This document shows positions 1 through 58,688 of a DNA stretch of 58,688 nt, piece by piece. Source of the stretch: a virus. Lineage: Duplodnaviria; Caudoviricetes. The notes below the pieces were generated by a model. It was not told where the DNA came from. It did not search any database and was given only the letters and a program-made list of their open reading frames with translations. The stretch lies in the IMG/VR virus record IMGVR_UViG_3300020125_000336, positions 1 through 58,688 of that record, one strand, 5' to 3'. Positions within the stretch are counted from its first letter, which is position 1. Each line of letters begins with the position of its first letter. A program made the translations under genes and the position numbers.

Positions 1-127
1 CAGAAAATCCTTTGGTCACTGAACGCTCCAGTATCAGGTGTCCGATTTGGCCCAACAGCGAAAATATCCGGTCTGCGGCATCTTCAACCATTTCATGGGC
101 GTGTTGGTGTTTGAGTGCCACAATCCG
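1..127. repeat. Terminal direct repeat, copy 1 (circular assembly overlap)
   Basis: Bases 1-127 are identical to 58562-58688, and an ORF reads continuously across the join. Confidence 0.95.
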
Positions 128-244
128 TGGCGGGGAAATCAACTCTGTTACCGAGTAATCGCAGTCGCCTTTGTTGTATGGATCGTTTGAGACAGCATCC
201 ACCAACGGCTGCGGCAGATGGCTTGGGTTTGTGATTTTTGGCAC
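1..244 (-). CDS. 5' part of a PD-(D/E)XK (Cas4-like) phage exonuclease spanning the circular join
   Basis: GTG at 244 gives MPKITNPSHLPQPLVDAVSNDPYNKGDCDYSVTELISPPRIVALK, in frame with ORF 57813..58682. The joined protein is 330 aa. Confidence 0.8.
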   Translation of the reverse strand, partial: MPKITNPSHLPQPLVDAVSNDPYNKGDCDYSVTELISPPRIVALKHQHAHEMVEDAADRIFSLLGQIGHLILERSVTKGFS

Positions 245-253
245 AGCTGCATT

Positions 254-697
254 TTAAGTTGGATATTCTCCAAAAGCAACGCTTTTACAACGTGCTCTTA
301 ATTTTTCATAGCTCCTCGAAGTTCCGGTAGTTTTGGCGTGGTCAGAGGGCGTCATCACTTGCAAATTACTGCGCCGGTTGTCGTCCTTAATTCCGTTTAT
401 GTGGTGAACATGCTCACTGCTTTCCAGCTTCCGGCCTAAAACCTTTTCCATCACGTGCCGGTGCTCTCGCACACCCTTGCCGTTCACCCGAATAATCCGG
501 TAACCATAGAAGTCTAGATAACCGCGCCACGGCCTGCCTTTATTCCGACGCCTTGGGATGCCGTACTTAACCAGCCAAGCGCAAACAGTGCCGACGCTCG
601 CATCGCAATAGGCGGCGATTTGAGCCGGTGTCCAGCGCCTACGCAGGTACAGCCTGCGAATCACGGCTTCGCCTGGGGACTTTGTTGGATAACTCAT
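254..697 (-). CDS. HNH endonuclease with N-terminal HTH
   Basis: EHRHVME...VHHINGIKDDNRRSNL HNH motif; N-terminal TPAQIAAYCDASVGTV HTH-like segment. Confidence 0.9.
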   Translation of the reverse strand: MSYPTKSPGEAVIRRLYLRRRWTPAQIAAYCDASVGTVCAWLVKYGIPRRRNKGRPWRGYLDFYGYRIIRVNGKGVREHRHVMEKVLGRKLESSEHVHHINGIKDDNRRSNLQVMTPSDHAKTTGTSRSYEKLRARCKSVAFGEYPT

Positions 698-845
698 AAG
701 CTTCTCTCACGGTGTTGTACGCCTCGGCTCGTTTCTGCATGCGGATCAAGGTCTGCGGCACCTTCACCGGCCCTTTTTCAATGTACTCGAACCATGCCAT
801 TAGGATTTTATCCCTGTTCTTTTTTGGTCTGTCTTTCATATTCAT
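639..845 (-). CDS. hypothetical protein
   Basis: ATGA-coupled to the 842..1144 gene in a minus-strand operon. Confidence 0.55.
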   Translation of the reverse strand: MNMKDRPKKNRDKILMAWFEYIEKGPVKVPQTLIRMQKRAEAYNTVREAYELSNKVPRRSRDSQAVPA

Positions 846-1144
846 AATGATTCCTTCACCCTCTTGACCATCTCGTTGTGCATGGCCTCAGCCTGCTCCA
901 CGGTGCCGGAACAACGGTCCTGATCACCATCCAACGGCCCCTTGCCGAACACCATGGTTTCCCAAAGGATGGGAGGGTCTTTAGGATTGTGTGAATGATC
1001 TACGCCCAGGAACACCGTGGACACCTCATAAGGCCCGATCTTCTTCCTGACGTGCCATCTGGCGTGCCAGGACGCCTGCCACTTGTCCCAGTCCGGCTCA
1101 GGCACTGGCACCCCGTCTTTAAGGACGTAGTTGATGAGTCTCAT
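842..1144 (-). CDS. conserved phage hypothetical protein
   Basis: VSTVFLGVDH...PILWETMVFG motif recalled from phage hypothetical proteins; coupled start and stop codons. Confidence 0.75.
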   Translation of the reverse strand: MRLINYVLKDGVPVPEPDWDKWQASWHARWHVRKKIGPYEVSTVFLGVDHSHNPKDPPILWETMVFGKGPLDGDQDRCSGTVEQAEAMHNEMVKRVKESL

Positions 1145-1552
1145 AGGCTATTAGACTGACTGCTGCCCACCGAAGGCAAAAGCCTCAGAACCTCATACCC
1201 CCCTACCCCCCTCTCTCCGATTCCGAGAGAGGCGGTACAACAGGGGGGAACCCCACGCGAAGTATTTATGAGTCGCCCCCGGCGTTCTGCCTCTGGCATT
1301 AACCTAGCGTTACTCGCAGGCGACATTGAACAAGCGGTTGGTTTTGCACAGTCCGTACCGCATACAACTGCCACAAAAAACAAATCCCCGAGCGTTTTAC
1401 TGCTCAGGGATTTTCGCGGTGCTCCCGCAAAGGACACCAGCGGTGTCGGACGCACGATCCTGAAAAGATCGGCATCCAAATTCTTCGCTCATGCTTTTGC
1501 GGGAGCATGGCGCGATTAAAAACCTGTGGCGCATCGGGGTCAACATCATTTT

Positions 1553-1765
1553 TTAACTTTCTTCAACAGCCTCCGCCTGACAGGCCGGACACAGCTTGGG
1601 TTTGCAGTCGGGGCAGAACCATTTTTCCTTGCGGTAAATCCATCCCTGCTTGATGGCCAGCATCTCAGAATTGCGCTCGGCAGCCGTTACGGTAGGGGAC
1701 AGCGCACCGCAAACCACTTGGTTGCGGCACAAGTCGCACATGATGTTGCATTCGTAACTGATCAT
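1553..1765 (-). CDS. small Cys-rich (zinc-binding) protein
   Basis: Three CxxC pairs; ATGA overlap with the upstream peptide ORF. Confidence 0.7.
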   Translation of the reverse strand: MISYECNIMCDLCRNQVVCGALSPTVTAAERNSEMLAIKQGWIYRKEKWFCPDCKPKLCPACQAEAVEES

Positions 1766-1857
1766 AAAAGCAGCCAGATAAACAGGGCCAGGGCACCCAA
1801 CGCCAGGAGGGCGTCACAGATGGTGATGGTTCGGTCCATCTTCTTTGTGTCAGGCAT
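1762..1857 (-). CDS. 31-aa hydrophobic membrane peptide
   Basis: Hand-translated MPDTKKMDRTITICDALLALGALALFIWLLL; its stop overlaps the ATG at 1765. Confidence 0.55.
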   Translation of the reverse strand: MPDTKKMDRTITICDALLALGALALFIWLLL

Positions 1858-1859
1858 CT

Positions 1860-1952
1860 TCAAAGGCCAATCTTTCTCCAAAGCCAGTGTACCAGTTCGC
1901 AGCATAGCCAGCCGATAAAGAACGAAATCAGGGCTATTTCTTGTGCGCTCAC
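1860..1952 (-). CDS. 30-aa membrane peptide (paralog of 57176..57268)
   Basis: Hand-translated MSAQEIALISFFIGWLCCELVHWLWRKIGL; GTGA overlap with the upstream stop; clear paralog elsewhere in the genome. Confidence 0.7.
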   Translation of the reverse strand: MSAQEIALISFFIGWLCCELVHWLWRKIGL

Positions 1953-2203
1953 GGTCTGGTCCTCGACGTGCCGTCCTCTCGTCCCACCCGGGACACGTCC
2001 TCGATCAGGATGAAGGAGTCCCCGCAAAAGTAGCTGATTCTGCCCATTCGGTTGGCCTTGACGTTGGTTACCTTCCCTGCCCGGGGCTCAATGTCAGTCC
2101 AATTGCGCCACGAGATGGGGTCGCCGACATGGAAATAGCAGTGCTTCCAATGCCAGACCCCATCGGTGGGCGGATTGACCTTTTCAGGAATCGTCACGCT
2201 CAT
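1949..2203 (-). CDS. hypothetical protein
   Basis: Start and stop overlaps on both sides. Confidence 0.6.
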   Translation of the reverse strand: MSVTIPEKVNPPTDGVWHWKHCYFHVGDPISWRNWTDIEPRAGKVTNVKANRMGRISYFCGDSFILIEDVSRVGREDGTSRTRP

Positions 2204-2451
2204 AGCACCGGAAGAGGAACCTGATCGGCTTTGCTTTCATCGAAGCGATCAATCCACTTCTCCACCCACTTGGGCGGCGATCCCTCGTAGTGCTTGTCGG
2301 TTTTAGTGCAGTCGAACTCGATTTCCTCCCCGCACACGTCAGGGTTGCTGAAGCCTTGCCGCTTTAAGGCGCGAGCGATGGCGCAGCTGCTGGCGTTCTC
2401 ACGCACGCCGTAATCAATGTCTCTCTGTGTCACTTCTATCTGTATTTTCAT
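2200..2451 (-). CDS. hypothetical protein, KIxVTxxDI/SCxIAxA paralog family
   Basis: MKIQIEVTQRDIDYG...SCAIARAL matches the three tandem genes at 7190-8056; start moved to ATG 2451. Confidence 0.8.
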   Translation of the reverse strand: MKIQIEVTQRDIDYGVRENASSCAIARALKRQGFSNPDVCGEEIEFDCTKTDKHYEGSPPKWVEKWIDRFDESKADQVPLPVL

Positions 2452-2534
2452 GTTTTTCCTTTGGTTGTGGGGCGCAGGCAGGCTATGGCTGTTCGGAGTC
2501 ATTCCGGCGTCAATCTTCCATAGCCCACCCCGCC

Positions 2535-2696
2535 CTAAAGTGGGTTGACTCGATAAAGCCGAGCATTTTTATTTGTTTTGGTGCAGAAACTCTTAAACCA
2601 CAACGCCTTAGAGTTGCGCTTGTAGAGCCGCTTGCACTTGTTGCAGCGGTAAAGCCGCGCCGGGATGTTGTCCGGGCTTGTCACATTTTTCCTCAT
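2535..2696 (-). CDS. 53-aa basic CxxC protein
   Basis: Hand-translated MRKNVTSPDNIPARLYRCNKCKRLYKRNSKALWFKSFCTKTNKNARLYRVNPL; ATGA overlap with the upstream stop. Confidence 0.6.
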   Translation of the reverse strand: MRKNVTSPDNIPARLYRCNKCKRLYKRNSKALWFKSFCTKTNKNARLYRVNPL

Positions 2697-3946
2697 AACG
2701 CGTCTCCTTTGCTCTTCAGCATGTCAGCCAGGAGATCCAGGGCCTTGCGAAACTCCAGATCTGCTTTGCTGGGCATGCGGGTTTGGCCCTGGCGATCAAC
2801 CCAGCTTTTAGCCTCGAAATGAGCGATAAAGCCCCATAACCGCTGCCGGTCTGCCGCGCTCTGCTCGTCTGTCCCATGCCGGTTGGCGAAGAGGCTCCCA
2901 ATGGTGTCGGGGTTCTTCAGGTAGTCATCCCGCTTCATCCCCTTGCGGGGAATCGGCACAATGCATGTGAAAGGCCACTGCGTAAGGTCGTAGTCGCCTT
3001 CAGTCTGTGGAACATTTTGTTCCACGGGAGGATCTGTCACTGGCGGTGGTGGCGCATGGATTATCGGCTTTTCTGGCACTTTGCCCCCAATGGCGAAGTG
3101 CGTGATGTCAGAAATCAGCTTGGTCATCTCAACTCTGTTGATCGGAACAAACCTAAGTGGCACATCATCAATGGTTTCCGTTGGAAGTATGGCCCCAATT
3201 TCGATGAAATACTGCAAAGCCTCTTGCATGCAGGGCTCCAAATTCTGCGCCATCCAGGCCCGAGTTGCGTCTGTCGCTATGGTAGGTTTCGCTGGGATGG
3301 GCCTGGGAGCGACTTTCGGAGCGATTGGCTGTCTCGATGGGGCCTGGGGCCTTGGGATGGCTCCTGGGGGCTTTTCCGGCGTTCCTGGCATTTCCTCTGC
3401 CGGGGTTGGTTCATACCCTGCCAACGTCATCACGAAGCCCAAGGGCATCCGTAGGGCCTTGGCCGTGGCCCGGGTCTGGGCCATGCTCCGAACGGCGTAG
3501 GCGTCCCGGTCCTGCCAATTTTTCTCAATCTTGAGACATTCAGCCTCGGCGGCTCCCACAATGGCCCCGTCCCTGGTCCGGGCCTCGACTCTGGCCTCCC
3601 AGCCTCCCGGGATCTCCCGGGTCCAGACCAAAACCGGGAAGACTCCCAGCATGGTCCCCAGCAGGGTCCAGGCTTCACAGCGTGGATACTCACGGCCCTG
3701 GATGTTGCTGATCAGGCCCTGAGTCTTGATCACGGCCTTGAGCGCCGTAGCGACTTGGGTCGCCTTCTCAATCACCTCCACCGGCCCAACGGCACCGAAC
3801 AGTCCCACGGGCATGATCCTGACACGTTGACCTTCGGGCACCAGGGCTTGCGGTAGTAGCTGCGCCTCTCCTGCCACGTCCCCGGAATCGTCCAGCGGCT
3901 CAAGATCGGGGTCAGGATCGAAGTTTTGGTGTTCGTGCTCGCTCAT
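2693..3946 (-). CDS. putative ssDNA-annealing/recombination protein (Rad52/RecT-like superfamily)
   Basis: YAVRSMAQTRATAKALR helix resembles the conserved annealase helix; followed by a Pro-rich linker and C-terminal domain; same strand as the exonuclease. Confidence 0.55.
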   Translation of the reverse strand: MSEHEHQNFDPDPDLEPLDDSGDVAGEAQLLPQALVPEGQRVRIMPVGLFGAVGPVEVIEKATQVATALKAVIKTQGLISNIQGREYPRCEAWTLLGTMLGVFPVLVWTREIPGGWEARVEARTRDGAIVGAAEAECLKIEKNWQDRDAYAVRSMAQTRATAKALRMPLGFVMTLAGYEPTPAEEMPGTPEKPPGAIPRPQAPSRQPIAPKVAPRPIPAKPTIATDATRAWMAQNLEPCMQEALQYFIEIGAILPTETIDDVPLRFVPINRVEMTKLISDITHFAIGGKVPEKPIIHAPPPPVTDPPVEQNVPQTEGDYDLTQWPFTCIVPIPRKGMKRDDYLKNPDTIGSLFANRHGTDEQSAADRQRLWGFIAHFEAKSWVDRQGQTRMPSKADLEFRKALDLLADMLKSKGDAL

Positions 3947-4004
3947 CGTCTCTCCTCCAAAATACGCAGTGCTTCCCCACCTTGGATCGCCTCCAGGGCT
4001 CTTT

Positions 4005-4304
4005 TCATAGTTTCATTTCCTTCACTTTGTTGGCCCAGGCTTCATCCGTCGGCGCGTCAAGGAAGCCCAGCTTGTAGAATAGGTTTAACTGGAAGTCACG
4101 CGCACCCCGGCAAACTTCGGGCTTGGCCGAAAGTCTCTTTTTGCGAGGCACCAGCGCCTTCGGCCCAGTCGAATGGCAGATGGGTGACGCCTCATTCACG
4201 GCCCGGGACATCAGCAACTGGCGCACCTCCACCCATCCCGTCTCACGGAATGGGCAAGTGGCGCAATTGGTTTTTCTGACTTTGAAGATTTTCACTTTCT
4301 CCAA
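4005..4304 (-). CDS. Cys-rich hypothetical protein
   Basis: CATCPFR...ICH...CRG metal-binding pattern; start codon uncertain. Confidence 0.7.
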   Translation of the reverse strand: MEKVKIFKVRKTNCATCPFRETGWVEVRQLLMSRAVNEASPICHSTGPKALVPRKKRLSAKPEVCRGARDFQLNLFYKLGFLDAPTDEAWANKVKEMKL

Positions 4305-4309
4305 CTCTC

Positions 4310-4549
4310 CTAATTGTTGTTATCACTGTCAAGGATGGGTTTTAACTTTTCCACGGCCCCGGTGTCGCCTGCAATCTCGTCAGCTACTTTCCGCAGTACT
4401 CCAGCCACAACTTGAGCGTAGCGCGGGGGAACCTGAACGCTAAAGCCGCTGCCTTGGTCTCCATCCAAAACGATCACGATGGCTCCCTCGGCTCCGGTTG
4501 CGTTTCTGACGTAGGTGCAGACCGGATCGTATTTCCCGGGTCCGATCAT
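4310..4549 (-). CDS. hypothetical protein
   Basis: Coupled ORF within the operon. Confidence 0.7.
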   Translation of the reverse strand: MIGPGKYDPVCTYVRNATGAEGAIVIVLDGDQGSGFSVQVPPRYAQVVAGVLRKVADEIAGDTGAVEKLKPILDSDNNN

Positions 4550-4740
4550 AATTTGCAGCCCTCCCCCTGGCAGTAGGTTTCGTCACATTGCGAGCATTGC
4601 AAGTGCGGATGACCGTTCACGAAATAAACCAGCCAAGTCTCGCTCTTGCACTCGGGGCAGACGGCAAGCTTGGCCTTAACCTCGCTATGGTCAGCGCGGG
4701 ATACGACTTTGATTTCTTTGCCCACCAGTCCATCGCTCAT
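4546..4740 (-). CDS. zinc-ribbon protein
   Basis: CPEC...CSQC; ATGA overlaps on both sides. Confidence 0.7.
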   Translation of the reverse strand: MSDGLVGKEIKVVSRADHSEVKAKLAVCPECKSETWLVYFVNGHPHLQCSQCDETYCQGEGCKL

Positions 4741-5093
4741 TGACCCTCCGTGGGTGGCGCGACCTTCGGCGCGGCATGGGTGATCAGCTTCGGTAGTCGC
4801 TCGCTGGCGTTTTCCTTAAGCTTCGGCAAGACCTGTGTTATCACTTGGTTCACCAGCTTGCCTGAGCCGTCCCGCCACTCAGAGCGGTACGTGTGATGTT
4901 TCTCGTAACCCTCCAGCCTTTTGGACTTGGCCAGGATGTAAGTCACTGATTGATCCTTGAGTCCGGTGCTGTTGGCGATCCGTCTATTGGTCTGGCACAG
5001 TTGCGCCAGGGCGACGGCTTCAATCTCCTGCTCGGACGTTAACAGCCAACGGTGATGAACCACCTTGGCTCCGCCTGCTTTTTTTTGTTTCAT
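4737..5093 (-). CDS. hypothetical protein, possible HTH
   Basis: TNRRIANSTGLKDQSVTYIL is an HTH-like segment. Confidence 0.65.
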   Translation of the reverse strand: MKQKKAGGAKVVHHRWLLTSEQEIEAVALAQLCQTNRRIANSTGLKDQSVTYILAKSKRLEGYEKHHTYRSEWRDGSGKLVNQVITQVLPKLKENASERLPKLITHAAPKVAPPTEGQ

Positions 5094-5140
5094 TTATTCC
5101 TCTTCTCCTAAGTGTTCAGCGAACTTCGGGCTGGTGGTGT

Positions 5141-5809
5141 TCATATGCGGCTGTGTTTACGGGCGATGCGGTAAGCGGTTTTGTGCATTTCAAGATTGTG
5201 TCCACAGTGAGGGCAGAACAACACAAACTCTGGTTCCGGTGCTGCTGCCGCTACTGGTGCCGGTGCTGGTTCAAAGTTGGAAGTCACAATCCCGTTGCGG
5301 GTGTTCGCGCTGTAGCCCAGGCGTCTGCGTTCAGCGACGGGGATATAGCGTTTCTTCATTCCATGCTCAGCGGATTTGTGCCGTCCCAATGAGCCTTTTG
5401 CGGCTCGCATATCCACGCCGTAGCCGATGAAGCTACAGCCGGAGACTTCGCACTTAAGCTGCACGTTGGCCGGATTTCTCCTGCCGTGGTGCCCCGTTGG
5501 CTTTTTCCTGCTCGGGTTGTAACCAATGTGTTGCTTCTCACCGCCAAAGTTTGGGGTGCGAACGTACTTGCCGTATGCCACGTTCTTAACCCATCTCCAG
5601 TAGATCCAGCGGCGTAACTGGCTTTCTGCTCCCCCTTTTGTGGTGCCGGTAACGGCTCGAATATCCACTGACGTAAACGGCTCGGGTAATCTCATGCCGT
5701 TTTCAGTCTGGTCTTTCCACAATTTCACCGCTGTTTCTGCTGTTGCTCGGTCGTTTGCTAACTGCGGGTTTTCGTTTGTTAACTGCACGTTTATTTCGTT
5801 TTCGTTCAT
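5141..5809 (-). CDS. putative DNA-binding protein (winged-helix-like plus zinc fingers)
   Basis: Start moved to ATG 5809 (ATGA overlap); C2H2-like CEVSGC...LGRHKSAEH and CPHCGH motifs. Confidence 0.7.
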   Translation of the reverse strand: MNENEINVQLTNENPQLANDRATAETAVKLWKDQTENGMRLPEPFTSVDIRAVTGTTKGGAESQLRRWIYWRWVKNVAYGKYVRTPNFGGEKQHIGYNPSRKKPTGHHGRRNPANVQLKCEVSGCSFIGYGVDMRAAKGSLGRHKSAEHGMKKRYIPVAERRRLGYSANTRNGIVTSNFEPAPAPVAAAAPEPEFVLFCPHCGHNLEMHKTAYRIARKHSRI

Positions 5810-6066
5810 TGTCTTTCCTTTGTTTTTGTTTTTGTTTCGGTCTCGATAAACCATTTTGCAGATTGACTGCGGAATGGGTGCTTTTGCCTTGTCGGCAGGG
5901 CTTTGCCGGTCTGCTCCAACTTCTCCCACGTGACCAGCTTGGCACCTATGAGCCGTCCCACCATAAGATAGTGGTTCATGCATAGGCCCCTGGATCGCGC
6001 TTCCCTTTTGCAGGCTGGATGCAAACAAGCCTTCACCGCCCGGGCGTTAGTGCGTTGTTTATCCAT
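5806..6066 (-). CDS. small zinc-finger protein, first gene of the leftward early operon
   Basis: CLHPAC...RGLCMNHY motif; TTGACA-17-TAACCT promoter just upstream. Confidence 0.75.
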   Translation of the reverse strand: MDKQRTNARAVKACLHPACKREARSRGLCMNHYLMVGRLIGAKLVTWEKLEQTGKALPTRQKHPFRSQSAKWFIETETKTKTKERQ

Positions 6067-6075
6067 ATATTCTCA

Positions 6076-6153
6076 AGGTTAAGAAAGGGTTTCGCCGTTG
6101 TCAACAATCAGTTTTATTTTTGTGTTGATTTCTTGAATCTAATCCTTTACAGT
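6076..6153. promoter_or_regulatory. divergent sigma70-type promoters
   Basis: Minus strand: TTGACA-17-TAACCT, 9 nt before ATG 6066. Plus strand: TTGATT(6125)-17-TACAGT(6148), 7 nt before ATG 6161. Confidence 0.7.
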
Positions 6154-6160
6154 TCCCGCC

Positions 6161-6526
6161 ATGAAAACTTACTTTGGATCGCGCACCGCCTCAGGGCGTG
6201 CGCTGGTGATTGTGAAGGGTGAGGACGGCAAGCCCTACAATCTCTCAATCAACCCGTCTGAACGGCTCTGGAGCCACTCCATTGAATTTGAATGGGGTTA
6301 CGGCGGCAGTGGACCAGCCCAGCTTGCGCTTGCCCTGCTGCTGGATTGCACCACGGACAAACAAATCGCCCTGGCCTTGCATCAGGGATTCAAGCGCGAC
6401 GTGGTTGCCACGTTGCCGGATAACGACTGGAAAATCACCACCGAGGAAATCAACAACTGGATCGCCGACCAGCAGAAGCGGCAAGTAACCGAGGACATTG
6501 GACATGACAAAATCCCAAAAGATTGA
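6161..6526 (+). CDS. DUF6166-like protein
   Basis: HS.EFEWGYGGSGPAQLALALL signature, recognised from memory. Confidence 0.8.
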   Translation: MKTYFGSRTASGRALVIVKGEDGKPYNLSINPSERLWSHSIEFEWGYGGSGPAQLALALLLDCTTDKQIALALHQGFKRDVVATLPDNDWKITTEEINNWIADQQKRQVTEDIGHDKIPKD

Positions 6527-6719
6527 GAAGCACGCTAAAGAGCAGCCGACCCGGGTTGAGTTCTCCCAGGACGGGGGCCGATCCTGGCGGGTCTGGTGCT
6601 TTGGCGACCGGAGCACCACCGTTTACCGGCGACTGATCAAGCTTTATCCCTCATGGGACTTCACCCTGATCACGCCTAAGGGACAATGGAGCACTTACGA
6701 AACCATCAACAGGAACTAA
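6498..6719 (+). CDS. hypothetical protein
   Basis: ORF in the rightward operon; start may be ATG 6504. Confidence 0.55.
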   Translation: MDMTKSQKIEKHAKEQPTRVEFSQDGGRSWRVWCFGDRSTTVYRRLIKLYPSWDFTLITPKGQWSTYETINRN

Positions 6720-6734
6720 AACGAAAGGAAAACA

Positions 6735-7184
6735 ATGAATGTAAAAATGCTAAATAAAGTTAAAGAGCAGATCCGGCAGGAGCCCAAGAGTTTTGATATG
6801 AACGACTGGCTCAGGCCGGGAGTCAACCGGGGCGGCACCGCATGCGGGACGGCGGCTTGTGTCGCTGGCTTTACCTGTGTAGTGGACTGGATGCAGAAGC
6901 ACCCGGACGAATGGAAGAACAAAAAGGAAATCACCCTTTCGGAAATTGTGCGGGGAACACTGCGCGGCAGCTATGATTGCGAAACCGAAGCAATCAATAT
7001 CCTGGGACTAACCCACGAACAAGCCAACCGCTTGTTTTATGTTGATGCGTGGCCGGAGCCTTTCCGGACTGATTACGGAGCGGCGCAAGAAGGGTGCCGC
7101 CAAAACCACTACCAGACCGACCATGAACGCAGGGCGCAAGTAAGCTGTGCGCGAATTGATCACTTCATCAAAACGGGATTATAA
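6735..7184 (+). CDS. conserved phage hypothetical protein (CGTxACxAG motif)
   Basis: FDMNDW...ACGTAACVAG...LGLTHEQANRLF. Confidence 0.8.
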   Translation: MNVKMLNKVKEQIRQEPKSFDMNDWLRPGVNRGGTACGTAACVAGFTCVVDWMQKHPDEWKNKKEITLSEIVRGTLRGSYDCETEAINILGLTHEQANRLFYVDAWPEPFRTDYGAAQEGCRQNHYQTDHERRAQVSCARIDHFIKTGL

Positions 7185-7189
7185 GCCCT

Positions 7190-7531
7190 ATGAAAAAGCT
7201 GAAGAAATTAAAAATCGAAGTCACGCAGGATGACATCACCCACGGCAGAAAGGACGACGGGGCTTCTTGTCCCATTGCCCGGGCTTGCCGACGCTTGGGG
7301 TTTATTCCAAACGCCATGCCGGGGCACATGTCGCTTATGTGTAGTGAAACGCACGAGTACTGGCAGGCAGTGACACCATCGGTTGCATCGGTGTTTATGG
7401 GGAATTTCGATTCAGGCTTGCCGGTTCAACCATTCACCTTTGAGATCCAAGCCGTGAATCTGATCGATAGTCCAGACCTGTCAACGGAAGATGTTGAAGC
7501 AGCAACAAAGGAGGCGCAAAATGAAGATTAA
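7190..7531 (+). CDS. paralog family member 1 (KIEVTxxDI/SCPIARA)
   Basis: Shares motifs with both neighbours and with 2200..2451. Confidence 0.85.
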   Translation: MKKLKKLKIEVTQDDITHGRKDDGASCPIARACRRLGFIPNAMPGHMSLMCSETHEYWQAVTPSVASVFMGNFDSGLPVQPFTFEIQAVNLIDSPDLSTEDVEAATKEAQNED

Positions 7532-7796
7532 GATCCAAGTCACACGTGAGGACATCAAACACGGGGTCAGGAAAAGTTCCCGATCCTGCCCTATCGCCCG
7601 GGCCATTCAGCGAGAAGGCTGGATACCCGTAGCGGGAGCCGCCGTGGTTTCGGCTACTTGCGAAAAGACCGGCAAGTTTTACCAAGTGCCAACGCCTATA
7701 CAGCTAAGGGAGTTCATGCTGGTCTTTGACATGTATGGGAGCGGCTTTGTGCAGCCGTTCGACTACGAACTGGAAATGAAGGAGGGCGAACATTGA
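7521..7796 (+). CDS. paralog family member 2
   Basis: MKIKIQVTREDI...SCPIARAI...QPFDYELEM; start moved to 7521. Confidence 0.85.
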   Translation: MKIKIQVTREDIKHGVRKSSRSCPIARAIQREGWIPVAGAAVVSATCEKTGKFYQVPTPIQLREFMLVFDMYGSGFVQPFDYELEMKEGEH

Positions 7797-8056
7797 AAAT
7801 TAAAATCAAAGTCACCGAGAGTGACATTAAATGGAGCAAGCTCGGGGACGGGGAATCCTGCCCTATCGCCCAAGCCATAACCAGGGCCGGATACAAGCCA
7901 AGTGCGGGATACTTCACGATCTACGCCACCTGCGCCAAAACCGGCAAGGTCTATAGCACGAGGACGCCGACTGAACTGACCAAGTTCATGAGGCGGTACG
8001 ACCATTACGAAACCGTGGAACCATTCAACACAGAACTTAAAATGGAGAAGAAATAA
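7793..8056 (+). CDS. paralog family member 3
   Basis: KIKIKVTESDI...SCPIAQAI...EPFNTELKM; TTG start overlaps the upstream stop. Confidence 0.85.
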   Translation: MKIKIKVTESDIKWSKLGDGESCPIAQAITRAGYKPSAGYFTIYATCAKTGKVYSTRTPTELTKFMRRYDHYETVEPFNTELKMEKK

Positions 8057-8589
8057 TGAGCGACCCAAAAGAACTGACAGAAATCAAACAGGAACAACTG
8101 ATGACGATCCTGAAGCTTGTCGAGGAAGGCAAGGTCACGTTCGTTCACACCGAAAAGCCAGATCGGCCAGTCGTCAACAAAGAGGAGTTGAAGCGGCTTT
8201 TTTGGAACACCAGCCAGCGACGGGCCAGTGAAGATCCGGTCAGGATGATCCGCATCCGGTGCGACCGGACAGTCAACCAGTGGGCTCTATACGATGAGCG
8301 CGGCAAAAAGGCCATCTCGCACTTCACTTGCGGGGTGATCAAGGACGCTACGCTGTCATCGAAGGAGATCCCGGCTGCTGGTTGCGGTGGGGCCGATTAT
8401 ATCGGCATGGCCAGTGGGGACATGATTAGCCCACGCCAGCCCCTCACGGTGCCGACGGGACAGGTTCACCGGCTTGTCTTTGACCGTTACGCCGGTCACT
8501 TCATTGACTCAGTGACACAGAACGAAATAACCCGCGTGGACTACCTGATCCTGAAGGAGGGTTGTCACGCCGAATATATACGCGCATGA
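8056..8589 (+). CDS. hypothetical protein
   Basis: TAATG-coupled ORF, 177 aa. Confidence 0.75.
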   Translation: MSDPKELTEIKQEQLMTILKLVEEGKVTFVHTEKPDRPVVNKEELKRLFWNTSQRRASEDPVRMIRIRCDRTVNQWALYDERGKKAISHFTCGVIKDATLSSKEIPAAGCGGADYIGMASGDMISPRQPLTVPTGQVHRLVFDRYAGHFIDSVTQNEITRVDYLILKEGCHAEYIRA

Positions 8590-8933
8590 GCACACCAAAC
8601 AAACTGATTGCCCTGCCAGAGTCGTACGAAAAGGATGCCCGTAAACTGTCCACGGACGTTCTAGCCAGCATAGCCGAAAGAGTCGAAGCCAAATCAGGGG
8701 AGCTGCACAAGCACTTGCTTAACCTGCTCGACGATCCCGACCGGCAAGGCACGTTCTGCGCTGACCTGTTCGCCCTGGGGACAATGGTCACGGCGCAAGG
8801 CGGGGACATGCATGACGCGGTATTCTCCATCCTGCTGCAATTCTGCCGGTTTATCGTTGCTCGTAAGCACAAGCTGATCACGGACGATCCAAAGGCCGAA
8901 ATCGAAAGGACACTGCATGCAAAACGAAACTGA
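8586..8933 (+). CDS. hypothetical protein
   Basis: ATGA-coupled start at 8586. Confidence 0.7.
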   Translation: MSTPNKLIALPESYEKDARKLSTDVLASIAERVEAKSGELHKHLLNLLDDPDRQGTFCADLFALGTMVTAQGGDMHDAVFSILLQFCRFIVARKHKLITDDPKAEIERTLHAKRN

Positions 8934-9303
8934 TCACAAGCTCTGGCGCGAAGGCAAAGGCCCCCAGGGGACCAAGCAGCCCGAAACCAAGGGTTGGCCC
9001 GAGGATAAATGGCCAGAGGGTTGGCCGGAAGCCGGGAGCACCGAGACGCCCGGGTATCTCACCTGGGAGGGGGAGCCCTACACGTTTAAACCGCTGTCGG
9101 GCGGCTACTGCGCCGTAAAGTGCTGCTCCTGGCAGAACTCCCGGCTGGAACGGGAATACCGGAACGAGATACACAACCGCAAGAAGCTCCTGGGGTCGCT
9201 CCGATGGGGTCGGCTCCGCGCCCTGGTCATTGGATGGGCGATAGCCAAGGGGCAAGACCCGGACGATGCGAAGCGGTTTGCCACGCATATCCAATACCAT
9301 TAA
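8917..9303 (+). CDS. hypothetical protein
   Basis: Short WPE repeats; last gene before the structured element. Confidence 0.6.
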   Translation: MQNETDHKLWREGKGPQGTKQPETKGWPEDKWPEGWPEAGSTETPGYLTWEGEPYTFKPLSGGYCAVKCCSWQNSRLEREYRNEIHNRKKLLGSLRWGRLRALVIGWAIAKGQDPDDAKRFATHIQYH

Positions 9304-9310
9304 AGCTCAT

Positions 9311-9428
9311 GGTGATGGCTAATGCTGAGTCGCTTTCAGCTGCGGGGGTAAGCCAGCGTTGGCGCACCCAAAAGGGTTAATCCCCCACTGGTGCTGAAGG
9401 CTGAGAACTTTAGCCATCACCTTTGTTT
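9311..9428 (+). ncRNA. candidate branched structured RNA, possibly also acting as a terminator
   Basis: 12-bp perfect inverted repeat 9311-9322/9410-9421 encloses a second stem (GCTTTCAGC/GCTGAAGGC), a G5/C5 stem and two apical hairpins; followed by TTTGTTT. Confidence 0.5.
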
Positions 9429-9509
9429 GCTATACATAGAACCTCTTTTGACATACATTGACAAGGAATAGACAACAGGCCGAAAGGCCACAACCAAAAG
9501 GAAAACACA

Positions 9510-10247
9510 GTGAAGAACCGAATTAAGTTGAGCGACTACTGGGACAAGAAGCAGGATGAAAAACCCAAAAAGGTGCAGGATATTATATCCGAGTTTGCCG
9601 CCATCAAGGATTTCACCGTCAAAATGATGGCGCATATCCTTGAGCCGATCAATCTGCCGCCCGACCAGCGGTTAGAGGAGTTCAAGAAGCGGCTGGAACC
9701 ACTGCGCGAGCAGCTAGAGGCGCATGGCCGAACCGTGGAAGGGCTGGCGGAGCAGATCAACGCCGCAAGTGTGCGGTGGGATGAAGTCATGAAGGAAAGG
9801 ACCGGCAAAACCGCGTGGCAGCACATTGCCGACTTTGACGGCGATGGCGCGGAAATTGCCAAGACTGCATTTGCGGAGTCCGTGGCCAATGTCATGGGCA
9901 AGGTATTTAAGGAGGAGGAGGACCGGAAGCCTGCCATGGTATCAATCGAGGTTAAAGGCGATGCCCCGCCAGCCCTGCGTCAGGCCCTGATGAAGGCGAT
10001 AGACAATGCGATTAAGGAAGCCACCAGCAGCCCCGGCAAGTCGTGGACGGGAAAGCAGCTGCACGAACTACTCAATCCCGACCAGTTGCGCGAGATGCGG
10101 AAGATCCTGCGGCAGGAAAAGCCCATGGAGGAGCGCACCAAGGAGCTACGGGCCATGCTCAAGACTGTGACGTTGCCGGATGGGCTCGACGCTGACTTCC
10201 TGGGGCACGCGCTGAGCCATCTTTGGCAGGAGGGAGAGCAGCTATGA
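9510..10247 (+). CDS. hypothetical alpha-helical protein
   Basis: 245-aa ORF; TTGACA sites upstream. Confidence 0.75.
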   Translation: MKNRIKLSDYWDKKQDEKPKKVQDIISEFAAIKDFTVKMMAHILEPINLPPDQRLEEFKKRLEPLREQLEAHGRTVEGLAEQINAASVRWDEVMKERTGKTAWQHIADFDGDGAEIAKTAFAESVANVMGKVFKEEEDRKPAMVSIEVKGDAPPALRQALMKAIDNAIKEATSSPGKSWTGKQLHELLNPDQLREMRKILRQEKPMEERTKELRAMLKTVTLPDGLDADFLGHALSHLWQEGEQL

Positions 10248-10444
10248 AGACGCGAACCACGTGGCAGAAGCTGCAAACCATGGATCGAGCACTATCGGAA
10301 AGCGGTTGCATCGCCTTTGCCGCTATCGATCAGCCTTTAGTGACTGAACTTTGTGAAATCATCGGCGCACTTTACCGAATTGCGGAAAGCTCGCAGATTG
10401 AATCAGTGCTGCGCGACAGCCTGACCAGGGAGTTGACGTTATGA
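10244..10444 (+). CDS. hypothetical protein (paralog of 11058..11282)
   Basis: ATGA-coupled start at 10244; AIDQPLVTELCEII resembles ALDQAIVDQLCDLI. Confidence 0.7.
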   Translation: MKTRTTWQKLQTMDRALSESGCIAFAAIDQPLVTELCEIIGALYRIAESSQIESVLRDSLTRELTL

Positions 10445-10468
10445 GCGACAAACCCCGGCAACGCATTT

Positions 10469-10657
10469 ATGAGGCTTAAAACCAGTCGAGAGCGCAAGGC
10501 GCAAGCCCGGGTAAGTTTCTTTGTTCCCGGGCGCAAGGCAGCGAGCATGAGCGGGGGGTTAAACAATTGCCGCCGGAAGCATCCGAAGTGGGAGATGATC
10601 ATGCGTTACGTGGAAGAGAGCGGGGTGAAGGGGACGCGGATCTGGCGGGTGAAATAA
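10469..10657 (+). CDS. small basic hypothetical protein
   Basis: C-terminal GTRIWRVK recalls small phage proteins; start uncertain. Confidence 0.55.
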   Translation: MRLKTSRERKAQARVSFFVPGRKAASMSGGLNNCRRKHPKWEMIMRYVEESGVKGTRIWRVK

Positions 10658-10710
10658 AGTTAAAACTGAGTGTTGACAAGGCATAGACGAAGGGATTAAA
10701 AACAGGGCGT

Positions 10711-11058
10711 ATGCAGCACTTACAAATCAGTGAACACGAGACCGAGATCACCGAGTTGGCGATCCAGACGGTCCTACATCAGCAGAGCATCAACGAACAG
10801 CGCAAGGGGACGGAGTTTTATCGGAAGCCCTATGATCTGGCGTTGCATATTGTTATGGCCCTCAAAGCGAGGGGTTTTAGAATCAGCGTCAGCCCGTTTG
10901 AGACGGGGACGGAGCGAGAGGTATTGTCCAGCATCCGCAAGAGTTTGCCGCTTGAGAGCAGGGACAGCGAGCATCTACAGGGGATGCATTTAGGCAAGCT
11001 GGGGATACGAACCAAGCAGGACGCCTTGCCCAAGGGTCTGCGAAGGAGGGCAGAATAA
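10711..11058 (+). CDS. hypothetical protein
   Basis: TTGACA at 10673 upstream; TAATG overlap with the next gene. Confidence 0.6.
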   Translation: MQHLQISEHETEITELAIQTVLHQQSINEQRKGTEFYRKPYDLALHIVMALKARGFRISVSPFETGTEREVLSSIRKSLPLESRDSEHLQGMHLGKLGIRTKQDALPKGLRRRAE

Positions 11059-11282
11059 TGAGCCGCAAAGCCGCCTCAGTGGAGGTTTACAGCGCCCTAA
11101 GCCTGTTGCGATTGGCCTTAATCGGCCAAGGGGCCATAATGGCATGCACTGCCCTGGATCAGGCCATAGTGGACCAGTTGTGTGACTTGATCGCAGTGCA
11201 GCACAAGGCTCTAAGGGAGATATACAGCGAGCAGGACATCGCCCAGGAGTTGCAGAGCATTTTAGAGCATCCAGAGCTTTAA
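11058..11282 (+). CDS. hypothetical protein (paralog of 10244..10444)
   Basis: Shares the AxDQxxVxxLCxxI motif. Confidence 0.7.
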   Translation: MSRKAASVEVYSALSLLRLALIGQGAIMACTALDQAIVDQLCDLIAVQHKALREIYSEQDIAQELQSILEHPEL

Positions 11283-11358
11283 GGGAGGGTGTAAGAGTGC
11301 ATCCGGCCAGTCAGGTGAAAGCCTTGACTGGCCTTTTTGCTGCCCTAACCTTGCCCAG

Positions 11359-11700
11359 GTGCCAAAACTGCTATTCACCACCGAGACAGCCAAGATCGCC
11401 GCCGACAAGAGCCGCGAAGCCCGACGCCTGAGAGCCGAAGCCCAAGCCAATGGATTCTCCGTGGAACCGGAGCCGGATAGGGCTTACGTCAGCTTGAGGG
11501 TCAAATGCGTGAGACGACAGATTGAGTCAGTCAACCGCAGGATAGAGTCAGAGTCCGATCCTATGCGCTTAGACCGGCTTGTCAACGCAGTGTATAGACT
11601 GACGGAGTTGGAGCGCGTACTGAGTGGTCGGCCCTTACCCGGTCAGCTGAAGCCCGTTGCTCAGAGGCAGGTCAGGCCAGAGGCGGAGCCGATCCGCTAG
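11359..11700 (+). CDS. hypothetical protein, possible terminase small subunit
   Basis: TTGACT-16-TAACCT promoter 7 nt before GTG; basic N-terminus, helical body and Pro-rich tail; function is a guess. Confidence 0.55.
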   Translation: MPKLLFTTETAKIAADKSREARRLRAEAQANGFSVEPEPDRAYVSLRVKCVRRQIESVNRRIESESDPMRLDRLVNAVYRLTELERVLSGRPLPGQLKPVAQRQVRPEAEPIR

Positions 11701-11991
11701 TCTCAAGTCAGAAGTCAGACGGGGGACGGTGAAGGCTTAAACTTCGCAAAACGTAGATTAGGTGTACAAGCATGCTTAATCGTCCGACCGTCCCCACACC
11801 CTGCCCCACCCGGCACCCAGTTTACGAAGGGATGGATCAGCGGGACTCCCAATTTACAGACAGGTCATCTTGGAAGATCTGAGACGGCTTCAAGACAGAC
11901 TTAGGCTATTGGGCACACGCCGCCCTTATTAGACGGGCGACTGCTTTTGCAGCCCCAGTGTCGGTCCTGATCCCTCACGGGCCTTTGCCGT

Positions 11992-12297
11992 TCAAAGCAA
12001 TGGCGCGGAGAACACTGGTTTAAGGCTTTCGAGTCGAGGGACGTTTCTTCGGGCGGCGGTGTTCGGTATCCCCCGGAGTGTCCGGAGGGTTCCTGAGACT
12101 GTTTCGTCCACGGTTGACCAAGGGCGGTTACGCCTTTGAGGATCGTTGGAGGGGCAGTCTTTGTCCGTCTTGGATTGCTTCTCTGAGTTCTGATCTGACT
12201 CGAAATTGGCGCTCCCATGTGTAACAGCGAGGTTTGCCCTCATTGTTGCTGGGCGTTGCCTAGGCGCTTGCAGCGGGAGCGTTAAACTGTCACACAT
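11992..12297 (-). CDS. hypothetical protein (doubtful)
   Basis: TTGACG-18-TAGAAG lies 6 nt before ATG 12297, but the product is low-information. Confidence 0.3.
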   Translation of the reverse strand: MCDSLTLPLQAPRQRPATMRANLAVTHGSANFESDQNSEKQSKTDKDCPSNDPQRRNRPWSTVDETVSGTLRTLRGIPNTAARRNVPRLESLKPVFSAPLL

Positions 12298-12342
12298 GCT
12301 CTTCTTCTACGCCACTCCCCCACGTTCCGTCAACACCTTACG

Positions 12343-12975
12343 TCACATTATCTTATCCAGCACCTTCTGCACCGTCTTGGCTATCGGCAACACCGGCTTG
12401 GGATAGCTGGTGAAATAATCAGGCGGCAAGTCGTCCAGCCTCGGATCACGCAGCAAACGCTTCAGGCCAGAGGCCACACAGAGCAGGCTGATCGGATGCA
12501 GCGCCCCCTGCGGCACCCACCATACATGCTTCTTGGGGTCCCACCAGCTGGCTCGAACCTCCCGGCCCTTCAGCCACCCACGAAAACAAAACACCGGAAT
12601 CTCCCCCGTCACCAGCACGTAGTAATGAGCCAGATTATCCGCCACCCGGGAACCATGCTGGCCATAAATGCACAGGTGCCCCGTGCTGTACTTGGTCCAG
12701 CGCACCTGCACGTTCGTCCCCAGGTCCGGACTGTGAAAACTCCCCGTCGCCCCGACCGGCTCCTTCAACTTGAAATAACGCTGGGCGGCTATCTCGGAGC
12801 CTTTGGATTGAATGTCCTGCTCCCGCCGCGCTACCTCCTGCTCCTCGGGGGTCCCGGCGAACGGGAACTTGTCCTTCAGGCCCCGGCGGATCGAGTCCTC
12901 CCGGCGCTCAATGCCCTGCTTTATAGCCAGCTCAATATCAGCCGTTACCAGCGTCCAGATTTCCGTCGAGTTCAT
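12343..12975 (-). CDS. phage protein with possible restriction-endonuclease-like fold
   Basis: GSEIAAQRY...PDLGTNVQVRWT...YVLVTG...RGW pattern resembles a variant PD-(D/E)XK core. Confidence 0.55.
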   Translation of the reverse strand: MNSTEIWTLVTADIELAIKQGIERREDSIRRGLKDKFPFAGTPEEQEVARREQDIQSKGSEIAAQRYFKLKEPVGATGSFHSPDLGTNVQVRWTKYSTGHLCIYGQHGSRVADNLAHYYVLVTGEIPVFCFRGWLKGREVRASWWDPKKHVWWVPQGALHPISLLCVASGLKRLLRDPRLDDLPPDYFTSYPKPVLPIAKTVQKVLDKIM

Positions 12976-13129
12976 CAGCTTCCTCCAGCAGTTTCACGTT
13001 TTTGATGTCACCGCTCATATTGGCGGCGTAACGCAGGGCGTCAGCCTGGATGTGGCGAACCGCGCGAATCGCCTGATCCACCCGGCCCACCACATCCAGA
13101 CTCAATACCCATTCTTCAGCCAGTCTCAT
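12938..13129 (-). CDS. hypothetical protein directly downstream of the periodic array
   Basis: ATG 13129 (MRLAEEWVLSLD...) begins where the 5-nt periodicity stops. Confidence 0.6.
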   Translation of the reverse strand: MRLAEEWVLSLDVVGRVDQAIRAVRHIQADALRYAANMSGDIKNVKLLEEADELDGNLDAGNG

Positions 13130-13133
13130 AACC

Positions 13134-13891
13134 AACACTTTACACGGCAACCCGGGCCACAGCCAACACAAAACCTGGCTTTACCGGCACGTTGCACAAC
13201 AGGGCCTCACTTCACCAGCACCAAACGCCACTTTACACGACTCTGCCGCTGCAAGACGGCCCTTCGCCTCACAATGCCCTTACGCCACGCCGCGAGCCGT
13301 CGCCAATACCCTGCCGCCCGTTGCCTCGCCTGCGCCTGACGGTCCCCCACATTGCCATGCCCATACTACGCCTCGCCTCGCCACACTTTGCCTTTACTCC
13401 ACGACACTCAACCATGCCGTGGCACCACAAAACCTTGCTTGCCAATACCTATGCAAAACCTTACTCAACTGTGCCAACGCTCCACCCCGCGCTGCCTGTG
13501 CTGCGCCGACTAGCCCATTGCCACTGCGCCACATGACTATACAAAGCCAGAGCGACCCATAACACGACTTCGCCCTGACGTTGCTTCACGATCCTGCGCC
13601 CTCACTGCACTTTCCATTACCATAACCCCACCTAACATAACTGTGCCATCGCATTGCCTCTGCCCCGCCACACATGCCCTCACCTCGCCCTGGCACTGCC
13701 AAACATGACCTTGCCATAGCAGCACGACACTTCACTCAGCCCGTGCTAAGCAAGACAGCACCGGCACAGTGCGCTACTACGCTATGCTTTGCCAGGACGA
13801 TACACTACAATGCTTTGCCCTTGCCTCACTCACCTATCCATTCCCATGCCGCAGCATGGCCTTCCTAAACTTTCCTTTACGTAACTATGCC
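13134..13891 (-). ncRNA. 5-nt-periodic repeat array (N-G-B-N-N)n in 28 GGY-initiated units; candidate guide-RNA array
   Basis: Hand parse of 758 nt gives 146 elements; G at position 2 in 145 and never A at position 3. Each unit starts GGC or GGT and ends in a 6-nt element, e.g. GGC AA AGC AT TGT AG TGT AT CGT CCT. Confidence 0.85.
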
Positions 13892-14577
13892 TTTGCCACC
13901 GTGGGCATTTCACTCCACGTGAACCGGCCATAGCCGCCTGAACGCCATTGGCCGGACCCCTTGTAATTGCCCATGTCCAGGCACTGCTTCACTAATTCAA
14001 GCGTTAATTCCCGCCACGCGGCGTAATCCTTTTTGCTCTGCGACTCGAATAGAACCACCTCGAACTCGCAGTACGAGCCTTCCTCCACGAACTCGCTCCG
14101 CGCCAGCGCCACGCGATCCCCGCGCAGCGTGGTCGCTCGCAATGGACGCTGCAAGGTGCCGTGCGGCTTCTCGATAATCTTGCCATTTTTGTCGAACAGA
14201 TAGACGCGCCGGGGATTCACATAGAGAGCCCCATCGCACGCCTTCTTGTAATTCCAAGGGTTCAACTTCTGCACCTCCCCCAGTTCGATCATCTGGCTGA
14301 CGCACTCCTTGAAAAAGCCGCGCCAGGTGTAATCCCACACGTGCAGCCCGGTTTTGTCCCGCTGAAAGACCGTGCTGCCCTTGGTGATTTGCTCGTCCAC
14401 CGGGACGGCGGCAATCTCCTCCTGCATCTTGATGGCCTTTTCGTCGGGGGTGATGTCGCCTTTGTAATCGGCGATTTTTGCGCTGATGAACTCCTCCTGC
14501 AATTCGGGATTGCCAGAAGCCGTCGCGAGAAACGGAGTCACAAACTCCGCCCGAACTCGCATTATGCTCTTTTTCAT
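13885..14577 (-). CDS. solo RAMP-superfamily (Cas7/Csm3-like) RNA-binding protein
   Basis: N-terminal strand MRVRAEFVTPFLA, helix DYTWRGFFKEC, thumb-like RPLRA...LARSEFVEEGSYCEFEVVL and C-terminal Gly-rich loop GSGQWRSGGYGRF; start moved to ATG 14577 (230 aa). Confidence 0.8.
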   Translation of the reverse strand: MKKSIMRVRAEFVTPFLATASGNPELQEEFISAKIADYKGDITPDEKAIKMQEEIAAVPVDEQITKGSTVFQRDKTGLHVWDYTWRGFFKECVSQMIELGEVQKLNPWNYKKACDGALYVNPRRVYLFDKNGKIIEKPHGTLQRPLRATTLRGDRVALARSEFVEEGSYCEFEVVLFESQSKKDYAAWRELTLELVKQCLDMGNYKGSGQWRSGGYGRFTWSEMPTVAKA

Positions 14578-14584
14578 AACTGAT

Positions 14585-14612
14585 ACTTTACACAATTATG
14601 AAAAGGAGGCAA
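14585..14612 (-). promoter_or_regulatory. promoter for the RAMP gene and array (leaderless)
   Basis: TTGCCT-16-TAAAGT with TG upstream of the -10 box, 7 nt before ATG 14577. Confidence 0.6.
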
Positions 14613-14624
14613 GCATTATTTTTA

Positions 14625-14764
14625 AGTTTTGGAGGCCCAGCTGTGGGACGGGCTTTACCGCCAGCGGCTGAACCGCAGTTAAATGCCTCCAAAACTCACC
14701 CGCAGCCGGTTCCCCGTCCACATGCCTTTCGGGCTGACTCAACGAGGATTACGGACTGCGGGTG
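14625..14764 (-). ncRNA. candidate structured RNA with two adjacent branched stem domains
   Basis: 12-bp inverted repeat 14625-14636/14685-14696 and 9-bp inverted repeat 14697-14705/14756-14764, each enclosing inner stems; G-U pairs favour the minus strand. Confidence 0.45.
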
Positions 14765-14782
14765 CCCAGGACCAAACCACCC

Positions 14783-14820
14783 AACAAAACCCTCATGCCA
14801 GCGATGACACACCGTGAGGG
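14783..14820 (-). terminator. possible intrinsic terminator
   Basis: Minus-strand hairpin CCCTCA..GTGTCA/TGGCAT..TGAGGG followed by TTTTGTT. Confidence 0.45.
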
Positions 14821-14902
14821 CGGCGGTGACGAAATAAGGCCCGTGGAAACAGTGAACCCAAAACCCCGTGCCATGTCGCGCTCGACTGGCTTACGCTAAA
14901 TG

Positions 14903-15202
14903 TTACGGAGTGGGGGTCGGCGGAGCGTCCGGAACCAGATCATCCACCACCTGGGCCTGGACCAATAAATCGGCTACCGCCTGTTGCAGTTCCGGGGTGA
15001 CGGTGCCGCCAGCGGCGATCTGCGCTTGCAGGTCTTTGATCATCTGGAGCAGGTTCCCGCTTTCGGTGCCAATCTTCACGAGTTGGGCGATAACGGTGCG
15101 GAGTTGGGTTGTGATTTCAGCTTGTGTTGCCATAATTTTATGCAGGTGTTCATCAACTATTTTGAAGTAACCTAAAACCAGTTCTTCAAACTTGACTTTC
15201 AT
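14903..15202 (-). CDS. coiled-coil hypothetical protein
   Basis: Heptad-like helix with a Pro-rich tail. Confidence 0.7.
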   Translation of the reverse strand: MKVKFEELVLGYFKIVDEHLHKIMATQAEITTQLRTVIAQLVKIGTESGNLLQMIKDLQAQIAAGGTVTPELQQAVADLLVQAQVVDDLVPDAPPTPTP

Positions 15203-15392
15203 TCGTTGCAGTGTACGTCTCTTCCATCACTTTGGCACGCACTTTCTTTGCGCAAAAGATTTCCTCCACCCGCTTCAAGCCGCTTTCCCCGGGCGTGGGC
15301 TCGTGGAAGATGGTATTGCCCTTGGCTATGCCCCTGCGCCACTCCCGCAGCGCCTTCTGGTAGCGGAGAAGTTTATGCAGCGCGGTGGCCAT
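15186..15392 (-). CDS. hypothetical protein
   Basis: Start moved to ATG 15392 (MATALHKLLRYQK). Confidence 0.6.
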   Translation of the reverse strand: MATALHKLLRYQKALREWRRGIAKGNTIFHEPTPGESGLKRVEEIFCAKKVRAKVMEETYTATNESQV

Positions 15393-15675
15393 TGTCGTGG
15401 ATCTTCCGAATCTGGCCGATGCGCTGCCGGGTGACGTTGAACTTCCGGGCGATGTCCGAATCGCGCATGCTCCAATCAATCTTGTCAGGGTTCACCTTGA
15501 CGGTGCTCTTCCAACGGCTGTCACTCCAGGGAACGCGCCTGCCGTCTTTGCGATGGTAGCCGCGTTTGATCAGCCAATAGCGCGTGGTGGCGTAATTTCG
15601 CCGGAGCCTCCGTGCCGCCTGGTGAACGGAGAGTCCTTTGGGCAGATTGTTAATCAGGTTGTTCCAGGCGATCAT
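15373..15675 (-). CDS. double-HTH DNA-binding protein
   Basis: LSVHQAARRLRRNYATTRYW and DSDIARKFNVTRQRIGQIR (sigma region-4-like HTH). Confidence 0.8.
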   Translation of the reverse strand: MIAWNNLINNLPKGLSVHQAARRLRRNYATTRYWLIKRGYHRKDGRRVPWSDSRWKSTVKVNPDKIDWSMRDSDIARKFNVTRQRIGQIRKIHDNGHRAA

Positions 15676-15977
15676 GTCAGTCTGACTGGGACCGATCTAT
15701 CGTTTCCGATTATCGGCTCCATGGGCACAGTTTTAAATTCAGCCAGCTTCCGGCCCAGTTTCGGAATCCGGCCATCAATCAATCCGCTGGCCTGGACCCG
15801 GCACTTGTCGGCTTCGTCGCGCTTTCGCTTGGCATCTACTTCATATCCGTCCATTTTGAAAAGCTGCGACGCAGAATAATCGAGGCCCTCAGCCCGTTCC
15901 AAGAGCGTTCGGGCTTTTGCTTTGCAGTGGTCAATTTCTTCTTCGATTTCCTGGGATGTTTCATATCGGCGTTTCAT
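15672..15977 (-). CDS. hypothetical helical protein
   Basis: TTGACA-18-TAGCGT lies 6 nt before ATG 15977. Confidence 0.75.
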   Translation of the reverse strand: MKRRYETSQEIEEEIDHCKAKARTLLERAEGLDYSASQLFKMDGYEVDAKRKRDEADKCRVQASGLIDGRIPKLGRKLAEFKTVPMEPIIGNDRSVPVRLT

Positions 15978-16022
15978 TCTTTTACGCTACGGCTCGGCAC
16001 TGGAATCTGTCAAGGTTCGGTT

Positions 16023-19000
16023 TTAGAACTTTTCCGGAGTCATCCTTTCTGGCTCCATTTTCTCTGGTGCCATCCTCTCAGGCTCAATTCGTTCTTTATC
16101 TTCTTTGGCGTAAACATCGCTGGAGATACGCGCTCCGGTGGACCCAGCCATTGTCGCACCCAGCGCCTTCAGTCCCTTGAGCCATTTGTTGGCATCCTCG
16201 GGCGACATTCCTTGATTGATCCAAAGCTCTTTAATCCCCTCTTCAAGCGGGATCGGGGCGAATTGTTCCATGAGATATTCAGACCAATCGTAAGGCTTCT
16301 CTCCGCGCAACCGCTGCGAACGTGGCACCGGCTCGTTGCTCCATGGCATCGGGCGATTGGCAAAGTCCTGGGCTGTTAAAACATCACTCACCACTCCGCC
16401 GAACGGGCTCAGTTTCTGTCGAGCGTAACGGCCCAACGATTCGCTCGCGGCATCCGAACGTTGGGTCAGTTTTTCATACTTTGTGCGATCCGTCCTGAGC
16501 ACGTGAAGCAACTGCGCGAATGCCCTCACGATGCCGATAATGGGGCTGACGATCTTCGCCTCGGCACCGAATGCTTTGAACGCCATAAAATCTCCCCGGC
16601 GAGCATTCCAATCCGGGTCCAGAATTGGGGCGTTGATCCGCTGCTTGCTGCCCTGCCAGCTGAGAATGGCTTGATTGGCGATCAGCAGTCCAATGTAAGT
16701 CCCCACCACCGCCGCCTTCTCTTTGACTTGGTGCATCACGAACTGCTTTTCAACCGGCGTAATTTCATTGGGCCTGGTTTGCCATTTGATGCCCAGGTCC
16801 ATGGCTTTAACCGTATCACCCAGCAGCCATCCCCAGCGGGACAACTCCAGGCGCGGAGCAAATAGACTGACGTTGGCAAGCCCGGTGAAGATGCCCATGT
16901 TGGCTCTTGAAAAGCCGGTGGCCTTGTTCACCGCATCCGCCACCATCCTGGCCATTTGAACATTAGGCTCAATCCTCACGCCGTCTTTAGTTTTGACTTC
17001 GATCTGCGTCAGGGCGGGGTCCATGTTGTCCCAAATCTGATTAAACCTGGCCTGTCGGAATTCCTTCAGCGCATCGAACCCTCGTTGCCCCATGTCCGTA
17101 AGTTGTTTCCATCCTTTGGATACCCCGGTCAAGGGCTTGATCAACTCCAGCTGTTGCAGCTGGTAATCGTCAAAGTAATGGAACGGGTCATTGGCCAGTC
17201 CGGCGCGCCGAGCCAAATGATAATTGTGATCGTTACGCAGCAACTGCATCGCCGTGATGTGGGATTTCTCATTCATCGAGAACTTCCACTGATGCCAAAA
17301 GCTGGGCCAGTAACCATGCGCATCGCCATTAACATCTTTGAAATACCACGTGTGCAGGTTGAACATGTTCAGCCCAGCGTGCGTGATCATCCCCACTGCG
17401 CCGTGGCCGGTAATCTTCGCCGCAAACATGAAGCGCGGGATCTTCTTGAAGAACAGCTTCCACGTTGGCAGCGCCTGCTCCTCAATCCAGCGCTTTGCCG
17501 CCGCTCGCATCCGGCGCAGCTCTGAATTCTTGCGCCACATTTCCATCGTGCTCTGGCGCATCGAGTCGGACTCGTTCAACAACTCCGTGATCTTCCTGGC
17601 GCTGACACCTTTTTCATCAGCAATGACCTGAATAATAGTGTCCAGTTCCATGTCGCCTTGATCCATTAATTCACGGGCTCGCTTGCGAACCGATCTCGGC
17701 GTCAGTTCGGTCATTTCCGCGATCTTCTTTTTGCGCTTGGCTTCTTCCTTCTCAAATTCCTCGCGCTTAACCTTGATGTTCCCTGGCTTTCCGGTTCCTG
17801 TTTTAACCGTCCCGGGCTTCTCTGTGGTCCCGTACATCTCTTCTTCCAGGCGCTTCTGCTCAGCCGCCTCGTCCAGCTTGGTGGCCTCGCCCAATTGGTA
17901 ATCAACCGCATCGTTGGCCTCCTGGGCGTTCTCCTGAGCCTGCTGAACTGACTTGGCAATCTTTTCTGCCTTGTCGGTCTGCTTTGGCGTAAATTCCTTC
18001 CACTTGCCCGTTGTGGGATCGTAGGTGATTTCTTTGAAGTACCGGGAAATATCCGTGAACGTTCCAGTGTCCAAGTCAATTGCGCCCTGCTGCGCTTCAC
18101 CGGCTGCGTGCCACACCGTTTGCATCGGTTTGCTGGCTTCATCCCACTGAACCGCTTCATCGTAAGTCGGCTTCCAATCTGGCGCATCTTTGCCACGGGA
18201 CAGTTCAATCTTACGAGCCTGGGAAAACTTCTGCTCCGCCTTGGCCCGGACAACAGCGATCATATCTGCGCTGATGTCTTTGCCTCCACTGTCGGCAAAT
18301 TTCTGAACTGCCTTCTCGGCGGCTTGCGGATCAGTCGCCAGCAAATCACGGCCACGTTGCACGGCTTTGCGCCACGTCGTTCCTTCACCCGGAGGAACTG
18401 GTTCAGTGAATCCCATCCTGGCTCTCCACTCACGCAACCTCGCGGCGATGCCGTAAAGGTCTTTGGCTGGTTCTTGCGTCAATGACTTCAACGTGGTGGG
18501 CGGAACGGGCGGGACATCGGGCGGCTTGCCTTTGCCACCACCCGGCAGCAGCACGGACCCCTCCTGAAAACGCAGCGCTCGCTTGGCTTTCATCTCCGCC
18601 AGACGCTGGATAGCTGCGTCACGGGTCATGCCTTCGGGTATGATGAAATGGAAGTTGTCGGCTTTGGCCAGCTTCCTGATTGCCTCACGCCAGTTGCCGC
18701 CAGCGGCTTTGACCACTCGCTCGATTTCAGGCACGAACTTTTCGGCCCTATTTGACTTACCGGCTGCTTGTGCAGTAGGCTCACTTATGGCTGGCGATCC
18801 TGAGGGTGGTTCAGCACCCTCAGTTATAGCCGAACCCTCTGCTGTCGCCGCTGGAGGCACAGGTCTTGTCTGTGAAGTTTCCCCTGGCTCGCCCGGGGGA
18901 AGCTTTTCCTGTCGCGGCAAATTCTTCAGCGCTTCGCTGGCTGCATCCATGTCAGAGATCGCCTTCTTCAATTGCCCCGGGCTGCGCGATCTTATCTGCT

Positions 19001-22000
19001 CAAACATGTTGCCCACTTCCGCCATTACATCTTTCGATGCTTCCGGCGAAACCTGAGCTTCTCGCTGAGCGCTATCGCCACCGCCTGTTTCTGCGGGTAG
19101 CCGCTGTGCCTCAGTTCCGATATGTTCTGGCTGACCACCTTTTTGCTGCTGCCCTTCTTTAATGGCATCTTGTTGTCCTTTCAGTTCACCGTGTTCTCTT
19201 AAAAATTTGATCCTTTGAGCAGCATCTTCCAGCGCCTGCTTGTTCTGCCTTTCAGCCCTCAACTTCTCGTTGAGCTTGTTCATCTTGGCCACGATGTTCG
19301 GAACCTCATTGGGCTTGGCGGCTTTGGCCTGCGCCGTGAGCCGATCCATCTGTGCCTGGAGATCTTTTATCTTCCCCTCATCGCCTTGAGGAAAGATGGC
19401 ACCAGCCTCGCGGCGATTGCGACCATAGGAAAATCGGGATGTGCTGCCACCTATTCCGCCACCGGGTTTTTTTGGTTCATCCTCGGGAGGAGGCTTGTTG
19501 ATGTTGCGCTCGATCCAATCCTCGATCTTCTTTCTCTGCCAATTAGTCATCTCGGTCTTTTCCAGCTCACCGCTCTGGCGAAGAATGGTGGCGATATAGC
19601 CGGGGGCCATTTTGCCCTTCATGTCATCAAACCAGCGCGTGGGGTCCTTGGGGTCATGCTTTAGAGCGAACCTTAATTGGTTATCGGCGTCCTGCCGGAT
19701 GAATTCTTTCAAATCGACGCCCCTGCCCTCGAACGTTGATCTGCCACGCACAGTTTTCAGGTAAGCTGTAATGTGCTCGTCAGGAGTTTCTGCCTCCTTT
19801 TCCTCTTCTGCGTACAAATCTTTGGGGATTTCCGGTTTGCTCTTTCTGAGGCGTTCAACCTCTGCCTTTTCTTCGGCTGAAAGTTCTTTCCGCTCAGGTC
19901 CAATTTGCTGGTCTATCCAGTCGTAGATGGAATCACGATGCTTTTTGAACATCACGTTTTTCCTGACCCACCCCGTCATGCGCATGGACGCCGCCAGCTT
20001 TTCTCTATTGGCCTTAGTTTGTTCCGGCGTGGCCATTTGGTTAGTGGTCATCCGATCCAATACTGAAACTGGATCTTTACCAAGATCGCCTGACAAACTT
20101 TTCACGTTGCCTTGCGCAAGTTCCATCAACGTTGGTATGGGGCCTTCTTGAAATCTCAACCGAACTCGGCTCTTGAAACTCCCTGGTCCTTCATACTGAT
20201 GGAAGTTGAGAATCTGCTCAGGCAGCCTGCCTTTTTGAGAAGCATATTCAGACTCTCCTTGCTGGAGCTTGGTCTGCTGCTGAAACTCATCGGAGTACTG
20301 GTCAAGGACATCGTTTATGGAATCCAGCAACTGTTTCCGCTGTGGTGTAAGCGTTTCATCACTGGCCAGACGGGCGGCTTCATCTCGAATCTTATTGGCC
20401 TCGAAGCGAGCGCTGGACACGTCGCCTTCTTTCAGGAACTGCTCCACTACGGCGAACGAGGTTTGCAGGCGTGGTGGCAATCTTTCAATGCCTTCGCGCC
20501 GTGGAAGTGGCGGGGCATCGGAGGGCCGGTCACGGATCGCAGTTATGTCGTGGCCAAGGTGGTAGCTCTTTTCCGTGCCGCCGCCCTTGTAAGTAATTTC
20601 AAACGGATGCTTTCCAACTTCCGGTGTGTGCGTGGCCTTGGCACCGGCAATAACTTTGCCTTTCTCGTCCACCATTAGCACGTGTGGATCAGCCAAGTCC
20701 CGAATGTCACGAGTGGCGTCAGGTTTAATTTCCAGATATGTGCCGTCTGGCTGCTTGTCAGCAAGAATTATCTTGCCGCCAGATCTCCTGGCTTTCGTGA
20801 TCGCTTCTACAGCCTTTCCAGAAATAAACACCACTGCATGCGGATCTCCCGAAATGTCATTTTTTGGCATTCCAACACCCGGTGGCCTGGAGAATCCACT
20901 TAGTCGCGTGGTTCGGCCACGTTCATCCATCATGTACTGGATTCCCTCAGAGGTGACGAACCCAGTTTGTCCAGCCACTGGCGGCTTGGTGGGCTTAATC
21001 GCCTCCCGTTCAGCCTCCACGGCCTTCTTTTTCTCCCGACGCTTATCCGCCGCCTCCTTAGCCTCGGTCACCTGCTGTTGCTTAATGGTGATGTCCCGAA
21101 TCTCCGCGAGATTCTTGTTCAGAGTTTTCTTATAATCTCTGATGAAACCAGCGACGGTGAGCTGAGGTGCGCCTTCCGCCCTGGCAAAGTTGGCGTCAAT
21201 TACCCGATCTTCCAGCTTCTTGCGATCAGCCAGACGAGTTTGGATAGCCTGATTCTCACGCAGTAGTTTTTGCTTTCTGGACTCCAGCCGTGGATCTGAA
21301 CGACCAATGGTTTCAAGCCTGGCTGTTTCAGCAGCTTCTGTGGCGGCAGCAGCTTTGGCATCCGCCACTCTCTTTGCTTCTGCTTGAGTTTCAGTCAGAA
21401 GTTCTTCAGGAATCGGAGTTGCCGCGCCCGTGGCCGGTTTTACTGGTGGCTTGGGCTCTTGTGGCACTGTGACTCCGCCTTCAGCTCGCGGTGGCTCTCG
21501 AAGTTCAATGGGAGGCACACTGCCTGGAGGGCTCCAGGGGCCTAAGGCTGGCTGCCCCATTGGGCCTGGCCTTGGAATAGTTGGACCAATCGGTTGGTCA
21601 TAACCAATTGGAATATTCGGCCCCAGCATTGGACCGGACGCTGGAACTGATGGCGGCATCCTTAATTGCTCACCCCACGAACCCTGGTAAGGACCAGCGC
21701 CAATTTGATCAGGTCGGGGCAAAAGCCGTCTCTCCTGTTCCGGTTGTGTTAGCGGTGTTGGCAGGGCTGGTGGCGCAAAAGGAAACTGCTGTGGCTGTCC
21801 AGTTCCGGTGAGACCGATGCGCGGCGGCGGAGCCTTTGGTTCAAGTCCGTAAATGTCCGGTCTTTGAGTCAGGTCCGTGCTGCCCTTGAGCAACGGGGAT
21901 ATTTCCGACATCGCTCCACCCAGCGTGAACCCGGTTGCTGTCACGCCATCGGCAATCAGTTTGGCGATCAGTTTATTGTCACGCTTTTCTGGTGGCTTGC

Positions 22001-22532
22001 CTGATTCCTCACCCAACTTCGTGGCGATCTCTGGAACTTCCTTCCCCATTTTGTAGGTGAAGTAGGCAATCAACGCCTTTTGGATTGGCGCAGAAACTCC
22101 GCCGATGCCAAGGGTTGAAAGTCCAAATGGCGACATCAACGTGTCCAGCGTCCCCACCGCGCTCTCCGCTACGCCTCCGCCAATATCCTCTACCAGCTGC
22201 TGCCCTGGTGTCGGCGGCTTGCTCAGTTGCAGGTTTGGCTGATATGCCGGGGCAACTCCCGAAATGGGCTGGAGGGAACGGGAAAGGTTAAGGCTGATTG
22301 GTCCGGTCTGCTCGCCTATTGGTTTGGGTGGGATCAGCGGCGTCGGCGGAACTGGCTGGACCTGCTCCTCCAATGCGCCTGCGTAAGGGCCACGGAAATA
22401 AGCGCCTTTAAACCCCTCGATTATGGATGGATCGATTAACGTCCTGGGAGGTGCCACGTCCTCTGGGCCACCGAAGTCAGGAAGCTTTGGCTTTTCTGCT
22501 ACGGCTGTGTCCCCGAAATCGGGTAGTGGCAT
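16023..22532 (-). CDS. very large putative internal virion/DNA-ejection protein (2169 aa)
   Basis: Size, Pro/Glu/Lys-rich low-complexity linkers, coiled coils and position at the end of the short-tail operon. Confidence 0.65.
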
Positions 22533-22536
22533 AAAA

Positions 22537-23361
22537 TCATTCTACCATTTCCCAGTGACTTTCATCACGATCTTTTTTAGGGTCAGCCAAGTCACCCAAG
22601 TAGCGCCATTTCTTGCCGTTTTTATCTGGGAATATTTTGCCCTTAGCAGTGGGCGCTGGCGTGGGCGTAAGCGCTGATGGGGAACCTTTGCCAAAAAGAT
22701 CACGCAGTATTCCCATAGTGCCACCAGTATTTGGGCTTGCTACTGCTTCCTCAGGTTTCAGCCCAACGTTAGGAGGAGCGCTGGGAAGCTGGCTTTGGGC
22801 CTGCCTTGCCAGTGCGTTGGCGTGCGCAATCCCCTTCACTCTGGCGTACTCTTTTGGCCCCATGCTTCTGGAAACATTGCCTGCGGGGTCTATGGTAATT
22901 CTTTCAGGTGATTCTTTTGGTGGTCGCGGAGCAACGCCAGGTACCAACTCCATCTGGCCGGTTTCCTCGTTGTATGAGTACGGCTGGCCGTTATCCCAAT
23001 GGATGTTGGACTTTCCTCCCTTCAACCGCTCTTGAAAATCCCGGTACTTCATCAACGAATCAATATTGGCCATCTGCTGGTCCAGTGCCCTGGATCTCAT
23101 AGACGCGTTCAAATCCAAGGTCTTATCTCTCAACTCCATTTGAGCATTGGCCAACGCCATCCTCCCCTGTAACGCCTGCTGCGCCATTCCCTCCTTTGAG
23201 GCCAATTGCTGATACGCCAGCTGGAGCCGGTCTGCCGCTGTTTCCTGGCGAATATCTTCAGCGCGTGCGCCCAGACCGAGTTTAGAGCCTGCTGCCATGG
23301 CCCCAGTGAAGGTTTCAGGGCCGATGTTAAGCCACGGTGGGAATGGTGCTGCGAGTGCCAT
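22537..23361 (-). CDS. putative internal virion/ejection protein
   Basis: Ala/Gln-rich helical N-terminus; position in the operon. Confidence 0.55.
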   Translation of the reverse strand: MALAAPFPPWLNIGPETFTGAMAAGSKLGLGARAEDIRQETAADRLQLAYQQLASKEGMAQQALQGRMALANAQMELRDKTLDLNASMRSRALDQQMANIDSLMKYRDFQERLKGGKSNIHWDNGQPYSYNEETGQMELVPGVAPRPPKESPERITIDPAGNVSRSMGPKEYARVKGIAHANALARQAQSQLPSAPPNVGLKPEEAVASPNTGGTMGILRDLFGKGSPSALTPTPAPTAKGKIFPDKNGKKWRYLGDLADPKKDRDESHWEMVE

Positions 23362-23374
23362 AAATGCCTTTCAG

Positions 23375-24148
23375 TTAAAACGCTTCAATCGCTGACGGAT
23401 CGAACTCAGGCGCTATGGCTCCGCCCATTCCTTCGTAAGCGGAGTCGAAAGAGCCCAGGTTGTAACCGAATTCATCAGCATACATTGGATTGGCTGCCGC
23501 CGCTCCCGCGGTTCCCTGCCCGGCTGTGGGTGGATTCCAGAATGCGTTGTAGGCGTCGGTACGCCACTTGTCAACCCCGCCACTCGCTCCGCCCATGGCA
23601 TCTGTTGCTGAACCCGTGCCCCCGGCTGGACCACGCATCCTTTGCAGGTACTGGTCAAAAAGCTGTTGGGCCAGATTGTTAGCCTGCTCTGGATTTGGAG
23701 CGGCGTTATACAGGGCGTTTCGACTGGCGATTTCAGTTTGCAACGCTGGATTGACCGTCTGAGTGCCACTAATCGTGGGAATCAGGGAGTTGTAATTCTG
23801 TAACCCTTGCTGTTCCAATTGCTGGCTCGTGAGCACATTGCTCAAAAGGTTGTGCTGATTGGCCAATGTCCCAGGCACGGCGTTGGTCCCTGGCATCCCG
23901 CTCTTACCAGCGTAAGTGGCGGAGGCGTTTTGCAGATTGGCCAGCGTTTCAGGTGAAAGCCTGCCGCCCAATTGTGAAATCAGATTACTCCCTGCCAGCT
24001 TATTGGCTTCCCCTTGGACTGGGAAAACGTTGGACAAATCAGCATACGGGTTCGGCAAGCCGATGGAGCCAGGGACGGTACCGTACGCGCCACTTCCTGA
24101 CCAAGGGCTGGGATTGATGTTATAATCTGACAAACCTGCGACTGCCAT
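23375..24148 (-). CDS. putative pilot/ejection protein
   Basis: Gly/Ala/Asn/Gln-rich composition typical of podovirus core proteins; position. Confidence 0.55.
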   Translation of the reverse strand: MAVAGLSDYNINPSPWSGSGAYGTVPGSIGLPNPYADLSNVFPVQGEANKLAGSNLISQLGGRLSPETLANLQNASATYAGKSGMPGTNAVPGTLANQHNLLSNVLTSQQLEQQGLQNYNSLIPTISGTQTVNPALQTEIASRNALYNAAPNPEQANNLAQQLFDQYLQRMRGPAGGTGSATDAMGGASGGVDKWRTDAYNAFWNPPTAGQGTAGAAAANPMYADEFGYNLGSFDSAYEGMGGAIAPEFDPSAIEAF

Positions 24149-24160
24149 AATTTACCTTTC

Positions 24161-25171
24161 TCAAAAACACTGCTGGCTCCACGTGTGGGGGCCGAGGACG
24201 TTGTTGTTTACCGCAAATTGTTCTTCAGGGATCTCATCGGCAATTTCCAGATTGCCTTCATGCACGGCAGCCAGTTCCCACGCCTTAGCCGTTTGGAAAT
24301 CACCCGCCTCCTCCGCTTTCACGGACATGATCATCATCTTGAGAGCGTCCACGTTGTTTATGGGTAGGGCATCCGTATCCACCTGGGCGGGGATGAACTT
24401 CAACTTCACGCGCAGCAAAACTCCGAACTTCACGCCGCAGCATCCGGGGCCGGATACCGTGCCTGTTCCGTGGTTGGGCCAATTCATTGACAGGTGGTAT
24501 TTGGAATACTGGGGGTTCGTTTCGGATGGCTCGTATTGCGCCAGATCCTCCAGCACATCAGCCGTCGCATTGTAGGCGTAGAGGTTGATTGGGCATTCGG
24601 TCGGATCTTTGACGACATAATCAATGTGACGCACGTACGTGCTGGTGCTGGCAAACGGCGTGCCCAGAGTGAGCGTCACGCCGGTTTCCCAAGTTCCATC
24701 AGGGTTCTCGGTCTGAAGGGCCTGGCCATTATTGTCAGTGCCGAATATCTGGACGGTCTTGCCCAAGTCAGCCTGACAGCGGGTGTAAGCACGGATCAAC
24801 CGGCCTTCGCCCTGGATGTCTTGAAACACAGAGGAGGTGCCACGCTGTTCCAATCCGCTCACCTGCTGTCCCATCCACGAGTGCCACGAGCATTCACGTT
24901 GGTTGGATGGCATGAAACGCCACCATCCGTTTTCCACCTGCACCGAGCGATTGCATACGTTGACCCGGCGAATGGCCCCAACGTAGCGCGGAGCGACAAA
25001 GCACCCGTTGGTGACGCAGACAAAGATGTCCTCCACCGTGCCGATGAAGTCCCCCCGGCGCATGTAGCGTCGAGCGGCGTCGTTGATCAGGGAGATGAAT
25101 TCAACTGAATCAGCGCACGCTGATGCAATTTGAACGATCCGAGACTGTTTGGCTTGTAGTAAAGTAATCAT
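24161..25171 (-). CDS. putative head-tail adaptor (tail tubular A-like)
   Basis: Start moved to ATG 25171; LINDAARR helix and LPINNVDALKMMI C-terminal helices are adaptor-like. Confidence 0.5.
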   Translation of the reverse strand: MITLLQAKQSRIVQIASACADSVEFISLINDAARRYMRRGDFIGTVEDIFVCVTNGCFVAPRYVGAIRRVNVCNRSVQVENGWWRFMPSNQRECSWHSWMGQQVSGLEQRGTSSVFQDIQGEGRLIRAYTRCQADLGKTVQIFGTDNNGQALQTENPDGTWETGVTLTLGTPFASTSTYVRHIDYVVKDPTECPINLYAYNATADVLEDLAQYEPSETNPQYSKYHLSMNWPNHGTGTVSGPGCCGVKFGVLLRVKLKFIPAQVDTDALPINNVDALKMMIMSVKAEEAGDFQTAKAWELAAVHEGNLEIADEIPEEQFAVNNNVLGPHTWSQQCF

Positions 25172-25172
25172 A

Positions 25173-25880
25173 TTAAAAAGGATAGGTTTTTCCGGCTCCG
25201 CTGTTATACAGGTCCGTGAGTTGGGATGAGTTGAGCACACTTCCCAACCATACTCCAGTTTCATCTATCAACGTATCTGGAAAGCCAATTCTTACGATCC
25301 ACGTCTGGCTTGGAATGGTTGTGCCTGCATCGGAAGCCGAAGTAGGGCTCACGGTAAATGCGCCGTTATTCACCGATACCTGAGTTTTTTGGGAAATAGG
25401 GTCGTACTGGCCAACAATGAAGTACCAAGTGTTTGTGGCAAAGGCGAATGGGAGTGTCGCAACCACGTCCGGACCAACGGCGGGAGAGAACTTAAAAGCT
25501 GCGGAAATGTTGGTGATGTCAAACCTGAAATCAAGATCCCAGGCAGCCATTTCCAAAGCGCTATGCGCATTGCCCGGAGGTTGTTGGGGGACAAGGAATT
25601 TAATCCATAAGACAAACGTAAGGCCAGTGCCAGGAATGTAATGCAGCGAGTTTCCGCTTGGAGTTGTGTAGAATAGCGTGTCCAAAATACCGCCCGTGAA
25701 AAGCGCATTCCCAATGAGTCCTGGCGCATCACCTGTTTCAGTGCCGCCTACCAACAAGCCATTGCTGCCGATGGAGTCGGCCCGGGTGCCAGTTGCTTCA
25801 TCCAACTTCCAATATGCCGATGGAGTCGGAATGGATGAATTCACCGTTATCGAGAAATTCTTTTGGCACGCAATGCTCAT
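25173..25880 (-). CDS. LamG/ConA-like lectin-domain protein
   Basis: AYWKLDEATGTRADS...TWYFIVG...IDETGVW...LYNSG LamG-like pattern. Confidence 0.8.
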   Translation of the reverse strand: MSIACQKNFSITVNSSIPTPSAYWKLDEATGTRADSIGSNGLLVGGTETGDAPGLIGNALFTGGILDTLFYTTPSGNSLHYIPGTGLTFVLWIKFLVPQQPPGNAHSALEMAAWDLDFRFDITNISAAFKFSPAVGPDVVATLPFAFATNTWYFIVGQYDPISQKTQVSVNNGAFTVSPTSASDAGTTIPSQTWIVRIGFPDTLIDETGVWLGSVLNSSQLTDLYNSGAGKTYPF

Positions 25881-26842
25881 GTGGACTCCGTTTGCAGCGT
25901 GATGGTGAATGAAAACGTTCCGGCAACGGTTGGGGTTCCTGAAATAATGCCAGTAGTTTCATCCAGTGACAGTCCAGTCGGCAGTGCTCCGGATGTCACC
26001 TGCCAGCTCAGCGTCTGCTTTGCGCACGATGTTGCAACTAAGGTTTGAGAGTAAGCAACATTAGCGGTGGCATTTGGCAATGTGCCCGGGGTTATGTTGA
26101 CGACGCAAATATCGTACTTCTTCACCATGTAATCCCCGTTAGGCGCAGTCACCTTGACGTAGAACGTGAACTGGCCTTCCACTGTTGTGGTGCCACTCAG
26201 AAACACCAGTGCCCCACCGGCCCCGGTTGTGAGCGTGAGCCCAGTTGGCACGGAGCCGGAAACAATTTCCCAGAAGTTGTCCTGCTCGATGCCATCTCCC
26301 AAAAACCCACCTTGCGCCGTTATGGATTGCGAGTACGCAGATCCAAGGCAGGTCTCAGGCGGCAAATTGGAAAGGCAGATGCGATGCTGGGCTGCCAGGC
26401 GGCAGGCCAAAGCATGAGCCTGAGAATCCGCTAACCCTTGGGAACGACCGATGAACTCCCCGCCAGGGACATAATACGTGAACAGGTTGCCATCGGGGCA
26501 CTTCACGGCGCACGACTGCCCACGGTTAAAAAAGAGGATAGTGGTTGTGCCGGGATTGTCGGGATCTGGTTTGTCTGGTCCAGGGCAGTTCAAGCTGATC
26601 TGAGCGCAGCGTGCAAAAAGTTCAATCGCAACCGATGCCCTCTCCTCCGGGCTGGCACCGATGCGAACAGCAGCGGTGACCAGCTGATCGCAGCACAGCA
26701 TTTTCAATGTGCTGGGATCGCAACTAAAACCCTCGGGGCAGATCAGCACAGGCCCGAACTCGATCAGATCCAGGGAGTATGCTGACATCCCGAAATCATC
26801 GGCATCCACACAATCCAGGGGTAAGCAGGCTTTGCAACTCAT
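25877..26842 (-). CDS. Cys-rich virion protein with two C-terminal Ig-like (He_PIG) domains
   Basis: SGSVPTGLTL and SGALPTGLSLDETTGIISGTPT motifs; start moved to ATG 26842. Confidence 0.8.
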   Translation of the reverse strand: MSCKACLPLDCVDADDFGMSAYSLDLIEFGPVLICPEGFSCDPSTLKMLCCDQLVTAAVRIGASPEERASVAIELFARCAQISLNCPGPDKPDPDNPGTTTILFFNRGQSCAVKCPDGNLFTYYVPGGEFIGRSQGLADSQAHALACRLAAQHRICLSNLPPETCLGSAYSQSITAQGGFLGDGIEQDNFWEIVSGSVPTGLTLTTGAGGALVFLSGTTTVEGQFTFYVKVTAPNGDYMVKKYDICVVNITPGTLPNATANVAYSQTLVATSCAKQTLSWQVTSGALPTGLSLDETTGIISGTPTVAGTFSFTITLQTEST

Positions 26843-26844
26843 GG

Positions 26845-27666
26845 CTAGTAATGGTAAACGTTGGTGCCGTAGTTGTGAAAGGCGTTCACCAGAGTTTGGT
26901 CCAGCAGGGCACTGGATGTCAGCGAGTTGGTCCATATCCAAAACTCCTTAATCCTCAAAGAGTTTCCGCTGGCCCTGAATTCGTTTCGGCCTAAAAGCTG
27001 AATCGGTCCAGCTGGATTTCCAAAATATAAACCGTTGGCCACAGCGCCCTGGTATCCAGACGATACAATTGAATTTGTCCAACACTCCAAAGACTGATTT
27101 GGCGTGCCCCCTGAATTGGTCACACTTTGACTGACAATGAGATCTATGAAGAAATTGGTCAGCCCGTCCATTTTGTTGGTGATGAGGTTTTGGGCGGTGC
27201 ATCCACCGGATATGGCAAACGGCCACGTCAACGTTCCTCCATCACGCCACCCAAGTTCCGGGTTATTTAAACAAACACTTTCATTCCGTGAGGAAAGAAG
27301 TTGAGGATGCGTCCCACTGAATCCAACCACGTCGATGATGAAGCCAAAGGAGCAATTGCTGGTCAGCGGGAAGCTGGCATTGCTGAGCCAGTGGCTGGAA
27401 TCGAACCACACTCCATCCGATGAATTAGTCGGACGGTTGGCAGTCGCCCCGTTGGTGTAAACCACGGACTGAACCTGATCGGTCCAGCTCACCACAGCGG
27501 TATTCGTAGCCAGGTCTGTGGCCACCCACCTGTATGCCACCTGAGCCAGATTGGTTGTGATTCCAGCTGAAACGATTGCGTTAGGAGCCAGGAACGGCAG
27601 CCCCGTTGTCGCGTTAAACGGCTGCGCGGCGGCACTCAGGCACAGGAATGGAAGCAGCCACTTCAT
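26845..27666 (-). CDS. signal-peptide, TN-rich beta-sandwich/lectin-like protein
   Basis: MKWLLPFLCLSAAAQ signal peptide; many TN/NxS motifs. Confidence 0.7.
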   Translation of the reverse strand: MKWLLPFLCLSAAAQPFNATTGLPFLAPNAIVSAGITTNLAQVAYRWVATDLATNTAVVSWTDQVQSVVYTNGATANRPTNSSDGVWFDSSHWLSNASFPLTSNCSFGFIIDVVGFSGTHPQLLSSRNESVCLNNPELGWRDGGTLTWPFAISGGCTAQNLITNKMDGLTNFFIDLIVSQSVTNSGGTPNQSLECWTNSIVSSGYQGAVANGLYFGNPAGPIQLLGRNEFRASGNSLRIKEFWIWTNSLTSSALLDQTLVNAFHNYGTNVYHY

Positions 27667-28901
27667 GGTATCTTAACGTTGCTTATCTTGAGGTTTCTGG
27701 CGGTGATCTTGGTGGGCAACGGCGGGTCCTGAGCCGTCACAAGTGGGTGAGGGTAAACCAGTGTTACCACTTGGGCAGGCACGAGATTGCTGAAATAAAC
27801 ACCGTTTCCCATATAGGCATCCGTGTTGTATCCTGGCTGCGGGATTCCGTCGTACGTGGTTCCGTTGCACACGTTCCCCCATATCCAATAGTTGGTTATG
27901 GGGTCGTAAATGGTTCCCGTGAACCAACTGCTTGTCGGGTCGATATCCTCCTCATGAAAGTAGATTCCAAGACTGCTGGCCGTTCCCGTGACGATGTTCG
28001 AGAACAGCAATCCGGACCCGGCGCGAGCGGTGATGAATTGCACCCCGCTGCTCAATCCGGTGCAGGTAAATGTGTTGCTGTAGATATTAAGCACGTAAGT
28101 GCCACGAGGGGTGGCTGGATTGGATGGAACACCCTGGTTGCCATGACACTCAAAGAATTGTGGGGCGCTGCTGTTGACCGTGATGTTTACATTGAAAGAC
28201 GAGTGCCTGACCACGTATCCGCCGCCATCCTGGGCGGAGAACATGATATTGGGTCCACTCCCGCTGCTGTCGAATGTGTTCCAAATCCCCACGTTGGATT
28301 CATAGACCATTGAATTAGTGCTCGCAAAGTCGGGCGGGAACCACGCCGTATTTGTCCTGACCCACCATTCCTCCACCGGGGTTGAGCTTTCGCTGGTCGA
28401 AGAGGTGGGGGAAATTGTCCTGGCAAACCTGTTGCAGTCAACAACAGTGCAGTGATCCACTACGCCAGCGCACCCGTTATAAAATGCGAATCCGCCGCCT
28501 GGGGACGACCCGTTGAAGTTCTGAATCCAGCAATGGTCTATGCGAGCCCTGCTGTTGGTGGCGCACCAAATGTGCATACAGTCGCTATTGTCGGACGGCC
28601 CAAGGAATTTTATTCCGCTTACACGCACTATTCCTGACCCGCTTAACTGGATCTGAACAGCTTGTCCGTTGCAGGTCACAATGGTGCTGTTGGTGCCTGC
28701 GCCTATCACAGAGAGGTGTTTTGTGATGCTTAAGGTAGAGGCCCACGTGACAGAACCCGCTGGGACATTAACCGTGTCCCCGTCGTTCATACCGTTTACG
28801 GCATTCTGAACCGTGCTCAGGTTGGCGTTGGGACAATTGGTCGTCGCCGCGTCAACGCTCAAGCACGCCAATCCAATCAGAATCGAGGTGATGGTTTTCA
28901 T
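27663..28901 (-). CDS. signal-peptide parallel beta-helix (pectin-lyase-like) protein
   Basis: VQNAVNGMNDGDTVNVPAG cap, RIDHC/VDHC repeats and C-terminal YPHPL. Confidence 0.8.
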   Translation of the reverse strand: MKTITSILIGLACLSVDAATTNCPNANLSTVQNAVNGMNDGDTVNVPAGSVTWASTLSITKHLSVIGAGTNSTIVTCNGQAVQIQLSGSGIVRVSGIKFLGPSDNSDCMHIWCATNSRARIDHCWIQNFNGSSPGGGFAFYNGCAGVVDHCTVVDCNRFARTISPTSSTSESSTPVEEWWVRTNTAWFPPDFASTNSMVYESNVGIWNTFDSSGSGPNIMFSAQDGGGYVVRHSSFNVNITVNSSAPQFFECHGNQGVPSNPATPRGTYVLNIYSNTFTCTGLSSGVQFITARAGSGLLFSNIVTGTASSLGIYFHEEDIDPTSSWFTGTIYDPITNYWIWGNVCNGTTYDGIPQPGYNTDAYMGNGVYFSNLVPAQVVTLVYPHPLVTAQDPPLPTKITARNLKISNVKIP

Positions 28902-30115
28902 CAGAAGAAAGTCGGACGAATGACCAGATTGGTGGTGCCCCAGACCGGTGAATACTTCACCCAGATAATGCCAACCGTGGCGTTGGTGAGCACGGCGCTA
29001 CGCGTTCCATCGGAACTGGTGAAAGACGCAAAATAGACCGTTACGTTGGTACTGGCGGCATTGCTGATGGACAGGCTTACGCCACTGGAGTACGCGCCCA
29101 ACTTCCCGGCCACTCCAGTCAGCGAGCATGGCGTGAATGTGGTATAATAATTATCGGCAAAACCCAGGCTCAAAACATTGGTCGGACCAGCCCACGAGTT
29201 GGTGGACACAGCGTAGCCTCTGCCAAAGAACCCGTTCATGTTGGTATCGAACCCAGCAACAATGGTGGTTCCATCAGCATCCAGAATGTCGATGACGCCA
29301 CTCTTGTTGGTATCCACAAAGGTGGTTGGCCCAACCCAGGTCTCGTTGGTGCCATATCCTCCAAAACTCAAGACGTATCCGTTGGAGGTGAGTTGGAAGT
29401 TTTGCACCGTCAAGTTGGTGACGTAGAGATTGGTGATGTAGGAAAAATTACTGATGTTCGTTGTGGCGTTGACGGTCGTGGCAAAAAGATTGGTAGTGTA
29501 CAGGTTTGTCGTGAACGAAAAATTACTGATGTTGGTTACCGCATTGACCGTGGTGGCAAAGATATTTGTTGCGTAAAGGTTAGTCGTGAAATCGTAGTTG
29601 TTGATGTTCGTGACAGCGTTCACCGTGGTGGCGAAGAGATTGGTGGTGTAGATATTGGTGGAGTACAGGTTGGTGATGTAAGCCGTGCTGTCGAAGATGT
29701 TCGTGACGAACAAATTGGAAGTAATTTCCGTTGTCACAAACAAATTGGTCGTGAAATCGTAGTTGTTTATGTTGGTTACCGCGTTGATCGTCGTGGCGAA
29801 AATATTGGTTGAGAAATCGTAGTTGTTGATATTCGTGACGGCGTTGATCGTGGTGGAGTAGAGGTTGGTGATGTAAGCGACATTCACCACGATGTTGGTG
29901 CCTATTGCGTTCGTTACGGTAATGCCCATCTGGTTCGCAAACTCCGACTCGGTGATGTTGTAATTCGTGGACCCTCGCCACACCAAAATCAGGTCATTGG
30001 CGTTAAGGGTGGACGTGTGAGGAAACTGCGGGTAAGTGATGATCTTAAAGACGGTCTGCGCTCCGAGTGTCAGGAGCGCCACCACGATCAATAGTCCAAT
30101 GAGGCATTTTTTCAT
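28901..30115 (-). CDS. signal-peptide protein with Thr-Asn repeat stalk
   Basis: Hydrophobic N-terminus; repeated TN(L/I)(F/Y)xTTxNAVTNINN units. Confidence 0.8.
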   Translation of the reverse strand: MKKCLIGLLIVVALLTLGAQTVFKIITYPQFPHTSTLNANDLILVWRGSTNYNITESEFANQMGITVTNAIGTNIVVNVAYITNLYSTTINAVTNINNYDFSTNIFATTINAVTNINNYDFTTNLFVTTEITSNLFVTNIFDSTAYITNLYSTNIYTTNLFATTVNAVTNINNYDFTTNLYATNIFATTVNAVTNISNFSFTTNLYTTNLFATTVNATTNISNFSYITNLYVTNLTVQNFQLTSNGYVLSFGGYGTNETWVGPTTFVDTNKSGVIDILDADGTTIVAGFDTNMNGFFGRGYAVSTNSWAGPTNVLSLGFADNYYTTFTPCSLTGVAGKLGAYSSGVSLSISNAASTNVTVYFASFTSSDGTRSAVLTNATVGIIWVKYSPVWGTTNLVIRPTFF

Positions 30116-30117
30116 AA

Positions 30118-32208
30118 TCAGGTTCCGATAAGCGATCCGCCGCCGCCACTTTGCACACTGCCGCCACCGCCGCCGATCAGGCCAATCACCCTCTCTGTTT
30201 CAGTTGAAACCGGGCAGCAATAAGGAGGTGAAAATCTGGGCCGAGGCGCGGCGATTGCTTCAAAGCGTGCGCCCTTAAACTGACAGTGACCCACGATGAT
30301 GATTTTGATCTGAAAGTTGAACCCTTCCCGCAATGGGCGGTTGTTGGTCGGATCACAGAAGTTGGAACTTGGCTCCCCCAGGCCCATAACAGGCCGGAAT
30401 TGAGGCTTGGAATCGTCCGAGTCTGACCCGGCGCATTCAGTCCACCTATACCACAGCGTCCAGCATGGGTATTCGTCCGGCTTCCAATAAACATCAAACC
30501 CCACGGTTCCGATCAACTGGTCCACGTAGATTTCACCGTTGGTGAGGCGCTTGTAAATTCTGGTCCGTTGATCCGCGTCTTTGAATATCGTGGGGGACCA
30601 CATTTCAATCCGAATGGGGACGCTGCCGTCATCCTGAATCAGCTCGCTTTCAGTGGGCATGATCTCCCAAAGCTCAATCTGGCTATTGGTGGTGTTGACG
30701 GTGAAGGCAAAGCATCTTTGCACCCCGGCAAATTCCCCCACGAGCAATTGCAGCACGTTGAGCCCGGTCCAAAGCCCGTCATAAACTGAAGGGGCCTTCC
30801 CGCGCAGCGTGGAAATCGGATCGAAGTTCAGCGCCACAATTCCACGATGATAAACACCTGATCCAACACGCTTGGGGCTGACGGTGAGCAAATACCGATT
30901 GTCAAAAACTACCGAGCTGCTGAACTGAGAGAGTCCACGGTCATCCCGAGCCAAAATCGGGTCAACTTCAAGGCTCTGCGGCACGTTGCCCCAAGTGTCA
31001 AAATCACGCCGTCCCAGAATCAGTGAGCGAAGGCCATCCACGGCGCGAAACAGAATGTCGCCGTTGGCGTTCTGAGTTGACCACTGCGAAAGCGCTCCGT
31101 TGCTGATTAATGATTCAGTGAGTATGGGGTTGGTCAACGATTGCCACGTCAGCCGGTCCACCGGGGAGTTGCACGAGAACACCTTGTCCGGGGTGAATAT
31201 CTGCACCGGCCCTTGCCCAAGCGAAGCATCAAGGGTTGCCGCTTCTCGAATGGCTCTTATGTCTCCAGCGCTCCCGGGGACAGTGAACAGACCACCACCG
31301 GCCAGGAAGTTGTTTTCCGTCACATGCAGGACGGCATCGCGGAACTCGTTGGCCTGAGTGCCGCTACTCCCGCCAACCAAATCACTAACGATCCATTGTT
31401 TCCCGTTAGGCAGGCTGACCCAATTCCGGCCCATCACATAAGCGCCCATCCGGCCAGGTGGCAGAGAATTCTGGGCGTGAAACCAAGAAACGGTTACTCC
31501 AGAACTGATGACTCCTCCCGTTGGTGTGGAGCTTTGGTTGACCAGATCCACGGTCCCGGTTGTTCCACCTGTTGGGGTTGGTGCTCCCTTGACCAAAAAT
31601 TGTCCGTTTTGGATCGTGACCAAATCTCCGTCGTTAAGATTGGTGATGTCAGCAAGAGGGACTGCGGTTGCAGTGCCACCGGGCGGCGGAATGACAAAAT
31701 CAGCAGTAGTGGTGGTGGTCAGATAAGCTGTCGGCCCCAGGCGATTGGAGAAAGTGTCCGAAGTGTAAATTGGACGCGACACCCCGTCGTTCCAGATCGT
31801 CCACTCCTCGGATTGCCAGAGCCACGCCTGATCTGGTCCGGCAGGATTGGGGCCACCGAGCACCGCACTGGCAGTCATCTCGGTGACAACGGCGGTATCG
31901 TCCAGCCCTGGGGTAAACTGAAACAACCTTCCCGATATGGCTGCTCTTAGGCTTTCCGCACCGGAATCAGGATTGTAAAAACAGCCGCCTTGAAACTTGA
32001 AAGTGGCAAAATCCATGACCCCGCTCAGCTTCATTTTGCGGTACACTGGGCGATGGGAGACGAAGGTGCCTCGCACCGTGCCGTTGACCAAATTGTTCAG
32101 CTGGTTCTTTGGTAACAGCAGCGGGTCAATCCCAAGGTTCATCCCCGCTTCAAAATTGCCGAGGAAATCGTAAAGCGTGTCTGGCTTATAATCTTGTGGA
32201 GCAGGCAT
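30118..32208 (-). CDS. putative tail nozzle/tail tubular B (DNA-stabilisation) protein
   Basis: About 700 aa, beta-rich; N-terminal F.AGMN..IDP.LLP.NQ...LVN motif typical of podovirus nozzle proteins. Confidence 0.65.
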   Translation of the reverse strand: MPAPQDYKPDTLYDFLGNFEAGMNLGIDPLLLPKNQLNNLVNGTVRGTFVSHRPVYRKMKLSGVMDFATFKFQGGCFYNPDSGAESLRAAISGRLFQFTPGLDDTAVVTEMTASAVLGGPNPAGPDQAWLWQSEEWTIWNDGVSRPIYTSDTFSNRLGPTAYLTTTTTADFVIPPPGGTATAVPLADITNLNDGDLVTIQNGQFLVKGAPTPTGGTTGTVDLVNQSSTPTGGVISSGVTVSWFHAQNSLPPGRMGAYVMGRNWVSLPNGKQWIVSDLVGGSSGTQANEFRDAVLHVTENNFLAGGGLFTVPGSAGDIRAIREAATLDASLGQGPVQIFTPDKVFSCNSPVDRLTWQSLTNPILTESLISNGALSQWSTQNANGDILFRAVDGLRSLILGRRDFDTWGNVPQSLEVDPILARDDRGLSQFSSSVVFDNRYLLTVSPKRVGSGVYHRGIVALNFDPISTLRGKAPSVYDGLWTGLNVLQLLVGEFAGVQRCFAFTVNTTNSQIELWEIMPTESELIQDDGSVPIRIEMWSPTIFKDADQRTRIYKRLTNGEIYVDQLIGTVGFDVYWKPDEYPCWTLWYRWTECAGSDSDDSKPQFRPVMGLGEPSSNFCDPTNNRPLREGFNFQIKIIIVGHCQFKGARFEAIAAPRPRFSPPYCCPVSTETERVIGLIGGGGGSVQSGGGGSLIGT

Positions 32209-32783
32209 TATCCAATGATCGCCCAGTCAACGGTTGAAACATCGGTGGCGCTGCTGGAATTGATCGTGAACCCAACGCCCACTACCCGGCTGGCGGAAGG
32301 TGCACTCAGGTTGCCCAACGCCCCCAACGGCGTGTTGCGGCTCAAAAAGATCTTGCTCGATGCCGTCACCAGTGGAGTGGCAACTGTCACGGTTCCGGCC
32401 ACCAAAATCGCCACCCCAGTCGTCACGGCAATTGCAGCAGGCCCGGCTATTCCGCCAGGGGATACTCCTGCGCCGGACACAATGTTGGTGGCTGGCGCGA
32501 TGTCCCCGGCGTAATTCAAGGCGACAACGGTGGCGGTGGTTGGCCCGGTAATCGCAGAAACCCGCACGTGGGCCGGGCCACTAATCACCAGCACCTGGCC
32601 TACGACCATGAAAGCGGTGGAGATGACGGTGATGGTCCCGGTGGCGTAGGTAAAATCTGCGATGGTGAAGGTATAGGCGTTTTGACCATTGGTTCCGTCC
32701 AATCCACCCAGGCCTTCAATGCCGGGGATGTTGACGGAGAGCGGTACACTGCAACAAGGCTGACAAGGGGCAGTAGCTGGCAT
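32208..32783 (-). CDS. putative virion structural protein
   Basis: Cys-rich N-terminus and Thr/Val/Gly beta-rich body; first gene of the tail module. Confidence 0.65.
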   Translation of the reverse strand: MPATAPCQPCCSVPLSVNIPGIEGLGGLDGTNGQNAYTFTIADFTYATGTITVISTAFMVVGQVLVISGPAHVRVSAITGPTTATVVALNYAGDIAPATNIVSGAGVSPGGIAGPAAIAVTTGVAILVAGTVTVATPLVTASSKIFLSRNTPLGALGNLSAPSASRVVGVGFTINSSSATDVSTVDWAIIG

Positions 32784-32786
32784 AAT

Positions 32787-33296
32787 TTATTCTTTCAGTA
32801 AGTATTTTACGTGATTCCATGTGTCACCCTGGATGGCGCGTTGGCCAACGGATGGCTGGACACCAAAACGGATTGCTATACTTCTCATGCTTGCCCCGTT
32901 TTGGAAGTGCAGAGCACGCATGAGCTTTACATCGAAGTCTGTCAATTTGGCCTGACTGTTTTTCGCACCAACGAAAGACGCTCGCCTGCCTTTCTCTTTC
33001 ATGTCGTCGTGATTGTCTTTCAATGTGCCAAGAAAAAGGTGACGTGGATTAACGCACGCCGCGTTGTCGCAAGAATGCAAAACGTTTAGCCTGCCTGGAT
33101 CTTGTCCATTTTGCAAAAACCACATCACACGGGCAGCGTAGGTAGTTGTTTCGCACACCCAAAAAACAGCTCGAATGCCGCTTCCAAGCCCACCTGTCCA
33201 AGACCAGCATTCATCCGGACAACGCTTGTTGACCTTTGACCAGAATCTTTCAACATCGCGTGTTGAGATTTTCGGCAGTGGCTTTGGATGGCTCAT
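32787..33296 (-). CDS. HNH endonuclease with C-terminal HTH
   Basis: RFWSKV...ECWSWTG...VLHSCDNAACVNPRHLFLGTLKDN. Confidence 0.92.
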   Translation of the reverse strand: MSHPKPLPKISTRDVERFWSKVNKRCPDECWSWTGGLGSGIRAVFWVCETTTYAARVMWFLQNGQDPGRLNVLHSCDNAACVNPRHLFLGTLKDNHDDMKEKGRRASFVGAKNSQAKLTDFDVKLMRALHFQNGASMRSIAIRFGVQPSVGQRAIQGDTWNHVKYLLKE

Positions 33297-33370
33297 AGAA
33301 TTTTAAGATTGCAGTATTCGTCAAGCAGCATTATAGCACCTCCAGTGATAACCGCACCACTATAGGTTGT

Positions 33371-35209
33371 ATGGCAAGAGAAATTGAACGCTATGGCGCG
33401 TATTGGAGTTCCAGCCTGGAACAACTGGAAGTGGAGCTTGCGTGCATCAAGAAGGGAGGCAAATGGACAGGAAAAGACGGCCAGCCTTGTGGTTTAGGGC
33501 TTTTTGAGCATTACATGAACGCCCGGAAATTGGCGTGGCCTGAACGTTATCGGCACCGTTGGACGGAGCTAATTTACCATGAAATCATCAGCAACATCGT
33601 TACCGTCCTCCTGGGGGCCGGTTCCACCGGAAAGACAAGCCACGCTGCTGAGTATGCTTTGTTGTCCTATTGGGCACGACCTCACGATACTCTTGTGCTC
33701 GTCAGCACCACCACCGTTGACAAGCTCAATTCCGCCATTCTGGGAGAAATCAAGATGCTCCTACGAGCCGCCCAGGAGCGGTTCCCATGGCTGGCAGGGC
33801 ACGTTATTGATTCAAAGCACGCCATTGTCACAGATGATATTGAGGTTACAAACGTACGCGACATTCGTAAGGGCATCATCGGCAAAGCCTGCTATGTGGG
33901 CCAGAGTTGGGTTGGATTGGGTGTGCTGTCGGGAATCAAGCAGAAGCGAATAATCTTCATAGCCGACGAAGCCCAGTTCATGCAGGCGTCTTTCATGGAC
34001 TGCCTGCCAAACATGTTCCAATCAGTGGACTTGGACGCCAACGGCGAGCCGGACATCAAGGTCATCCCGTCCGGCAACCCTAAACACGATCCTTACGATC
34101 AGCTCTCGATTGTGGCCGAGCCGGTTGAAGGTTGGGCGGCGTACGACGGCATCGAAAAGACCACCACGTGGAACACCAAGTTTCATCGTGGCCGGTGCGT
34201 CAATCTTGTCGGCACTGATTCACCGAACTTCGACGTACCAGAAGGCAAGCGTCCCCCGTTCCCGCGCCTGATCAATCGCAGCACCGTGCGCCTGGTTGAG
34301 ACGCGTTGGGGCAAGGATAGCCTTCAGTACTGGAGCCAGTGTAAAGGCGTGATGCGGCTGAACATGATGGGAAAACGCGTGCTCACAATAGCACTGTGCC
34401 ATCAGCATCACGCCTTTGATCCCGTGGTATGGAAAGACGACGTGCAGACTAAAATCGGGTTCCTCGATCCCGCCTGGGGCGGCGAGGGCTCAGATCGTTG
34501 TATTTGGGGCTGGCTGGAGTTCGGCACCGATATCAACAACAGAGAAGTGATCGCATTCGGCGAATACGCCAACATCCCTATTATCGTTACCAACCCGCTG
34601 TCACCGGATGACCAGATTGCGCAATTCGTGGGGCGCGAAGCCAAGCGCAACGGCATTTCACCGATGAATATTTTTTACGGCTCCACTGGACGGGGGACCA
34701 CCGGCTCAGCCCTGGCCAAAGTGTTTGGGCATGAAGCTCCAATTGCCATCGCTGAAGGTGATAAACCGACAGACCGACCAGTGCGAGCCGATCTCTTTGT
34801 CAGCGAGCCAAACGGGGTTCGCCGCCACAAACGCGCCGATGAGGAATACGCCCGGATGAACGCCGAGCTTTGGTTTGCCGTACGCAACGTGGTTGAGTCC
34901 GAGCAGATGCGCGACCTGCCAGAGGAAGTGGCCAAGGAATTCACGATGCGCGAGTACATGCCCACCCGGGGAGGTAAAGTCGAACTGGAGAAGAAAGAGG
35001 ACACCCGCGAGCGCATGGGCACCTCGCCTGACTTGGCGGATGCCTTCAGCTTCGGCGTGGAGGGCGCACGGCAGCGCGGCTTCACTGTCGGCCATGCTGG
35101 TTTCAAAGTCATCGAAGCCAACGAGGACAACGAGGATTGGTTCGACACCGAAGCCCAGGAATACGCCAATGCCATGCAGGCCGGACATTTGGATCACTCA
35201 AGCCTATGA
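33371..35209 (+). CDS. terL: terminase large subunit
   Basis: Walker A GAGSTGKT, Walker B IIFIADEAQ, motif III SGNP, RNase H-like FLDPAWGG...DR and SPDLADA. Confidence 0.92.
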   Translation: MAREIERYGAYWSSSLEQLEVELACIKKGGKWTGKDGQPCGLGLFEHYMNARKLAWPERYRHRWTELIYHEIISNIVTVLLGAGSTGKTSHAAEYALLSYWARPHDTLVLVSTTTVDKLNSAILGEIKMLLRAAQERFPWLAGHVIDSKHAIVTDDIEVTNVRDIRKGIIGKACYVGQSWVGLGVLSGIKQKRIIFIADEAQFMQASFMDCLPNMFQSVDLDANGEPDIKVIPSGNPKHDPYDQLSIVAEPVEGWAAYDGIEKTTTWNTKFHRGRCVNLVGTDSPNFDVPEGKRPPFPRLINRSTVRLVETRWGKDSLQYWSQCKGVMRLNMMGKRVLTIALCHQHHAFDPVVWKDDVQTKIGFLDPAWGGEGSDRCIWGWLEFGTDINNREVIAFGEYANIPIIVTNPLSPDDQIAQFVGREAKRNGISPMNIFYGSTGRGTTGSALAKVFGHEAPIAIAEGDKPTDRPVRADLFVSEPNGVRRHKRADEEYARMNAELWFAVRNVVESEQMRDLPEEVAKEFTMREYMPTRGGKVELEKKEDTRERMGTSPDLADAFSFGVEGARQRGFTVGHAGFKVIEANEDNEDWFDTEAQEYANAMQAGHLDHSSL

Positions 35210-35547
35210 AAACTCACGCGGTTGATTTGGACAAAACTCTCGCCTTTCACCATTCCGACATGGGCATCCGCGTGATTGGAAAGCCCATCCCGTCCATGAT
35301 GAAGATGGTGAAGCACTGGATTGCCAATGGAGACAAAGTGGTAATCTTCACTGCGCGAGCCGGGGCCAAGGGGGCACGTCCAGCTATCCGCAAGTGGCTT
35401 CGCCGCCAGGGCATCGGGGAGTTGGAAATCACCAACATTAAGAGACCAGAATTTGACGATCTTTATGACGATAAAGCTGTGCCGGTAAAACCCAACGAGG
35501 GGCCGGTTGAGTCCTGGGAAGATGCTGCAAGAAAGGAATTGATGTAA
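35206..35547 (+). CDS. HAD-superfamily (PNK-phosphatase-like) protein
   Basis: AVDLDKTL (DxDxT), IFTAR and LYDDKA motifs; ATGA-coupled start at 35206. Confidence 0.85.
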   Translation: MKTHAVDLDKTLAFHHSDMGIRVIGKPIPSMMKMVKHWIANGDKVVIFTARAGAKGARPAIRKWLRRQGIGELEITNIKRPEFDDLYDDKAVPVKPNEGPVESWEDAARKELM

Positions 35548-35867
35548 TGCCGTGCAGACTACGTTCGTATGACACATCTCCTCCAGGCGGGTACTGCTAT
35601 GTGGAGCCGGGGTTTCCTAAGATGTGCGTTCCGGTCATCGAAGACATTGCCCGTGCGCTCAGCGCGTACCGAAAGGGAAATGGAAAACCACGATCCAGCG
35701 TCCCCGAATGCCTTCAAGACGTTGACGAATTTCAATGCCTGCGACTGGGTTGTAATCCGTCGTACTGTGTCAGCACTGCCGCTCCGCAGGGGGGCGCTCC
35801 TGTTACTGCGCTTAATTCCAGCAGCCCCATTATCACGCCGTGTCGCGGTTGTGGAGTTCCGGCATGA
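35547..35867 (+). CDS. Cys-rich hypothetical protein
   Basis: TAATG-coupled; ends PCRGCG. Confidence 0.7.
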   Translation: MPCRLRSYDTSPPGGYCYVEPGFPKMCVPVIEDIARALSAYRKGNGKPRSSVPECLQDVDEFQCLRLGCNPSYCVSTAAPQGGAPVTALNSSSPIITPCRGCGVPA

Positions 35868-36262
35868 ACCCGCTGGATGAAATCAAAAATGACATCACAG
35901 GGCTGGCGGCACTTCGAGACTGGCTCGGTGACGGTGAGCCGGTCCACCCTATGGTGGCTGAATTTCGCGCTCAGCGTTGCGCTGCTGGCGACAACGGTAA
36001 GCGCTGTCCTCTTAACCAGGGCCAGGGCTGGCTGGAAACCGCCAAAGGCGAAGTCTCAGATTGGATTCGGAAGGAAATGGAACTGAAGAACGGCATGGAA
36101 TTGCACGTCACCAACGAAACCCATTTGCACGTCTGCAAGGCGTGCAGCTGCTATTTACGGCTCAAAGTATGGATGCCGAGCCACCACGTTAGACAACACA
36201 CCACACCAGAGCAGCTGGCTAAGATGCCTGATTTCTGCTGGATAAAGACGGAACTTTTATGA
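35864..36262 (+). CDS. Cys-rich hypothetical protein
   Basis: ATGA-coupled start at 35864; CPLN...CKACSC.L.LKVW...CW pattern. Confidence 0.75.
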   Translation: MNPLDEIKNDITGLAALRDWLGDGEPVHPMVAEFRAQRCAAGDNGKRCPLNQGQGWLETAKGEVSDWIRKEMELKNGMELHVTNETHLHVCKACSCYLRLKVWMPSHHVRQHTTPEQLAKMPDFCWIKTELL

Positions 36263-38517
36263 ACTTCTCAACCGCACCTCGCGTGCTTCAAACCATTCGG
36301 GCCGGTGACACGGTTGAATGGAATCGCGGCGAGAACCGTACCAAAATCAACAACCAGGCCAACTGCGCCCCACCGCTCACACCAGAGACAGCCAAGAAGC
36401 TGGGCATCAAAATTAATGTGAATTGGGGCGAGTTGATGACTCTCCTGGCTCACGCACGGCGGCAGTACATGAACGCTTTTTGGTCCAACCTGCTGTTCTT
36501 CAAGGTCAGCATCCCTCTGGCACCAAAAGAATTCCAGGCTGACTGGGGAAGCCAGATCACACAGTTGATCAACAAGCCGATGCGCAAGTCCCTGCCATTT
36601 TTTGAGCTGCATCGCTCGAAATGGGCGGCGGTGGTGTGCCATGGTCCAGGGCCAATGATGTGGTACAAGAGGGATTGGTGGAGGCCGGAATTTGTTGCCA
36701 TTGAAGATCTGCGCATTCCCACCGACACTACCCTGGACTTTGAGAATCTGGACTGGTGGGCGGTGCGGATGCGCTACACCCCATACGAGCTTTCAAAATC
36801 CGCGTTCAATGACACCAAACGCAACAAGTGGGATAAAAAGTCAGTGGCTGAAATCCTCAAGAATTACAAAGAGATCAACTACGATGACCCCACTAACAGC
36901 TACGATTGGGAAACTCAACCTGAAAAGCTGGCTGAGCTGGTTAAACAGGATGGCGGATATTATTCTTCCGATGCCGTGCCATCCATCCCGCTCTGGCACT
37001 TCTATTTCAAAGACGACACCGACGAAGAAAATAAGGGTGTTTTCATGCGCATTGTGCCTGAGACCGGCGCTGTGCGCGGAGACACGCCTGAAAAATTCCT
37101 TTGGACATCCGATGAACCCGAAGCTGAAACCCGTGAACAATTACTCCACTGCCAATTCGGTGACCTGTGCAACAAAGCCCCGTTTAACTATCACTCAATT
37201 AGATCGCTGGGTTTTGCGCTCTTGGAACCCACCTTCTACACGAACATCACCCGCTGCCGGATGCTCCAGCACTTGCACGACAATTTCAATGTGTGGCTGC
37301 GCGTCACAGACCCCGCTGATCGCGCACGCGCCCAGGTGCAAGAGTTCTCCAACTATTCGGTGGTCAAACCCGGCGTTGACATCATCACCCAACAGCAAAG
37401 GCACCAAGTTGATCCGGGCTTGCTCGAAATGGCAATGTCTCAACTGAAGCAGCTTCAGCAGGAGGCGTCATCGAGTTATACACAAGATACTGACACCGGC
37501 ACAAAGCGCGAGCAAACCGCGTACGAGACCGGCGTGAAGATGCAGCAGGTCAACGCCATGATGTCCGGGCTCCTGATGACGGCGTTCATCTACGAAGGAC
37601 ACGCCTACGAGGAAATCTGCCGCCGCTTCTGCCTGCAAGACAGCGAAGATCCCGACATCAAGATGTTCCATAAACGCTGTGAACAGTACGGCATTCCCAA
37701 GCGCTGGTTAAATCACAGCCTTTGGGATATTGAGCCAGTGACACCGCTGGGCATGGGTAATCCCACCATGGCGATGGCTTCCGCACAACAGCTTATGAGC
37801 GCAGCTGGTGCGTTCGACGCCACCGCGCAGCAGGAGATTAAGCATGAGTGGCTGATTGCCGTGACCAACGATGCTCGCAAAGCCGCACGCTGGGCTCCGC
37901 TTGGAAAGGATCGCGCTATGACCGATTCCACCCGTGACGCACAATCTATCTTCGGGACGCTCATGCAGGGAGTGCCGGTTCCACCACGGGAAGAACTGAG
38001 CGCCACCGAACAAATCGAAGCCATGCTGCCGATGCTCGCTGGCGTTATCGTGCGCCTGGAAAAGAACGGCGGTGTGGCTGATGAGCATGATGCGTTGGGG
38101 CTCCAAACTGTGGCTCAATACATTGGTGCCCAGATCCAGACTCTCACCGGCGATCCGCAAATGAAGCAGAAGGTGAAGCAGTACGGGGATGTTCTTAACA
38201 AGCTGATGAATCAGGTCAAAGCCCTGATCCAGCGTGGCCAGGAACAGAAGCAAAAGCAGAATGGCCAGGGCGGAGATCCTGCCGCCGCCGCCAAGGTCCA
38301 GTCCATCATGATGACCACCGCTGCCAAGGTGAAGGCCAAGGAAATGGCAGACCAGCAAAAGCAGAAACAAACCTCCGAGAAATACGTGCGCGAAGAACGC
38401 CGCAAAGACGCCGAGGTGTTCGCTGATATTCAGCGAGAAAATCTCAAGGCCCGGGTTCAGGCTCACAACCAGTTGCAGCAAAACCGGCTCAAAAGCACCA
38501 AACCCAAATCTGAATGA
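36259..38517 (+). CDS. portal protein
   Basis: 752 aa downstream of terL; TAYE motif and Gln-rich C-terminal coiled coil as in P22-like portals. Confidence 0.8.
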   Translation: MNFSTAPRVLQTIRAGDTVEWNRGENRTKINNQANCAPPLTPETAKKLGIKINVNWGELMTLLAHARRQYMNAFWSNLLFFKVSIPLAPKEFQADWGSQITQLINKPMRKSLPFFELHRSKWAAVVCHGPGPMMWYKRDWWRPEFVAIEDLRIPTDTTLDFENLDWWAVRMRYTPYELSKSAFNDTKRNKWDKKSVAEILKNYKEINYDDPTNSYDWETQPEKLAELVKQDGGYYSSDAVPSIPLWHFYFKDDTDEENKGVFMRIVPETGAVRGDTPEKFLWTSDEPEAETREQLLHCQFGDLCNKAPFNYHSIRSLGFALLEPTFYTNITRCRMLQHLHDNFNVWLRVTDPADRARAQVQEFSNYSVVKPGVDIITQQQRHQVDPGLLEMAMSQLKQLQQEASSSYTQDTDTGTKREQTAYETGVKMQQVNAMMSGLLMTAFIYEGHAYEEICRRFCLQDSEDPDIKMFHKRCEQYGIPKRWLNHSLWDIEPVTPLGMGNPTMAMASAQQLMSAAGAFDATAQQEIKHEWLIAVTNDARKAARWAPLGKDRAMTDSTRDAQSIFGTLMQGVPVPPREELSATEQIEAMLPMLAGVIVRLEKNGGVADEHDALGLQTVAQYIGAQIQTLTGDPQMKQKVKQYGDVLNKLMNQVKALIQRGQEQKQKQNGQGGDPAAAAKVQSIMMTTAAKVKAKEMADQQKQKQTSEKYVREERRKDAEVFADIQRENLKARVQAHNQLQQNRLKSTKPKSE

Positions 38518-38578
38518 TGCCAGAAGGCTGGGCATGGGATGAAGATGACGATCCACCAGAGGATTGTGAGGATGATGA

Positions 38579-39880
38579 ATGAAGGAAATTTCTGAAGTAA
38601 CCGCGTGTATTGTTGACCACAGCCTGAACGTTGGTCTGGCAATCGAACTGGCCAGCCGCAAGGCGTTCAAACGGGTGCTCTACCACAACGCCGCCTGGAT
38701 TGAAGCCTTTCCCAAGCTCAACAAGGGCTGCATCGGGGACGGCTATGACGACGTAGAGGTGACCGACGATTACTGGGCTATGAAGGGTGAGATCGACTTA
38801 TTCATTTTTCCTGATCTTTACCACGCTGGCGAGCAACTTGAGCTTGAGGCTCAGGACTTTCTAGTTTGGGGTTCGCGCAACGGGGACAAAACAGAAATGT
38901 ATCGGCAAGACTTCCTTAAAAAGCTTGCGCAAGTGGGGCTGGAAGTGCCTCCCCACAAAATCATCACTGGTCTAACCGCTTTGCGCGAACACCTTTTGGA
39001 CCGGGAGGACAAGTACATCAAGATCGACAAGTGGCGCGGTACGATTGAAACCACCCACTGGCGCAGCTGGGCGATGGACGAGAGCTTACTGGACTGGTGG
39101 GCAGTCCTGTTCGGCCCCCTCAAAGAGATGATCGATTTCATCGTTTGTGACGCGATTGAAACCGAACTGGAAATCGGGTGCGACACTTTCTGCATTGACG
39201 GCAAATACCCCGATCTGATGGTTGAGGGGGTAGAGTACAAGGATCAGTGCTACTTTGGGACGGTCAAGAAGCGCCCAGAGATTCCAGAGCAGCTTAACGC
39301 TGTGCTGGAAGCGTTCTCCGACGAACTCGCTCGTGTCCATTATCGTAATCTGATCAGCAGTGAGGTGCGGATAAAGGACGATCACTTCTTCTTCACCGAT
39401 CCCACGCGCCGTTTTCCCTGTCCCGCCGGGAACTCGCAGTTGAAGCTTTACCGCAATCTCCCCGAAATAATTTACCACGGTGCGGCAGGTGAACTGGTGC
39501 AGCCCGAAATGAATGGCCAATTTGGTGCCGAATGCGTCTTGGTTGCCAAAGGCCCCAAGAAGCTCTGGTCCGAGATCCAGTTTCCAGCTGAATTGATGGA
39601 CTCGGTAATCTGCGCTGGTAGTTGCTACGTAGGGGGTAAGGTATGTACTCCTCCAGATGATTCCGAGGATGATGGGGTAGGATGGCTCGTGAACATCGGC
39701 GTCAGCGCAAAAGGCACGATTGAGGGCATCCTTGAAAAAGCCAAGGAGTTGCCCGATGGCGTCACTGCTAACACTGATGATCTGGTTCAAGTGCTGAAGG
39801 AGATCGAAACCGCCGAAAGTGAAGGCGTTCCCTTCACTGACGATCCAATGCCGACTCCGGCTGAGATTGTTTCAGATTAA
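38579..39880 (+). CDS. PurD-like ATP-grasp enzyme
   Basis: VWGS...EMYRQDFLKKLAQVGLEVPP...YIKID, EIGCD, and SSEVRI...DPTRRF patterns resemble GAR-synthetase-type ATP-grasp proteins. Confidence 0.65.
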   Translation: MKEISEVTACIVDHSLNVGLAIELASRKAFKRVLYHNAAWIEAFPKLNKGCIGDGYDDVEVTDDYWAMKGEIDLFIFPDLYHAGEQLELEAQDFLVWGSRNGDKTEMYRQDFLKKLAQVGLEVPPHKIITGLTALREHLLDREDKYIKIDKWRGTIETTHWRSWAMDESLLDWWAVLFGPLKEMIDFIVCDAIETELEIGCDTFCIDGKYPDLMVEGVEYKDQCYFGTVKKRPEIPEQLNAVLEAFSDELARVHYRNLISSEVRIKDDHFFFTDPTRRFPCPAGNSQLKLYRNLPEIIYHGAAGELVQPEMNGQFGAECVLVAKGPKKLWSEIQFPAELMDSVICAGSCYVGGKVCTPPDDSEDDGVGWLVNIGVSAKGTIEGILEKAKELPDGVTANTDDLVQVLKEIETAESEGVPFTDDPMPTPAEIVSD

Positions 39881-40345
39881 ACGCGACGGATAGGGCTTCT
39901 TGCCAAGGTAATCCATCAGGAGTCCAACGCGCTTTTCCATTTCGGGAGAATATTCACACAGGTTCCGCGCCTCATTAAGCAGGTCTGCTGTCTGCGTTGA
40001 TAATAGCGGCAATCCAGTGGACATGCACCGCACCTGTGTATCGTGCCAGTCAATGGCCAGGTGCGCAGCTGCCAGGTCGCCATGCCTCGTGGGGACAGGG
40101 TTGCCGTGCCCACAAAATGTCATGGTGTCCTCCAAAAGCCGCTCCTGGCCTTTGTGGCCCCTGTAGTCGATGGCTCCGCCCGATTTAACCCATAGATCGT
40201 AGGTGTGCAGGTAAAGCCCAATACCGCGCTGGGCTTTATCGGACAGGCCAGCATCCAGAATATTTAATTGGACCAAGTTGTCCATCAGCGGGTTGAACTG
40301 CTGAACGGTGATTGGGAATAATCCGTTAGGGAGTAATTTGAGCAT
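39872..40345 (-). CDS. hypothetical protein, paralog of 49335..49757
   Basis: Aligns by eye over its whole length with the gene in the capsid operon. Confidence 0.7.
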   Translation of the reverse strand: MLKLLPNGLFPITVQQFNPLMDNLVQLNILDAGLSDKAQRGIGLYLHTYDLWVKSGGAIDYRGHKGQERLLEDTMTFCGHGNPVPTRHGDLAAAHLAIDWHDTQVRCMSTGLPLLSTQTADLLNEARNLCEYSPEMEKRVGLLMDYLGKKPYPSRLI

Positions 40346-41520
40346 TACAGAAGAGCCTTTCTCGCCGCCTGTTCCCAGGTTTCGTTCGCATCAGCTGGTG
40401 CCGCTGGCGCTCCGCCAGGATGCTTGGTCTTGCCAGGGTCTGATTCTTTCTCGTGATCCAGCTTTGCCTTCAAGTCGTTAATTTCCTGGCGCATCCGCGT
40501 GATTTGCAGCTTCATCGGGAAGAACGCCGCCACCATTTGCCGCACGTGCGCCTGTTTAATTACCGCTTTGTCTGCTGATTCTGGCTTCTGGTCAAAAATG
40601 GAGTAACCCTTATTGCGCATTTCAGCTGCCTCCTTGTCGTCAGGCGCATCACGGTAATCATCCACCGATTCAACCAACTCTCGGTTTACCTGAACGTAGG
40701 CTTTACTCAGCTGCTCGCGGGTGGCCACCGCTTTGCCCTCTTCCTCTTTGGCTCGCTGCGCGGCGTTGGCTCGTTCTTCTTTAAGCGCGTTCTGGTAGTT
40801 GTAATCGAGCCGGTGAAGCTCGTTTAAGTGGTTAATCACCGTCTGCGAGTCGTCGCCAAACATGGTCCTGGCCACAGCGCTGGCCTTGTTAATCGGCATG
40901 GCATAAAGCTGCTGCAAATCATCAAACTTGGCCTGTCGGATGGCTTCACCTTCTTCATTCAGCACGTTCAGCTGCTCGATTACGTGCTTGGAATAGGCAG
41001 CAGCGTCATCAAAGGGCTTGCGATATTGCTGGATGAACTCCGGGGAGGATTCCTGTTTAATCGCCCGGACTTCAGCGCGTGCATCCGCCAGTTCCTTTTC
41101 CAGAATCGTCTGCCGCGCCACCAGTGCCTCGGTGTCCTTGCCCCTCAACTCGTACTCTTTGATTTTCTGCTGAAGCGTCTGGAGGGTGCTGCTGGCAGTT
41201 GCCGCTTCTTGCCGAGCGCGTTCCAATTCGGCGCGTAGCTCCTTTGGTCCACGGGCTGGGTCCGGTTTAACCGGCTCCGGCTTGGCTGGCTCGGTTGGCT
41301 TGGCGGGTTCCCCCGGCTTTACTTGCTCCTTGCCCTTGGTGGTTTCAGGCGGCTTGTCGTAAGCCTTTACCTTCGCTTCCAATTCAGCAAAGGGGTTCTC
41401 GGGCGCGGGAGGCGCGGGGGGCGCGGGGGGCGCGGGGGGCGCTGCTGGTGCTGGTGCAGGCGCGGGAGCCGGGGCGGCTGGCGCGGGAGCGGCGGGATGT
41501 GGAACAATTGCGTCTGGCAT
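40345..41520 (-). CDS. putative capsid scaffolding protein
   Basis: Pro/Ala-rich N-terminus, long acidic coiled coils and a short C-terminal helix. Confidence 0.65.
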   Translation of the reverse strand: MPDAIVPHPAAPAPAAPAPAPAPAPAAPPAPPAPPAPPAPENPFAELEAKVKAYDKPPETTKGKEQVKPGEPAKPTEPAKPEPVKPDPARGPKELRAELERARQEAATASSTLQTLQQKIKEYELRGKDTEALVARQTILEKELADARAEVRAIKQESSPEFIQQYRKPFDDAAAYSKHVIEQLNVLNEEGEAIRQAKFDDLQQLYAMPINKASAVARTMFGDDSQTVINHLNELHRLDYNYQNALKEERANAAQRAKEEEGKAVATREQLSKAYVQVNRELVESVDDYRDAPDDKEAAEMRNKGYSIFDQKPESADKAVIKQAHVRQMVAAFFPMKLQITRMRQEINDLKAKLDHEKESDPGKTKHPGGAPAAPADANETWEQAARKALL

Positions 41521-41522
41521 AA

Positions 41523-41834
41523 TTAATCTTTCTTCTCAAATTGCTTCACTAATGGCATCTCGTCCAAAATATGGTGAAGGCCGGGGCTAGGGAAATCATC
41601 TCCCTCCTCTTCGGCTTGGCCGATAGTGGACAGGGAATTTTCGTAGTGCCGTGCGCCAGCCAGGGACTCTGTGGTTTGGGCATTCTCCAAAATCATGGAG
41701 CGCACGTGCAGAAGGACATCATCGAAGCGCGGATCGCCCGTCACCGCCGCCCACCATTTGCACAGGTCTTTTTTGGACTGAAAGAGGGCTTTGATTTGAT
41801 TCATGGCTTCAGCTCGGTCTCGAATTGTTCGCAA
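41523..41834 (-). CDS. hypothetical protein preceding the scaffold
   Basis: About 100-aa helical ORF in the usual position before a scaffold gene. Confidence 0.6.
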   Translation of the reverse strand: MRTIRDRAEAMNQIKALFQSKKDLCKWWAAVTGDPRFDDVLLHVRSMILENAQTTESLAGARHYENSLSTIGQAEEEGDDFPSPGLHHILDEMPLVKQFEKKD

Positions 41835-42421
41835 ATTCTTGGCAGCACGGTATAGACTTTTAGATGGGGCAGGGTATGCAGCGCAACTGAAATATCCAAA
41901 GGCGCGTAGACTTTACGCTGAGTTTTGAGCAGCACCGGCAGCGCTTTCTTGGCGATGATCGTGGAGTGACCACACACCGGGTACTTTAGATCCCACACCT
42001 CACCGGCCACATGCGTCTTGGGCTTGTCGCTCGCACAGCAGGACCCGATGAACAACATATCGAAGTCTCGGGGCACACTGCGCAATGCAGCTTCGGTGCG
42101 TTCACGCCAGTTGGCGGGGAATTTGCAGTCCCACTCCAGCTGCCAGAAATGTTCCTCTGGGCACATGTTCATCGCTGCCCACAACATGTAAAAACTGATC
42201 CACGTGGCCACGGGCTTCACGCCGATGTTCCAGCCGCCGCCCGGGTTGTCGCGCTCGTAAGTGTAAATCGTGCGCAGCCCTGAGATGGTGCCGTGGATAC
42301 CGTTAAACGGCTCAGCTTCGATGCCCACCTTGTTGAAGTGCGAGGAAATAAACGCCCATTTTTCGGGCATCTCCTGAAGCACGACCACGAAGGGCCTGAT
42401 ATTGTATGAACCGATAATCAC
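41801..42421 (-). CDS. glycosyltransferase family 25-like
   Basis: EPFNGIHG, SFYMLW, QLEWDC (LEDD-like), PRDFDMLFIG and APLD motifs. Confidence 0.75.
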   Translation of the reverse strand: MIIGSYNIRPFVVVLQEMPEKWAFISSHFNKVGIEAEPFNGIHGTISGLRTIYTYERDNPGGGWNIGVKPVATWISFYMLWAAMNMCPEEHFWQLEWDCKFPANWRERTEAALRSVPRDFDMLFIGSCCASDKPKTHVAGEVWDLKYPVCGHSTIIAKKALPVLLKTQRKVYAPLDISVALHTLPHLKVYTVLPRICEQFETELKP

Positions 42422-43029
42422 AGCACGTCCTTGAATGGATTCCCACAGCCCTTGGTGTTGCTGGGCACGTCACTAATTACGACACTGCCCATGCCAATCA
42501 GGCAGTTGTTCCCGATGGTAACGTGGTCCCGAATCATCGCGCCGATGCCGATCATGGTGTGGCTCCCGATGCGCACGTGGCCTCCAGTAACCACTCCCGG
42601 CGCGAGGTGTGTGAAGTCTCCCACAATCGAATCGTGATCCAAGCTCGCGTTGGTGTTTATGATTGAAAGCGAACCGATGCTGCAATTCTCTGCCACCACC
42701 GCCCCGGGCGCAATGAAGGTTCCCAGGCCAATCTCCAGGCCACCAGCGCAGTAGGCCATGGGGCTGACCATGCTGAAAGTATTCATCGCCGTCTTGCCCA
42801 TTTTAGTGGCGATTTTGAATCGGCCTTCGTTGTCCCCCACAGCGTTGAACCACATGTGCTGGGGGAATTTCTTCCAATCGTCCACTTTGCCCAGCACTTT
42901 AACTCCGTGCTTTATAACCCCCACCTGCTCAAAATCATCGAGGCATCCGACGATCAACTTGCCCGATCCCCGGATTGAGCCGATTACCACGCCTGCATGG
43001 CCTCCGCTGCCTATGATAACGAGGGACAT
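42418..43029 (-). CDS. NeuD/PglD-family sugar acetyltransferase
   Basis: IIGSGGHAGVV, AVGDNEGR and LDHD motifs plus hexapeptide repeats. Confidence 0.92.
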   Translation of the reverse strand: MSLVIIGSGGHAGVVIGSIRGSGKLIVGCLDDFEQVGVIKHGVKVLGKVDDWKKFPQHMWFNAVGDNEGRFKIATKMGKTAMNTFSMVSPMAYCAGGLEIGLGTFIAPGAVVAENCSIGSLSIINTNASLDHDSIVGDFTHLAPGVVTGGHVRIGSHTMIGIGAMIRDHVTIGNNCLIGMGSVVISDVPSNTKGCGNPFKDVL

Positions 43030-43661
43030 TTCTTTTGGTAAACTGGAAATTGTGACAAGTCCGGATAGGGCAGCGTGATGTCGGCCATGTGCCTCTTGCT
43101 GCCATCGAGGTTGTAAAACTGAGTCATCAGCAGCACGCCCTGAGCAGCTACTTGGGGCATCATGTAGCAGTTCCGGCCAATCATCGTGAACTTATCCACG
43201 TGATAACTGCACTCCCCGCGCCCGGAATTCCTGGCTCGCTTGAACCACTCGTAATCCTCCTCGTCGTCACAGAGAATGGCCCCTCCCTTGCCCAGTTTGA
43301 GGTGCTTATAGGCTCCTGTGAACGAGACGCACTGAAGCTGCCCAGGCATGTACATGTTCGCCGTGAAGGTTAGCGCTGAGTCCCATATCCTCGTGGGCCA
43401 GAGCCGGTACTTGCCGGTCAAGGTCTTGGTGCCTGAGTCCACGAACTTCACCTTGGCCCCGGCCAGGATGATCTCGCACGGCACCGATGGATAAGTGCGG
43501 CAAGGGATCATGATTTCCATGTCTTGAACCCGTTCGTGGTAGAGGCACAGAGACAATGCGTTGCTGGCGTTGTCCACCGCCACGGCGTACGGCGCACCCG
43601 TGTAATTACACAGCGCTTCCTCGAACATTTGGGTGATTTTGTGTGGGCCTTGGGCGCTCAT
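43011..43661 (-). CDS. DegT/DnrJ/EryC1/StrS-family sugar aminotransferase (short form)
   Basis: FEEALCNYTGAPYAVAVDNASNAL, WDSA and SFTGAYKHLKLGKGGAI (PLP lysine) motifs. Confidence 0.88.
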   Translation of the reverse strand: MSAQGPHKITQMFEEALCNYTGAPYAVAVDNASNALSLCLYHERVQDMEIMIPCRTYPSVPCEIILAGAKVKFVDSGTKTLTGKYRLWPTRIWDSALTFTANMYMPGQLQCVSFTGAYKHLKLGKGGAILCDDEEDYEWFKRARNSGRGECSYHVDKFTMIGRNCYMMPQVAAQGVLLMTQFYNLDGSKRHMADITLPYPDLSQFPVYQKKCPSLS

Positions 43662-44629
43662 AATTTAAGCATTTCGGGAGTGATTTTAACCAGCAGACAA
43701 GCGGAGTCATTTACCCCAACGGACACCGCAAAGCCGTTTTCCAGCACCGCAATTCCACCTGGGAACACCACATTCGCCTTCCAATGGAAAGGACGGTCTC
43801 TCACCTTTAAGTTGTCGATCTCGGAGCCGAACAAGATCGGCCTTTTACTCACTCTCAGCACTTGGAATGGGGGCTTTGCAGCCATGGTGCAAGCGCCGAC
43901 AAAGTAGCGGCGGTTGTACGTCCCGAATTCGTTGTCCAGGGTGCTGTGGAAGAATCGCAAATAGTTGCCGTTGAACTCGATTGGCGGCGTGCCTCCTTTG
44001 ATTGGCCCGTAATCCCACCTTGGCCCTTCCGTCTCATAGGTGTTGACAGGTTCGCCGTCATCCAGACAGTAGATCTGTTGTTGCGGGTGACAGTGGTGGA
44101 TGCAGTGCAGCCGTCCCTGGTGACTGAAGAAAACCCAGTTTTTCTCCATTATGGACCAGTCGTTCCTGCCGATATTTGGCTGCTTAATATCCTCTAACCG
44201 CCCGTTGATTAACTTCCCGTAACGCACCACTGACCTGAACGGCGTGATCGGCGCTGAGGAAATCACAAAGGACATATACAGCTCTTCGTCATGGTGAAAG
44301 AACTTCGGGTCCTCGGCGCTGCGGTTAGCTTCGGTGACGATGACTCGGTTGCTCAGGATCTCGCCCGTGGGATCGACTTGGGCCAACATCAACTGCGTTG
44401 CCAGACTAGGTTCGTGGTGATGTCGGTACGCCATGACCATGAAACCGTTATCCTCGATGACAGCCGGGTTGTACCCGAATGGCTTCAGCCCGGTTATATC
44501 TAGGGGCTCAGTGCCAGCCTGTGCCGACACCTTGGGGTAACGCGAAGTTGTTTTGTGACCGGCAATGAACGCGTTCGCCAGCTTGTTGTTCCAGGCAATC
44601 CTGGGACTCATGACAGGGGCTTCACTCAT
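43658..44629 (-). CDS. GH130/DUF377-like beta-propeller glycoside hydrolase or phosphorylase
   Basis: YNPAV, EDPK, EKNWVFF, GGTPP and NVVFPGG...SVGVND motifs; ATGA-coupled start at 44629. Confidence 0.8.
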   Translation of the reverse strand: MSEAPVMSPRIAWNNKLANAFIAGHKTTSRYPKVSAQAGTEPLDITGLKPFGYNPAVIEDNGFMVMAYRHHHEPSLATQLMLAQVDPTGEILSNRVIVTEANRSAEDPKFFHHDEELYMSFVISSAPITPFRSVVRYGKLINGRLEDIKQPNIGRNDWSIMEKNWVFFSHQGRLHCIHHCHPQQQIYCLDDGEPVNTYETEGPRWDYGPIKGGTPPIEFNGNYLRFFHSTLDNEFGTYNRRYFVGACTMAAKPPFQVLRVSKRPILFGSEIDNLKVRDRPFHWKANVVFPGGIAVLENGFAVSVGVNDSACLLVKITPEMLKL

Positions 44630-45918
44630 GCGTCTCGATGGCAGCATCCGGTGGTGTCGATTGCGCCCCGCTCTCTAAACAGAGCCACCAGAACATGTGG
44701 CCAATGATGGTCCGTCCCCATCACGAAGTCAGGGATGTCTTTATAAGCTTCCTTCCACCAAACCTTAGTGGCGCAGAAAAGGTCTCCGACAGGAAAGTGG
44801 GTCCTCTCCCCGTTCTTGACTGCAATTCGGTAGGCGAAGCACGCCGTGTTAGCCACCAGTATTTGCGTGGTGCCTTTGTCTATTGTGGTGCCTGGGCGGG
44901 TGATGCACACCCAGTCATGGTCCCGGGCGCGTTGCATCCCCATGCGGAGCGCGTCACGCAGGTACGGGAAGCGCTTGGGGTCCCCCAGGTGTGGCTGGGC
45001 ACTATCTTTGCCACAGGACCCAATCTCAATCGGAGTTGGTATCCACTGCGCGAAGCTGGACTTTGGCACTTTGCACGTTCCTCCTTCGTATGCTTGCCAT
45101 ATGTGAACTATGCGCGGCAAGTCTTTCATTGGTTCAATGGCTTTGATTGCTTTCACCATTTCATGTGCGCGTGCGGGGAAGTCCGAATAGCGGCAGTACC
45201 ACACAAATTGGGGACGCCAGGAAGAGCCGTTCCATAGCAGCGGCTTGTCGTTGGTAAGCGCAACCACCGGCAACTGCGGCACTGCGCGGCTCAGGTGCAA
45301 AGGCGCAGAATCTATGGCTACCAGGCAATACGCTTTCTCGTACAGGCCGAGAATATCGAAAAACCGATCAGCCTTGATCGTGCTCAGGTCAATAATGTTG
45401 CAGCCGGTCAACTCCAGCAATTGCAGCACAAGCGCTTTGTAAAGGAACGGGGACGAAATACCGTCCAACGCAGCCAAGATGAAACGCCGTTTGCTTTTTG
45501 GGATCAGTTTTAACTCGCGTTCGCAATTGCGCCTGTCGAACACGAGCGGGAAGCAGTAGTCCCAATCCCCTAGCCGTTTAGCCACGCGCCACGCCTCTTT
45601 TTGGTACGACGTGCAAATAGCGTGTTCCAAGCCAGCCGGTTGGTACGTGTATTTGCGCACCATCTCAGGTGGTCCGAGGACCTGGGTGCAGACGGGCTTG
45701 CCCAGTTTCGCCGCTTCGCCCATTGCGCCTTCAATGTCGTGTGTGTCGCCTTTCCAGGGCAGGATGTCGCAATAACTGTTCTCCAGATGCGGCACGTACT
45801 GCTCCTGCACCATCATGGCTGAACGGCTTCCTTCCTGCGAGTCGCGCCAGAGCAGTGGCATCAGGTTGAGCTGATCTCCCAGGCGAGCGAGTTGGACGTA
45901 AAGGTTTTTGTACGTCAC
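44626..45918 (-). CDS. GT9 (heptosyltransferase-like) glycosyltransferase with an extra C-terminal domain
   Basis: QLARLGDQLNLMP and LVAIDSAPLHLSRA motifs; GTGA-coupled start at 45918. Confidence 0.78.
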   Translation of the reverse strand: MTYKNLYVQLARLGDQLNLMPLLWRDSQEGSRSAMMVQEQYVPHLENSYCDILPWKGDTHDIEGAMGEAAKLGKPVCTQVLGPPEMVRKYTYQPAGLEHAICTSYQKEAWRVAKRLGDWDYCFPLVFDRRNCERELKLIPKSKRRFILAALDGISSPFLYKALVLQLLELTGCNIIDLSTIKADRFFDILGLYEKAYCLVAIDSAPLHLSRAVPQLPVVALTNDKPLLWNGSSWRPQFVWYCRYSDFPARAHEMVKAIKAIEPMKDLPRIVHIWQAYEGGTCKVPKSSFAQWIPTPIEIGSCGKDSAQPHLGDPKRFPYLRDALRMGMQRARDHDWVCITRPGTTIDKGTTQILVANTACFAYRIAVKNGERTHFPVGDLFCATKVWWKEAYKDIPDFVMGTDHHWPHVLVALFRERGAIDTTGCCHRDA

Positions 45919-46355
45919 TTGGCCCTTTTCCTTCGCTGCCATTCGACGCTTAACCGCTTGGAGCACTCCTTGCAATGGGATCGAACTCCTCCCCATCGGC
46001 GTGGACTTTTGCTTTTGTAAAAGTCAGTCAGAGGCTTCGTAATGCGGCAACCAGGGCAAACCTTTTTGTCTTTAGGCAAGTCGTAAAACGAATCGCCAGG
46101 AAAACCAGCGTGCCTACAGTTGCAAGACATGCACAGAATTCGCCACTCGCCATTCCTGTCGTGCTGTAGTGTGATGACTGTTTTTGAGCCGTCCCTTTTG
46201 AACCAGTTCATCCTGTGCCCACAACACGGGCAGGCCATATTCTTCGGAATACTGGCAATAAGTTCTTTTTCAGATGGAACGGACTTGCCGTTGTATTTGG
46301 CGAGCGTCCTCATTCGGGAAACGCGCCATTTCTTAGGATTGGCTTCCGGGTTCAT
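45915..46355 (-). CDS. HNH/EndoVII-like zinc-binding endonuclease
   Basis: CPCCG...TLQHD...ILCMSCN and CPGC...KPLTDFYK...CKEC. Confidence 0.75.
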   Translation of the reverse strand: MNPEANPKKWRVSRMRTLAKYNGKSVPSEKELIASIPKNMACPCCGHRMNWFKRDGSKTVITLQHDRNGEWRILCMSCNCRHAGFPGDSFYDLPKDKKVCPGCRITKPLTDFYKSKSPRRWGGVRSHCKECSKRLSVEWQRRKRAK

Positions 46356-46599
46356 GGACAGTCGGCTTTGGTGGTGTCTCAAGTATCCTAATTAAGGCGT
46401 CAGCCATATCCGCCGCCGCGCCCATATTGCAGATCACTTGATCCTTGCGGTTGATTTGCACCAGCGCCACGGCGAAGTGGATCGCGAAATAATCACGAGT
46501 GCTCATGCGTGGAAGTCCGTCATCGGGTCCGGTAAGTGGGTTTTGATAGCTACTCATATCGTTTTTAAACTGCCTGTAGAGTCGTTCATGGTAGGTCAT
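46333..46599 (-). CDS. hypothetical protein
   Basis: MSTRDYFA...MADALI motif recalled from small phage proteins. Confidence 0.7.
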   Translation of the reverse strand: MTYHERLYRQFKNDMSSYQNPLTGPDDGLPRMSTRDYFAIHFAVALVQINRKDQVICNMGAAADMADALIRILETPPKPTVHEPGSQS

Positions 46600-46783
46600 T
46601 TTTGTGGTTGTTCATTCGGCGTTCGATTTCGATTAAAGCAAATTTATTTGGAAGGTGCGTTCCCTCTTCCCATCCCTGGTACGTGCGGATGCTGGCTCCA
46701 AGGATATTAGCAGCTTCCTTTTGTAGCCACTTGTTGCCGGTTCTCCACTTACGCAAAGCGGCTGCGAAATCCTCTCTGCTCAT
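46586..46783 (-). CDS. XRE-family HTH regulator
   Basis: LRKWR...QKEAANILGASIRTYQGWEEG..P; ATGA-coupled start at 46783. Confidence 0.88.
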   Translation of the reverse strand: MSREDFAAALRKWRTGNKWLQKEAANILGASIRTYQGWEEGTHLPNKFALIEIERRMNNHKNDLP

Positions 46784-47229
46784 AGATACTTTCTGGCAAT
46801 ACCTTTTCTTATCCTCCAAACGCACTGAAAAGTAACCGAATACTCTTTGGCCAAATCCCTCGTGGTTTTCGCGCTGCGTCTTATTTCAATTACCTGCTCG
46901 TCAGTCAGTTTTGAAAAATTGTTCTTGGGTCCAAGCAAGAGTTTGTGTCGGCCACGCGCAACCATGTCCATCATGTTTTGAGAATTGGTTTTTGCCTCGA
47001 TGTGATCGGGGCGAACACAGCGCGGGGTGTCGCATTTGTGGCAAACCTTTTTCCCCTCTGGAACCGGCCCATGGTGGATGATGTAAGAGGCAACGTGGGC
47101 CAAAATCTGTTTCCCGCCCATCGTTAAACGAGCGTAGATACCGCTTGGGGTTGCGCGTGAAATCCAGCATTCATCCCCAACGGCAACGGCCTCCCAAAAC
47201 CGCTTCAGGTCACTTGTGCTGAATGTCAT
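46780..47229 (-). CDS. HNH endonuclease with C-terminal HTH
   Basis: LAHVASY...VCHKCDTPRCVRPDHI...N. Confidence 0.92.
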   Translation of the reverse strand: MTFSTSDLKRFWEAVAVGDECWISRATPSGIYARLTMGGKQILAHVASYIIHHGPVPEGKKVCHKCDTPRCVRPDHIEAKTNSQNMMDMVARGRHKLLLGPKNNFSKLTDEQVIEIRRSAKTTRDLAKEYSVTFQCVWRIRKGIARKYL

Positions 47230-47325
47230 CCCGCCTCATTACGACTTTCTGCGTCCTCTTGTCTAGTAATTTCTTTCCTTTGTGATTTCCGCCTTTGGGA
47301 GTAAGACGGGATCGCTGGACATAAA

Positions 47326-47415
47326 GCGTTCGCAAACGCAGTGACGTAAAGCGGCTCGTCACCCGCTCAACTGAGAAGTTGATCTTCAAGACGTAGGTCA
47401 GGCTTCGTCTGCCTG
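47326..47415 (+). promoter_or_regulatory. structured 5' leader of the capsid gene with tandem H-type pseudoknots
   Basis: GTGACG/CGTCAC crossed with GCGG/CCGC; AGACG/CGTCT crossed with CAGGC/GCCTG; a TCAACT-GAGA-AGTTGA hairpin lies between them. Confidence 0.6.
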
Positions 47416-47454
47416 GAAAATTCCCGAACTAATTAACGAAACACTATATTTTTT

Positions 47455-48954
47455 ATGCCGCTCACGTCAGCGCAATGTCAGCAGTTTAACGATTTCCTTG
47501 GACGCCGCCCCTACGACTGGGACAAGCGGATCTCCAAAGACCGGAAGCCATTTAATTATCTCTATACCGGCATGTACCGGACAGAGACGTGGCCAAACTT
47601 CACCGGAACCACCCACCTCTATGAGCGAATCTACGTCACTCGCCCGAATGACCCGGGCCTGTGGACGCAATTCACCGCTGATCCGTGCGTGGGCAACCCG
47701 TGCGATGTCCCGCGTCAGTTCGTTGGGCACGGCGTGGATCAGCTGCGCTATGACCGTTACAAGCGGGAATACCAGACCCCGGTGTTCTGCTTGGACCAGC
47801 TGGATACGATTGAGGAAGGCATCGCCAAGATGGGCGCTATTGCCGAAGGCTACAAGGACCTGCCTGAGAATATCTGCTCCGACTTCCTGCGCTTGCTGAC
47901 GCTGCGCAAGGCTGGCACGGCAGCTCAAGGCGCTGGTCTGTTCCTTTGTGGCCCCCAGGATAGTTCGGGCAACCCCGTTGCTCTGGATGTCACCGAAAAC
48001 ATGTTCGGGGTTAATACCTCCACTACTGGCGGTGTTACGCAGAACTCGTTGTTCATCAACTTGAACGCCAACGGTGGATTGACGGCGCTGGGCTATGGCA
48101 CCACGCCGCTGCTTGCGGCTGCCCTGGGCCAGTTATCCATGGAATATCTCGCCAACGCGCAGGAAGACCTGGCGGCGAATGGCTACCATTCCAGGGATTG
48201 GCTCATGGACGGGAAGTTCAGCATCACCGTGGACGCCACCACCAGGCGGCGTTTGCTGGTTGCGAACCCCGCGCTCACGCAGATGTATTCGGCGGCTGAC
48301 TTCGCCAAAGGCGGGGCCTTCTACAGCTTCGGGGTCACCACCGGCTGCGGTGACTGGATGTTCAAAGAAGATAAACAACAGATGCGTTTTGGATTCCGCC
48401 AGGATTTGGACGGCAAAGACCTGAACGGCGTCACCCTGACCGGCGCTGTCTGGATTCAGCAGATTTGGCCCTATGAAAACGTGGCGGCGACCTACGGTCT
48501 GAAGCCCGTTTACTCCACTGCCTGGAAGAACGCGCCGGTGCGCCTCTATCACGTTTACAACCGGGACGCTCGCATTATCTACGTGGGTGACGTGACTTCG
48601 GTGAACGACGAAATGAAGTTCGGGCTCGCTCGCAGCTTCATGGGCAATTGGACGTGGAAGTCGCCTGAGTTCTTCCAGTACACGGACCCGAACACGGGCC
48701 TGACTTGCAGCATGCCGAACGATAAGCGCAACAAAGGCTATTGGCTCGGTGAATATGATTTGGCGGAAAAGACGATCTATCCTGAGATTGAACGTCTCAT
48801 TCTGGCGCTCGGTGAGCCCCAGCCGTACGTGCGGGTGCCTCGCACCAACACTGCGCCTACCGGCTCGGCCACTTACCAGAGCTTGCTGGCCTACAACTCG
48901 CTGTGCGGCGAGTATGTCCCGCCACCCGCGTTTGCCCTCCCTCCAGAGGACTAA
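47455..48954 (+). CDS. major capsid protein
   Basis: 499 aa with apparently strong codon bias, a long leader and a strong terminator after it; inferred from context, not from a motif. Confidence 0.75.
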   Translation: MPLTSAQCQQFNDFLGRRPYDWDKRISKDRKPFNYLYTGMYRTETWPNFTGTTHLYERIYVTRPNDPGLWTQFTADPCVGNPCDVPRQFVGHGVDQLRYDRYKREYQTPVFCLDQLDTIEEGIAKMGAIAEGYKDLPENICSDFLRLLTLRKAGTAAQGAGLFLCGPQDSSGNPVALDVTENMFGVNTSTTGGVTQNSLFINLNANGGLTALGYGTTPLLAAALGQLSMEYLANAQEDLAANGYHSRDWLMDGKFSITVDATTRRRLLVANPALTQMYSAADFAKGGAFYSFGVTTGCGDWMFKEDKQQMRFGFRQDLDGKDLNGVTLTGAVWIQQIWPYENVAATYGLKPVYSTAWKNAPVRLYHVYNRDARIIYVGDVTSVNDEMKFGLARSFMGNWTWKSPEFFQYTDPNTGLTCSMPNDKRNKGYWLGEYDLAEKTIYPEIERLILALGEPQPYVRVPRTNTAPTGSATYQSLLAYNSLCGEYVPPPAFALPPED

Positions 48955-48970
48955 TCGGCGAATCGGTAGG

Positions 48971-49002
48971 GGTGCGGGGCTTCGGCCCTGCACCTTTTAT
49001 TT
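48971..49002 (+). terminator. Rho-independent terminator
   Basis: GGTGCGGGGC-TTCG-GCCCTGCACC followed by TTTTATTT. Confidence 0.88.
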
Positions 49003-49013
49003 GGAACTAAATT

Positions 49014-49331
49014 ATGGCTTACGACGCTCCAGCAGGGGACCCACCCAATCCGGGCGCAATGATGGACCATGGTGCCATGCACGAAAATCACATGGAAGGT
49101 GGCATGCTGCACATCGGCCCCGACATGCTTCCCAAAGGGATGAAGCTCAACAAAGGGGACATCGTGGAATTCAAAGTCACCGGCGATCAGGATGCCGATG
49201 GCGATTGGCCCATCGAATATAACCACGGTGATAAAGGCGAAGAAGAAAAGGGCGAGTCCTGGGAGGAAGGTTTGATGAAACACATGTCGCCACGCTACGG
49301 TGGCGAGGAAGGTCAACAGGAAGCTTACTGA
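49014..49331 (+). CDS. small acidic His/Met-rich protein
   Basis: ORF after the capsid terminator; contains ESWEEGLMK. Confidence 0.75.
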   Translation: MAYDAPAGDPPNPGAMMDHGAMHENHMEGGMLHIGPDMLPKGMKLNKGDIVEFKVTGDQDADGDWPIEYNHGDKGEEEKGESWEEGLMKHMSPRYGGEEGQQEAY

Positions 49332-49334
49332 TTT

Positions 49335-49757
49335 ATGGCTATAACTCTCGAAACAATTGCAGCACCTGGGGCAACCCCCATTGCCAATAACGCGGCTTCG
49401 GCCAAGTCATTTGCCAACGACTACTCCAAGTTGATCAATCGGAATATTTCTTCCCAGGACCGGAAGATGATCAGCATTACCGGCCTGATCTACGAACTGG
49501 CGGCAGCTGGAGGCACAAACTACAAGTCGAACCACGCTGGGCTTCGCCAGGATGCCACGGTTTACACTGGAGGCATCCCTATGATCGATCTCGAAGTCGC
49601 AATGGCTGCGCTGGAATGGAATGCTGGCAGAGCTGCTGACGCAACGCTGTCAGCCGATGTTCCAGCCCTCATTGCCAGTGGACCCAAGCTGGATGCCAGT
49701 CCGGTTGATGCACTGGACAGAATCATCATCTTTCTGCGAGCCAAACTCGGAAAGTAA
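49335..49757 (+). CDS. putative virion protein, paralog of 39872..40345
   Basis: Ala-rich helical protein in the capsid operon. Confidence 0.75.
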   Translation: MAITLETIAAPGATPIANNAASAKSFANDYSKLINRNISSQDRKMISITGLIYELAAAGGTNYKSNHAGLRQDATVYTGGIPMIDLEVAMAALEWNAGRAADATLSADVPALIASGPKLDASPVDALDRIIIFLRAKLGK

Positions 49758-49760
49758 TTA

Positions 49761-50837
49761 ATGGCTTGTGACGCTGCAACTCTCGAAGCACTTTCCGTCC
49801 TGACCGATAAAAACACTCGGCTAAGCGACAGGGATCGGTTGATATGCCTGGCCAGTGTTTATGGTACTGCCGCAGGTTACGCCAACTCCCAGGTAGCGAT
49901 TAACGCAGCGTACGCCAATCTCTACCAAAGGCTCTCTGACCGGGATCTTCTCATGGCTTTTCAATCCCAAGTTTGCTCCTCCAGCGGCGTCGGAGGCGGC
50001 GGAAACGACCCACTGGTCACATCGTGGAATGCCAGAGCTATTGCCAACGGTTGTATTCCTTCGCAGGCAACCTTGAGCTGCCTTAACACTTTCTGTGTTG
50101 GTATCCGAGCGCAGACCTACTTCACCAAGCTGAAAAGCGTCAACTTCCTTTCGCCAGACAGTTTCCTATGCGCGATGACCCCGTTAATTGTGCACGCACA
50201 GGACGTGGGGTTTTGGAAGGCTCAGACAGGCGCTTTCCCTGCTGGTGGAAATACTATTGTTACTGGCTCTATCGCAGAACTTGGTCCACTGGGATTTCGA
50301 TCTGATTACCCGTTATCAGCCAGCCCAGGAAACAACAATTACAATCCTGCCGCGATCTTCGCCTCAAGAACTAGCTGGGGGGTCACTATTTACACGACCA
50401 CCAATGACGGTTTGCATGGTCCCCAGGGCATTTCATGGGGAGTAGACGATGGCGCTGATTACAACATGGGTTCCAATAATACCGGTGGGTTCACTGCCAT
50501 GTACGCCAATGACTCACCCACTGCGTTCTCAGCCGCGTTTAGTTTCTATGGATATTACTCCTTCAACGTAAGTGGCCCAAGCGCAAGAACTATTTATGCT
50601 GCCAACTCCACGCATGCCCATGCGGTTTTCACCAGTAGCGCAATAGCTCTCGGCGGAAACCTGCTCAGCAGACAATTTGCCTGGGCGGGTGTCAACGACA
50701 ACCTTGCGAACAATGGAGGCACGAGTAATTGGCACTCGTTTTTCGCCTTGCACGACCCACTGACTTTGGCTGAATCAGCTGATTTTTACACGCGCATTCA
50801 AACATTGAGAGTGTGCCTCGGAAGTGGATTTGTATAA
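49761..50837 (+). CDS. putative virion decoration protein with two LSDRD modules and a lectin-like C-terminus
   Basis: MACDA...LSDRD occurs twice, followed by a Gly linker and a beta-rich domain. Confidence 0.7.
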   Translation: MACDAATLEALSVLTDKNTRLSDRDRLICLASVYGTAAGYANSQVAINAAYANLYQRLSDRDLLMAFQSQVCSSSGVGGGGNDPLVTSWNARAIANGCIPSQATLSCLNTFCVGIRAQTYFTKLKSVNFLSPDSFLCAMTPLIVHAQDVGFWKAQTGAFPAGGNTIVTGSIAELGPLGFRSDYPLSASPGNNNYNPAAIFASRTSWGVTIYTTTNDGLHGPQGISWGVDDGADYNMGSNNTGGFTAMYANDSPTAFSAAFSFYGYYSFNVSGPSARTIYAANSTHAHAVFTSSAIALGGNLLSRQFAWAGVNDNLANNGGTSNWHSFFALHDPLTLAESADFYTRIQTLRVCLGSGFV

Positions 50838-50850
50838 CGAAAGGTATTTT

Positions 50851-51105
50851 ATGGCTTGTGACGCTCAATCTTTAATCAACACGGCATACGCCAATGGGTA
50901 CGCCAAACTTTCTGACCGGGATCTGCGCGAGTGCCTGCTGGCAGCCGCTTGCGCCGGTGGAGGTGGCGGCGGTGGTGGATCTGGCGCTGTGCTCCAAGAT
51001 GCCACGGGCAGTGCGCCACCCGATCCGACTAAACCGGCAATCTCCTTCCCAACTGGCGGCGGCGGAATCTCTGAGTGGGACGTGGCCTCGCAAACTTGGA
51101 TCTGA
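50851..51105 (+). CDS. small LSDRD-module protein
   Basis: MACDAQSLINTAYANGYAKLSDRDL, then a Gly linker; start at ATG 50851. Confidence 0.75.
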   Translation: MACDAQSLINTAYANGYAKLSDRDLRECLLAAACAGGGGGGGGSGAVLQDATGSAPPDPTKPAISFPTGGGGISEWDVASQTWI

Positions 51106-51107
51106 TT

Positions 51108-52547
51108 ATGAAAAAACTGCACCTGCTTCCTTGGCTTGGGCTCATGGTACTGCTCGTAGTGGCCTTCGTGCCAAGCTTGACGGACTTCAACACCAGTGAT
51201 TTCTCCACCACGGGCAACAAGGTCAGGTTCAACCCGGGCATGACGAACTACTGGACTTCCTTGGGAGGAGGCACCGGCATCGCCACCAACAACGGCACCG
51301 GATTGGGGAACACATTTACCAACGCCACGCTGTGGAACGGCACGAACCAAGGAAATGCATTTACCAGCCCTGGCTCAGGGGTAAATTCTGAACAATTCGG
51401 ACTGTCAGCCAATGCTTCCGGGACGAGTGCGACTGCTTTGGGATATTTGGCTGCGGCTACAAACATAGATTCCACTGCTCTGGGCAAGTCTTCTATCGCA
51501 GGCGAGTCGGCTACTGCTGTTGGATCACAGGCAAAAGCGACCGACCAGGGTGCTACCGCTATTGGACTAAGATCCACCGCCAGAGCCCCATTGAGTGTTG
51601 CCATTGGAGGATTGTCAGTTGTAGCTCCAACTCACACTCAAAGCATGGCTTTTGGATATACTGCCGCAACAACTACAAACAACCAGATCATGCTCGGCAC
51701 AGCCACGGAAACAGTGGTGTGTCCAGGCATACTCCAAGCACCGTTCATAACCGGCTTAAGTTCCAACAGCTTTTTCGGATTATTTAACGCCAATGGAGTG
51801 CTATTTATGGAAGCGACCAACAACGCCTTTTGGCTGACCAATGCTGGCGCAGCCATAGCCAGGCTTGATAGGCTTAGCGTTTCGGGCAATGAGACCAACA
51901 CCAGCTTCGGTGCCGGGGTTGTCCACTCTGACGCTAACGGAAAGAAATCATCGAGCGCAGTGGTAGAATCAGACTTAACCCTCAGCGCCAACACGACGGC
52001 AAACGTCACGACTAGCCAGCACGGATTTGCTCCCGTGCTTCCAAACGATGCAACAAAGTATCTGGATGGGACAGGCGCTTACAGTGTGCCTGCTGGCGGA
52101 TCTACTCCTTGGGTTAGACAGATATTAATGTGGAATAGTGGCGGGTCAGTTGTACTTAATAACACAACAACTTATGGTGCTTTGGCTGGAGGTTCTACTT
52201 GGTCCGGTTCAGGTGGATTCGGATCAGAAGCTATATCTGCTACTGTGGGTCCGGTTGGTGGCTATTTAAGTAATTTTACCGTCTTTATTGCTGCCAGCAC
52301 TGTTCCTTCATTGACCACAAACATAGTGTTTACTGTTCAAACCAATGCTCCACAGGCTAACTCTCCTACCTGTGTGGCCTCTCCTTTGGTTTGCACTCTT
52401 TTTGGAGGAGGATCAAGATTTACAAATGATACTGTCCACTCCGCAACCTCTCTTCCGAACGGAGGAACATTTGATGTAAAGGTAGTTACTACCAATAACG
52501 TAACAACCGCTGCCTATTCGTGGACTGTAGAGTGGTGGCACCAATGA
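51108..52547 (+). CDS. signal-peptide adhesin with YadA-like head repeats
   Basis: ATALG/STALG/ATAVG/ATAIG/SVAIG repeats about 14 aa apart; hydrophobic N-terminus from ATG 51108. Confidence 0.8.
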   Translation: MKKLHLLPWLGLMVLLVVAFVPSLTDFNTSDFSTTGNKVRFNPGMTNYWTSLGGGTGIATNNGTGLGNTFTNATLWNGTNQGNAFTSPGSGVNSEQFGLSANASGTSATALGYLAAATNIDSTALGKSSIAGESATAVGSQAKATDQGATAIGLRSTARAPLSVAIGGLSVVAPTHTQSMAFGYTAATTTNNQIMLGTATETVVCPGILQAPFITGLSSNSFFGLFNANGVLFMEATNNAFWLTNAGAAIARLDRLSVSGNETNTSFGAGVVHSDANGKKSSSAVVESDLTLSANTTANVTTSQHGFAPVLPNDATKYLDGTGAYSVPAGGSTPWVRQILMWNSGGSVVLNNTTTYGALAGGSTWSGSGGFGSEAISATVGPVGGYLSNFTVFIAASTVPSLTTNIVFTVQTNAPQANSPTCVASPLVCTLFGGGSRFTNDTVHSATSLPNGGTFDVKVVTTNNVTTAAYSWTVEWWHQ

Positions 52548-54955
52548 GGCTAAGCACTCTAACGTTTTTGTTGCTGCTGTTCTGCGAGTCGGCTTTCAGT
52601 CAGACATGCTCCAATCTATTTGTAACCTTTGAGGGCGGAACGAATGGAACGGTTGTTACACCCGCGCTTTTAAGTTCAAATACTTTTGGAAATCTTCAAG
52701 GTTATTGGGAAGTTGATCCGGGTGATGGTGGAATAACCGGATTCCCTGGCGGTTTAAAATGGTCCACCAATGCACAGCACGCATTATCCAGCTCGATAAG
52801 TGTTTGTGGCGACGGAACACAATCAGGTGCGGGAACTTTGGGGTTGCAAGCTTACAACACAACGAACAGTTCGTGGTCGCCTTGCCATTTCAATTTTAGC
52901 AATGCCGTATCCTACGTGACCGTTTCATGCTGGCTTTATTGGACAATGACCAATACGGCCAATTACGACATACTTGATGTTCATTACTCAAGCGGGGCCG
53001 TGGCCTATAACAACCTATTGCTTTCGACTCGTCCTACGTTTGCCTATATCCAAAGTGAAATCAGCGGGTGCGGGACATGTACCGATTATTTAACGAACTC
53101 TGTTGGGGATTACTCAACTCTCCCTCCATTCACCTGGTATTTTGCTAAGTTGACGTATGACGTAAGAACGAACTTCCCGAATATGTCTCTGGTATTAACA
53201 GATACCAACGGAGGACTAGTTGGAGCATATACCTGTTATCAGCCGTGTCCCGGCGGAACCTCAATGGCTCACGTATCGCTTGGTGTTTTCACGTCATCTT
53301 ATTTAACAAACGACCCGACTGCTTTTGTCTATGTTGATTCACTACTTATTGAGGTGGGAACCAATACTACAACGTGCCCTCACCCCACGAACGAAATAGC
53401 CTGCACTTATACAGCCCTGACTAACGCCATCGCCTGCGCCCAGGAAGGCGACACGATTCTGATAGACCCTGGCACAGCTACCATTCTTGACACGATCAAT
53501 ATTAATGCTGAGGTGAGCTACCACATCAAAGGATCTGGAACTAACAGCACCATACTGGTTGCGGATAGTGGGGTAGGTACTGTGTTTAATATTTCATCGA
53601 ACAGCGCCAACATGATGACGGTTTCGGATATGACGTGTTCCGAGACAGGAGCTGGGAATATATTTTTCTCTGTAGGACCAAACAACCCCGGCACTCCGCT
53701 GGCTGGCTACGTTCGGCTCTACAACCTGAGCCTGACAAACATGCTATTTTACGGCATGAGTATTGGCTCGTCCGACTCATATACTTTGGTTGATCATTGC
53801 AATTTCGTTGTCGCTCCCGGCGCTACTAATTGGAATTGCGTGGTGGTTTATGGCAACCAATGGTTCTCTTGGTCCACGAACGGCAACCAGCTGGGGACCA
53901 TTCGACAGAACGTGGTCGAGGACTGCTCGTTCCTGAATAACTCCGGCAATGTGGGAAATGGGTTCTTTGACGGCTACAACGGCGGAGCACTGACTTGGAG
54001 GCACAACCTTTGTGACGGCAACGCCGCCACAGGAAACCACGGCTACGACTCGGCAGTTACTTCCATGAAGTCCATGGAGGTGTACAACAACATCTTCACG
54101 AACATTGACAACCTGTGTTTTGGGAGCCGTGGCGGTGCGTGGCTCTTTTTCAGCAACACGGTTTACGGGCTTAATCCTTCGAGTGGTGGACAGGGGAACA
54201 TGGGTCCTGGCTTCGATTACTACCGGGCTGTGGCCGTGGTTCCGAGCGTGCAGCAGACCTTGGGCTATCCTGGCCTAACGTTTACCAATAGCTATTCCAC
54301 AAACTGGACTGACGGAACGGATTTGCAGATTGGCTTCTCTCATTATACGCTTTACAGCAGCATTACGACTGGAGGCCACCAGAACGTATCCGGGGCCGTG
54401 CTCATCGGCTCCGACCTGCCTCACACCATGACCAATCTCGTGGCGTGCCTGAATGCGGATACTGGGGCCGGTTCAGTTTACACCGCCATTTCGACCAACG
54501 CCTACCCCATCGGGAAGTCTCCGAATAACGACGTGAGCTGCCACACCGACAGCACCGGGACCAACCTTTACATGCTCAACAAGCTGGACGGCACCAACGT
54601 CTATTCCGGCTCCATCGCCGGTTATCCGGCTGCGATGGCTCCGGGCGTGCTGACCATGAGCTTTCGCACGAATTATCCCGCGCCGGTGGTTTATCCCATG
54701 TTCCAATGGAGCAATGTGTTACATTATTCCGATGCAGTGGTTACCAACATCGTTTGGGTGGACAGATTTGAAGGCGACAGCCACGTGCCGAATTATTCCA
54801 CCAATCTCCTCCAGCGAAACCGGGACTTCTTTGACGCCATGATCGCCACCAATTACACGCCGTTGCAGTATCCCGATCCCTTAACCGGCAACACTAATCC
54901 GCCTCCGACGGCGCTCCGTGCTTCGTTTGTTGGCAGAAATCTACAACTGAAGTGA
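52544..54955 (+). CDS. signal-peptide lectin plus parallel beta-helix protein
   Basis: Signal peptide, AIACAQEGDTILIDPG cap, VDHC/VVEDC repeats and YTPLQYPDPL; related to 27663..28901. Confidence 0.8.
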   Translation: MRLSTLTFLLLLFCESAFSQTCSNLFVTFEGGTNGTVVTPALLSSNTFGNLQGYWEVDPGDGGITGFPGGLKWSTNAQHALSSSISVCGDGTQSGAGTLGLQAYNTTNSSWSPCHFNFSNAVSYVTVSCWLYWTMTNTANYDILDVHYSSGAVAYNNLLLSTRPTFAYIQSEISGCGTCTDYLTNSVGDYSTLPPFTWYFAKLTYDVRTNFPNMSLVLTDTNGGLVGAYTCYQPCPGGTSMAHVSLGVFTSSYLTNDPTAFVYVDSLLIEVGTNTTTCPHPTNEIACTYTALTNAIACAQEGDTILIDPGTATILDTININAEVSYHIKGSGTNSTILVADSGVGTVFNISSNSANMMTVSDMTCSETGAGNIFFSVGPNNPGTPLAGYVRLYNLSLTNMLFYGMSIGSSDSYTLVDHCNFVVAPGATNWNCVVVYGNQWFSWSTNGNQLGTIRQNVVEDCSFLNNSGNVGNGFFDGYNGGALTWRHNLCDGNAATGNHGYDSAVTSMKSMEVYNNIFTNIDNLCFGSRGGAWLFFSNTVYGLNPSSGGQGNMGPGFDYYRAVAVVPSVQQTLGYPGLTFTNSYSTNWTDGTDLQIGFSHYTLYSSITTGGHQNVSGAVLIGSDLPHTMTNLVACLNADTGAGSVYTAISTNAYPIGKSPNNDVSCHTDSTGTNLYMLNKLDGTNVYSGSIAGYPAAMAPGVLTMSFRTNYPAPVVYPMFQWSNVLHYSDAVVTNIVWVDRFEGDSHVPNYSTNLLQRNRDFFDAMIATNYTPLQYPDPLTGNTNPPPTALRASFVGRNLQLK

Positions 54956-54958
54956 CCT

Positions 54959-55243
54959 ATGATACAGAACCTGCTAACAAATTGGAAAACCACATCGGCT
55001 GGCATGACCATGCTGATTGGAGCCTGGGTCCACATGGCCTTTGCTCTGAATTCCCATACAGCCACTGAGACGGATTGGACTACGACCTTGGTAGCCACCG
55101 TTGCCGGGATTGGGCTGATAGCCGCTGGTGATGCCGGGACCAGTGTTCCCAAGTCCGACATACCAGCACTCAAGCAAGACGTGGCAAAAGCCATTGAAAC
55201 CAACGATACCACAACCCTTAAAAAGACGGATATTAAACCATGA
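54959..55243 (+). CDS. holin-like membrane protein
   Basis: NWKTTSAG...GLIAAGD with two hydrophobic segments. Confidence 0.65.
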   Translation: MIQNLLTNWKTTSAGMTMLIGAWVHMAFALNSHTATETDWTTTLVATVAGIGLIAAGDAGTSVPKSDIPALKQDVAKAIETNDTTTLKKTDIKP

Positions 55244-55404
55244 GCATTGCACTTCTATTGTGGATCATTATGATCGTCGGCCTGTTATTCGGTGTTTACA
55301 CCAATCGCACCTCGCTCCCGGCGTGGGCTGGCAACAGTCTTGTCCAATGGGTGCTTTTTGCCCTCCTGGGCTGGGCTGTCTTTGGGGCTGCCGTTCACCG
55401 ATGA
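55240..55404 (+). CDS. 54-aa membrane protein with two hydrophobic segments
   Basis: Hand-translated MSIALLLWIIMIVGLLFGVYTNRTSLPAWAGNSLVQWVLFALLGWAVFGAAVHR; ATGA overlaps at both ends. Confidence 0.75.
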   Translation: MSIALLLWIIMIVGLLFGVYTNRTSLPAWAGNSLVQWVLFALLGWAVFGAAVHR

Positions 55405-55949
55405 AATGGCTCCAGCCAATTTTGCTTCTGACGGCGCTGCCGGTGCTGGCGCAAGTGCCGCCGTTGCCGCCGATGCCGGTTAAATTGCTTTCTCCCAAGC
55501 ACGCTGAACACGTGGCATCCCTTGGCAAGACCATGGTTAAGGCTGCTGTGACAGCCCCGGCGCAGAACTTCCTGATGCTCACGTGGAATTACCCTTCTAA
55601 TCTGGTCCCGTTGGTCGTGTTTGAGATCTATCACGCCACGTACTTGAACAGCTTTCCGGCTTTGACCAACCAGCTCCAGATTCCATCCGGGTTTACGCTG
55701 TTGCTGGAAGTGACTGGAGGAACCAATTGCCTGATCCAGCCACAGATGGCAATGGAGTTCTTCATCGTTCGGGCCCGGGACATCGCCACGGGGGCACACA
55801 GCGCCTGGAATGCGGCAGCGGCAATGACGGGGGCCTTGGAACGAGTGGTGATGGTGACGCCCACCAATGGCCAAGTCGTCTCAAACACAATCACGCTGGA
55901 GGCTCAGGTCATCACTTTGGACCCTCCTTTCACGCTTGCCCTGAAATAA
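55401..55949 (+). CDS. signal-peptide protein with an FN3-like beta domain
   Basis: MKWLQPILLLTALPVLAQ; LTW...FEIY...FFIVRA...SAW. Confidence 0.65.
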   Translation: MKWLQPILLLTALPVLAQVPPLPPMPVKLLSPKHAEHVASLGKTMVKAAVTAPAQNFLMLTWNYPSNLVPLVVFEIYHATYLNSFPALTNQLQIPSGFTLLLEVTGGTNCLIQPQMAMEFFIVRARDIATGAHSAWNAAAAMTGALERVVMVTPTNGQVVSNTITLEAQVITLDPPFTLALK

Positions 55950-55952
55950 TTT

Positions 55953-56291
55953 ATGAAGAAAACACTGTTGATCCTCGCCTTGTCACTTCCCCTGTGGCTG
56001 GGCATGACGTGCTCCCCCTCGGCGCAAACCACGGCCTACAACACCCTGGCCACCACCGGCATCACGGTGAACACGGCTTACACGACGTATTTGAATCTGG
56101 TGGTTACGGGCAAAGTGGCCACCAACAGCGTTCCAGCTGTCAGCCAAGCTTACAACGACTTCCAAACCGCTTATGGCGCGGCTTTGACCATCGCGCAGTT
56201 CAACCCCAACGCCATTGCCCCCTCCAACGTGGTGGCATCGGCTAATGCCTTAGTGGCCAAAATCAACCTGACAGAAGGAAAGGCACCATGA
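55953..56291 (+). CDS. putative lipoprotein
   Basis: Signal peptide ending in LGMTC; Ala/Thr-rich helices. Confidence 0.7.
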   Translation: MKKTLLILALSLPLWLGMTCSPSAQTTAYNTLATTGITVNTAYTTYLNLVVTGKVATNSVPAVSQAYNDFQTAYGAALTIAQFNPNAIAPSNVVASANALVAKINLTEGKAP

Positions 56292-56521
56292 TGAGCGCAG
56301 AAATGATTGTGCAGTTGATTCTCCAGCTTGGCATCCCCATCGCGGAGCAGATCTGGAAGATGTTCGCCACGCCCGGATACACCCCCACGCAGACCGATTG
56401 GGACACCCTCAAAGCCCTCTCGGCTAAAACTGCCCGTACCCGCATGCTGGAGGCCCTGGCAGCCAACGGGATCGACCCCACCAGCCCTCAGGGCTTGGCT
56501 TTGCTGGCTTTGACCCCATGA
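56288..56521 (+). CDS. hypothetical protein
   Basis: ATGA-coupled. Confidence 0.7.
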   Translation: MMSAEMIVQLILQLGIPIAEQIWKMFATPGYTPTQTDWDTLKALSAKTARTRMLEALAANGIDPTSPQGLALLALTP

Positions 56522-56751
56522 CCAAAGAAGAGCACGAAATTATGATCTGGTTCAACACCCGGGCGCTGGTTGAGGCTCACAAGCGCAGGGACGAGGACGC
56601 CATGCGCTTTTACAGCCAGCAAAAGCAAAGGTTAAAGAAGCAGCATTACTGTGCTGATTGCTTCACCCCCATCAACGGCAACTCCACCCGTTGTCTCCTG
56701 CACGCCAACAAACACAGGTATTGGGCAAGGAGGCTCGTTGAGTCCTCTTGA
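56518..56751 (+). CDS. small zinc-binding protein
   Basis: YCADC...RCLLH. Confidence 0.6.
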   Translation: MTKEEHEIMIWFNTRALVEAHKRRDEDAMRFYSQQKQRLKKQHYCADCFTPINGNSTRCLLHANKHRYWARRLVESS

Positions 56752-56897
56752 ACACATGATGTATGCGCTGGGCCAGATGGTTATGGCCGACGCCGCCATC
56801 ACGCCGGGATGTATCCCCAACATTGCCACAGCTGAATTACACACTTCAACGTTCCACCTTTTGGCGGCTATCGCTGAAATCAATAATCCGCAAATCA

Positions 56898-57140
56898 ATG
56901 AGCCAGGAAACATCCAACAAACTGCACCAAATATTCATTGTCCTGATCCCGTCGATTCCGGCGTTACTGGCGTGGGTTAGCTCTTTATCCAACAAAAAGA
57001 AGCTCCACGAGATCCACATGCAGTTTAACTCTCGCTTTGACGAGATGATCCAGGCGGTGAAAACCACTGCTCACGCCGCTGGTAAAAAAGAGCAGCAGGA
57101 AGAAGATCGAGCGCGACAATCCCCTGGTCACGGTTTGTAA
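56898..57140 (+). CDS. single-TM membrane protein (holin/spanin-like)
   Basis: Start at ATG 56898; hydrophobic segment followed by EIHMQFNSRFDEM coiled coil. Confidence 0.6.
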   Translation: MSQETSNKLHQIFIVLIPSIPALLAWVSSLSNKKKLHEIHMQFNSRFDEMIQAVKTTAHAAGKKEQQEEDRARQSPGHGL

Positions 57141-57175
57141 AGGTCGCCCGGAGCCGGATACCAGCATTAACTCGC

Positions 57176-57268
57176 TCATAGCCCCAGACTCCGCCACAGC
57201 CAGCGCACCAGCTCACAGCAGGCGTAACCCATGGCAAAGGCGATAAGTACTACTAGCTGATCGTGCAT
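57176..57268 (-). CDS. 30-aa membrane peptide (paralog of 1860..1952)
   Basis: Hand-translated MHDQLVVLIAFAMGYACCELVRWLWRSLGL. Confidence 0.7.
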   Translation of the reverse strand: MHDQLVVLIAFAMGYACCELVRWLWRSLGL

Positions 57269-57279
57269 AAAATGTAACC

Positions 57280-57303
57280 CCGGAGCCGGGGCGCTTCGGT
57301 TTT
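57280..57303 (+). terminator. possible terminator of the rightward late operon
   Basis: CCGGAGC/GCTTCGG stem followed by TTTT, between convergent operons. Confidence 0.4.
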
Positions 57304-57677
57304 CATGGTTTGCCAATAATGTGCATGAATTGCTCTTTGCTCCGCACCTCCACAATCTCGTGGCCCAACTTATGGGCCCAGGCCCTTAGAATCTGCTGCG
57401 CCTTGGTCAGCTTGCCGGTCTTGGACTTTGCTTCGATGATGAAAACTCTGCCCCGGCTCCCCAGGATGATGAAGTCCGGTGAGCCCACTTCCAGGGTGCT
57501 GGGCCGGTCCATCCGGGCGTGAATCGTGATCCAGCCCCGGTGACGGCATTCAGCCATGATGGCATCGTGCAGGTCTCTCTCCTTCTCCACGCAGACGTAG
57601 CTGGCCGGGATGGGTTTGGTCTGTTTTGCCAGACGGGCCAGGGCTGACATGTATTCCGCATTGGTCCAGGCGCTCAT
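57303..57677 (-). CDS. VRR-NUC domain nuclease
   Basis: ERDLHDAI...GSPDFII...IEAKSKTGKLTKAQ; ATGA-coupled start at 57677. Confidence 0.9.
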   Translation of the reverse strand: MSAWTNAEYMSALARLAKQTKPIPASYVCVEKERDLHDAIMAECRHRGWITIHARMDRPSTLEVGSPDFIILGSRGRVFIIEAKSKTGKLTKAQQILRAWAHKLGHEIVEVRSKEQFMHIIGKP

Positions 57678-57970
57678 TTCTTTGGCTCTAGCTCCAGCAC
57701 TGCTCGGCACATGATGACCGTGGGCTCGGTTTCATCCTCCCAGGTTGGCCACAATGCCTTGAGCAATTCAAGCCCAGCCGCATTGTGCCGCACAAATCCT
57801 TTCTTAATCGCCTCACTGATGGGTGCAACCAAGGCCACCCCGGCAGGATAGTTCCAGGCGATCATGGCCACGGTCTCCGGGTTCTCCTTGCGCCACTTCT
57901 CGGCGTTCTCCCACATGGTCTGCAATTGGGCTACGTATTTTTTTTCCTGTTCTTTGTCTTTGAAATTCAT
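57674..57970 (-). CDS. hypothetical protein
   Basis: Coupled to VRR-NUC; overlaps the exonuclease tail. Confidence 0.65.
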   Translation of the reverse strand: MNFKDKEQEKKYVAQLQTMWENAEKWRKENPETVAMIAWNYPAGVALVAPISEAIKKGFVRHNAAGLELLKALWPTWEDETEPTVIMCRAVLELEPKK

Positions 57971-58561
57971 TTTCCTCCTTCAGCTTTTGGAATTGTTCGC
58001 ACCATTGAGAAACAAGGCAGTACGACTCGCATCTGGTGTTGACCCCGGGCCGATGCACCACGTAGTGCCCTGCGCCGGTATCAGCTGCCGCTCTTGCCTC
58101 TTTCGAGGTATCCATCAGCAATACTGCTCTTTTGCGTCCAGGGGCCATTACAGCCCACTTGTCCGGTTTGGCCCATCTTTCCAGCGGGGAGCACTCAGGA
58201 AGGGTCGTCCTGGCCATCATGTGCAGCGTGAGCCGTTCGCAGACAAAGCCATTTTGCTCCTCCGCTGACCACAACTTCACCGGGAACACCTGCACTTGCA
58301 TTTGTGGGTAGTCTCGATTCCGCCGCGCCTCAGCTACGCTCCAATCTCTGTAGATGGCCACAATCTGCGCAGCCTTAATGTTCATGCCGTTCTCCCGCGC
58401 CAGGAACGCAAGGCAGTTAACCTGTTGCTCGTGCTCTGGTTTCACGCCGTGAACAGCTGCCCACAAAGAAGTCACTTTGTAGTCAACTATTTGTTCTTCG
58501 TGCATGAGATCCACTTGGCCTGAAATGGTTTTGCCCATAACCTCTGCTCTTAACCGCTTCT
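57813..58561 (-). CDS. 3' part of the PD-(D/E)XK (Cas4-like) exonuclease
   Basis: EKRL...ISGQVDL...IVDYKVTS, QQVNCLA and C-terminal Cys cluster RCESYC...C. Confidence 0.85.
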
Positions 58562-58688
58562 CAGAAAATCCTTTGGTCACTGAACGCTCCAGTATCAGGT
58601 GTCCGATTTGGCCCAACAGCGAAAATATCCGGTCTGCGGCATCTTCAACCATTTCATGGGCGTGTTGGTGTTTGAGTGCCACAATCCG
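58562..58688. repeat. Terminal direct repeat, copy 2 (circular assembly overlap)
   Basis: Identical to 1-127. Confidence 0.95.

Follow-up and report, generated by a model that had tools for sequence, protein, structure and literature searches.

A probable VIPR locus with a lone Cas7-like gene and a 144-unit five-base array in a complete Caudoviricetes genome

We find that a locus on the minus strand of a complete phage genome very probably constitutes a VIPR system, made up of a gene for a lone Cas7-like RAMP protein, vipr, and an adjoining guide array of G-Y-N-N-N units (Table 1). VIPR (Viral Interference Programmable Repeat) is a CRISPR-related form of RNA-guided DNA silencing that was first described in 2026 (bioRxiv 10.64898/2026.04.26.720920). 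The window, by which we mean the whole stretch of DNA that was analyzed, is a 58,688-base IMG/VR record (IMGVR_UViG_3300020125_000336) that carries direct terminal repeats, with an exact repeat of 127 nt, and is rated 100% complete by CheckV. A preliminary description of this DNA had proposed that a solitary RAMP protein reads the five-base-periodic RNA of an adjacent array, and had pointed to a resemblance to newly reported VIPR systems. Those systems are real and are the subject of three preprints (bioRxiv 10.64898/2026.04.26.720920, 10.64898/2026.04.26.720927 and 10.64898/2026.10.15.759431). The core of the proposal is supported by the predicted fold of the protein, by its profile homology to the Vipr of the Escherichia phage SUSP1, by the linkage of gene and array across related loci and by the slow evolution of the constant bases in the array.

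The setting of the locus is a full virus record in which no CRISPR-Cas system was detected. None of the 64 ORFs of the phage matched a cas family in PADLOC, where the sole match was an HNH protein (1 of 64 ORFs), and Tandem Repeats Finder identified no CRISPR repeat-spacer array in the genome. Both results agree with what had been noted earlier. Neither the repeat-spacer array nor the multi-subunit cas operon of class 1 CRISPR-Cas was therefore found in the phage genome.

Table 1. Coordinates of the VIPR locus and of other features mentioned in the text (positions in the 58,688-base window).
Feature	Coordinates	Strand	Description
vipr (putative)	13885-14577	-	230 aa from ATG, stop codon included; 236 aa from upstream TTG
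vrRNA-type array (putative)	13134..13897	-	~750 nt, 144 units; starts within last vipr codons
Upstream intergenic gap	14578-14902	-	325 nt, between ORF 14903-15202 and vipr start; possible promoter region
63-aa ORF and 210-aa ORF	12343-13129	-	directly after array
microRNA-model match	13043-13102		E 0.95; outside array
2169-aa ORF	16023-22532	-	just upstream of VIPR region
Weaker period-5 signal	26526-26800		within coding ORF 25877-26941
75-nt and 60-nt tandem repeats	29442-29869		inside ORF 28901-30115
K1-lyase C-terminal domain protein	32208-33296	-	adjoins HNH endonuclease
Second HNH	254-697	-	near left genome end
Sugar-modification cluster	41801-44647	-	three proteins (see text)

All of the RAMP motifs that had been listed for the 230-aa ORF are present in it (VTPF, WRGFFK, EFVEEG and GSGQWRSGGYGRF). 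Searched alone, the protein returned nothing useful from Pfam, PADLOC or PDB sequences and a single match from PHROGs, with an E-value of 0.43. An AlphaFold2 model of the 230-aa protein, built on 66 homologues, reached a pLDDT of 89.2 and a pTM of 0.83. With this model, Foldseek returned 161 PDB matches at E ≤ 0.001, the best of which were type VII Cas7 and Csm3. In VIA-align, an independent search against structural representatives, the best match was Csm3 with a Z-score of 12.7 (chain 9g9a_D, 165 residues, rmsd 4.1); next came Cmr4, gRAMP, type IV Csf2 and Cas6. The top matches from both programs all belong to the Cas7 family. The model consists of an RRM core, a two-helix insertion (residues 24-56), a thumb beta-hairpin (residues ~140-164) and a glycine-rich loop, or G-loop (residues 207-217), which reads G207-S-G-Q210-W211-R212-S-G-G-Y-G217-R-F. 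We are confident that the protein is predicted to adopt a minimal Cas7/Csm3-type RAMP fold, in which a single RRM carries both a G-loop and a thumb.

Cas7-family proteins polymerise along guide RNA at a fixed step, which is 6 nt in class 1 CRISPR-Cas systems. The window protein shares the RAMP fold, the thumb and the glycine-rich loop with the members Csm3, Cmr4 and type VII Cas7, with Z-scores of up to 12.7. Class 1 systems differ from the window locus in possessing a repeat-spacer array along with Cas5, Cas6, Cas10 and Cas1/2, and in stepping along the guide by 6 rather than 5 nt. Their guide is contiguous, whereas the guide information in the window array is interleaved with constant bases.

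The Vipr of SUSP1 offers a point of comparison at the level of single residues. In the cryo-EM preprint, W178 and R179 of this protein hold G2 and Y3, while H17 and D177 read G1 (bioRxiv 10.64898/2026.04.26.720927). An ORF of SUSP1 (L092:28474-29061, minus strand) has H17, R138, C173, D177, W178 and R179 at the numbering of that preprint and is flanked by GGYNN tracts, and we have therefore taken it to be the published Vipr. When a 66-member profile of the window protein family was aligned by hhalign with a 45-relative SUSP1-Vipr profile, the match extended over 185 columns, nearly the full length of the protein, with a probability of 92.4% and an E-value of 5.3e-7. SUSP1 Vipr aligned singly with the family profile matched at the G-loop only (36 columns, probability 54.8%). 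A tblastn search of 50,697 phage records with the window protein matched 7 records, with SUSP1 absent from among them; the matches were four human-gut ‘Bacteriophage sp.’ (31-34% identity), Hydrogenobaculum phage 1 twice and Aquificae Conch Spring virus (E 0.2). The homology to SUSP1 Vipr therefore rests on the comparison of profiles.

W178 and R179 of SUSP1 align with W211 and R212 of the window protein, within a G-loop that in both proteins follows the pattern G-x-G-[D/Q]-W-R...G-R-F. The G1-reading residues of SUSP1, H17 and D177, are replaced in the window protein by T19 and Q210, and the Q is found in at least 90% of the family. This exchange of T and Q for H and D would fit a repeat whose first G became free, a suggestion drawn from the sequences of two clades only.

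As had been described, the last codons of vipr run directly into an array on the same strand, and the period-5 signal extends over the full interval given in Table 1. Lag-5 identity of the array is 0.408, compared to 0.282 ± 0.015 in 2000 shuffles (z 8.3), and the maximum among the other 751-nt segments of the genome (n = 1130) is 0.308. Each of the three sense frames contains 9-13 stops. Segmentation of the array by dynamic programming yielded 117 five-base units and 27 six-base units. In the five-base units, the first base is G in 116 of 117, the second is T in 53, C in 46, G in 18 and A in none, as expected from the fixed G-[C/T/G] reported earlier, and bases 3-5 vary. The six-base units are without exception G-Y-N-N-N-G (27/27) and are spaced by 26 nt (12 times), 31 nt (9 times), 21 nt (4 times) or 11 nt (once). 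The earlier description needs correction in that the period is not purely 5, with a six-base unit recurring mostly every 21-31 nt. These units break up the array, which thereby consists of about 28 blocks, 21-31 nt in length, that each start with a full G-G-Y.

Base composition of the array is strongly skewed, with 306 G and 128 C on the gene strand, and GGCA occurs 22 times as opposed to 4.4 times in shuffles. No recurring conserved tail was found in the array, nor was any Rfam family or ribozyme, the sole match being a microRNA model that lies outside it (Table 1). The predicted fold of the array RNA was no better than that of shuffles (z −0.67). The array is thus a tandem series of five-base repeats that combine constant, G-rich bases with hypervariable ones, in the variant YNNNG form and not as GGY/NN. 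A weaker period-5 signal elsewhere in the genome falls within a coding ORF that has an Ig-like He_PIG domain; we rejected this tract as a second array, as it is coding and not GY-NNN, and its periodicity is probably incidental.

A promoter belonging to vipr itself, as claimed in the preliminary description, was not recovered. A sigma-70 scan gave no minus-strand site upstream of vipr. The intergenic gap before the gene leaves room for one and is a possible promoter region for vipr and the array together. No terminator of vipr or the array was identified by the scan. Directly after the array and on the same strand lie a 63-aa ORF and a 210-aa ORF, with no intervening terminator, which may be co-transcribed with it. 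The larger of these matches phrog_18407, whose function is not known, and neither is kept beside vipr in other loci.

Relatives of the window protein are numerous. The family comprises 1268 representatives at 50% identity with E ≤ 0.001. Candidate stretches from IMG/VR were confirmed as relatives in 546 of 584 cases, and when another query was used, in 567 of 579. From prokaryotic genomes, 12 of 52 candidate stretches were confirmed. Among 91 related loci that were fetched and checked for periodicity, a five-base-periodic tract adjoins the gene in 86; the loci without such a tract are L018, L052, L087, L090 and L091. Among 99 tracts, the G-rich strand coincides with the gene strand in every case but 2. 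Pooled across tracts, there are 8510 units of five bases and 1513 of six, besides which units of three (38), four (231) and seven bases (36) occur. Family-wide, six-base units are most often separated by 4-5 five-base units, and the extra G is embedded in the consensus G-C-A-A-n-G-G-C-a.

By far the longest array seen (L088:3351-7025) occupies ~3.7 kb beside vipr in a Clostridia genome bin from sheep colon and contains 605 five-base and 103 six-base units. In 29 of the related loci a CI/LexA-type repressor (HTH_3 and Peptidase_S24 domains) is encoded just upstream of vipr, for example at L081:1-568. Given this adjoining repressor, the system in those 29 loci is located in the lysogeny-control region.

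Comparison of arrays allowed the constant and variable bases to be set against one another. Mismatches were counted in 782 pairs of homologous blocks from different arrays; these pairs are not phylogenetically independent of one another, and the p-value of a chi-square test on them is not to be read at face value. The rates were 1.3% for the G, 3.1% for the Y and 3.7% for the extra G, and 7.7%, 8.2% and 10.8% for variable bases 1, 2 and 3. In these pairs the pace of change is 3-8 times slower at the constant bases than at the variable ones, and the low rate at the extra G shows that it too is conserved. Variable base 3, which occupies the slot of the lost G1, drifts faster than the first and second. 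This difference tends to favour a code with two read bases per unit, like the published GGY/NN code, where two bases are read and one is skipped (bioRxiv 10.64898/2026.04.26.720920). Blocks common to different arrays gave no clean guide boundaries and tend to straddle the extra G.

Close relatives of the window locus illustrate both persistence and turnover. A metagenome contig (L094) carries an identical gene and array. In a second relative (L095), the gene has 91.2% nucleotide identity to the window vipr (632/693), while the arrays are 51% identical over the comparable 361 nt and have in common a 27-nt piece (96%) and a 26-nt piece (88%), in reversed order. The 284 nt upstream of vipr in L095 are also just 53% identical to the window, so general mosaicism adds to the difference between the two arrays.

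The original VIPR preprint recognizes seven types and 667 representatives (bioRxiv 10.64898/2026.04.26.720920). Its Methods section on ‘VIPR type classification’ includes YNNNG repeats, and the legend of its fig. S18 refers to ‘staggered’ arrays. Written as a tandem repeat, the G-Y-N-N-N of the window is YNNNG, and the locus further resembles VIPR systems of this kind in having a lone minimal viral RAMP, no cas genes or CRISPR array, and an adjoining five-base array. The window system is a YNNNG-type VIPR. Since YNNNG repeats and ‘staggered’ arrays are already present in the preprint, the locus is of a known kind and not a new system, and the earlier suggestion that its free first base made it a distinct variant is not borne out. 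The window array is probably ‘staggered’ in the published sense, a comparison that sets the extra G every 21-31 nt against the term as it appears in the figure legend.

The type II VIPR of SUSP1 consists of Vipr, vap1 and four vrRNAs, and has been studied by sRNA-seq, reporters and cryo-EM (bioRxiv 10.64898/2026.04.26.720920 and 10.64898/2026.04.26.720927). In addition to the protein homology and the shared G-loop, whose W and R hold G2 and Y3 in SUSP1, the window system would be expected to share the five-base step, with one protomer per repeat. SUSP1 vrRNAs are ~100 nt long, with 9-16 GGY/NN repeats and a conserved pseudoknot tail each, whereas the window has 144 GY/NNN units in one unbroken tract with no tail. 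VIPR loci ‘typically’ carry a vap gene (bioRxiv 10.64898/2026.04.26.720920), so that it is no strict requirement; none was found in the window. The ORFs near vipr gave no informative Pfam match and do not recur in the compared loci except in L095, the near-identical relative, and for this reason no vap gene can be named. With a single continuous tract, no recurring tail and GY in place of GGY as the constant bases, the locus departs from the type II pattern of SUSP1 and P. fulva. That the array lacks the features of type II vrRNAs, namely units of 9-16 repeats with a tail or pseudoknot, a ribozyme and a stable fold, counts against our assignment to VIPR, as do the narrow single-sequence match to SUSP1 Vipr and the failure to find a vap gene, a natural target (see below), a promoter or a terminator.

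Taking the SUSP1 and P. fulva work as a guide, we infer by homology that the array would be transcribed with or after vipr and probably cut to short vrRNAs. Each five-base unit would be bound by one Vipr protomer, with the constant G-Y flipped out and held by the thumb and the G-loop through W211 and R212. The variable bases would then be offered for gapped pairing with the dsDNA of a competing phage or satellite, the transcription of which would be blocked.

To look for such targets, guides were decoded under up to 14 rules, with two or three read bases and 0-3 skipped target bases, using reversed guides and triplet-shuffled guides as controls. The sequence covered was small, at most 0.70 Mb and none of it from phages of the same habitat, and comprised the phage's own genome, related loci, six whole phage genomes and 144 unique vipr genes; in it no natural target rose clearly above the reversed or shuffled guides under any of these rules. 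The 144 units of the window gave nothing above controls against the phage's own genome under 10 rules. A seed-and-extend search with deduplication enriched 0 rules in the related loci, and 0 rules were enriched in six whole phage genomes (302 kb). Exact 14-nt and 16-nt words served to compare 10,572 units, taken from 102 tracts, with 0.70 Mb of loci. An excess appeared for co-linear period-5 rules only, and we read it as leftover array homology.

Genes for Vipr itself were also searched as targets. With 91 vipr genes, a rule of three read bases and one skip gave 5 matches of at least 19/21, compared to 0, 0 and 1 in controls. This apparent excess faded with 144 unique vipr genes and 9,556 guide windows, where the same rule gave 6 matches; reversed guides gave 0 and the shuffles 4, 4, 1, 0 and 2, so that the difference is not significant. 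The published two-base, one-skip rule gave 9 matches on the 144 vipr targets, with 10-20 in shuffles, and a test of 5′ regions at a threshold of 16/18 or better was flat under two rules (21 against a mean of 17.8). One guide stood out as a lead only. Under the three-plus-one rule, units 138-144 of the L026 array read the first 28 nt of vipr, counted from the ATG, in 11 other loci (L020, L054, L056, L068 and 7 others) at 18-20/21, and just 13/21 of its own vipr. For L068, a second guide falls on the same vipr-start site in the same register. The L026 guide resembles the early-codon anti-vipr guides reported for relatives of SUSP1 (bioRxiv 10.64898/2026.10.15.759431), although it is not significant family-wide.

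It is conceivable, if unlikely, that this clade decodes its guides differently from the GGY/NN one-skip scheme. In that case the periodic full GGY sites would fix either the register or the termini of ~26-31-nt mini-guides, each of which could make up roughly one helical turn of the filament, and the third variable base would possibly be read. The L026 guide on the start codons of rival vipr genes might fit such a reading of three bases and one skip. A period-4 target code of this kind would lose the wobble-skipping logic that the VIPR authors stress (bioRxiv 10.64898/2026.04.26.720920), and a reading of three bases is at odds with the third being the quickest to drift.

The lack of a target under any rule tried, together with the lack of tails and of recognizable single-guide boundaries, could also mean that the locus is related to VIPR but has an array that serves as a decoy or sponge RNA for Vipr protein, its own or that of rival phages, or else an array that is eroded and non-functional. 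In the satellite preprint, Vipr is diverted to decoy sites by vrRNAs (bioRxiv 10.64898/2026.10.15.759431). We nevertheless regard this explanation as very unlikely, given that the constant bases are strongly conserved while the variable ones turn over, that the 144-unit array is intact and recurs without change in another metagenome (L094), and that long arrays lie beside the gene in nearly all of the loci compared. The target search, moreover, spanned very little of the relevant sequence space.

A functional VIPR guide array thus remains our preferred reading, and its putative target would be DNA. That the complex instead acts on RNA transcripts, in the manner of type III or type VII Cas7 and without silencing dsDNA, is an idea prompted by the nearest solved folds, which are RNA-targeting Cas7 proteins (Csm3 and type VII Cas7), and by the ability of VIPR to pair its guide with RNA (bioRxiv 10.64898/2026.04.26.720927). 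We consider it highly improbable, as the characterized systems require DNA and a triplex for the full filament and for silencing (bioRxiv 10.64898/2026.04.26.720927), homology to Vipr spans nearly the full protein length, and no nuclease partner was found near vipr. Least credible of all is that the tract works as DNA, whether by binding proteins, by serving in replication or packaging or as a G-rich structural element, which its strong strand asymmetry might suggest. The G-rich strand is almost always the sense strand, as expected for a co-transcribed RNA, and the RAMP fold of the protein is an RNA-binding one, with a G-loop like that of a protein for which binding of such RNA has been shown.

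VIPR, discovered only months ago, is a minimal RNA-guided DNA binder that has been proposed as the ancestor of CRISPR RAMPs. The locus leaves the published picture of VIPR unchanged and, as part of a complete phage genome, provides a clean example with a 144-unit array. Its clade is very large, is not covered by any Pfam, PHROG or PADLOC model and uses the less-studied GY-NNN repeat. The correspondence between residues and repeats (H/D with GGY, T/Q with GY), the extra G and the drift of the third base may help to decode variant repeats.

Several other features of the genome were noted in the course of this work (Table 1). Just upstream of the VIPR region, a 2169-aa ORF has 0 Pfam or PHROG matches, and most large ORFs of the phage are likewise unannotatable. 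An HNH endonuclease is encoded next to a protein whose K1-lyase C-terminal domain is that of a tailspike chaperone, and another HNH is found close to the left end of the genome. One ORF contains tandem repeats, 75 nt and 60 nt in length, that probably represent a repeated protein domain. Finally, a cluster on the minus strand encodes a PglD-like hexapeptide acetyltransferase, a fragment of a DegT/EryC1-type aminotransferase and a GH130-like protein, which suggests glycan modification of the virion or of the host surface.

What the first reader, a model, noticed from the sequence alone, without database searches (positions are those of the whole stretch)
13134..13891. Two-level grammar of the array: pentamers nested in 21/26/31-nt units with a one-base phase slip
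A hand parse of the minus strand gives 146 elements, with G at position 2 in 145 and no A at position 3. A 6-nt element ends each unit, and the next unit always restarts with GGC (23 times) or GGT (5 times), followed by a purine in 25 of 28 cases. Unit lengths are 5n+1: mostly 21, 26 or 31, with one 11 and one 41. An example is GGC GA AGT CG TGT TA TGG GT CGC TCT | GGC TT TGT AT AGT CA TGT GG CGC AGT. The variable positions differ between units, so this is not a simple satellite, and period 5 does not fit codon structure. Inference: the slip plus GGYR marks guide boundaries (processing or filament restart), giving about 28 separate short guides.
Basis: partly seen in the sequence, partly recalled or inferred. 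Interest (0 to 1): 0.9.

Follow-up and report, generated by a model that had tools for sequence, protein, structure and literature searches.

The report
Phage VIPR guide-RNA array, staggered type
The odd five-base rhythm is real and marks the guide-RNA array of a phage VIPR system, a CRISPR-like RNA-guided DNA-silencing system first described in 2026 preprints, here in a form made of many very short guides joined by one-base shifts.

Summary
On the minus strand of 13134-13891 a neutral parse gives 146 elements (119 pentamers, 27 hexamers, no tetramers). G is at position 2 in 145 of 146 and A is never at position 3, far beyond 500 shuffles. Each +1 slip sits at xGG(C/T), and unit lengths are 5n+1, mostly 21, 26 or 31.

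The array starts at the stop codon of a 230-aa gene. Its predicted fold is a Cas7/Csm3-like RAMP, and its glycine loop aligns with the SUSP1 Vipr protein. Of 80 distant homologues in viral contigs, 76 carry a G-periodic 5.1-5.2-nt array on the same strand.

This matches VIPR systems (bioRxiv 10.64898/2026.04.26.720920), including their "staggered" arrays and YNNNG-type repeats, so it is a new member of a known kind.

The reading of about 28 separate short guides is partly supported. A 93%-identical protein sits beside a completely different array. Homology blocks between related arrays tend to break near the slips. A unit of about five repeats matches one turn of the published DNA-bound filament.

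Processing and targets remain unshown. No RNA run was listed, and decoded-target searches gave only chance-level hits.

The parts
13885..14577 (-). vipr gene: 230-aa RAMP (Cas7-like) protein, ATG at 14577, stop TAG at 13887-13885
   Evidence: Translation is. There are no Pfam, PHROG or PADLOC hits. The search found 71 homologues. The AlphaFold2 model has pLDDT 88.4. The best Foldseek PDB hits are type VII Cas7 and type III Csm3, at E 3.5e-8 and below and TM about 0.5. The family profile hits type VII Cas7 at E 4e-4 and a chain named 'SUSP1 Vipr protein' at E 0.77 over the glycine loop. The same stretch aligns to the phiSUSP1 ORF in a one-sequence search.
13130..13892 (-). vrRNA array: about 150 NGBNN pentamers in 28 units of 5n+1 nt, filling the whole gap between the vipr stop codon and the ATG of the next ORF at 13129
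13847..13892 (-). first, atypical unit of 9 A-rich pentamers that overlaps the last vipr codons; possibly a leader
13358..13393 (-). example unit (7 pentamers): xGGCAA AGTGT GGCGA GGCGA GGCGT AGTAT GGGCA, followed by the next xGGCAA
12938..13129 (-). downstream 63-aa ORF. It is a neighbour only: no homologue next to other vipr genes except in the identical contig L081
12343..12975 (-). downstream 210-aa ORF (phrog_18407, unknown function). It is a neighbour only and is not conserved beside other vipr genes

Best explanation
This is a phage-encoded VIPR (Viral Interference Programmable Repeat) locus consisting of a Vipr RAMP protein gene followed directly by its vrRNA array. Inferred mechanism, taken from the published type II systems: the array is transcribed with or after vipr. 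Vipr protomers bind one per pentamer, holding the fixed G (position 2) and the non-A base after it and exposing the variable bases. The filament uses those bases to recognise double-stranded DNA of a competing phage or mobile element and silence it. What is particular here is the array form. Only the first repeat of each unit is a canonical GGY/NN; the rest are NGB/NN. After 4-7 repeats the register restarts one base later at xGG(C/T), so that one G closes the old register and its neighbour opens the new one. There is no 3' tail. I read each 5n+1 unit as one short vrRNA module of about one turn of the DNA-bound filament, giving about 28 modules. Rough odds: VIPR array 0.9; units are separate functional modules 0.55-0.6.
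For: SHOWN HERE.
(1) The grammar is real.
(2) The adjacent protein is a RAMP by predicted fold. Its G-loop aligns with SUSP1 Vipr: GVGDWRP-RFGRF against the family consensus GlGQWRsgGyGRF.
(3) Gene and array are linked. Of 80 loci fetched from 525 viral-contig relatives at 34-41% identity, 76 have a period-5.1-5.2 array with power above 12. In none of those 76 was the periodic base C or T, so all lie on the gene strand. By the parse, 59 arrays are downstream, 17 upstream, 1 on both sides, and 3 score below 30.
(4) The +1 slip is a family trait. Unit lengths in 78 arrays are 26 (282), 31 (271), 36 (148), 21 (131) and 41 (124). With equal penalties there are 1443 hexamers against 290 tetramers.
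(5) The array turns over much faster than the gene. Against L082 the vipr gene is 634/695 nt identical, but the array matches in only 218 of 442 alignment columns.
(6) Only vipr is shared among the neighbourhoods: it is found in 82 loci, while every other window ORF is found in at most 5.
(7) The array RNA has no unusual fold: z -1.8, with 1 of 20 shuffles folding as well.
(8) Breakpoints of homology blocks cluster near slips.

FROM PAPERS.
Sections read of 10.64898/2026.04.26.720920 describe the following: Vipr is an ancestral RAMP; vrRNAs are 9-16 YNNGG repeats; NN pairs with DNA under a 1-nt skip; alternative YNNNG, NNNGG and NNNNG repeats exist; staggered arrays exist.
Results read of 10.64898/2026.04.26.720927 describe the following: one protomer binds per repeat; the DNA-bound filament has five subunits and about 25 nt of vrRNA per turn; G1 is read by H17 and D177, G2 by R138 and W178, and Y3 by a pocket of the next protomer.

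INFERENCE.
Q replaces D177 in this family (Q210 is nearly invariant), which fits the loss of the first G.
Against: No transcript, processing site or Vipr-RNA complex was observed for this locus or this clade, and no RNA run was listed. No target was found. There was no self-match above a shuffled-order control. There was no enrichment of the 1-nt-skip rule in 795 kb of related loci: 51 hits against 64 for the reversed control. Pattern scans returned chance-like hits only. A unit of five repeats specifies only 10 bases under the published NN rule, which looks too little for unique targeting. Sequence similarity to SUSP1 Vipr is weak (E 0.77 PDB-wide) and tblastn did not find phiSUSP1. The canonical GGY is absent from most repeats: G at position 1 in 25 of 119 pentamers. 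The breakpoint windows were chosen, and breakpoints from related arrays are not independent. I could not see Fig. S17, Fig. S18 or the data files of the preprint, so equating this array with the 'staggered' type rests on the legend text alone.
Confidence: 0.8

Rival explanations
1. This is a VIPR array, but it is not 28 separate guides. The transcript, or long multi-unit pieces of it, carries one nearly continuous Vipr filament, and the extra base about once per helical turn is a hinge or strain-relief bulge. Target specificity comes from several adjacent units read together.
For: A single unit gives only 8-14 specified bases under the NN rule. The mean unit is 5.2 repeats, close to the 5 subunits per turn of the DNA-bound filament. 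No tail or obvious processing signal beyond GGY was found. The staggered architecture is not among those the preprint reports as confirmed by sRNA-seq.
Against: Units, or small blocks of units, are reshuffled among related arrays, with breakpoints near slips. The base before GG changes with the neighbouring unit. The preprint legend speaks of 'individual processed vrRNAs'. Windows of 7 consecutive pentamers that ignore slips found nothing above control in local data, although that database was small.
Confidence: 0.2
2. It is a DNA-level element, such as phased protein-binding sites, a centromere-like site or bent DNA. The period of 5.19 bp is half a helical turn.
For: 5.19 x 2 = 10.4 bp, which is close to the DNA helical repeat (the helical repeat is established knowledge).
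Against: Composition is strongly strand-asymmetric: G 307 against C 129. The array is on the vipr coding strand in all 76 of 80 loci where it is detected. The partner protein has an RNA-binding RAMP fold. The non-integer period resolves into exact pentamers plus discrete +1 slips.
Confidence: 0.03
3. It is an RNA sponge or decoy for another periodic RNA-binding protein (TRAP-like or CsrA-like), or a template for some other enzyme.
For: The period-5 spacing of short G-containing triplets recalls TRAP sites (recalled knowledge, not tested here).
Against: No such protein is encoded nearby. Only the RAMP gene is conserved beside the arrays. There were no Rfam matches and no reverse transcriptase or comparable domain in the neighbours scanned.
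Confidence: 0.02

Closest known systems
VIPR type II systems (Escherichia phage SUSP1, P. fulva prophage); bioRxiv 10.64898/2026.04.26.720920 and 10.64898/2026.04.26.720927 (Results, Discussion and some Methods sections read)
   Same: Both have a small RAMP protein encoded in a phage with no cas genes. Both have an intergenic pentanucleotide array on the gene strand, with a fixed G-containing trinucleotide and variable dinucleotide. The G-loop motif G-x-W-R...G-R-F aligns. Arrays differ sharply between close relatives.
   Different: In phiSUSP1 the period is exactly 5.0. Each vrRNA is a long in-phase run of GGT/NN followed by a tail of about 40 nt, and a second gene (vap1) lies between vipr and the array. 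Here the period is 5.19. Runs are 4-7 repeats long, only the first repeat of a run is GGY, the register shifts by +1 between runs, there is no tail, and no accessory gene is conserved. Q replaces the G1-reading D177.
'Staggered vrRNA arrays' and YNNNG-type repeats of other VIPR types (same preprint: Fig. S18 legend and the type-classification method; figures and data files not seen)
   Same: The legend describes vrRNAs derived from positions overlapping by 1 nt, where the end of one marks the start of the next. Here the first G of each GG closes the upstream register and the second G opens the downstream one. In the preprint's register the repeat here reads (C/T/G)NNNG.
   Different: I could not check whether their example belongs to this Vipr clade, or whether unit lengths of 21, 26 and 31 are reported. 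By the text read, that architecture was not confirmed by sRNA-seq.
Non-canonical VIPR-like arrays found by a genomic language model (bioRxiv 10.64898/2026.10.21.760802; passages read)
   Same: They are period-5 arrays next to Vipr-like folds, with motifs such as WGT/NN or TGH/NN. These are close to the NGB/NN seen here and the NGH/NN seen in the family.
   Different: Those clusters are described as repeating 10 times. No register slip is mentioned in the passages read.
Class 1 CRISPR Cas7 backbone on crRNA
   Same: Both have a RAMP fold. Both have one protomer per fixed RNA step, with a thumb that breaks pairing periodically (as described in the paper).
   Different: Cas7 uses a 6-nt step with 5 paired bases and repeat-spacer arrays with cas genes. 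None of that is present here.

Membership tests
VIPR system | A Vipr protein: a RAMP fold (RRM core, glycine-rich loop, thumb) encoded outside a CRISPR-cas locus | tested here: met
   The model has pLDDT 88.4. Top Foldseek hits are type VII Cas7 and Csm3 at E down to 3.5e-8. The profile hits Cas7 at E 4e-4 and 'SUSP1 Vipr protein' at E 0.77 over the G-loop only. No cas domains were found in the 30 window ORFs scanned. Sequence similarity to the founding Vipr is weak.
VIPR system | An adjacent intergenic array of tandem pentanucleotides with a fixed trinucleotide and variable dinucleotide, on the gene strand | tested here: met
   G is at position 2 in 145 of 146 elements, and positions 4 and 5 carry 0.06 and 0.05 bits. 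The same holds in 76 of 80 related loci.
VIPR system | Canonical GGY in every repeat | tested here: not met
   Position 1 is G in 25 of 119 pentamers. GGY is regular only at the 27-28 unit starts. The preprint allows 'a related consensus' including YNNNG, so this bears on the type, not on membership.
VIPR system | Variable positions hypervariable between close relatives while the scaffold is kept | tested here: met
   Against L082 the gene is 91% identical (634/695) and the array matches in 218 of 442 columns, with G and GGCAA retained. Only one informative close relative was available, because L081 is identical to the window.
VIPR system | Encoded mainly by viruses or proviruses | tested here: met
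   The tool calls the window a virus record. There are 525 relatives in viral contigs. The exact-word protein scan of genome contigs found none.
VIPR system | vrRNA is expressed and co-purifies with Vipr | not testable with these tools
   No RNA run was listed. The four runs laid are DNA contigs identical to the window.
VIPR system | Variable bases match natural DNA targets under the 1-nt-skip rule | tested here: inconclusive
   There was no enrichment in 795 kb of related loci or in the phage's own genome. Only 2 of 28 units were tried, as contiguous NNN 18-mers.
VIPR type II (SUSP1-like) | 9-16 in-phase GGY/NN repeats followed by a conserved structured 3' tail, plus vap1 | tested here: not met
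   Runs are 2-9 repeats, mostly 4-6, and there is no tail between units. The fold z-score is -1.8. No neighbour gene is conserved. The phiSUSP1 control shows period 5.0 and tails.
VIPR staggered array | Successive vrRNAs abut with a 1-nt overlap or offset, so that the end of one marks the start of the next | tested here: met
   All 27 slips are +1 and fall at GG. This compares with the legend text only; the figure was not seen.
CRISPR array | Direct repeats of about 25-40 nt alternating with spacers, with cas genes | tested here: not met
   TRF finds no such array in the window, and no cas domains were found.

The most novel reading that the evidence does not exclude
In this Vipr clade the recognition code itself differs from the published one. 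The first G of GGY has been freed: Q replaces the G1-reading Asp, and position 1 carries 0.03 bits. Each repeat may therefore present three contiguous variable bases (YNNNG). A one-turn filament of 4-7 protomers would then read 12-21 bases of DNA, possibly as unbroken triplets. On this reading, dozens of ultra-short one-turn guides packed head-to-tail, with a shared GG junction serving as both stop and start signal, would be the smallest RNA-guided DNA-recognition modules known.
Probability: 0.2. Interest if true: 0.7.

Novelty: new member of a known kind. Interest (0 to 1): 0.4.

Why it matters
VIPR was proposed in 2026 as a phage-borne relative, and possibly a forerunner, of CRISPR that reads DNA through a gapped pentamer code. 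Everything tested at the bench so far, in the sections I read, concerns long tailed vrRNAs (type II) and a few other types. This soil-phage locus and its hundreds of relatives are a clean, large example of the untested staggered form. It has no tail and no conserved accessory gene, it has units of about one filament turn, and its first G is relaxed. It therefore gives a concrete system for asking three things. How is a filament started and stopped without a tail? How short can a working guide be? Does the third variable base take part in recognition?

Tried and rejected
Rfam gave 0 matches in the window at gathering thresholds. ARAGORN found 0 tRNA or tmRNA genes.

Blastn of the array region against the phage collection found no match.

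Single-protein scans of viral contigs with the two flanking proteins found no relatives. The same kind of scan of genome contigs found none. The alignment-based scan was needed.

Sequencing runs: no RNA holder was listed. Six DNA runs labelled soil or rhizosphere metagenome were listed. The four laid gave contigs identical to the window with no indels or joints, so they say nothing about array variation or processing.

Target decoding:
(a) Spaced-word search of all arrays against 795 kb of related loci, hits against reversed-word control. NN skip0: 78 vs 58. NN skip1: 51 vs 64. NN skip2: 53 vs 49. NNN skip0: 16 vs 19. NNN skip1: 9 vs 8. The excess for NN skip3 and NNN skip2 includes matches to arrays left unmasked, such as L081.
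(b) Own genome: the best-site mismatches equal those of the shuffled-order controls under five rules.
None of those 119 matched more than 4 of the 6 skip positions.
(d) The NNN 18-mer of the same unit gave 0 hits in IMG/VR. It gave 12 taxonomically scattered hits in genome contigs, none extending to the handle triplet.
(e) The NNN 18-mer of a second unit gave 5 mutually unrelated hits.
Only 2 of 28 units were scanned and only exact matches are found, so this does not test the code.

Stop-triplet depletion in the NNN reading (z -7.8 and -5.4) is probably general CTAG and TA avoidance. CTA, TAG, TAA and TTA are depleted, but TGA (1.08) and TCA (1.10) are not.

A test for sense/antisense coherence of the NN dinucleotides gave r = 0.059 at lag 1 within units and about 0 elsewhere, too weak to use.

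Protein-coding was rejected. A period of 5.19 cannot hold a frame, and only spurious ORFs of 58-62 aa lie on the array strand.

The promoter and terminator scan gave counts no higher than shuffles.

Full report
THE OBSERVATION.

On the minus strand, the 755-nt gap between the stop codon of ORF 13885-14577 and the ATG at 13129 is filled by a G-rich tract (G 307, T 171, A 151, C 129). The power spectrum of G peaks at period 5.19, 44.5 times the mean. In the whole 58,688-base window, all 28 sliding windows with period-5.0-5.3 power above 9.6 start within 13126-13801.

A dynamic-programming parse rewarded only G at position 2. It splits 13134-13891 into 146 elements: 119 pentamers and 27 hexamers. 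G is at position 2 in 145 of them and A is never at position 3. With equal penalties for +1 and -1 slips the result is unchanged: 27 hexamers and 0 tetramers.

The parse score is 103.5. In 500 composition-matched shuffles it has mean 23.6, sd 5.5 and maximum 39.5. Every slip is at xGG. At 28 slips the GG is followed by C 19, T 7 and G 2, then a purine in 22 of 28, then A/T and G. Unit lengths are 26 (9), 31 (7), 21 (7), 36 (2), 11 (1) and a long first unit.

WHAT SITS NEXT TO IT.

The ORF that ends where the array begins (230 aa from the ATG at 14577) has no Pfam, PHROG or PADLOC match. It has 71 homologues, all without a functional name. With a 49-sequence alignment AlphaFold2 gives a confident model at pLDDT 88.4. 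The best matches in the PDB are type VII Cas7 and type III Csm3 backbone subunits (E 3.5e-8 and below, TM about 0.5).

The family profile finds type VII Cas7 at E 4e-4. At E 0.77 it finds a chain deposited as 'SUSP1 Vipr protein', matched over the glycine-rich loop.

GENE AND ARRAY TRAVEL TOGETHER.

An alignment-based scan of viral contigs found 525 relatives, and 80 loci were kept (34-41% identity). In 76 of the 80 a period-5.1-5.2 signal with power above 12 lies beside the gene. The periodic base is always G or A on the gene's strand, never C or T. By the parse, 59 arrays are downstream (median gap 21 nt), 17 are upstream, 1 is on both sides and 3 score below 30.

The two-level grammar is a family trait. 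In 78 arrays the unit lengths are 26 (282), 31 (271), 36 (148), 21 (131) and 41 (124). With equal penalties, +1 slips outnumber -1 slips 1443 to 290.

None of the window's other ORFs within 8001-19600 has a homologue in more than 5 of the other loci, whereas vipr is found in 82. The unit of inheritance is therefore the gene plus the array.

WHAT IT IS.

A literature search led to bioRxiv 10.64898/2026.04.26.720920. I read its Results, Discussion, three Methods sections and the figure-legend passages. It describes VIPR systems as follows.
- A phage-encoded, roughly 20-kD ancestral RAMP (Vipr) sits beside vrRNAs made of 9-16 YNNGG pentamers, in which GGY is fixed and NN is hypervariable.
- The NN bases pair with double-stranded DNA while skipping every third target base.
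- The natural targets are competing phages and satellites.
- There are seven types, with alternative NNNGG, YNNNG and NNNNG repeats.
- Array architectures include ribozyme-interspersed arrays and 'staggered arrays with overlapping vrRNAs'.

The legend of Fig. [quoted passage not shown]

In the window, the first G of each GG is in register with the upstream pentamers and the second G with the downstream ones. This is that arrangement as far as the words go. I could not see the figure. In the preprint's register the repeat here is (C/T/G)NNNG.

A second preprint (10.64898/2026.10.21.760802, passages read) reports Vipr-linked period-5 arrays with motifs such as WGT/NN and TGH/NN. The locus is thus a member of a kind already in print, first dated April 2026.

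CONTROL WITH THE FOUNDING SYSTEM.

I fetched phiSUSP1 and applied the same tools. Its vrRNAs have a period of exactly 5.0. They are long in-phase runs of GGT/NN, each followed by a tail, with a second gene between vipr and the downstream array.

The family profile aligns with the phiSUSP1 ORF over the G-loop: GVGDWRP-RFGRF against the family consensus GlGQWRsgGyGRF. The structural preprint (10.64898/2026.04.26.720927, Results read) assigns recognition of the first G to H17 and D177. It assigns the second G to R138 and W178, and the pyrimidine to a pocket in the next protomer.

In the family studied here W and R are kept, but Asp is replaced by a nearly invariant Gln (Q210). The first G of the repeat is also free (0.03 bits). 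That correspondence is my inference from a short alignment, not a tested result.

ARE THE UNITS SEPARATE GUIDES?

Evidence in favour:
- L082 encodes a 93%-identical protein (the gene is 634/695 nt identical). From the stop codon onward its array shares only the scaffold, matching in 218 of 442 alignment columns.
- Related arrays share some units and not others, in different orders.
- Among 72 distinct arrays, I took homology-block ends beyond which the next 25 nt are less than 50% identical. These fall near slips. Block starts lie within -7 to 0 of the slip G in 43 of 69 cases (null 0.24). Block ends lie within -1 to +8 in 45 of 67 (null 0.30). Those windows were chosen.
- A symmetric statistic gives a mean distance to the nearest slip of 8.63. 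The null is 10.94 with sd 0.74, and 1 of 2000 random sets did as well. The breakpoints come from 32 related loci and are not independent.
- In 140 near-identical unit pairs the base before GG differs in 27%. The other positions differ in 1-8%.
- The mean unit is 5.2 repeats. The published DNA-bound filament has five protomers and about 25 nt of vrRNA per turn.

Evidence against, or missing:
- No RNA data exist for this locus.
- By the text I read, sRNA-seq confirmed only the ribozyme-interspersed and single-vrRNA architectures.
- Five repeats specify only ten bases under the NN rule.

TARGETS.

There were no self-matches above order-shuffled controls under five rules. There was no enrichment of any rule in 795 kb of related loci. 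Contiguous NNN 18-mers from two units gave 0, 5 and 12 unrelated hits.

Intrinsic codon-signature tests were negative or too weak to use. Only 2 of 28 units were scanned and only exact matches are found, so the code for this clade remains open. No host could be named.

MECHANISM, WITH STATUS.

Shown here:
- The grammar is real.
- A RAMP-fold gene is linked to the array in cis, on the same strand, across a wide viral family.
- The array turns over fast and in a modular way.
- The array RNA has no unusual fold (z -1.8).

Taken from the preprints for other types:
- One protomer binds per pentamer.
- The fixed bases are flipped into the protein and the variable bases are presented to DNA.
- The outcome is transcriptional silencing of rival elements.

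Inferred for this locus:
- Each GG(C/T) start nucleates or delimits a filament of 4-7 protomers.
- The neighbouring G ends the previous filament.
- The result is about 28 short modules.

VERDICT.

The system is a new member of a known, very recently described kind. The residual interest lies in the untested staggered, tail-less, short-unit form and in whether the third variable base is read.

Noticed in passing
window 16023-22532 (-): A 2169-aa ORF about 1.4 kb upstream of vipr on the same strand has no Pfam or PHROG match. Most large ORFs of this 58.7-kb virus record are equally unannotatable: of the 30 ORFs scanned, 5 had any PHROG hit at the thresholds used, and all 5 were of unknown function or weak.
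   Followed up: partly
window 29442-29869: There are tandem repeats of 75 nt (2.7 copies) and 60 nt (about 2 copies) inside ORF 28901-30115 (-). They are probably a repeated protein domain.
   Followed up: no
L063:6373-6638; also period-4.5 signals in L028, L029, L058: An 18-nt tandem repeat of 14.8 copies with 87% matches lies a few hundred bases downstream of the VIPR array in a related viral contig. The same period-4.5 spectral signal appears in three other related loci. An 18-nt period is the spacing quoted for TIGR arrays in one preprint, but these copies look nearly uniform. Unexplained.
   Followed up: partly
L081:~230-284 and L082:~750-802 (upstream of vipr): The roughly 50 nt before the vipr start codon are identical between the window lineage and L082. 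Further upstream is a partly alignable stretch, and beyond it the flanks differ completely. This suggests that the gene-plus-array module, with its own leader or promoter, sits in different contexts.
   Followed up: no
L060:3413-5108, L025:2860-4385, L001:3464-6212: Some relatives carry much longer arrays (328, 295 and up to 536 parsed elements). L001 has periodic sequence on both sides of the gene.
   Followed up: no
family-wide unit profile (78 arrays): The last repeat of each unit is also semi-conserved, so the junction reads G-C-A-A-N-G-G-C-A-N-W-G. GCA(A) stands on both sides of the GG. This may be a start/stop or processing signal.
   Followed up: partly
window 12900-14700 in public runs X1-X4: Contigs identical to the window, with no differing letters, occur in four runs labelled soil or rhizosphere metagenome, from four studies dated 2017 and 2025. 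This phage lineage, including its array, therefore appears stable across samples.
   Followed up: partly
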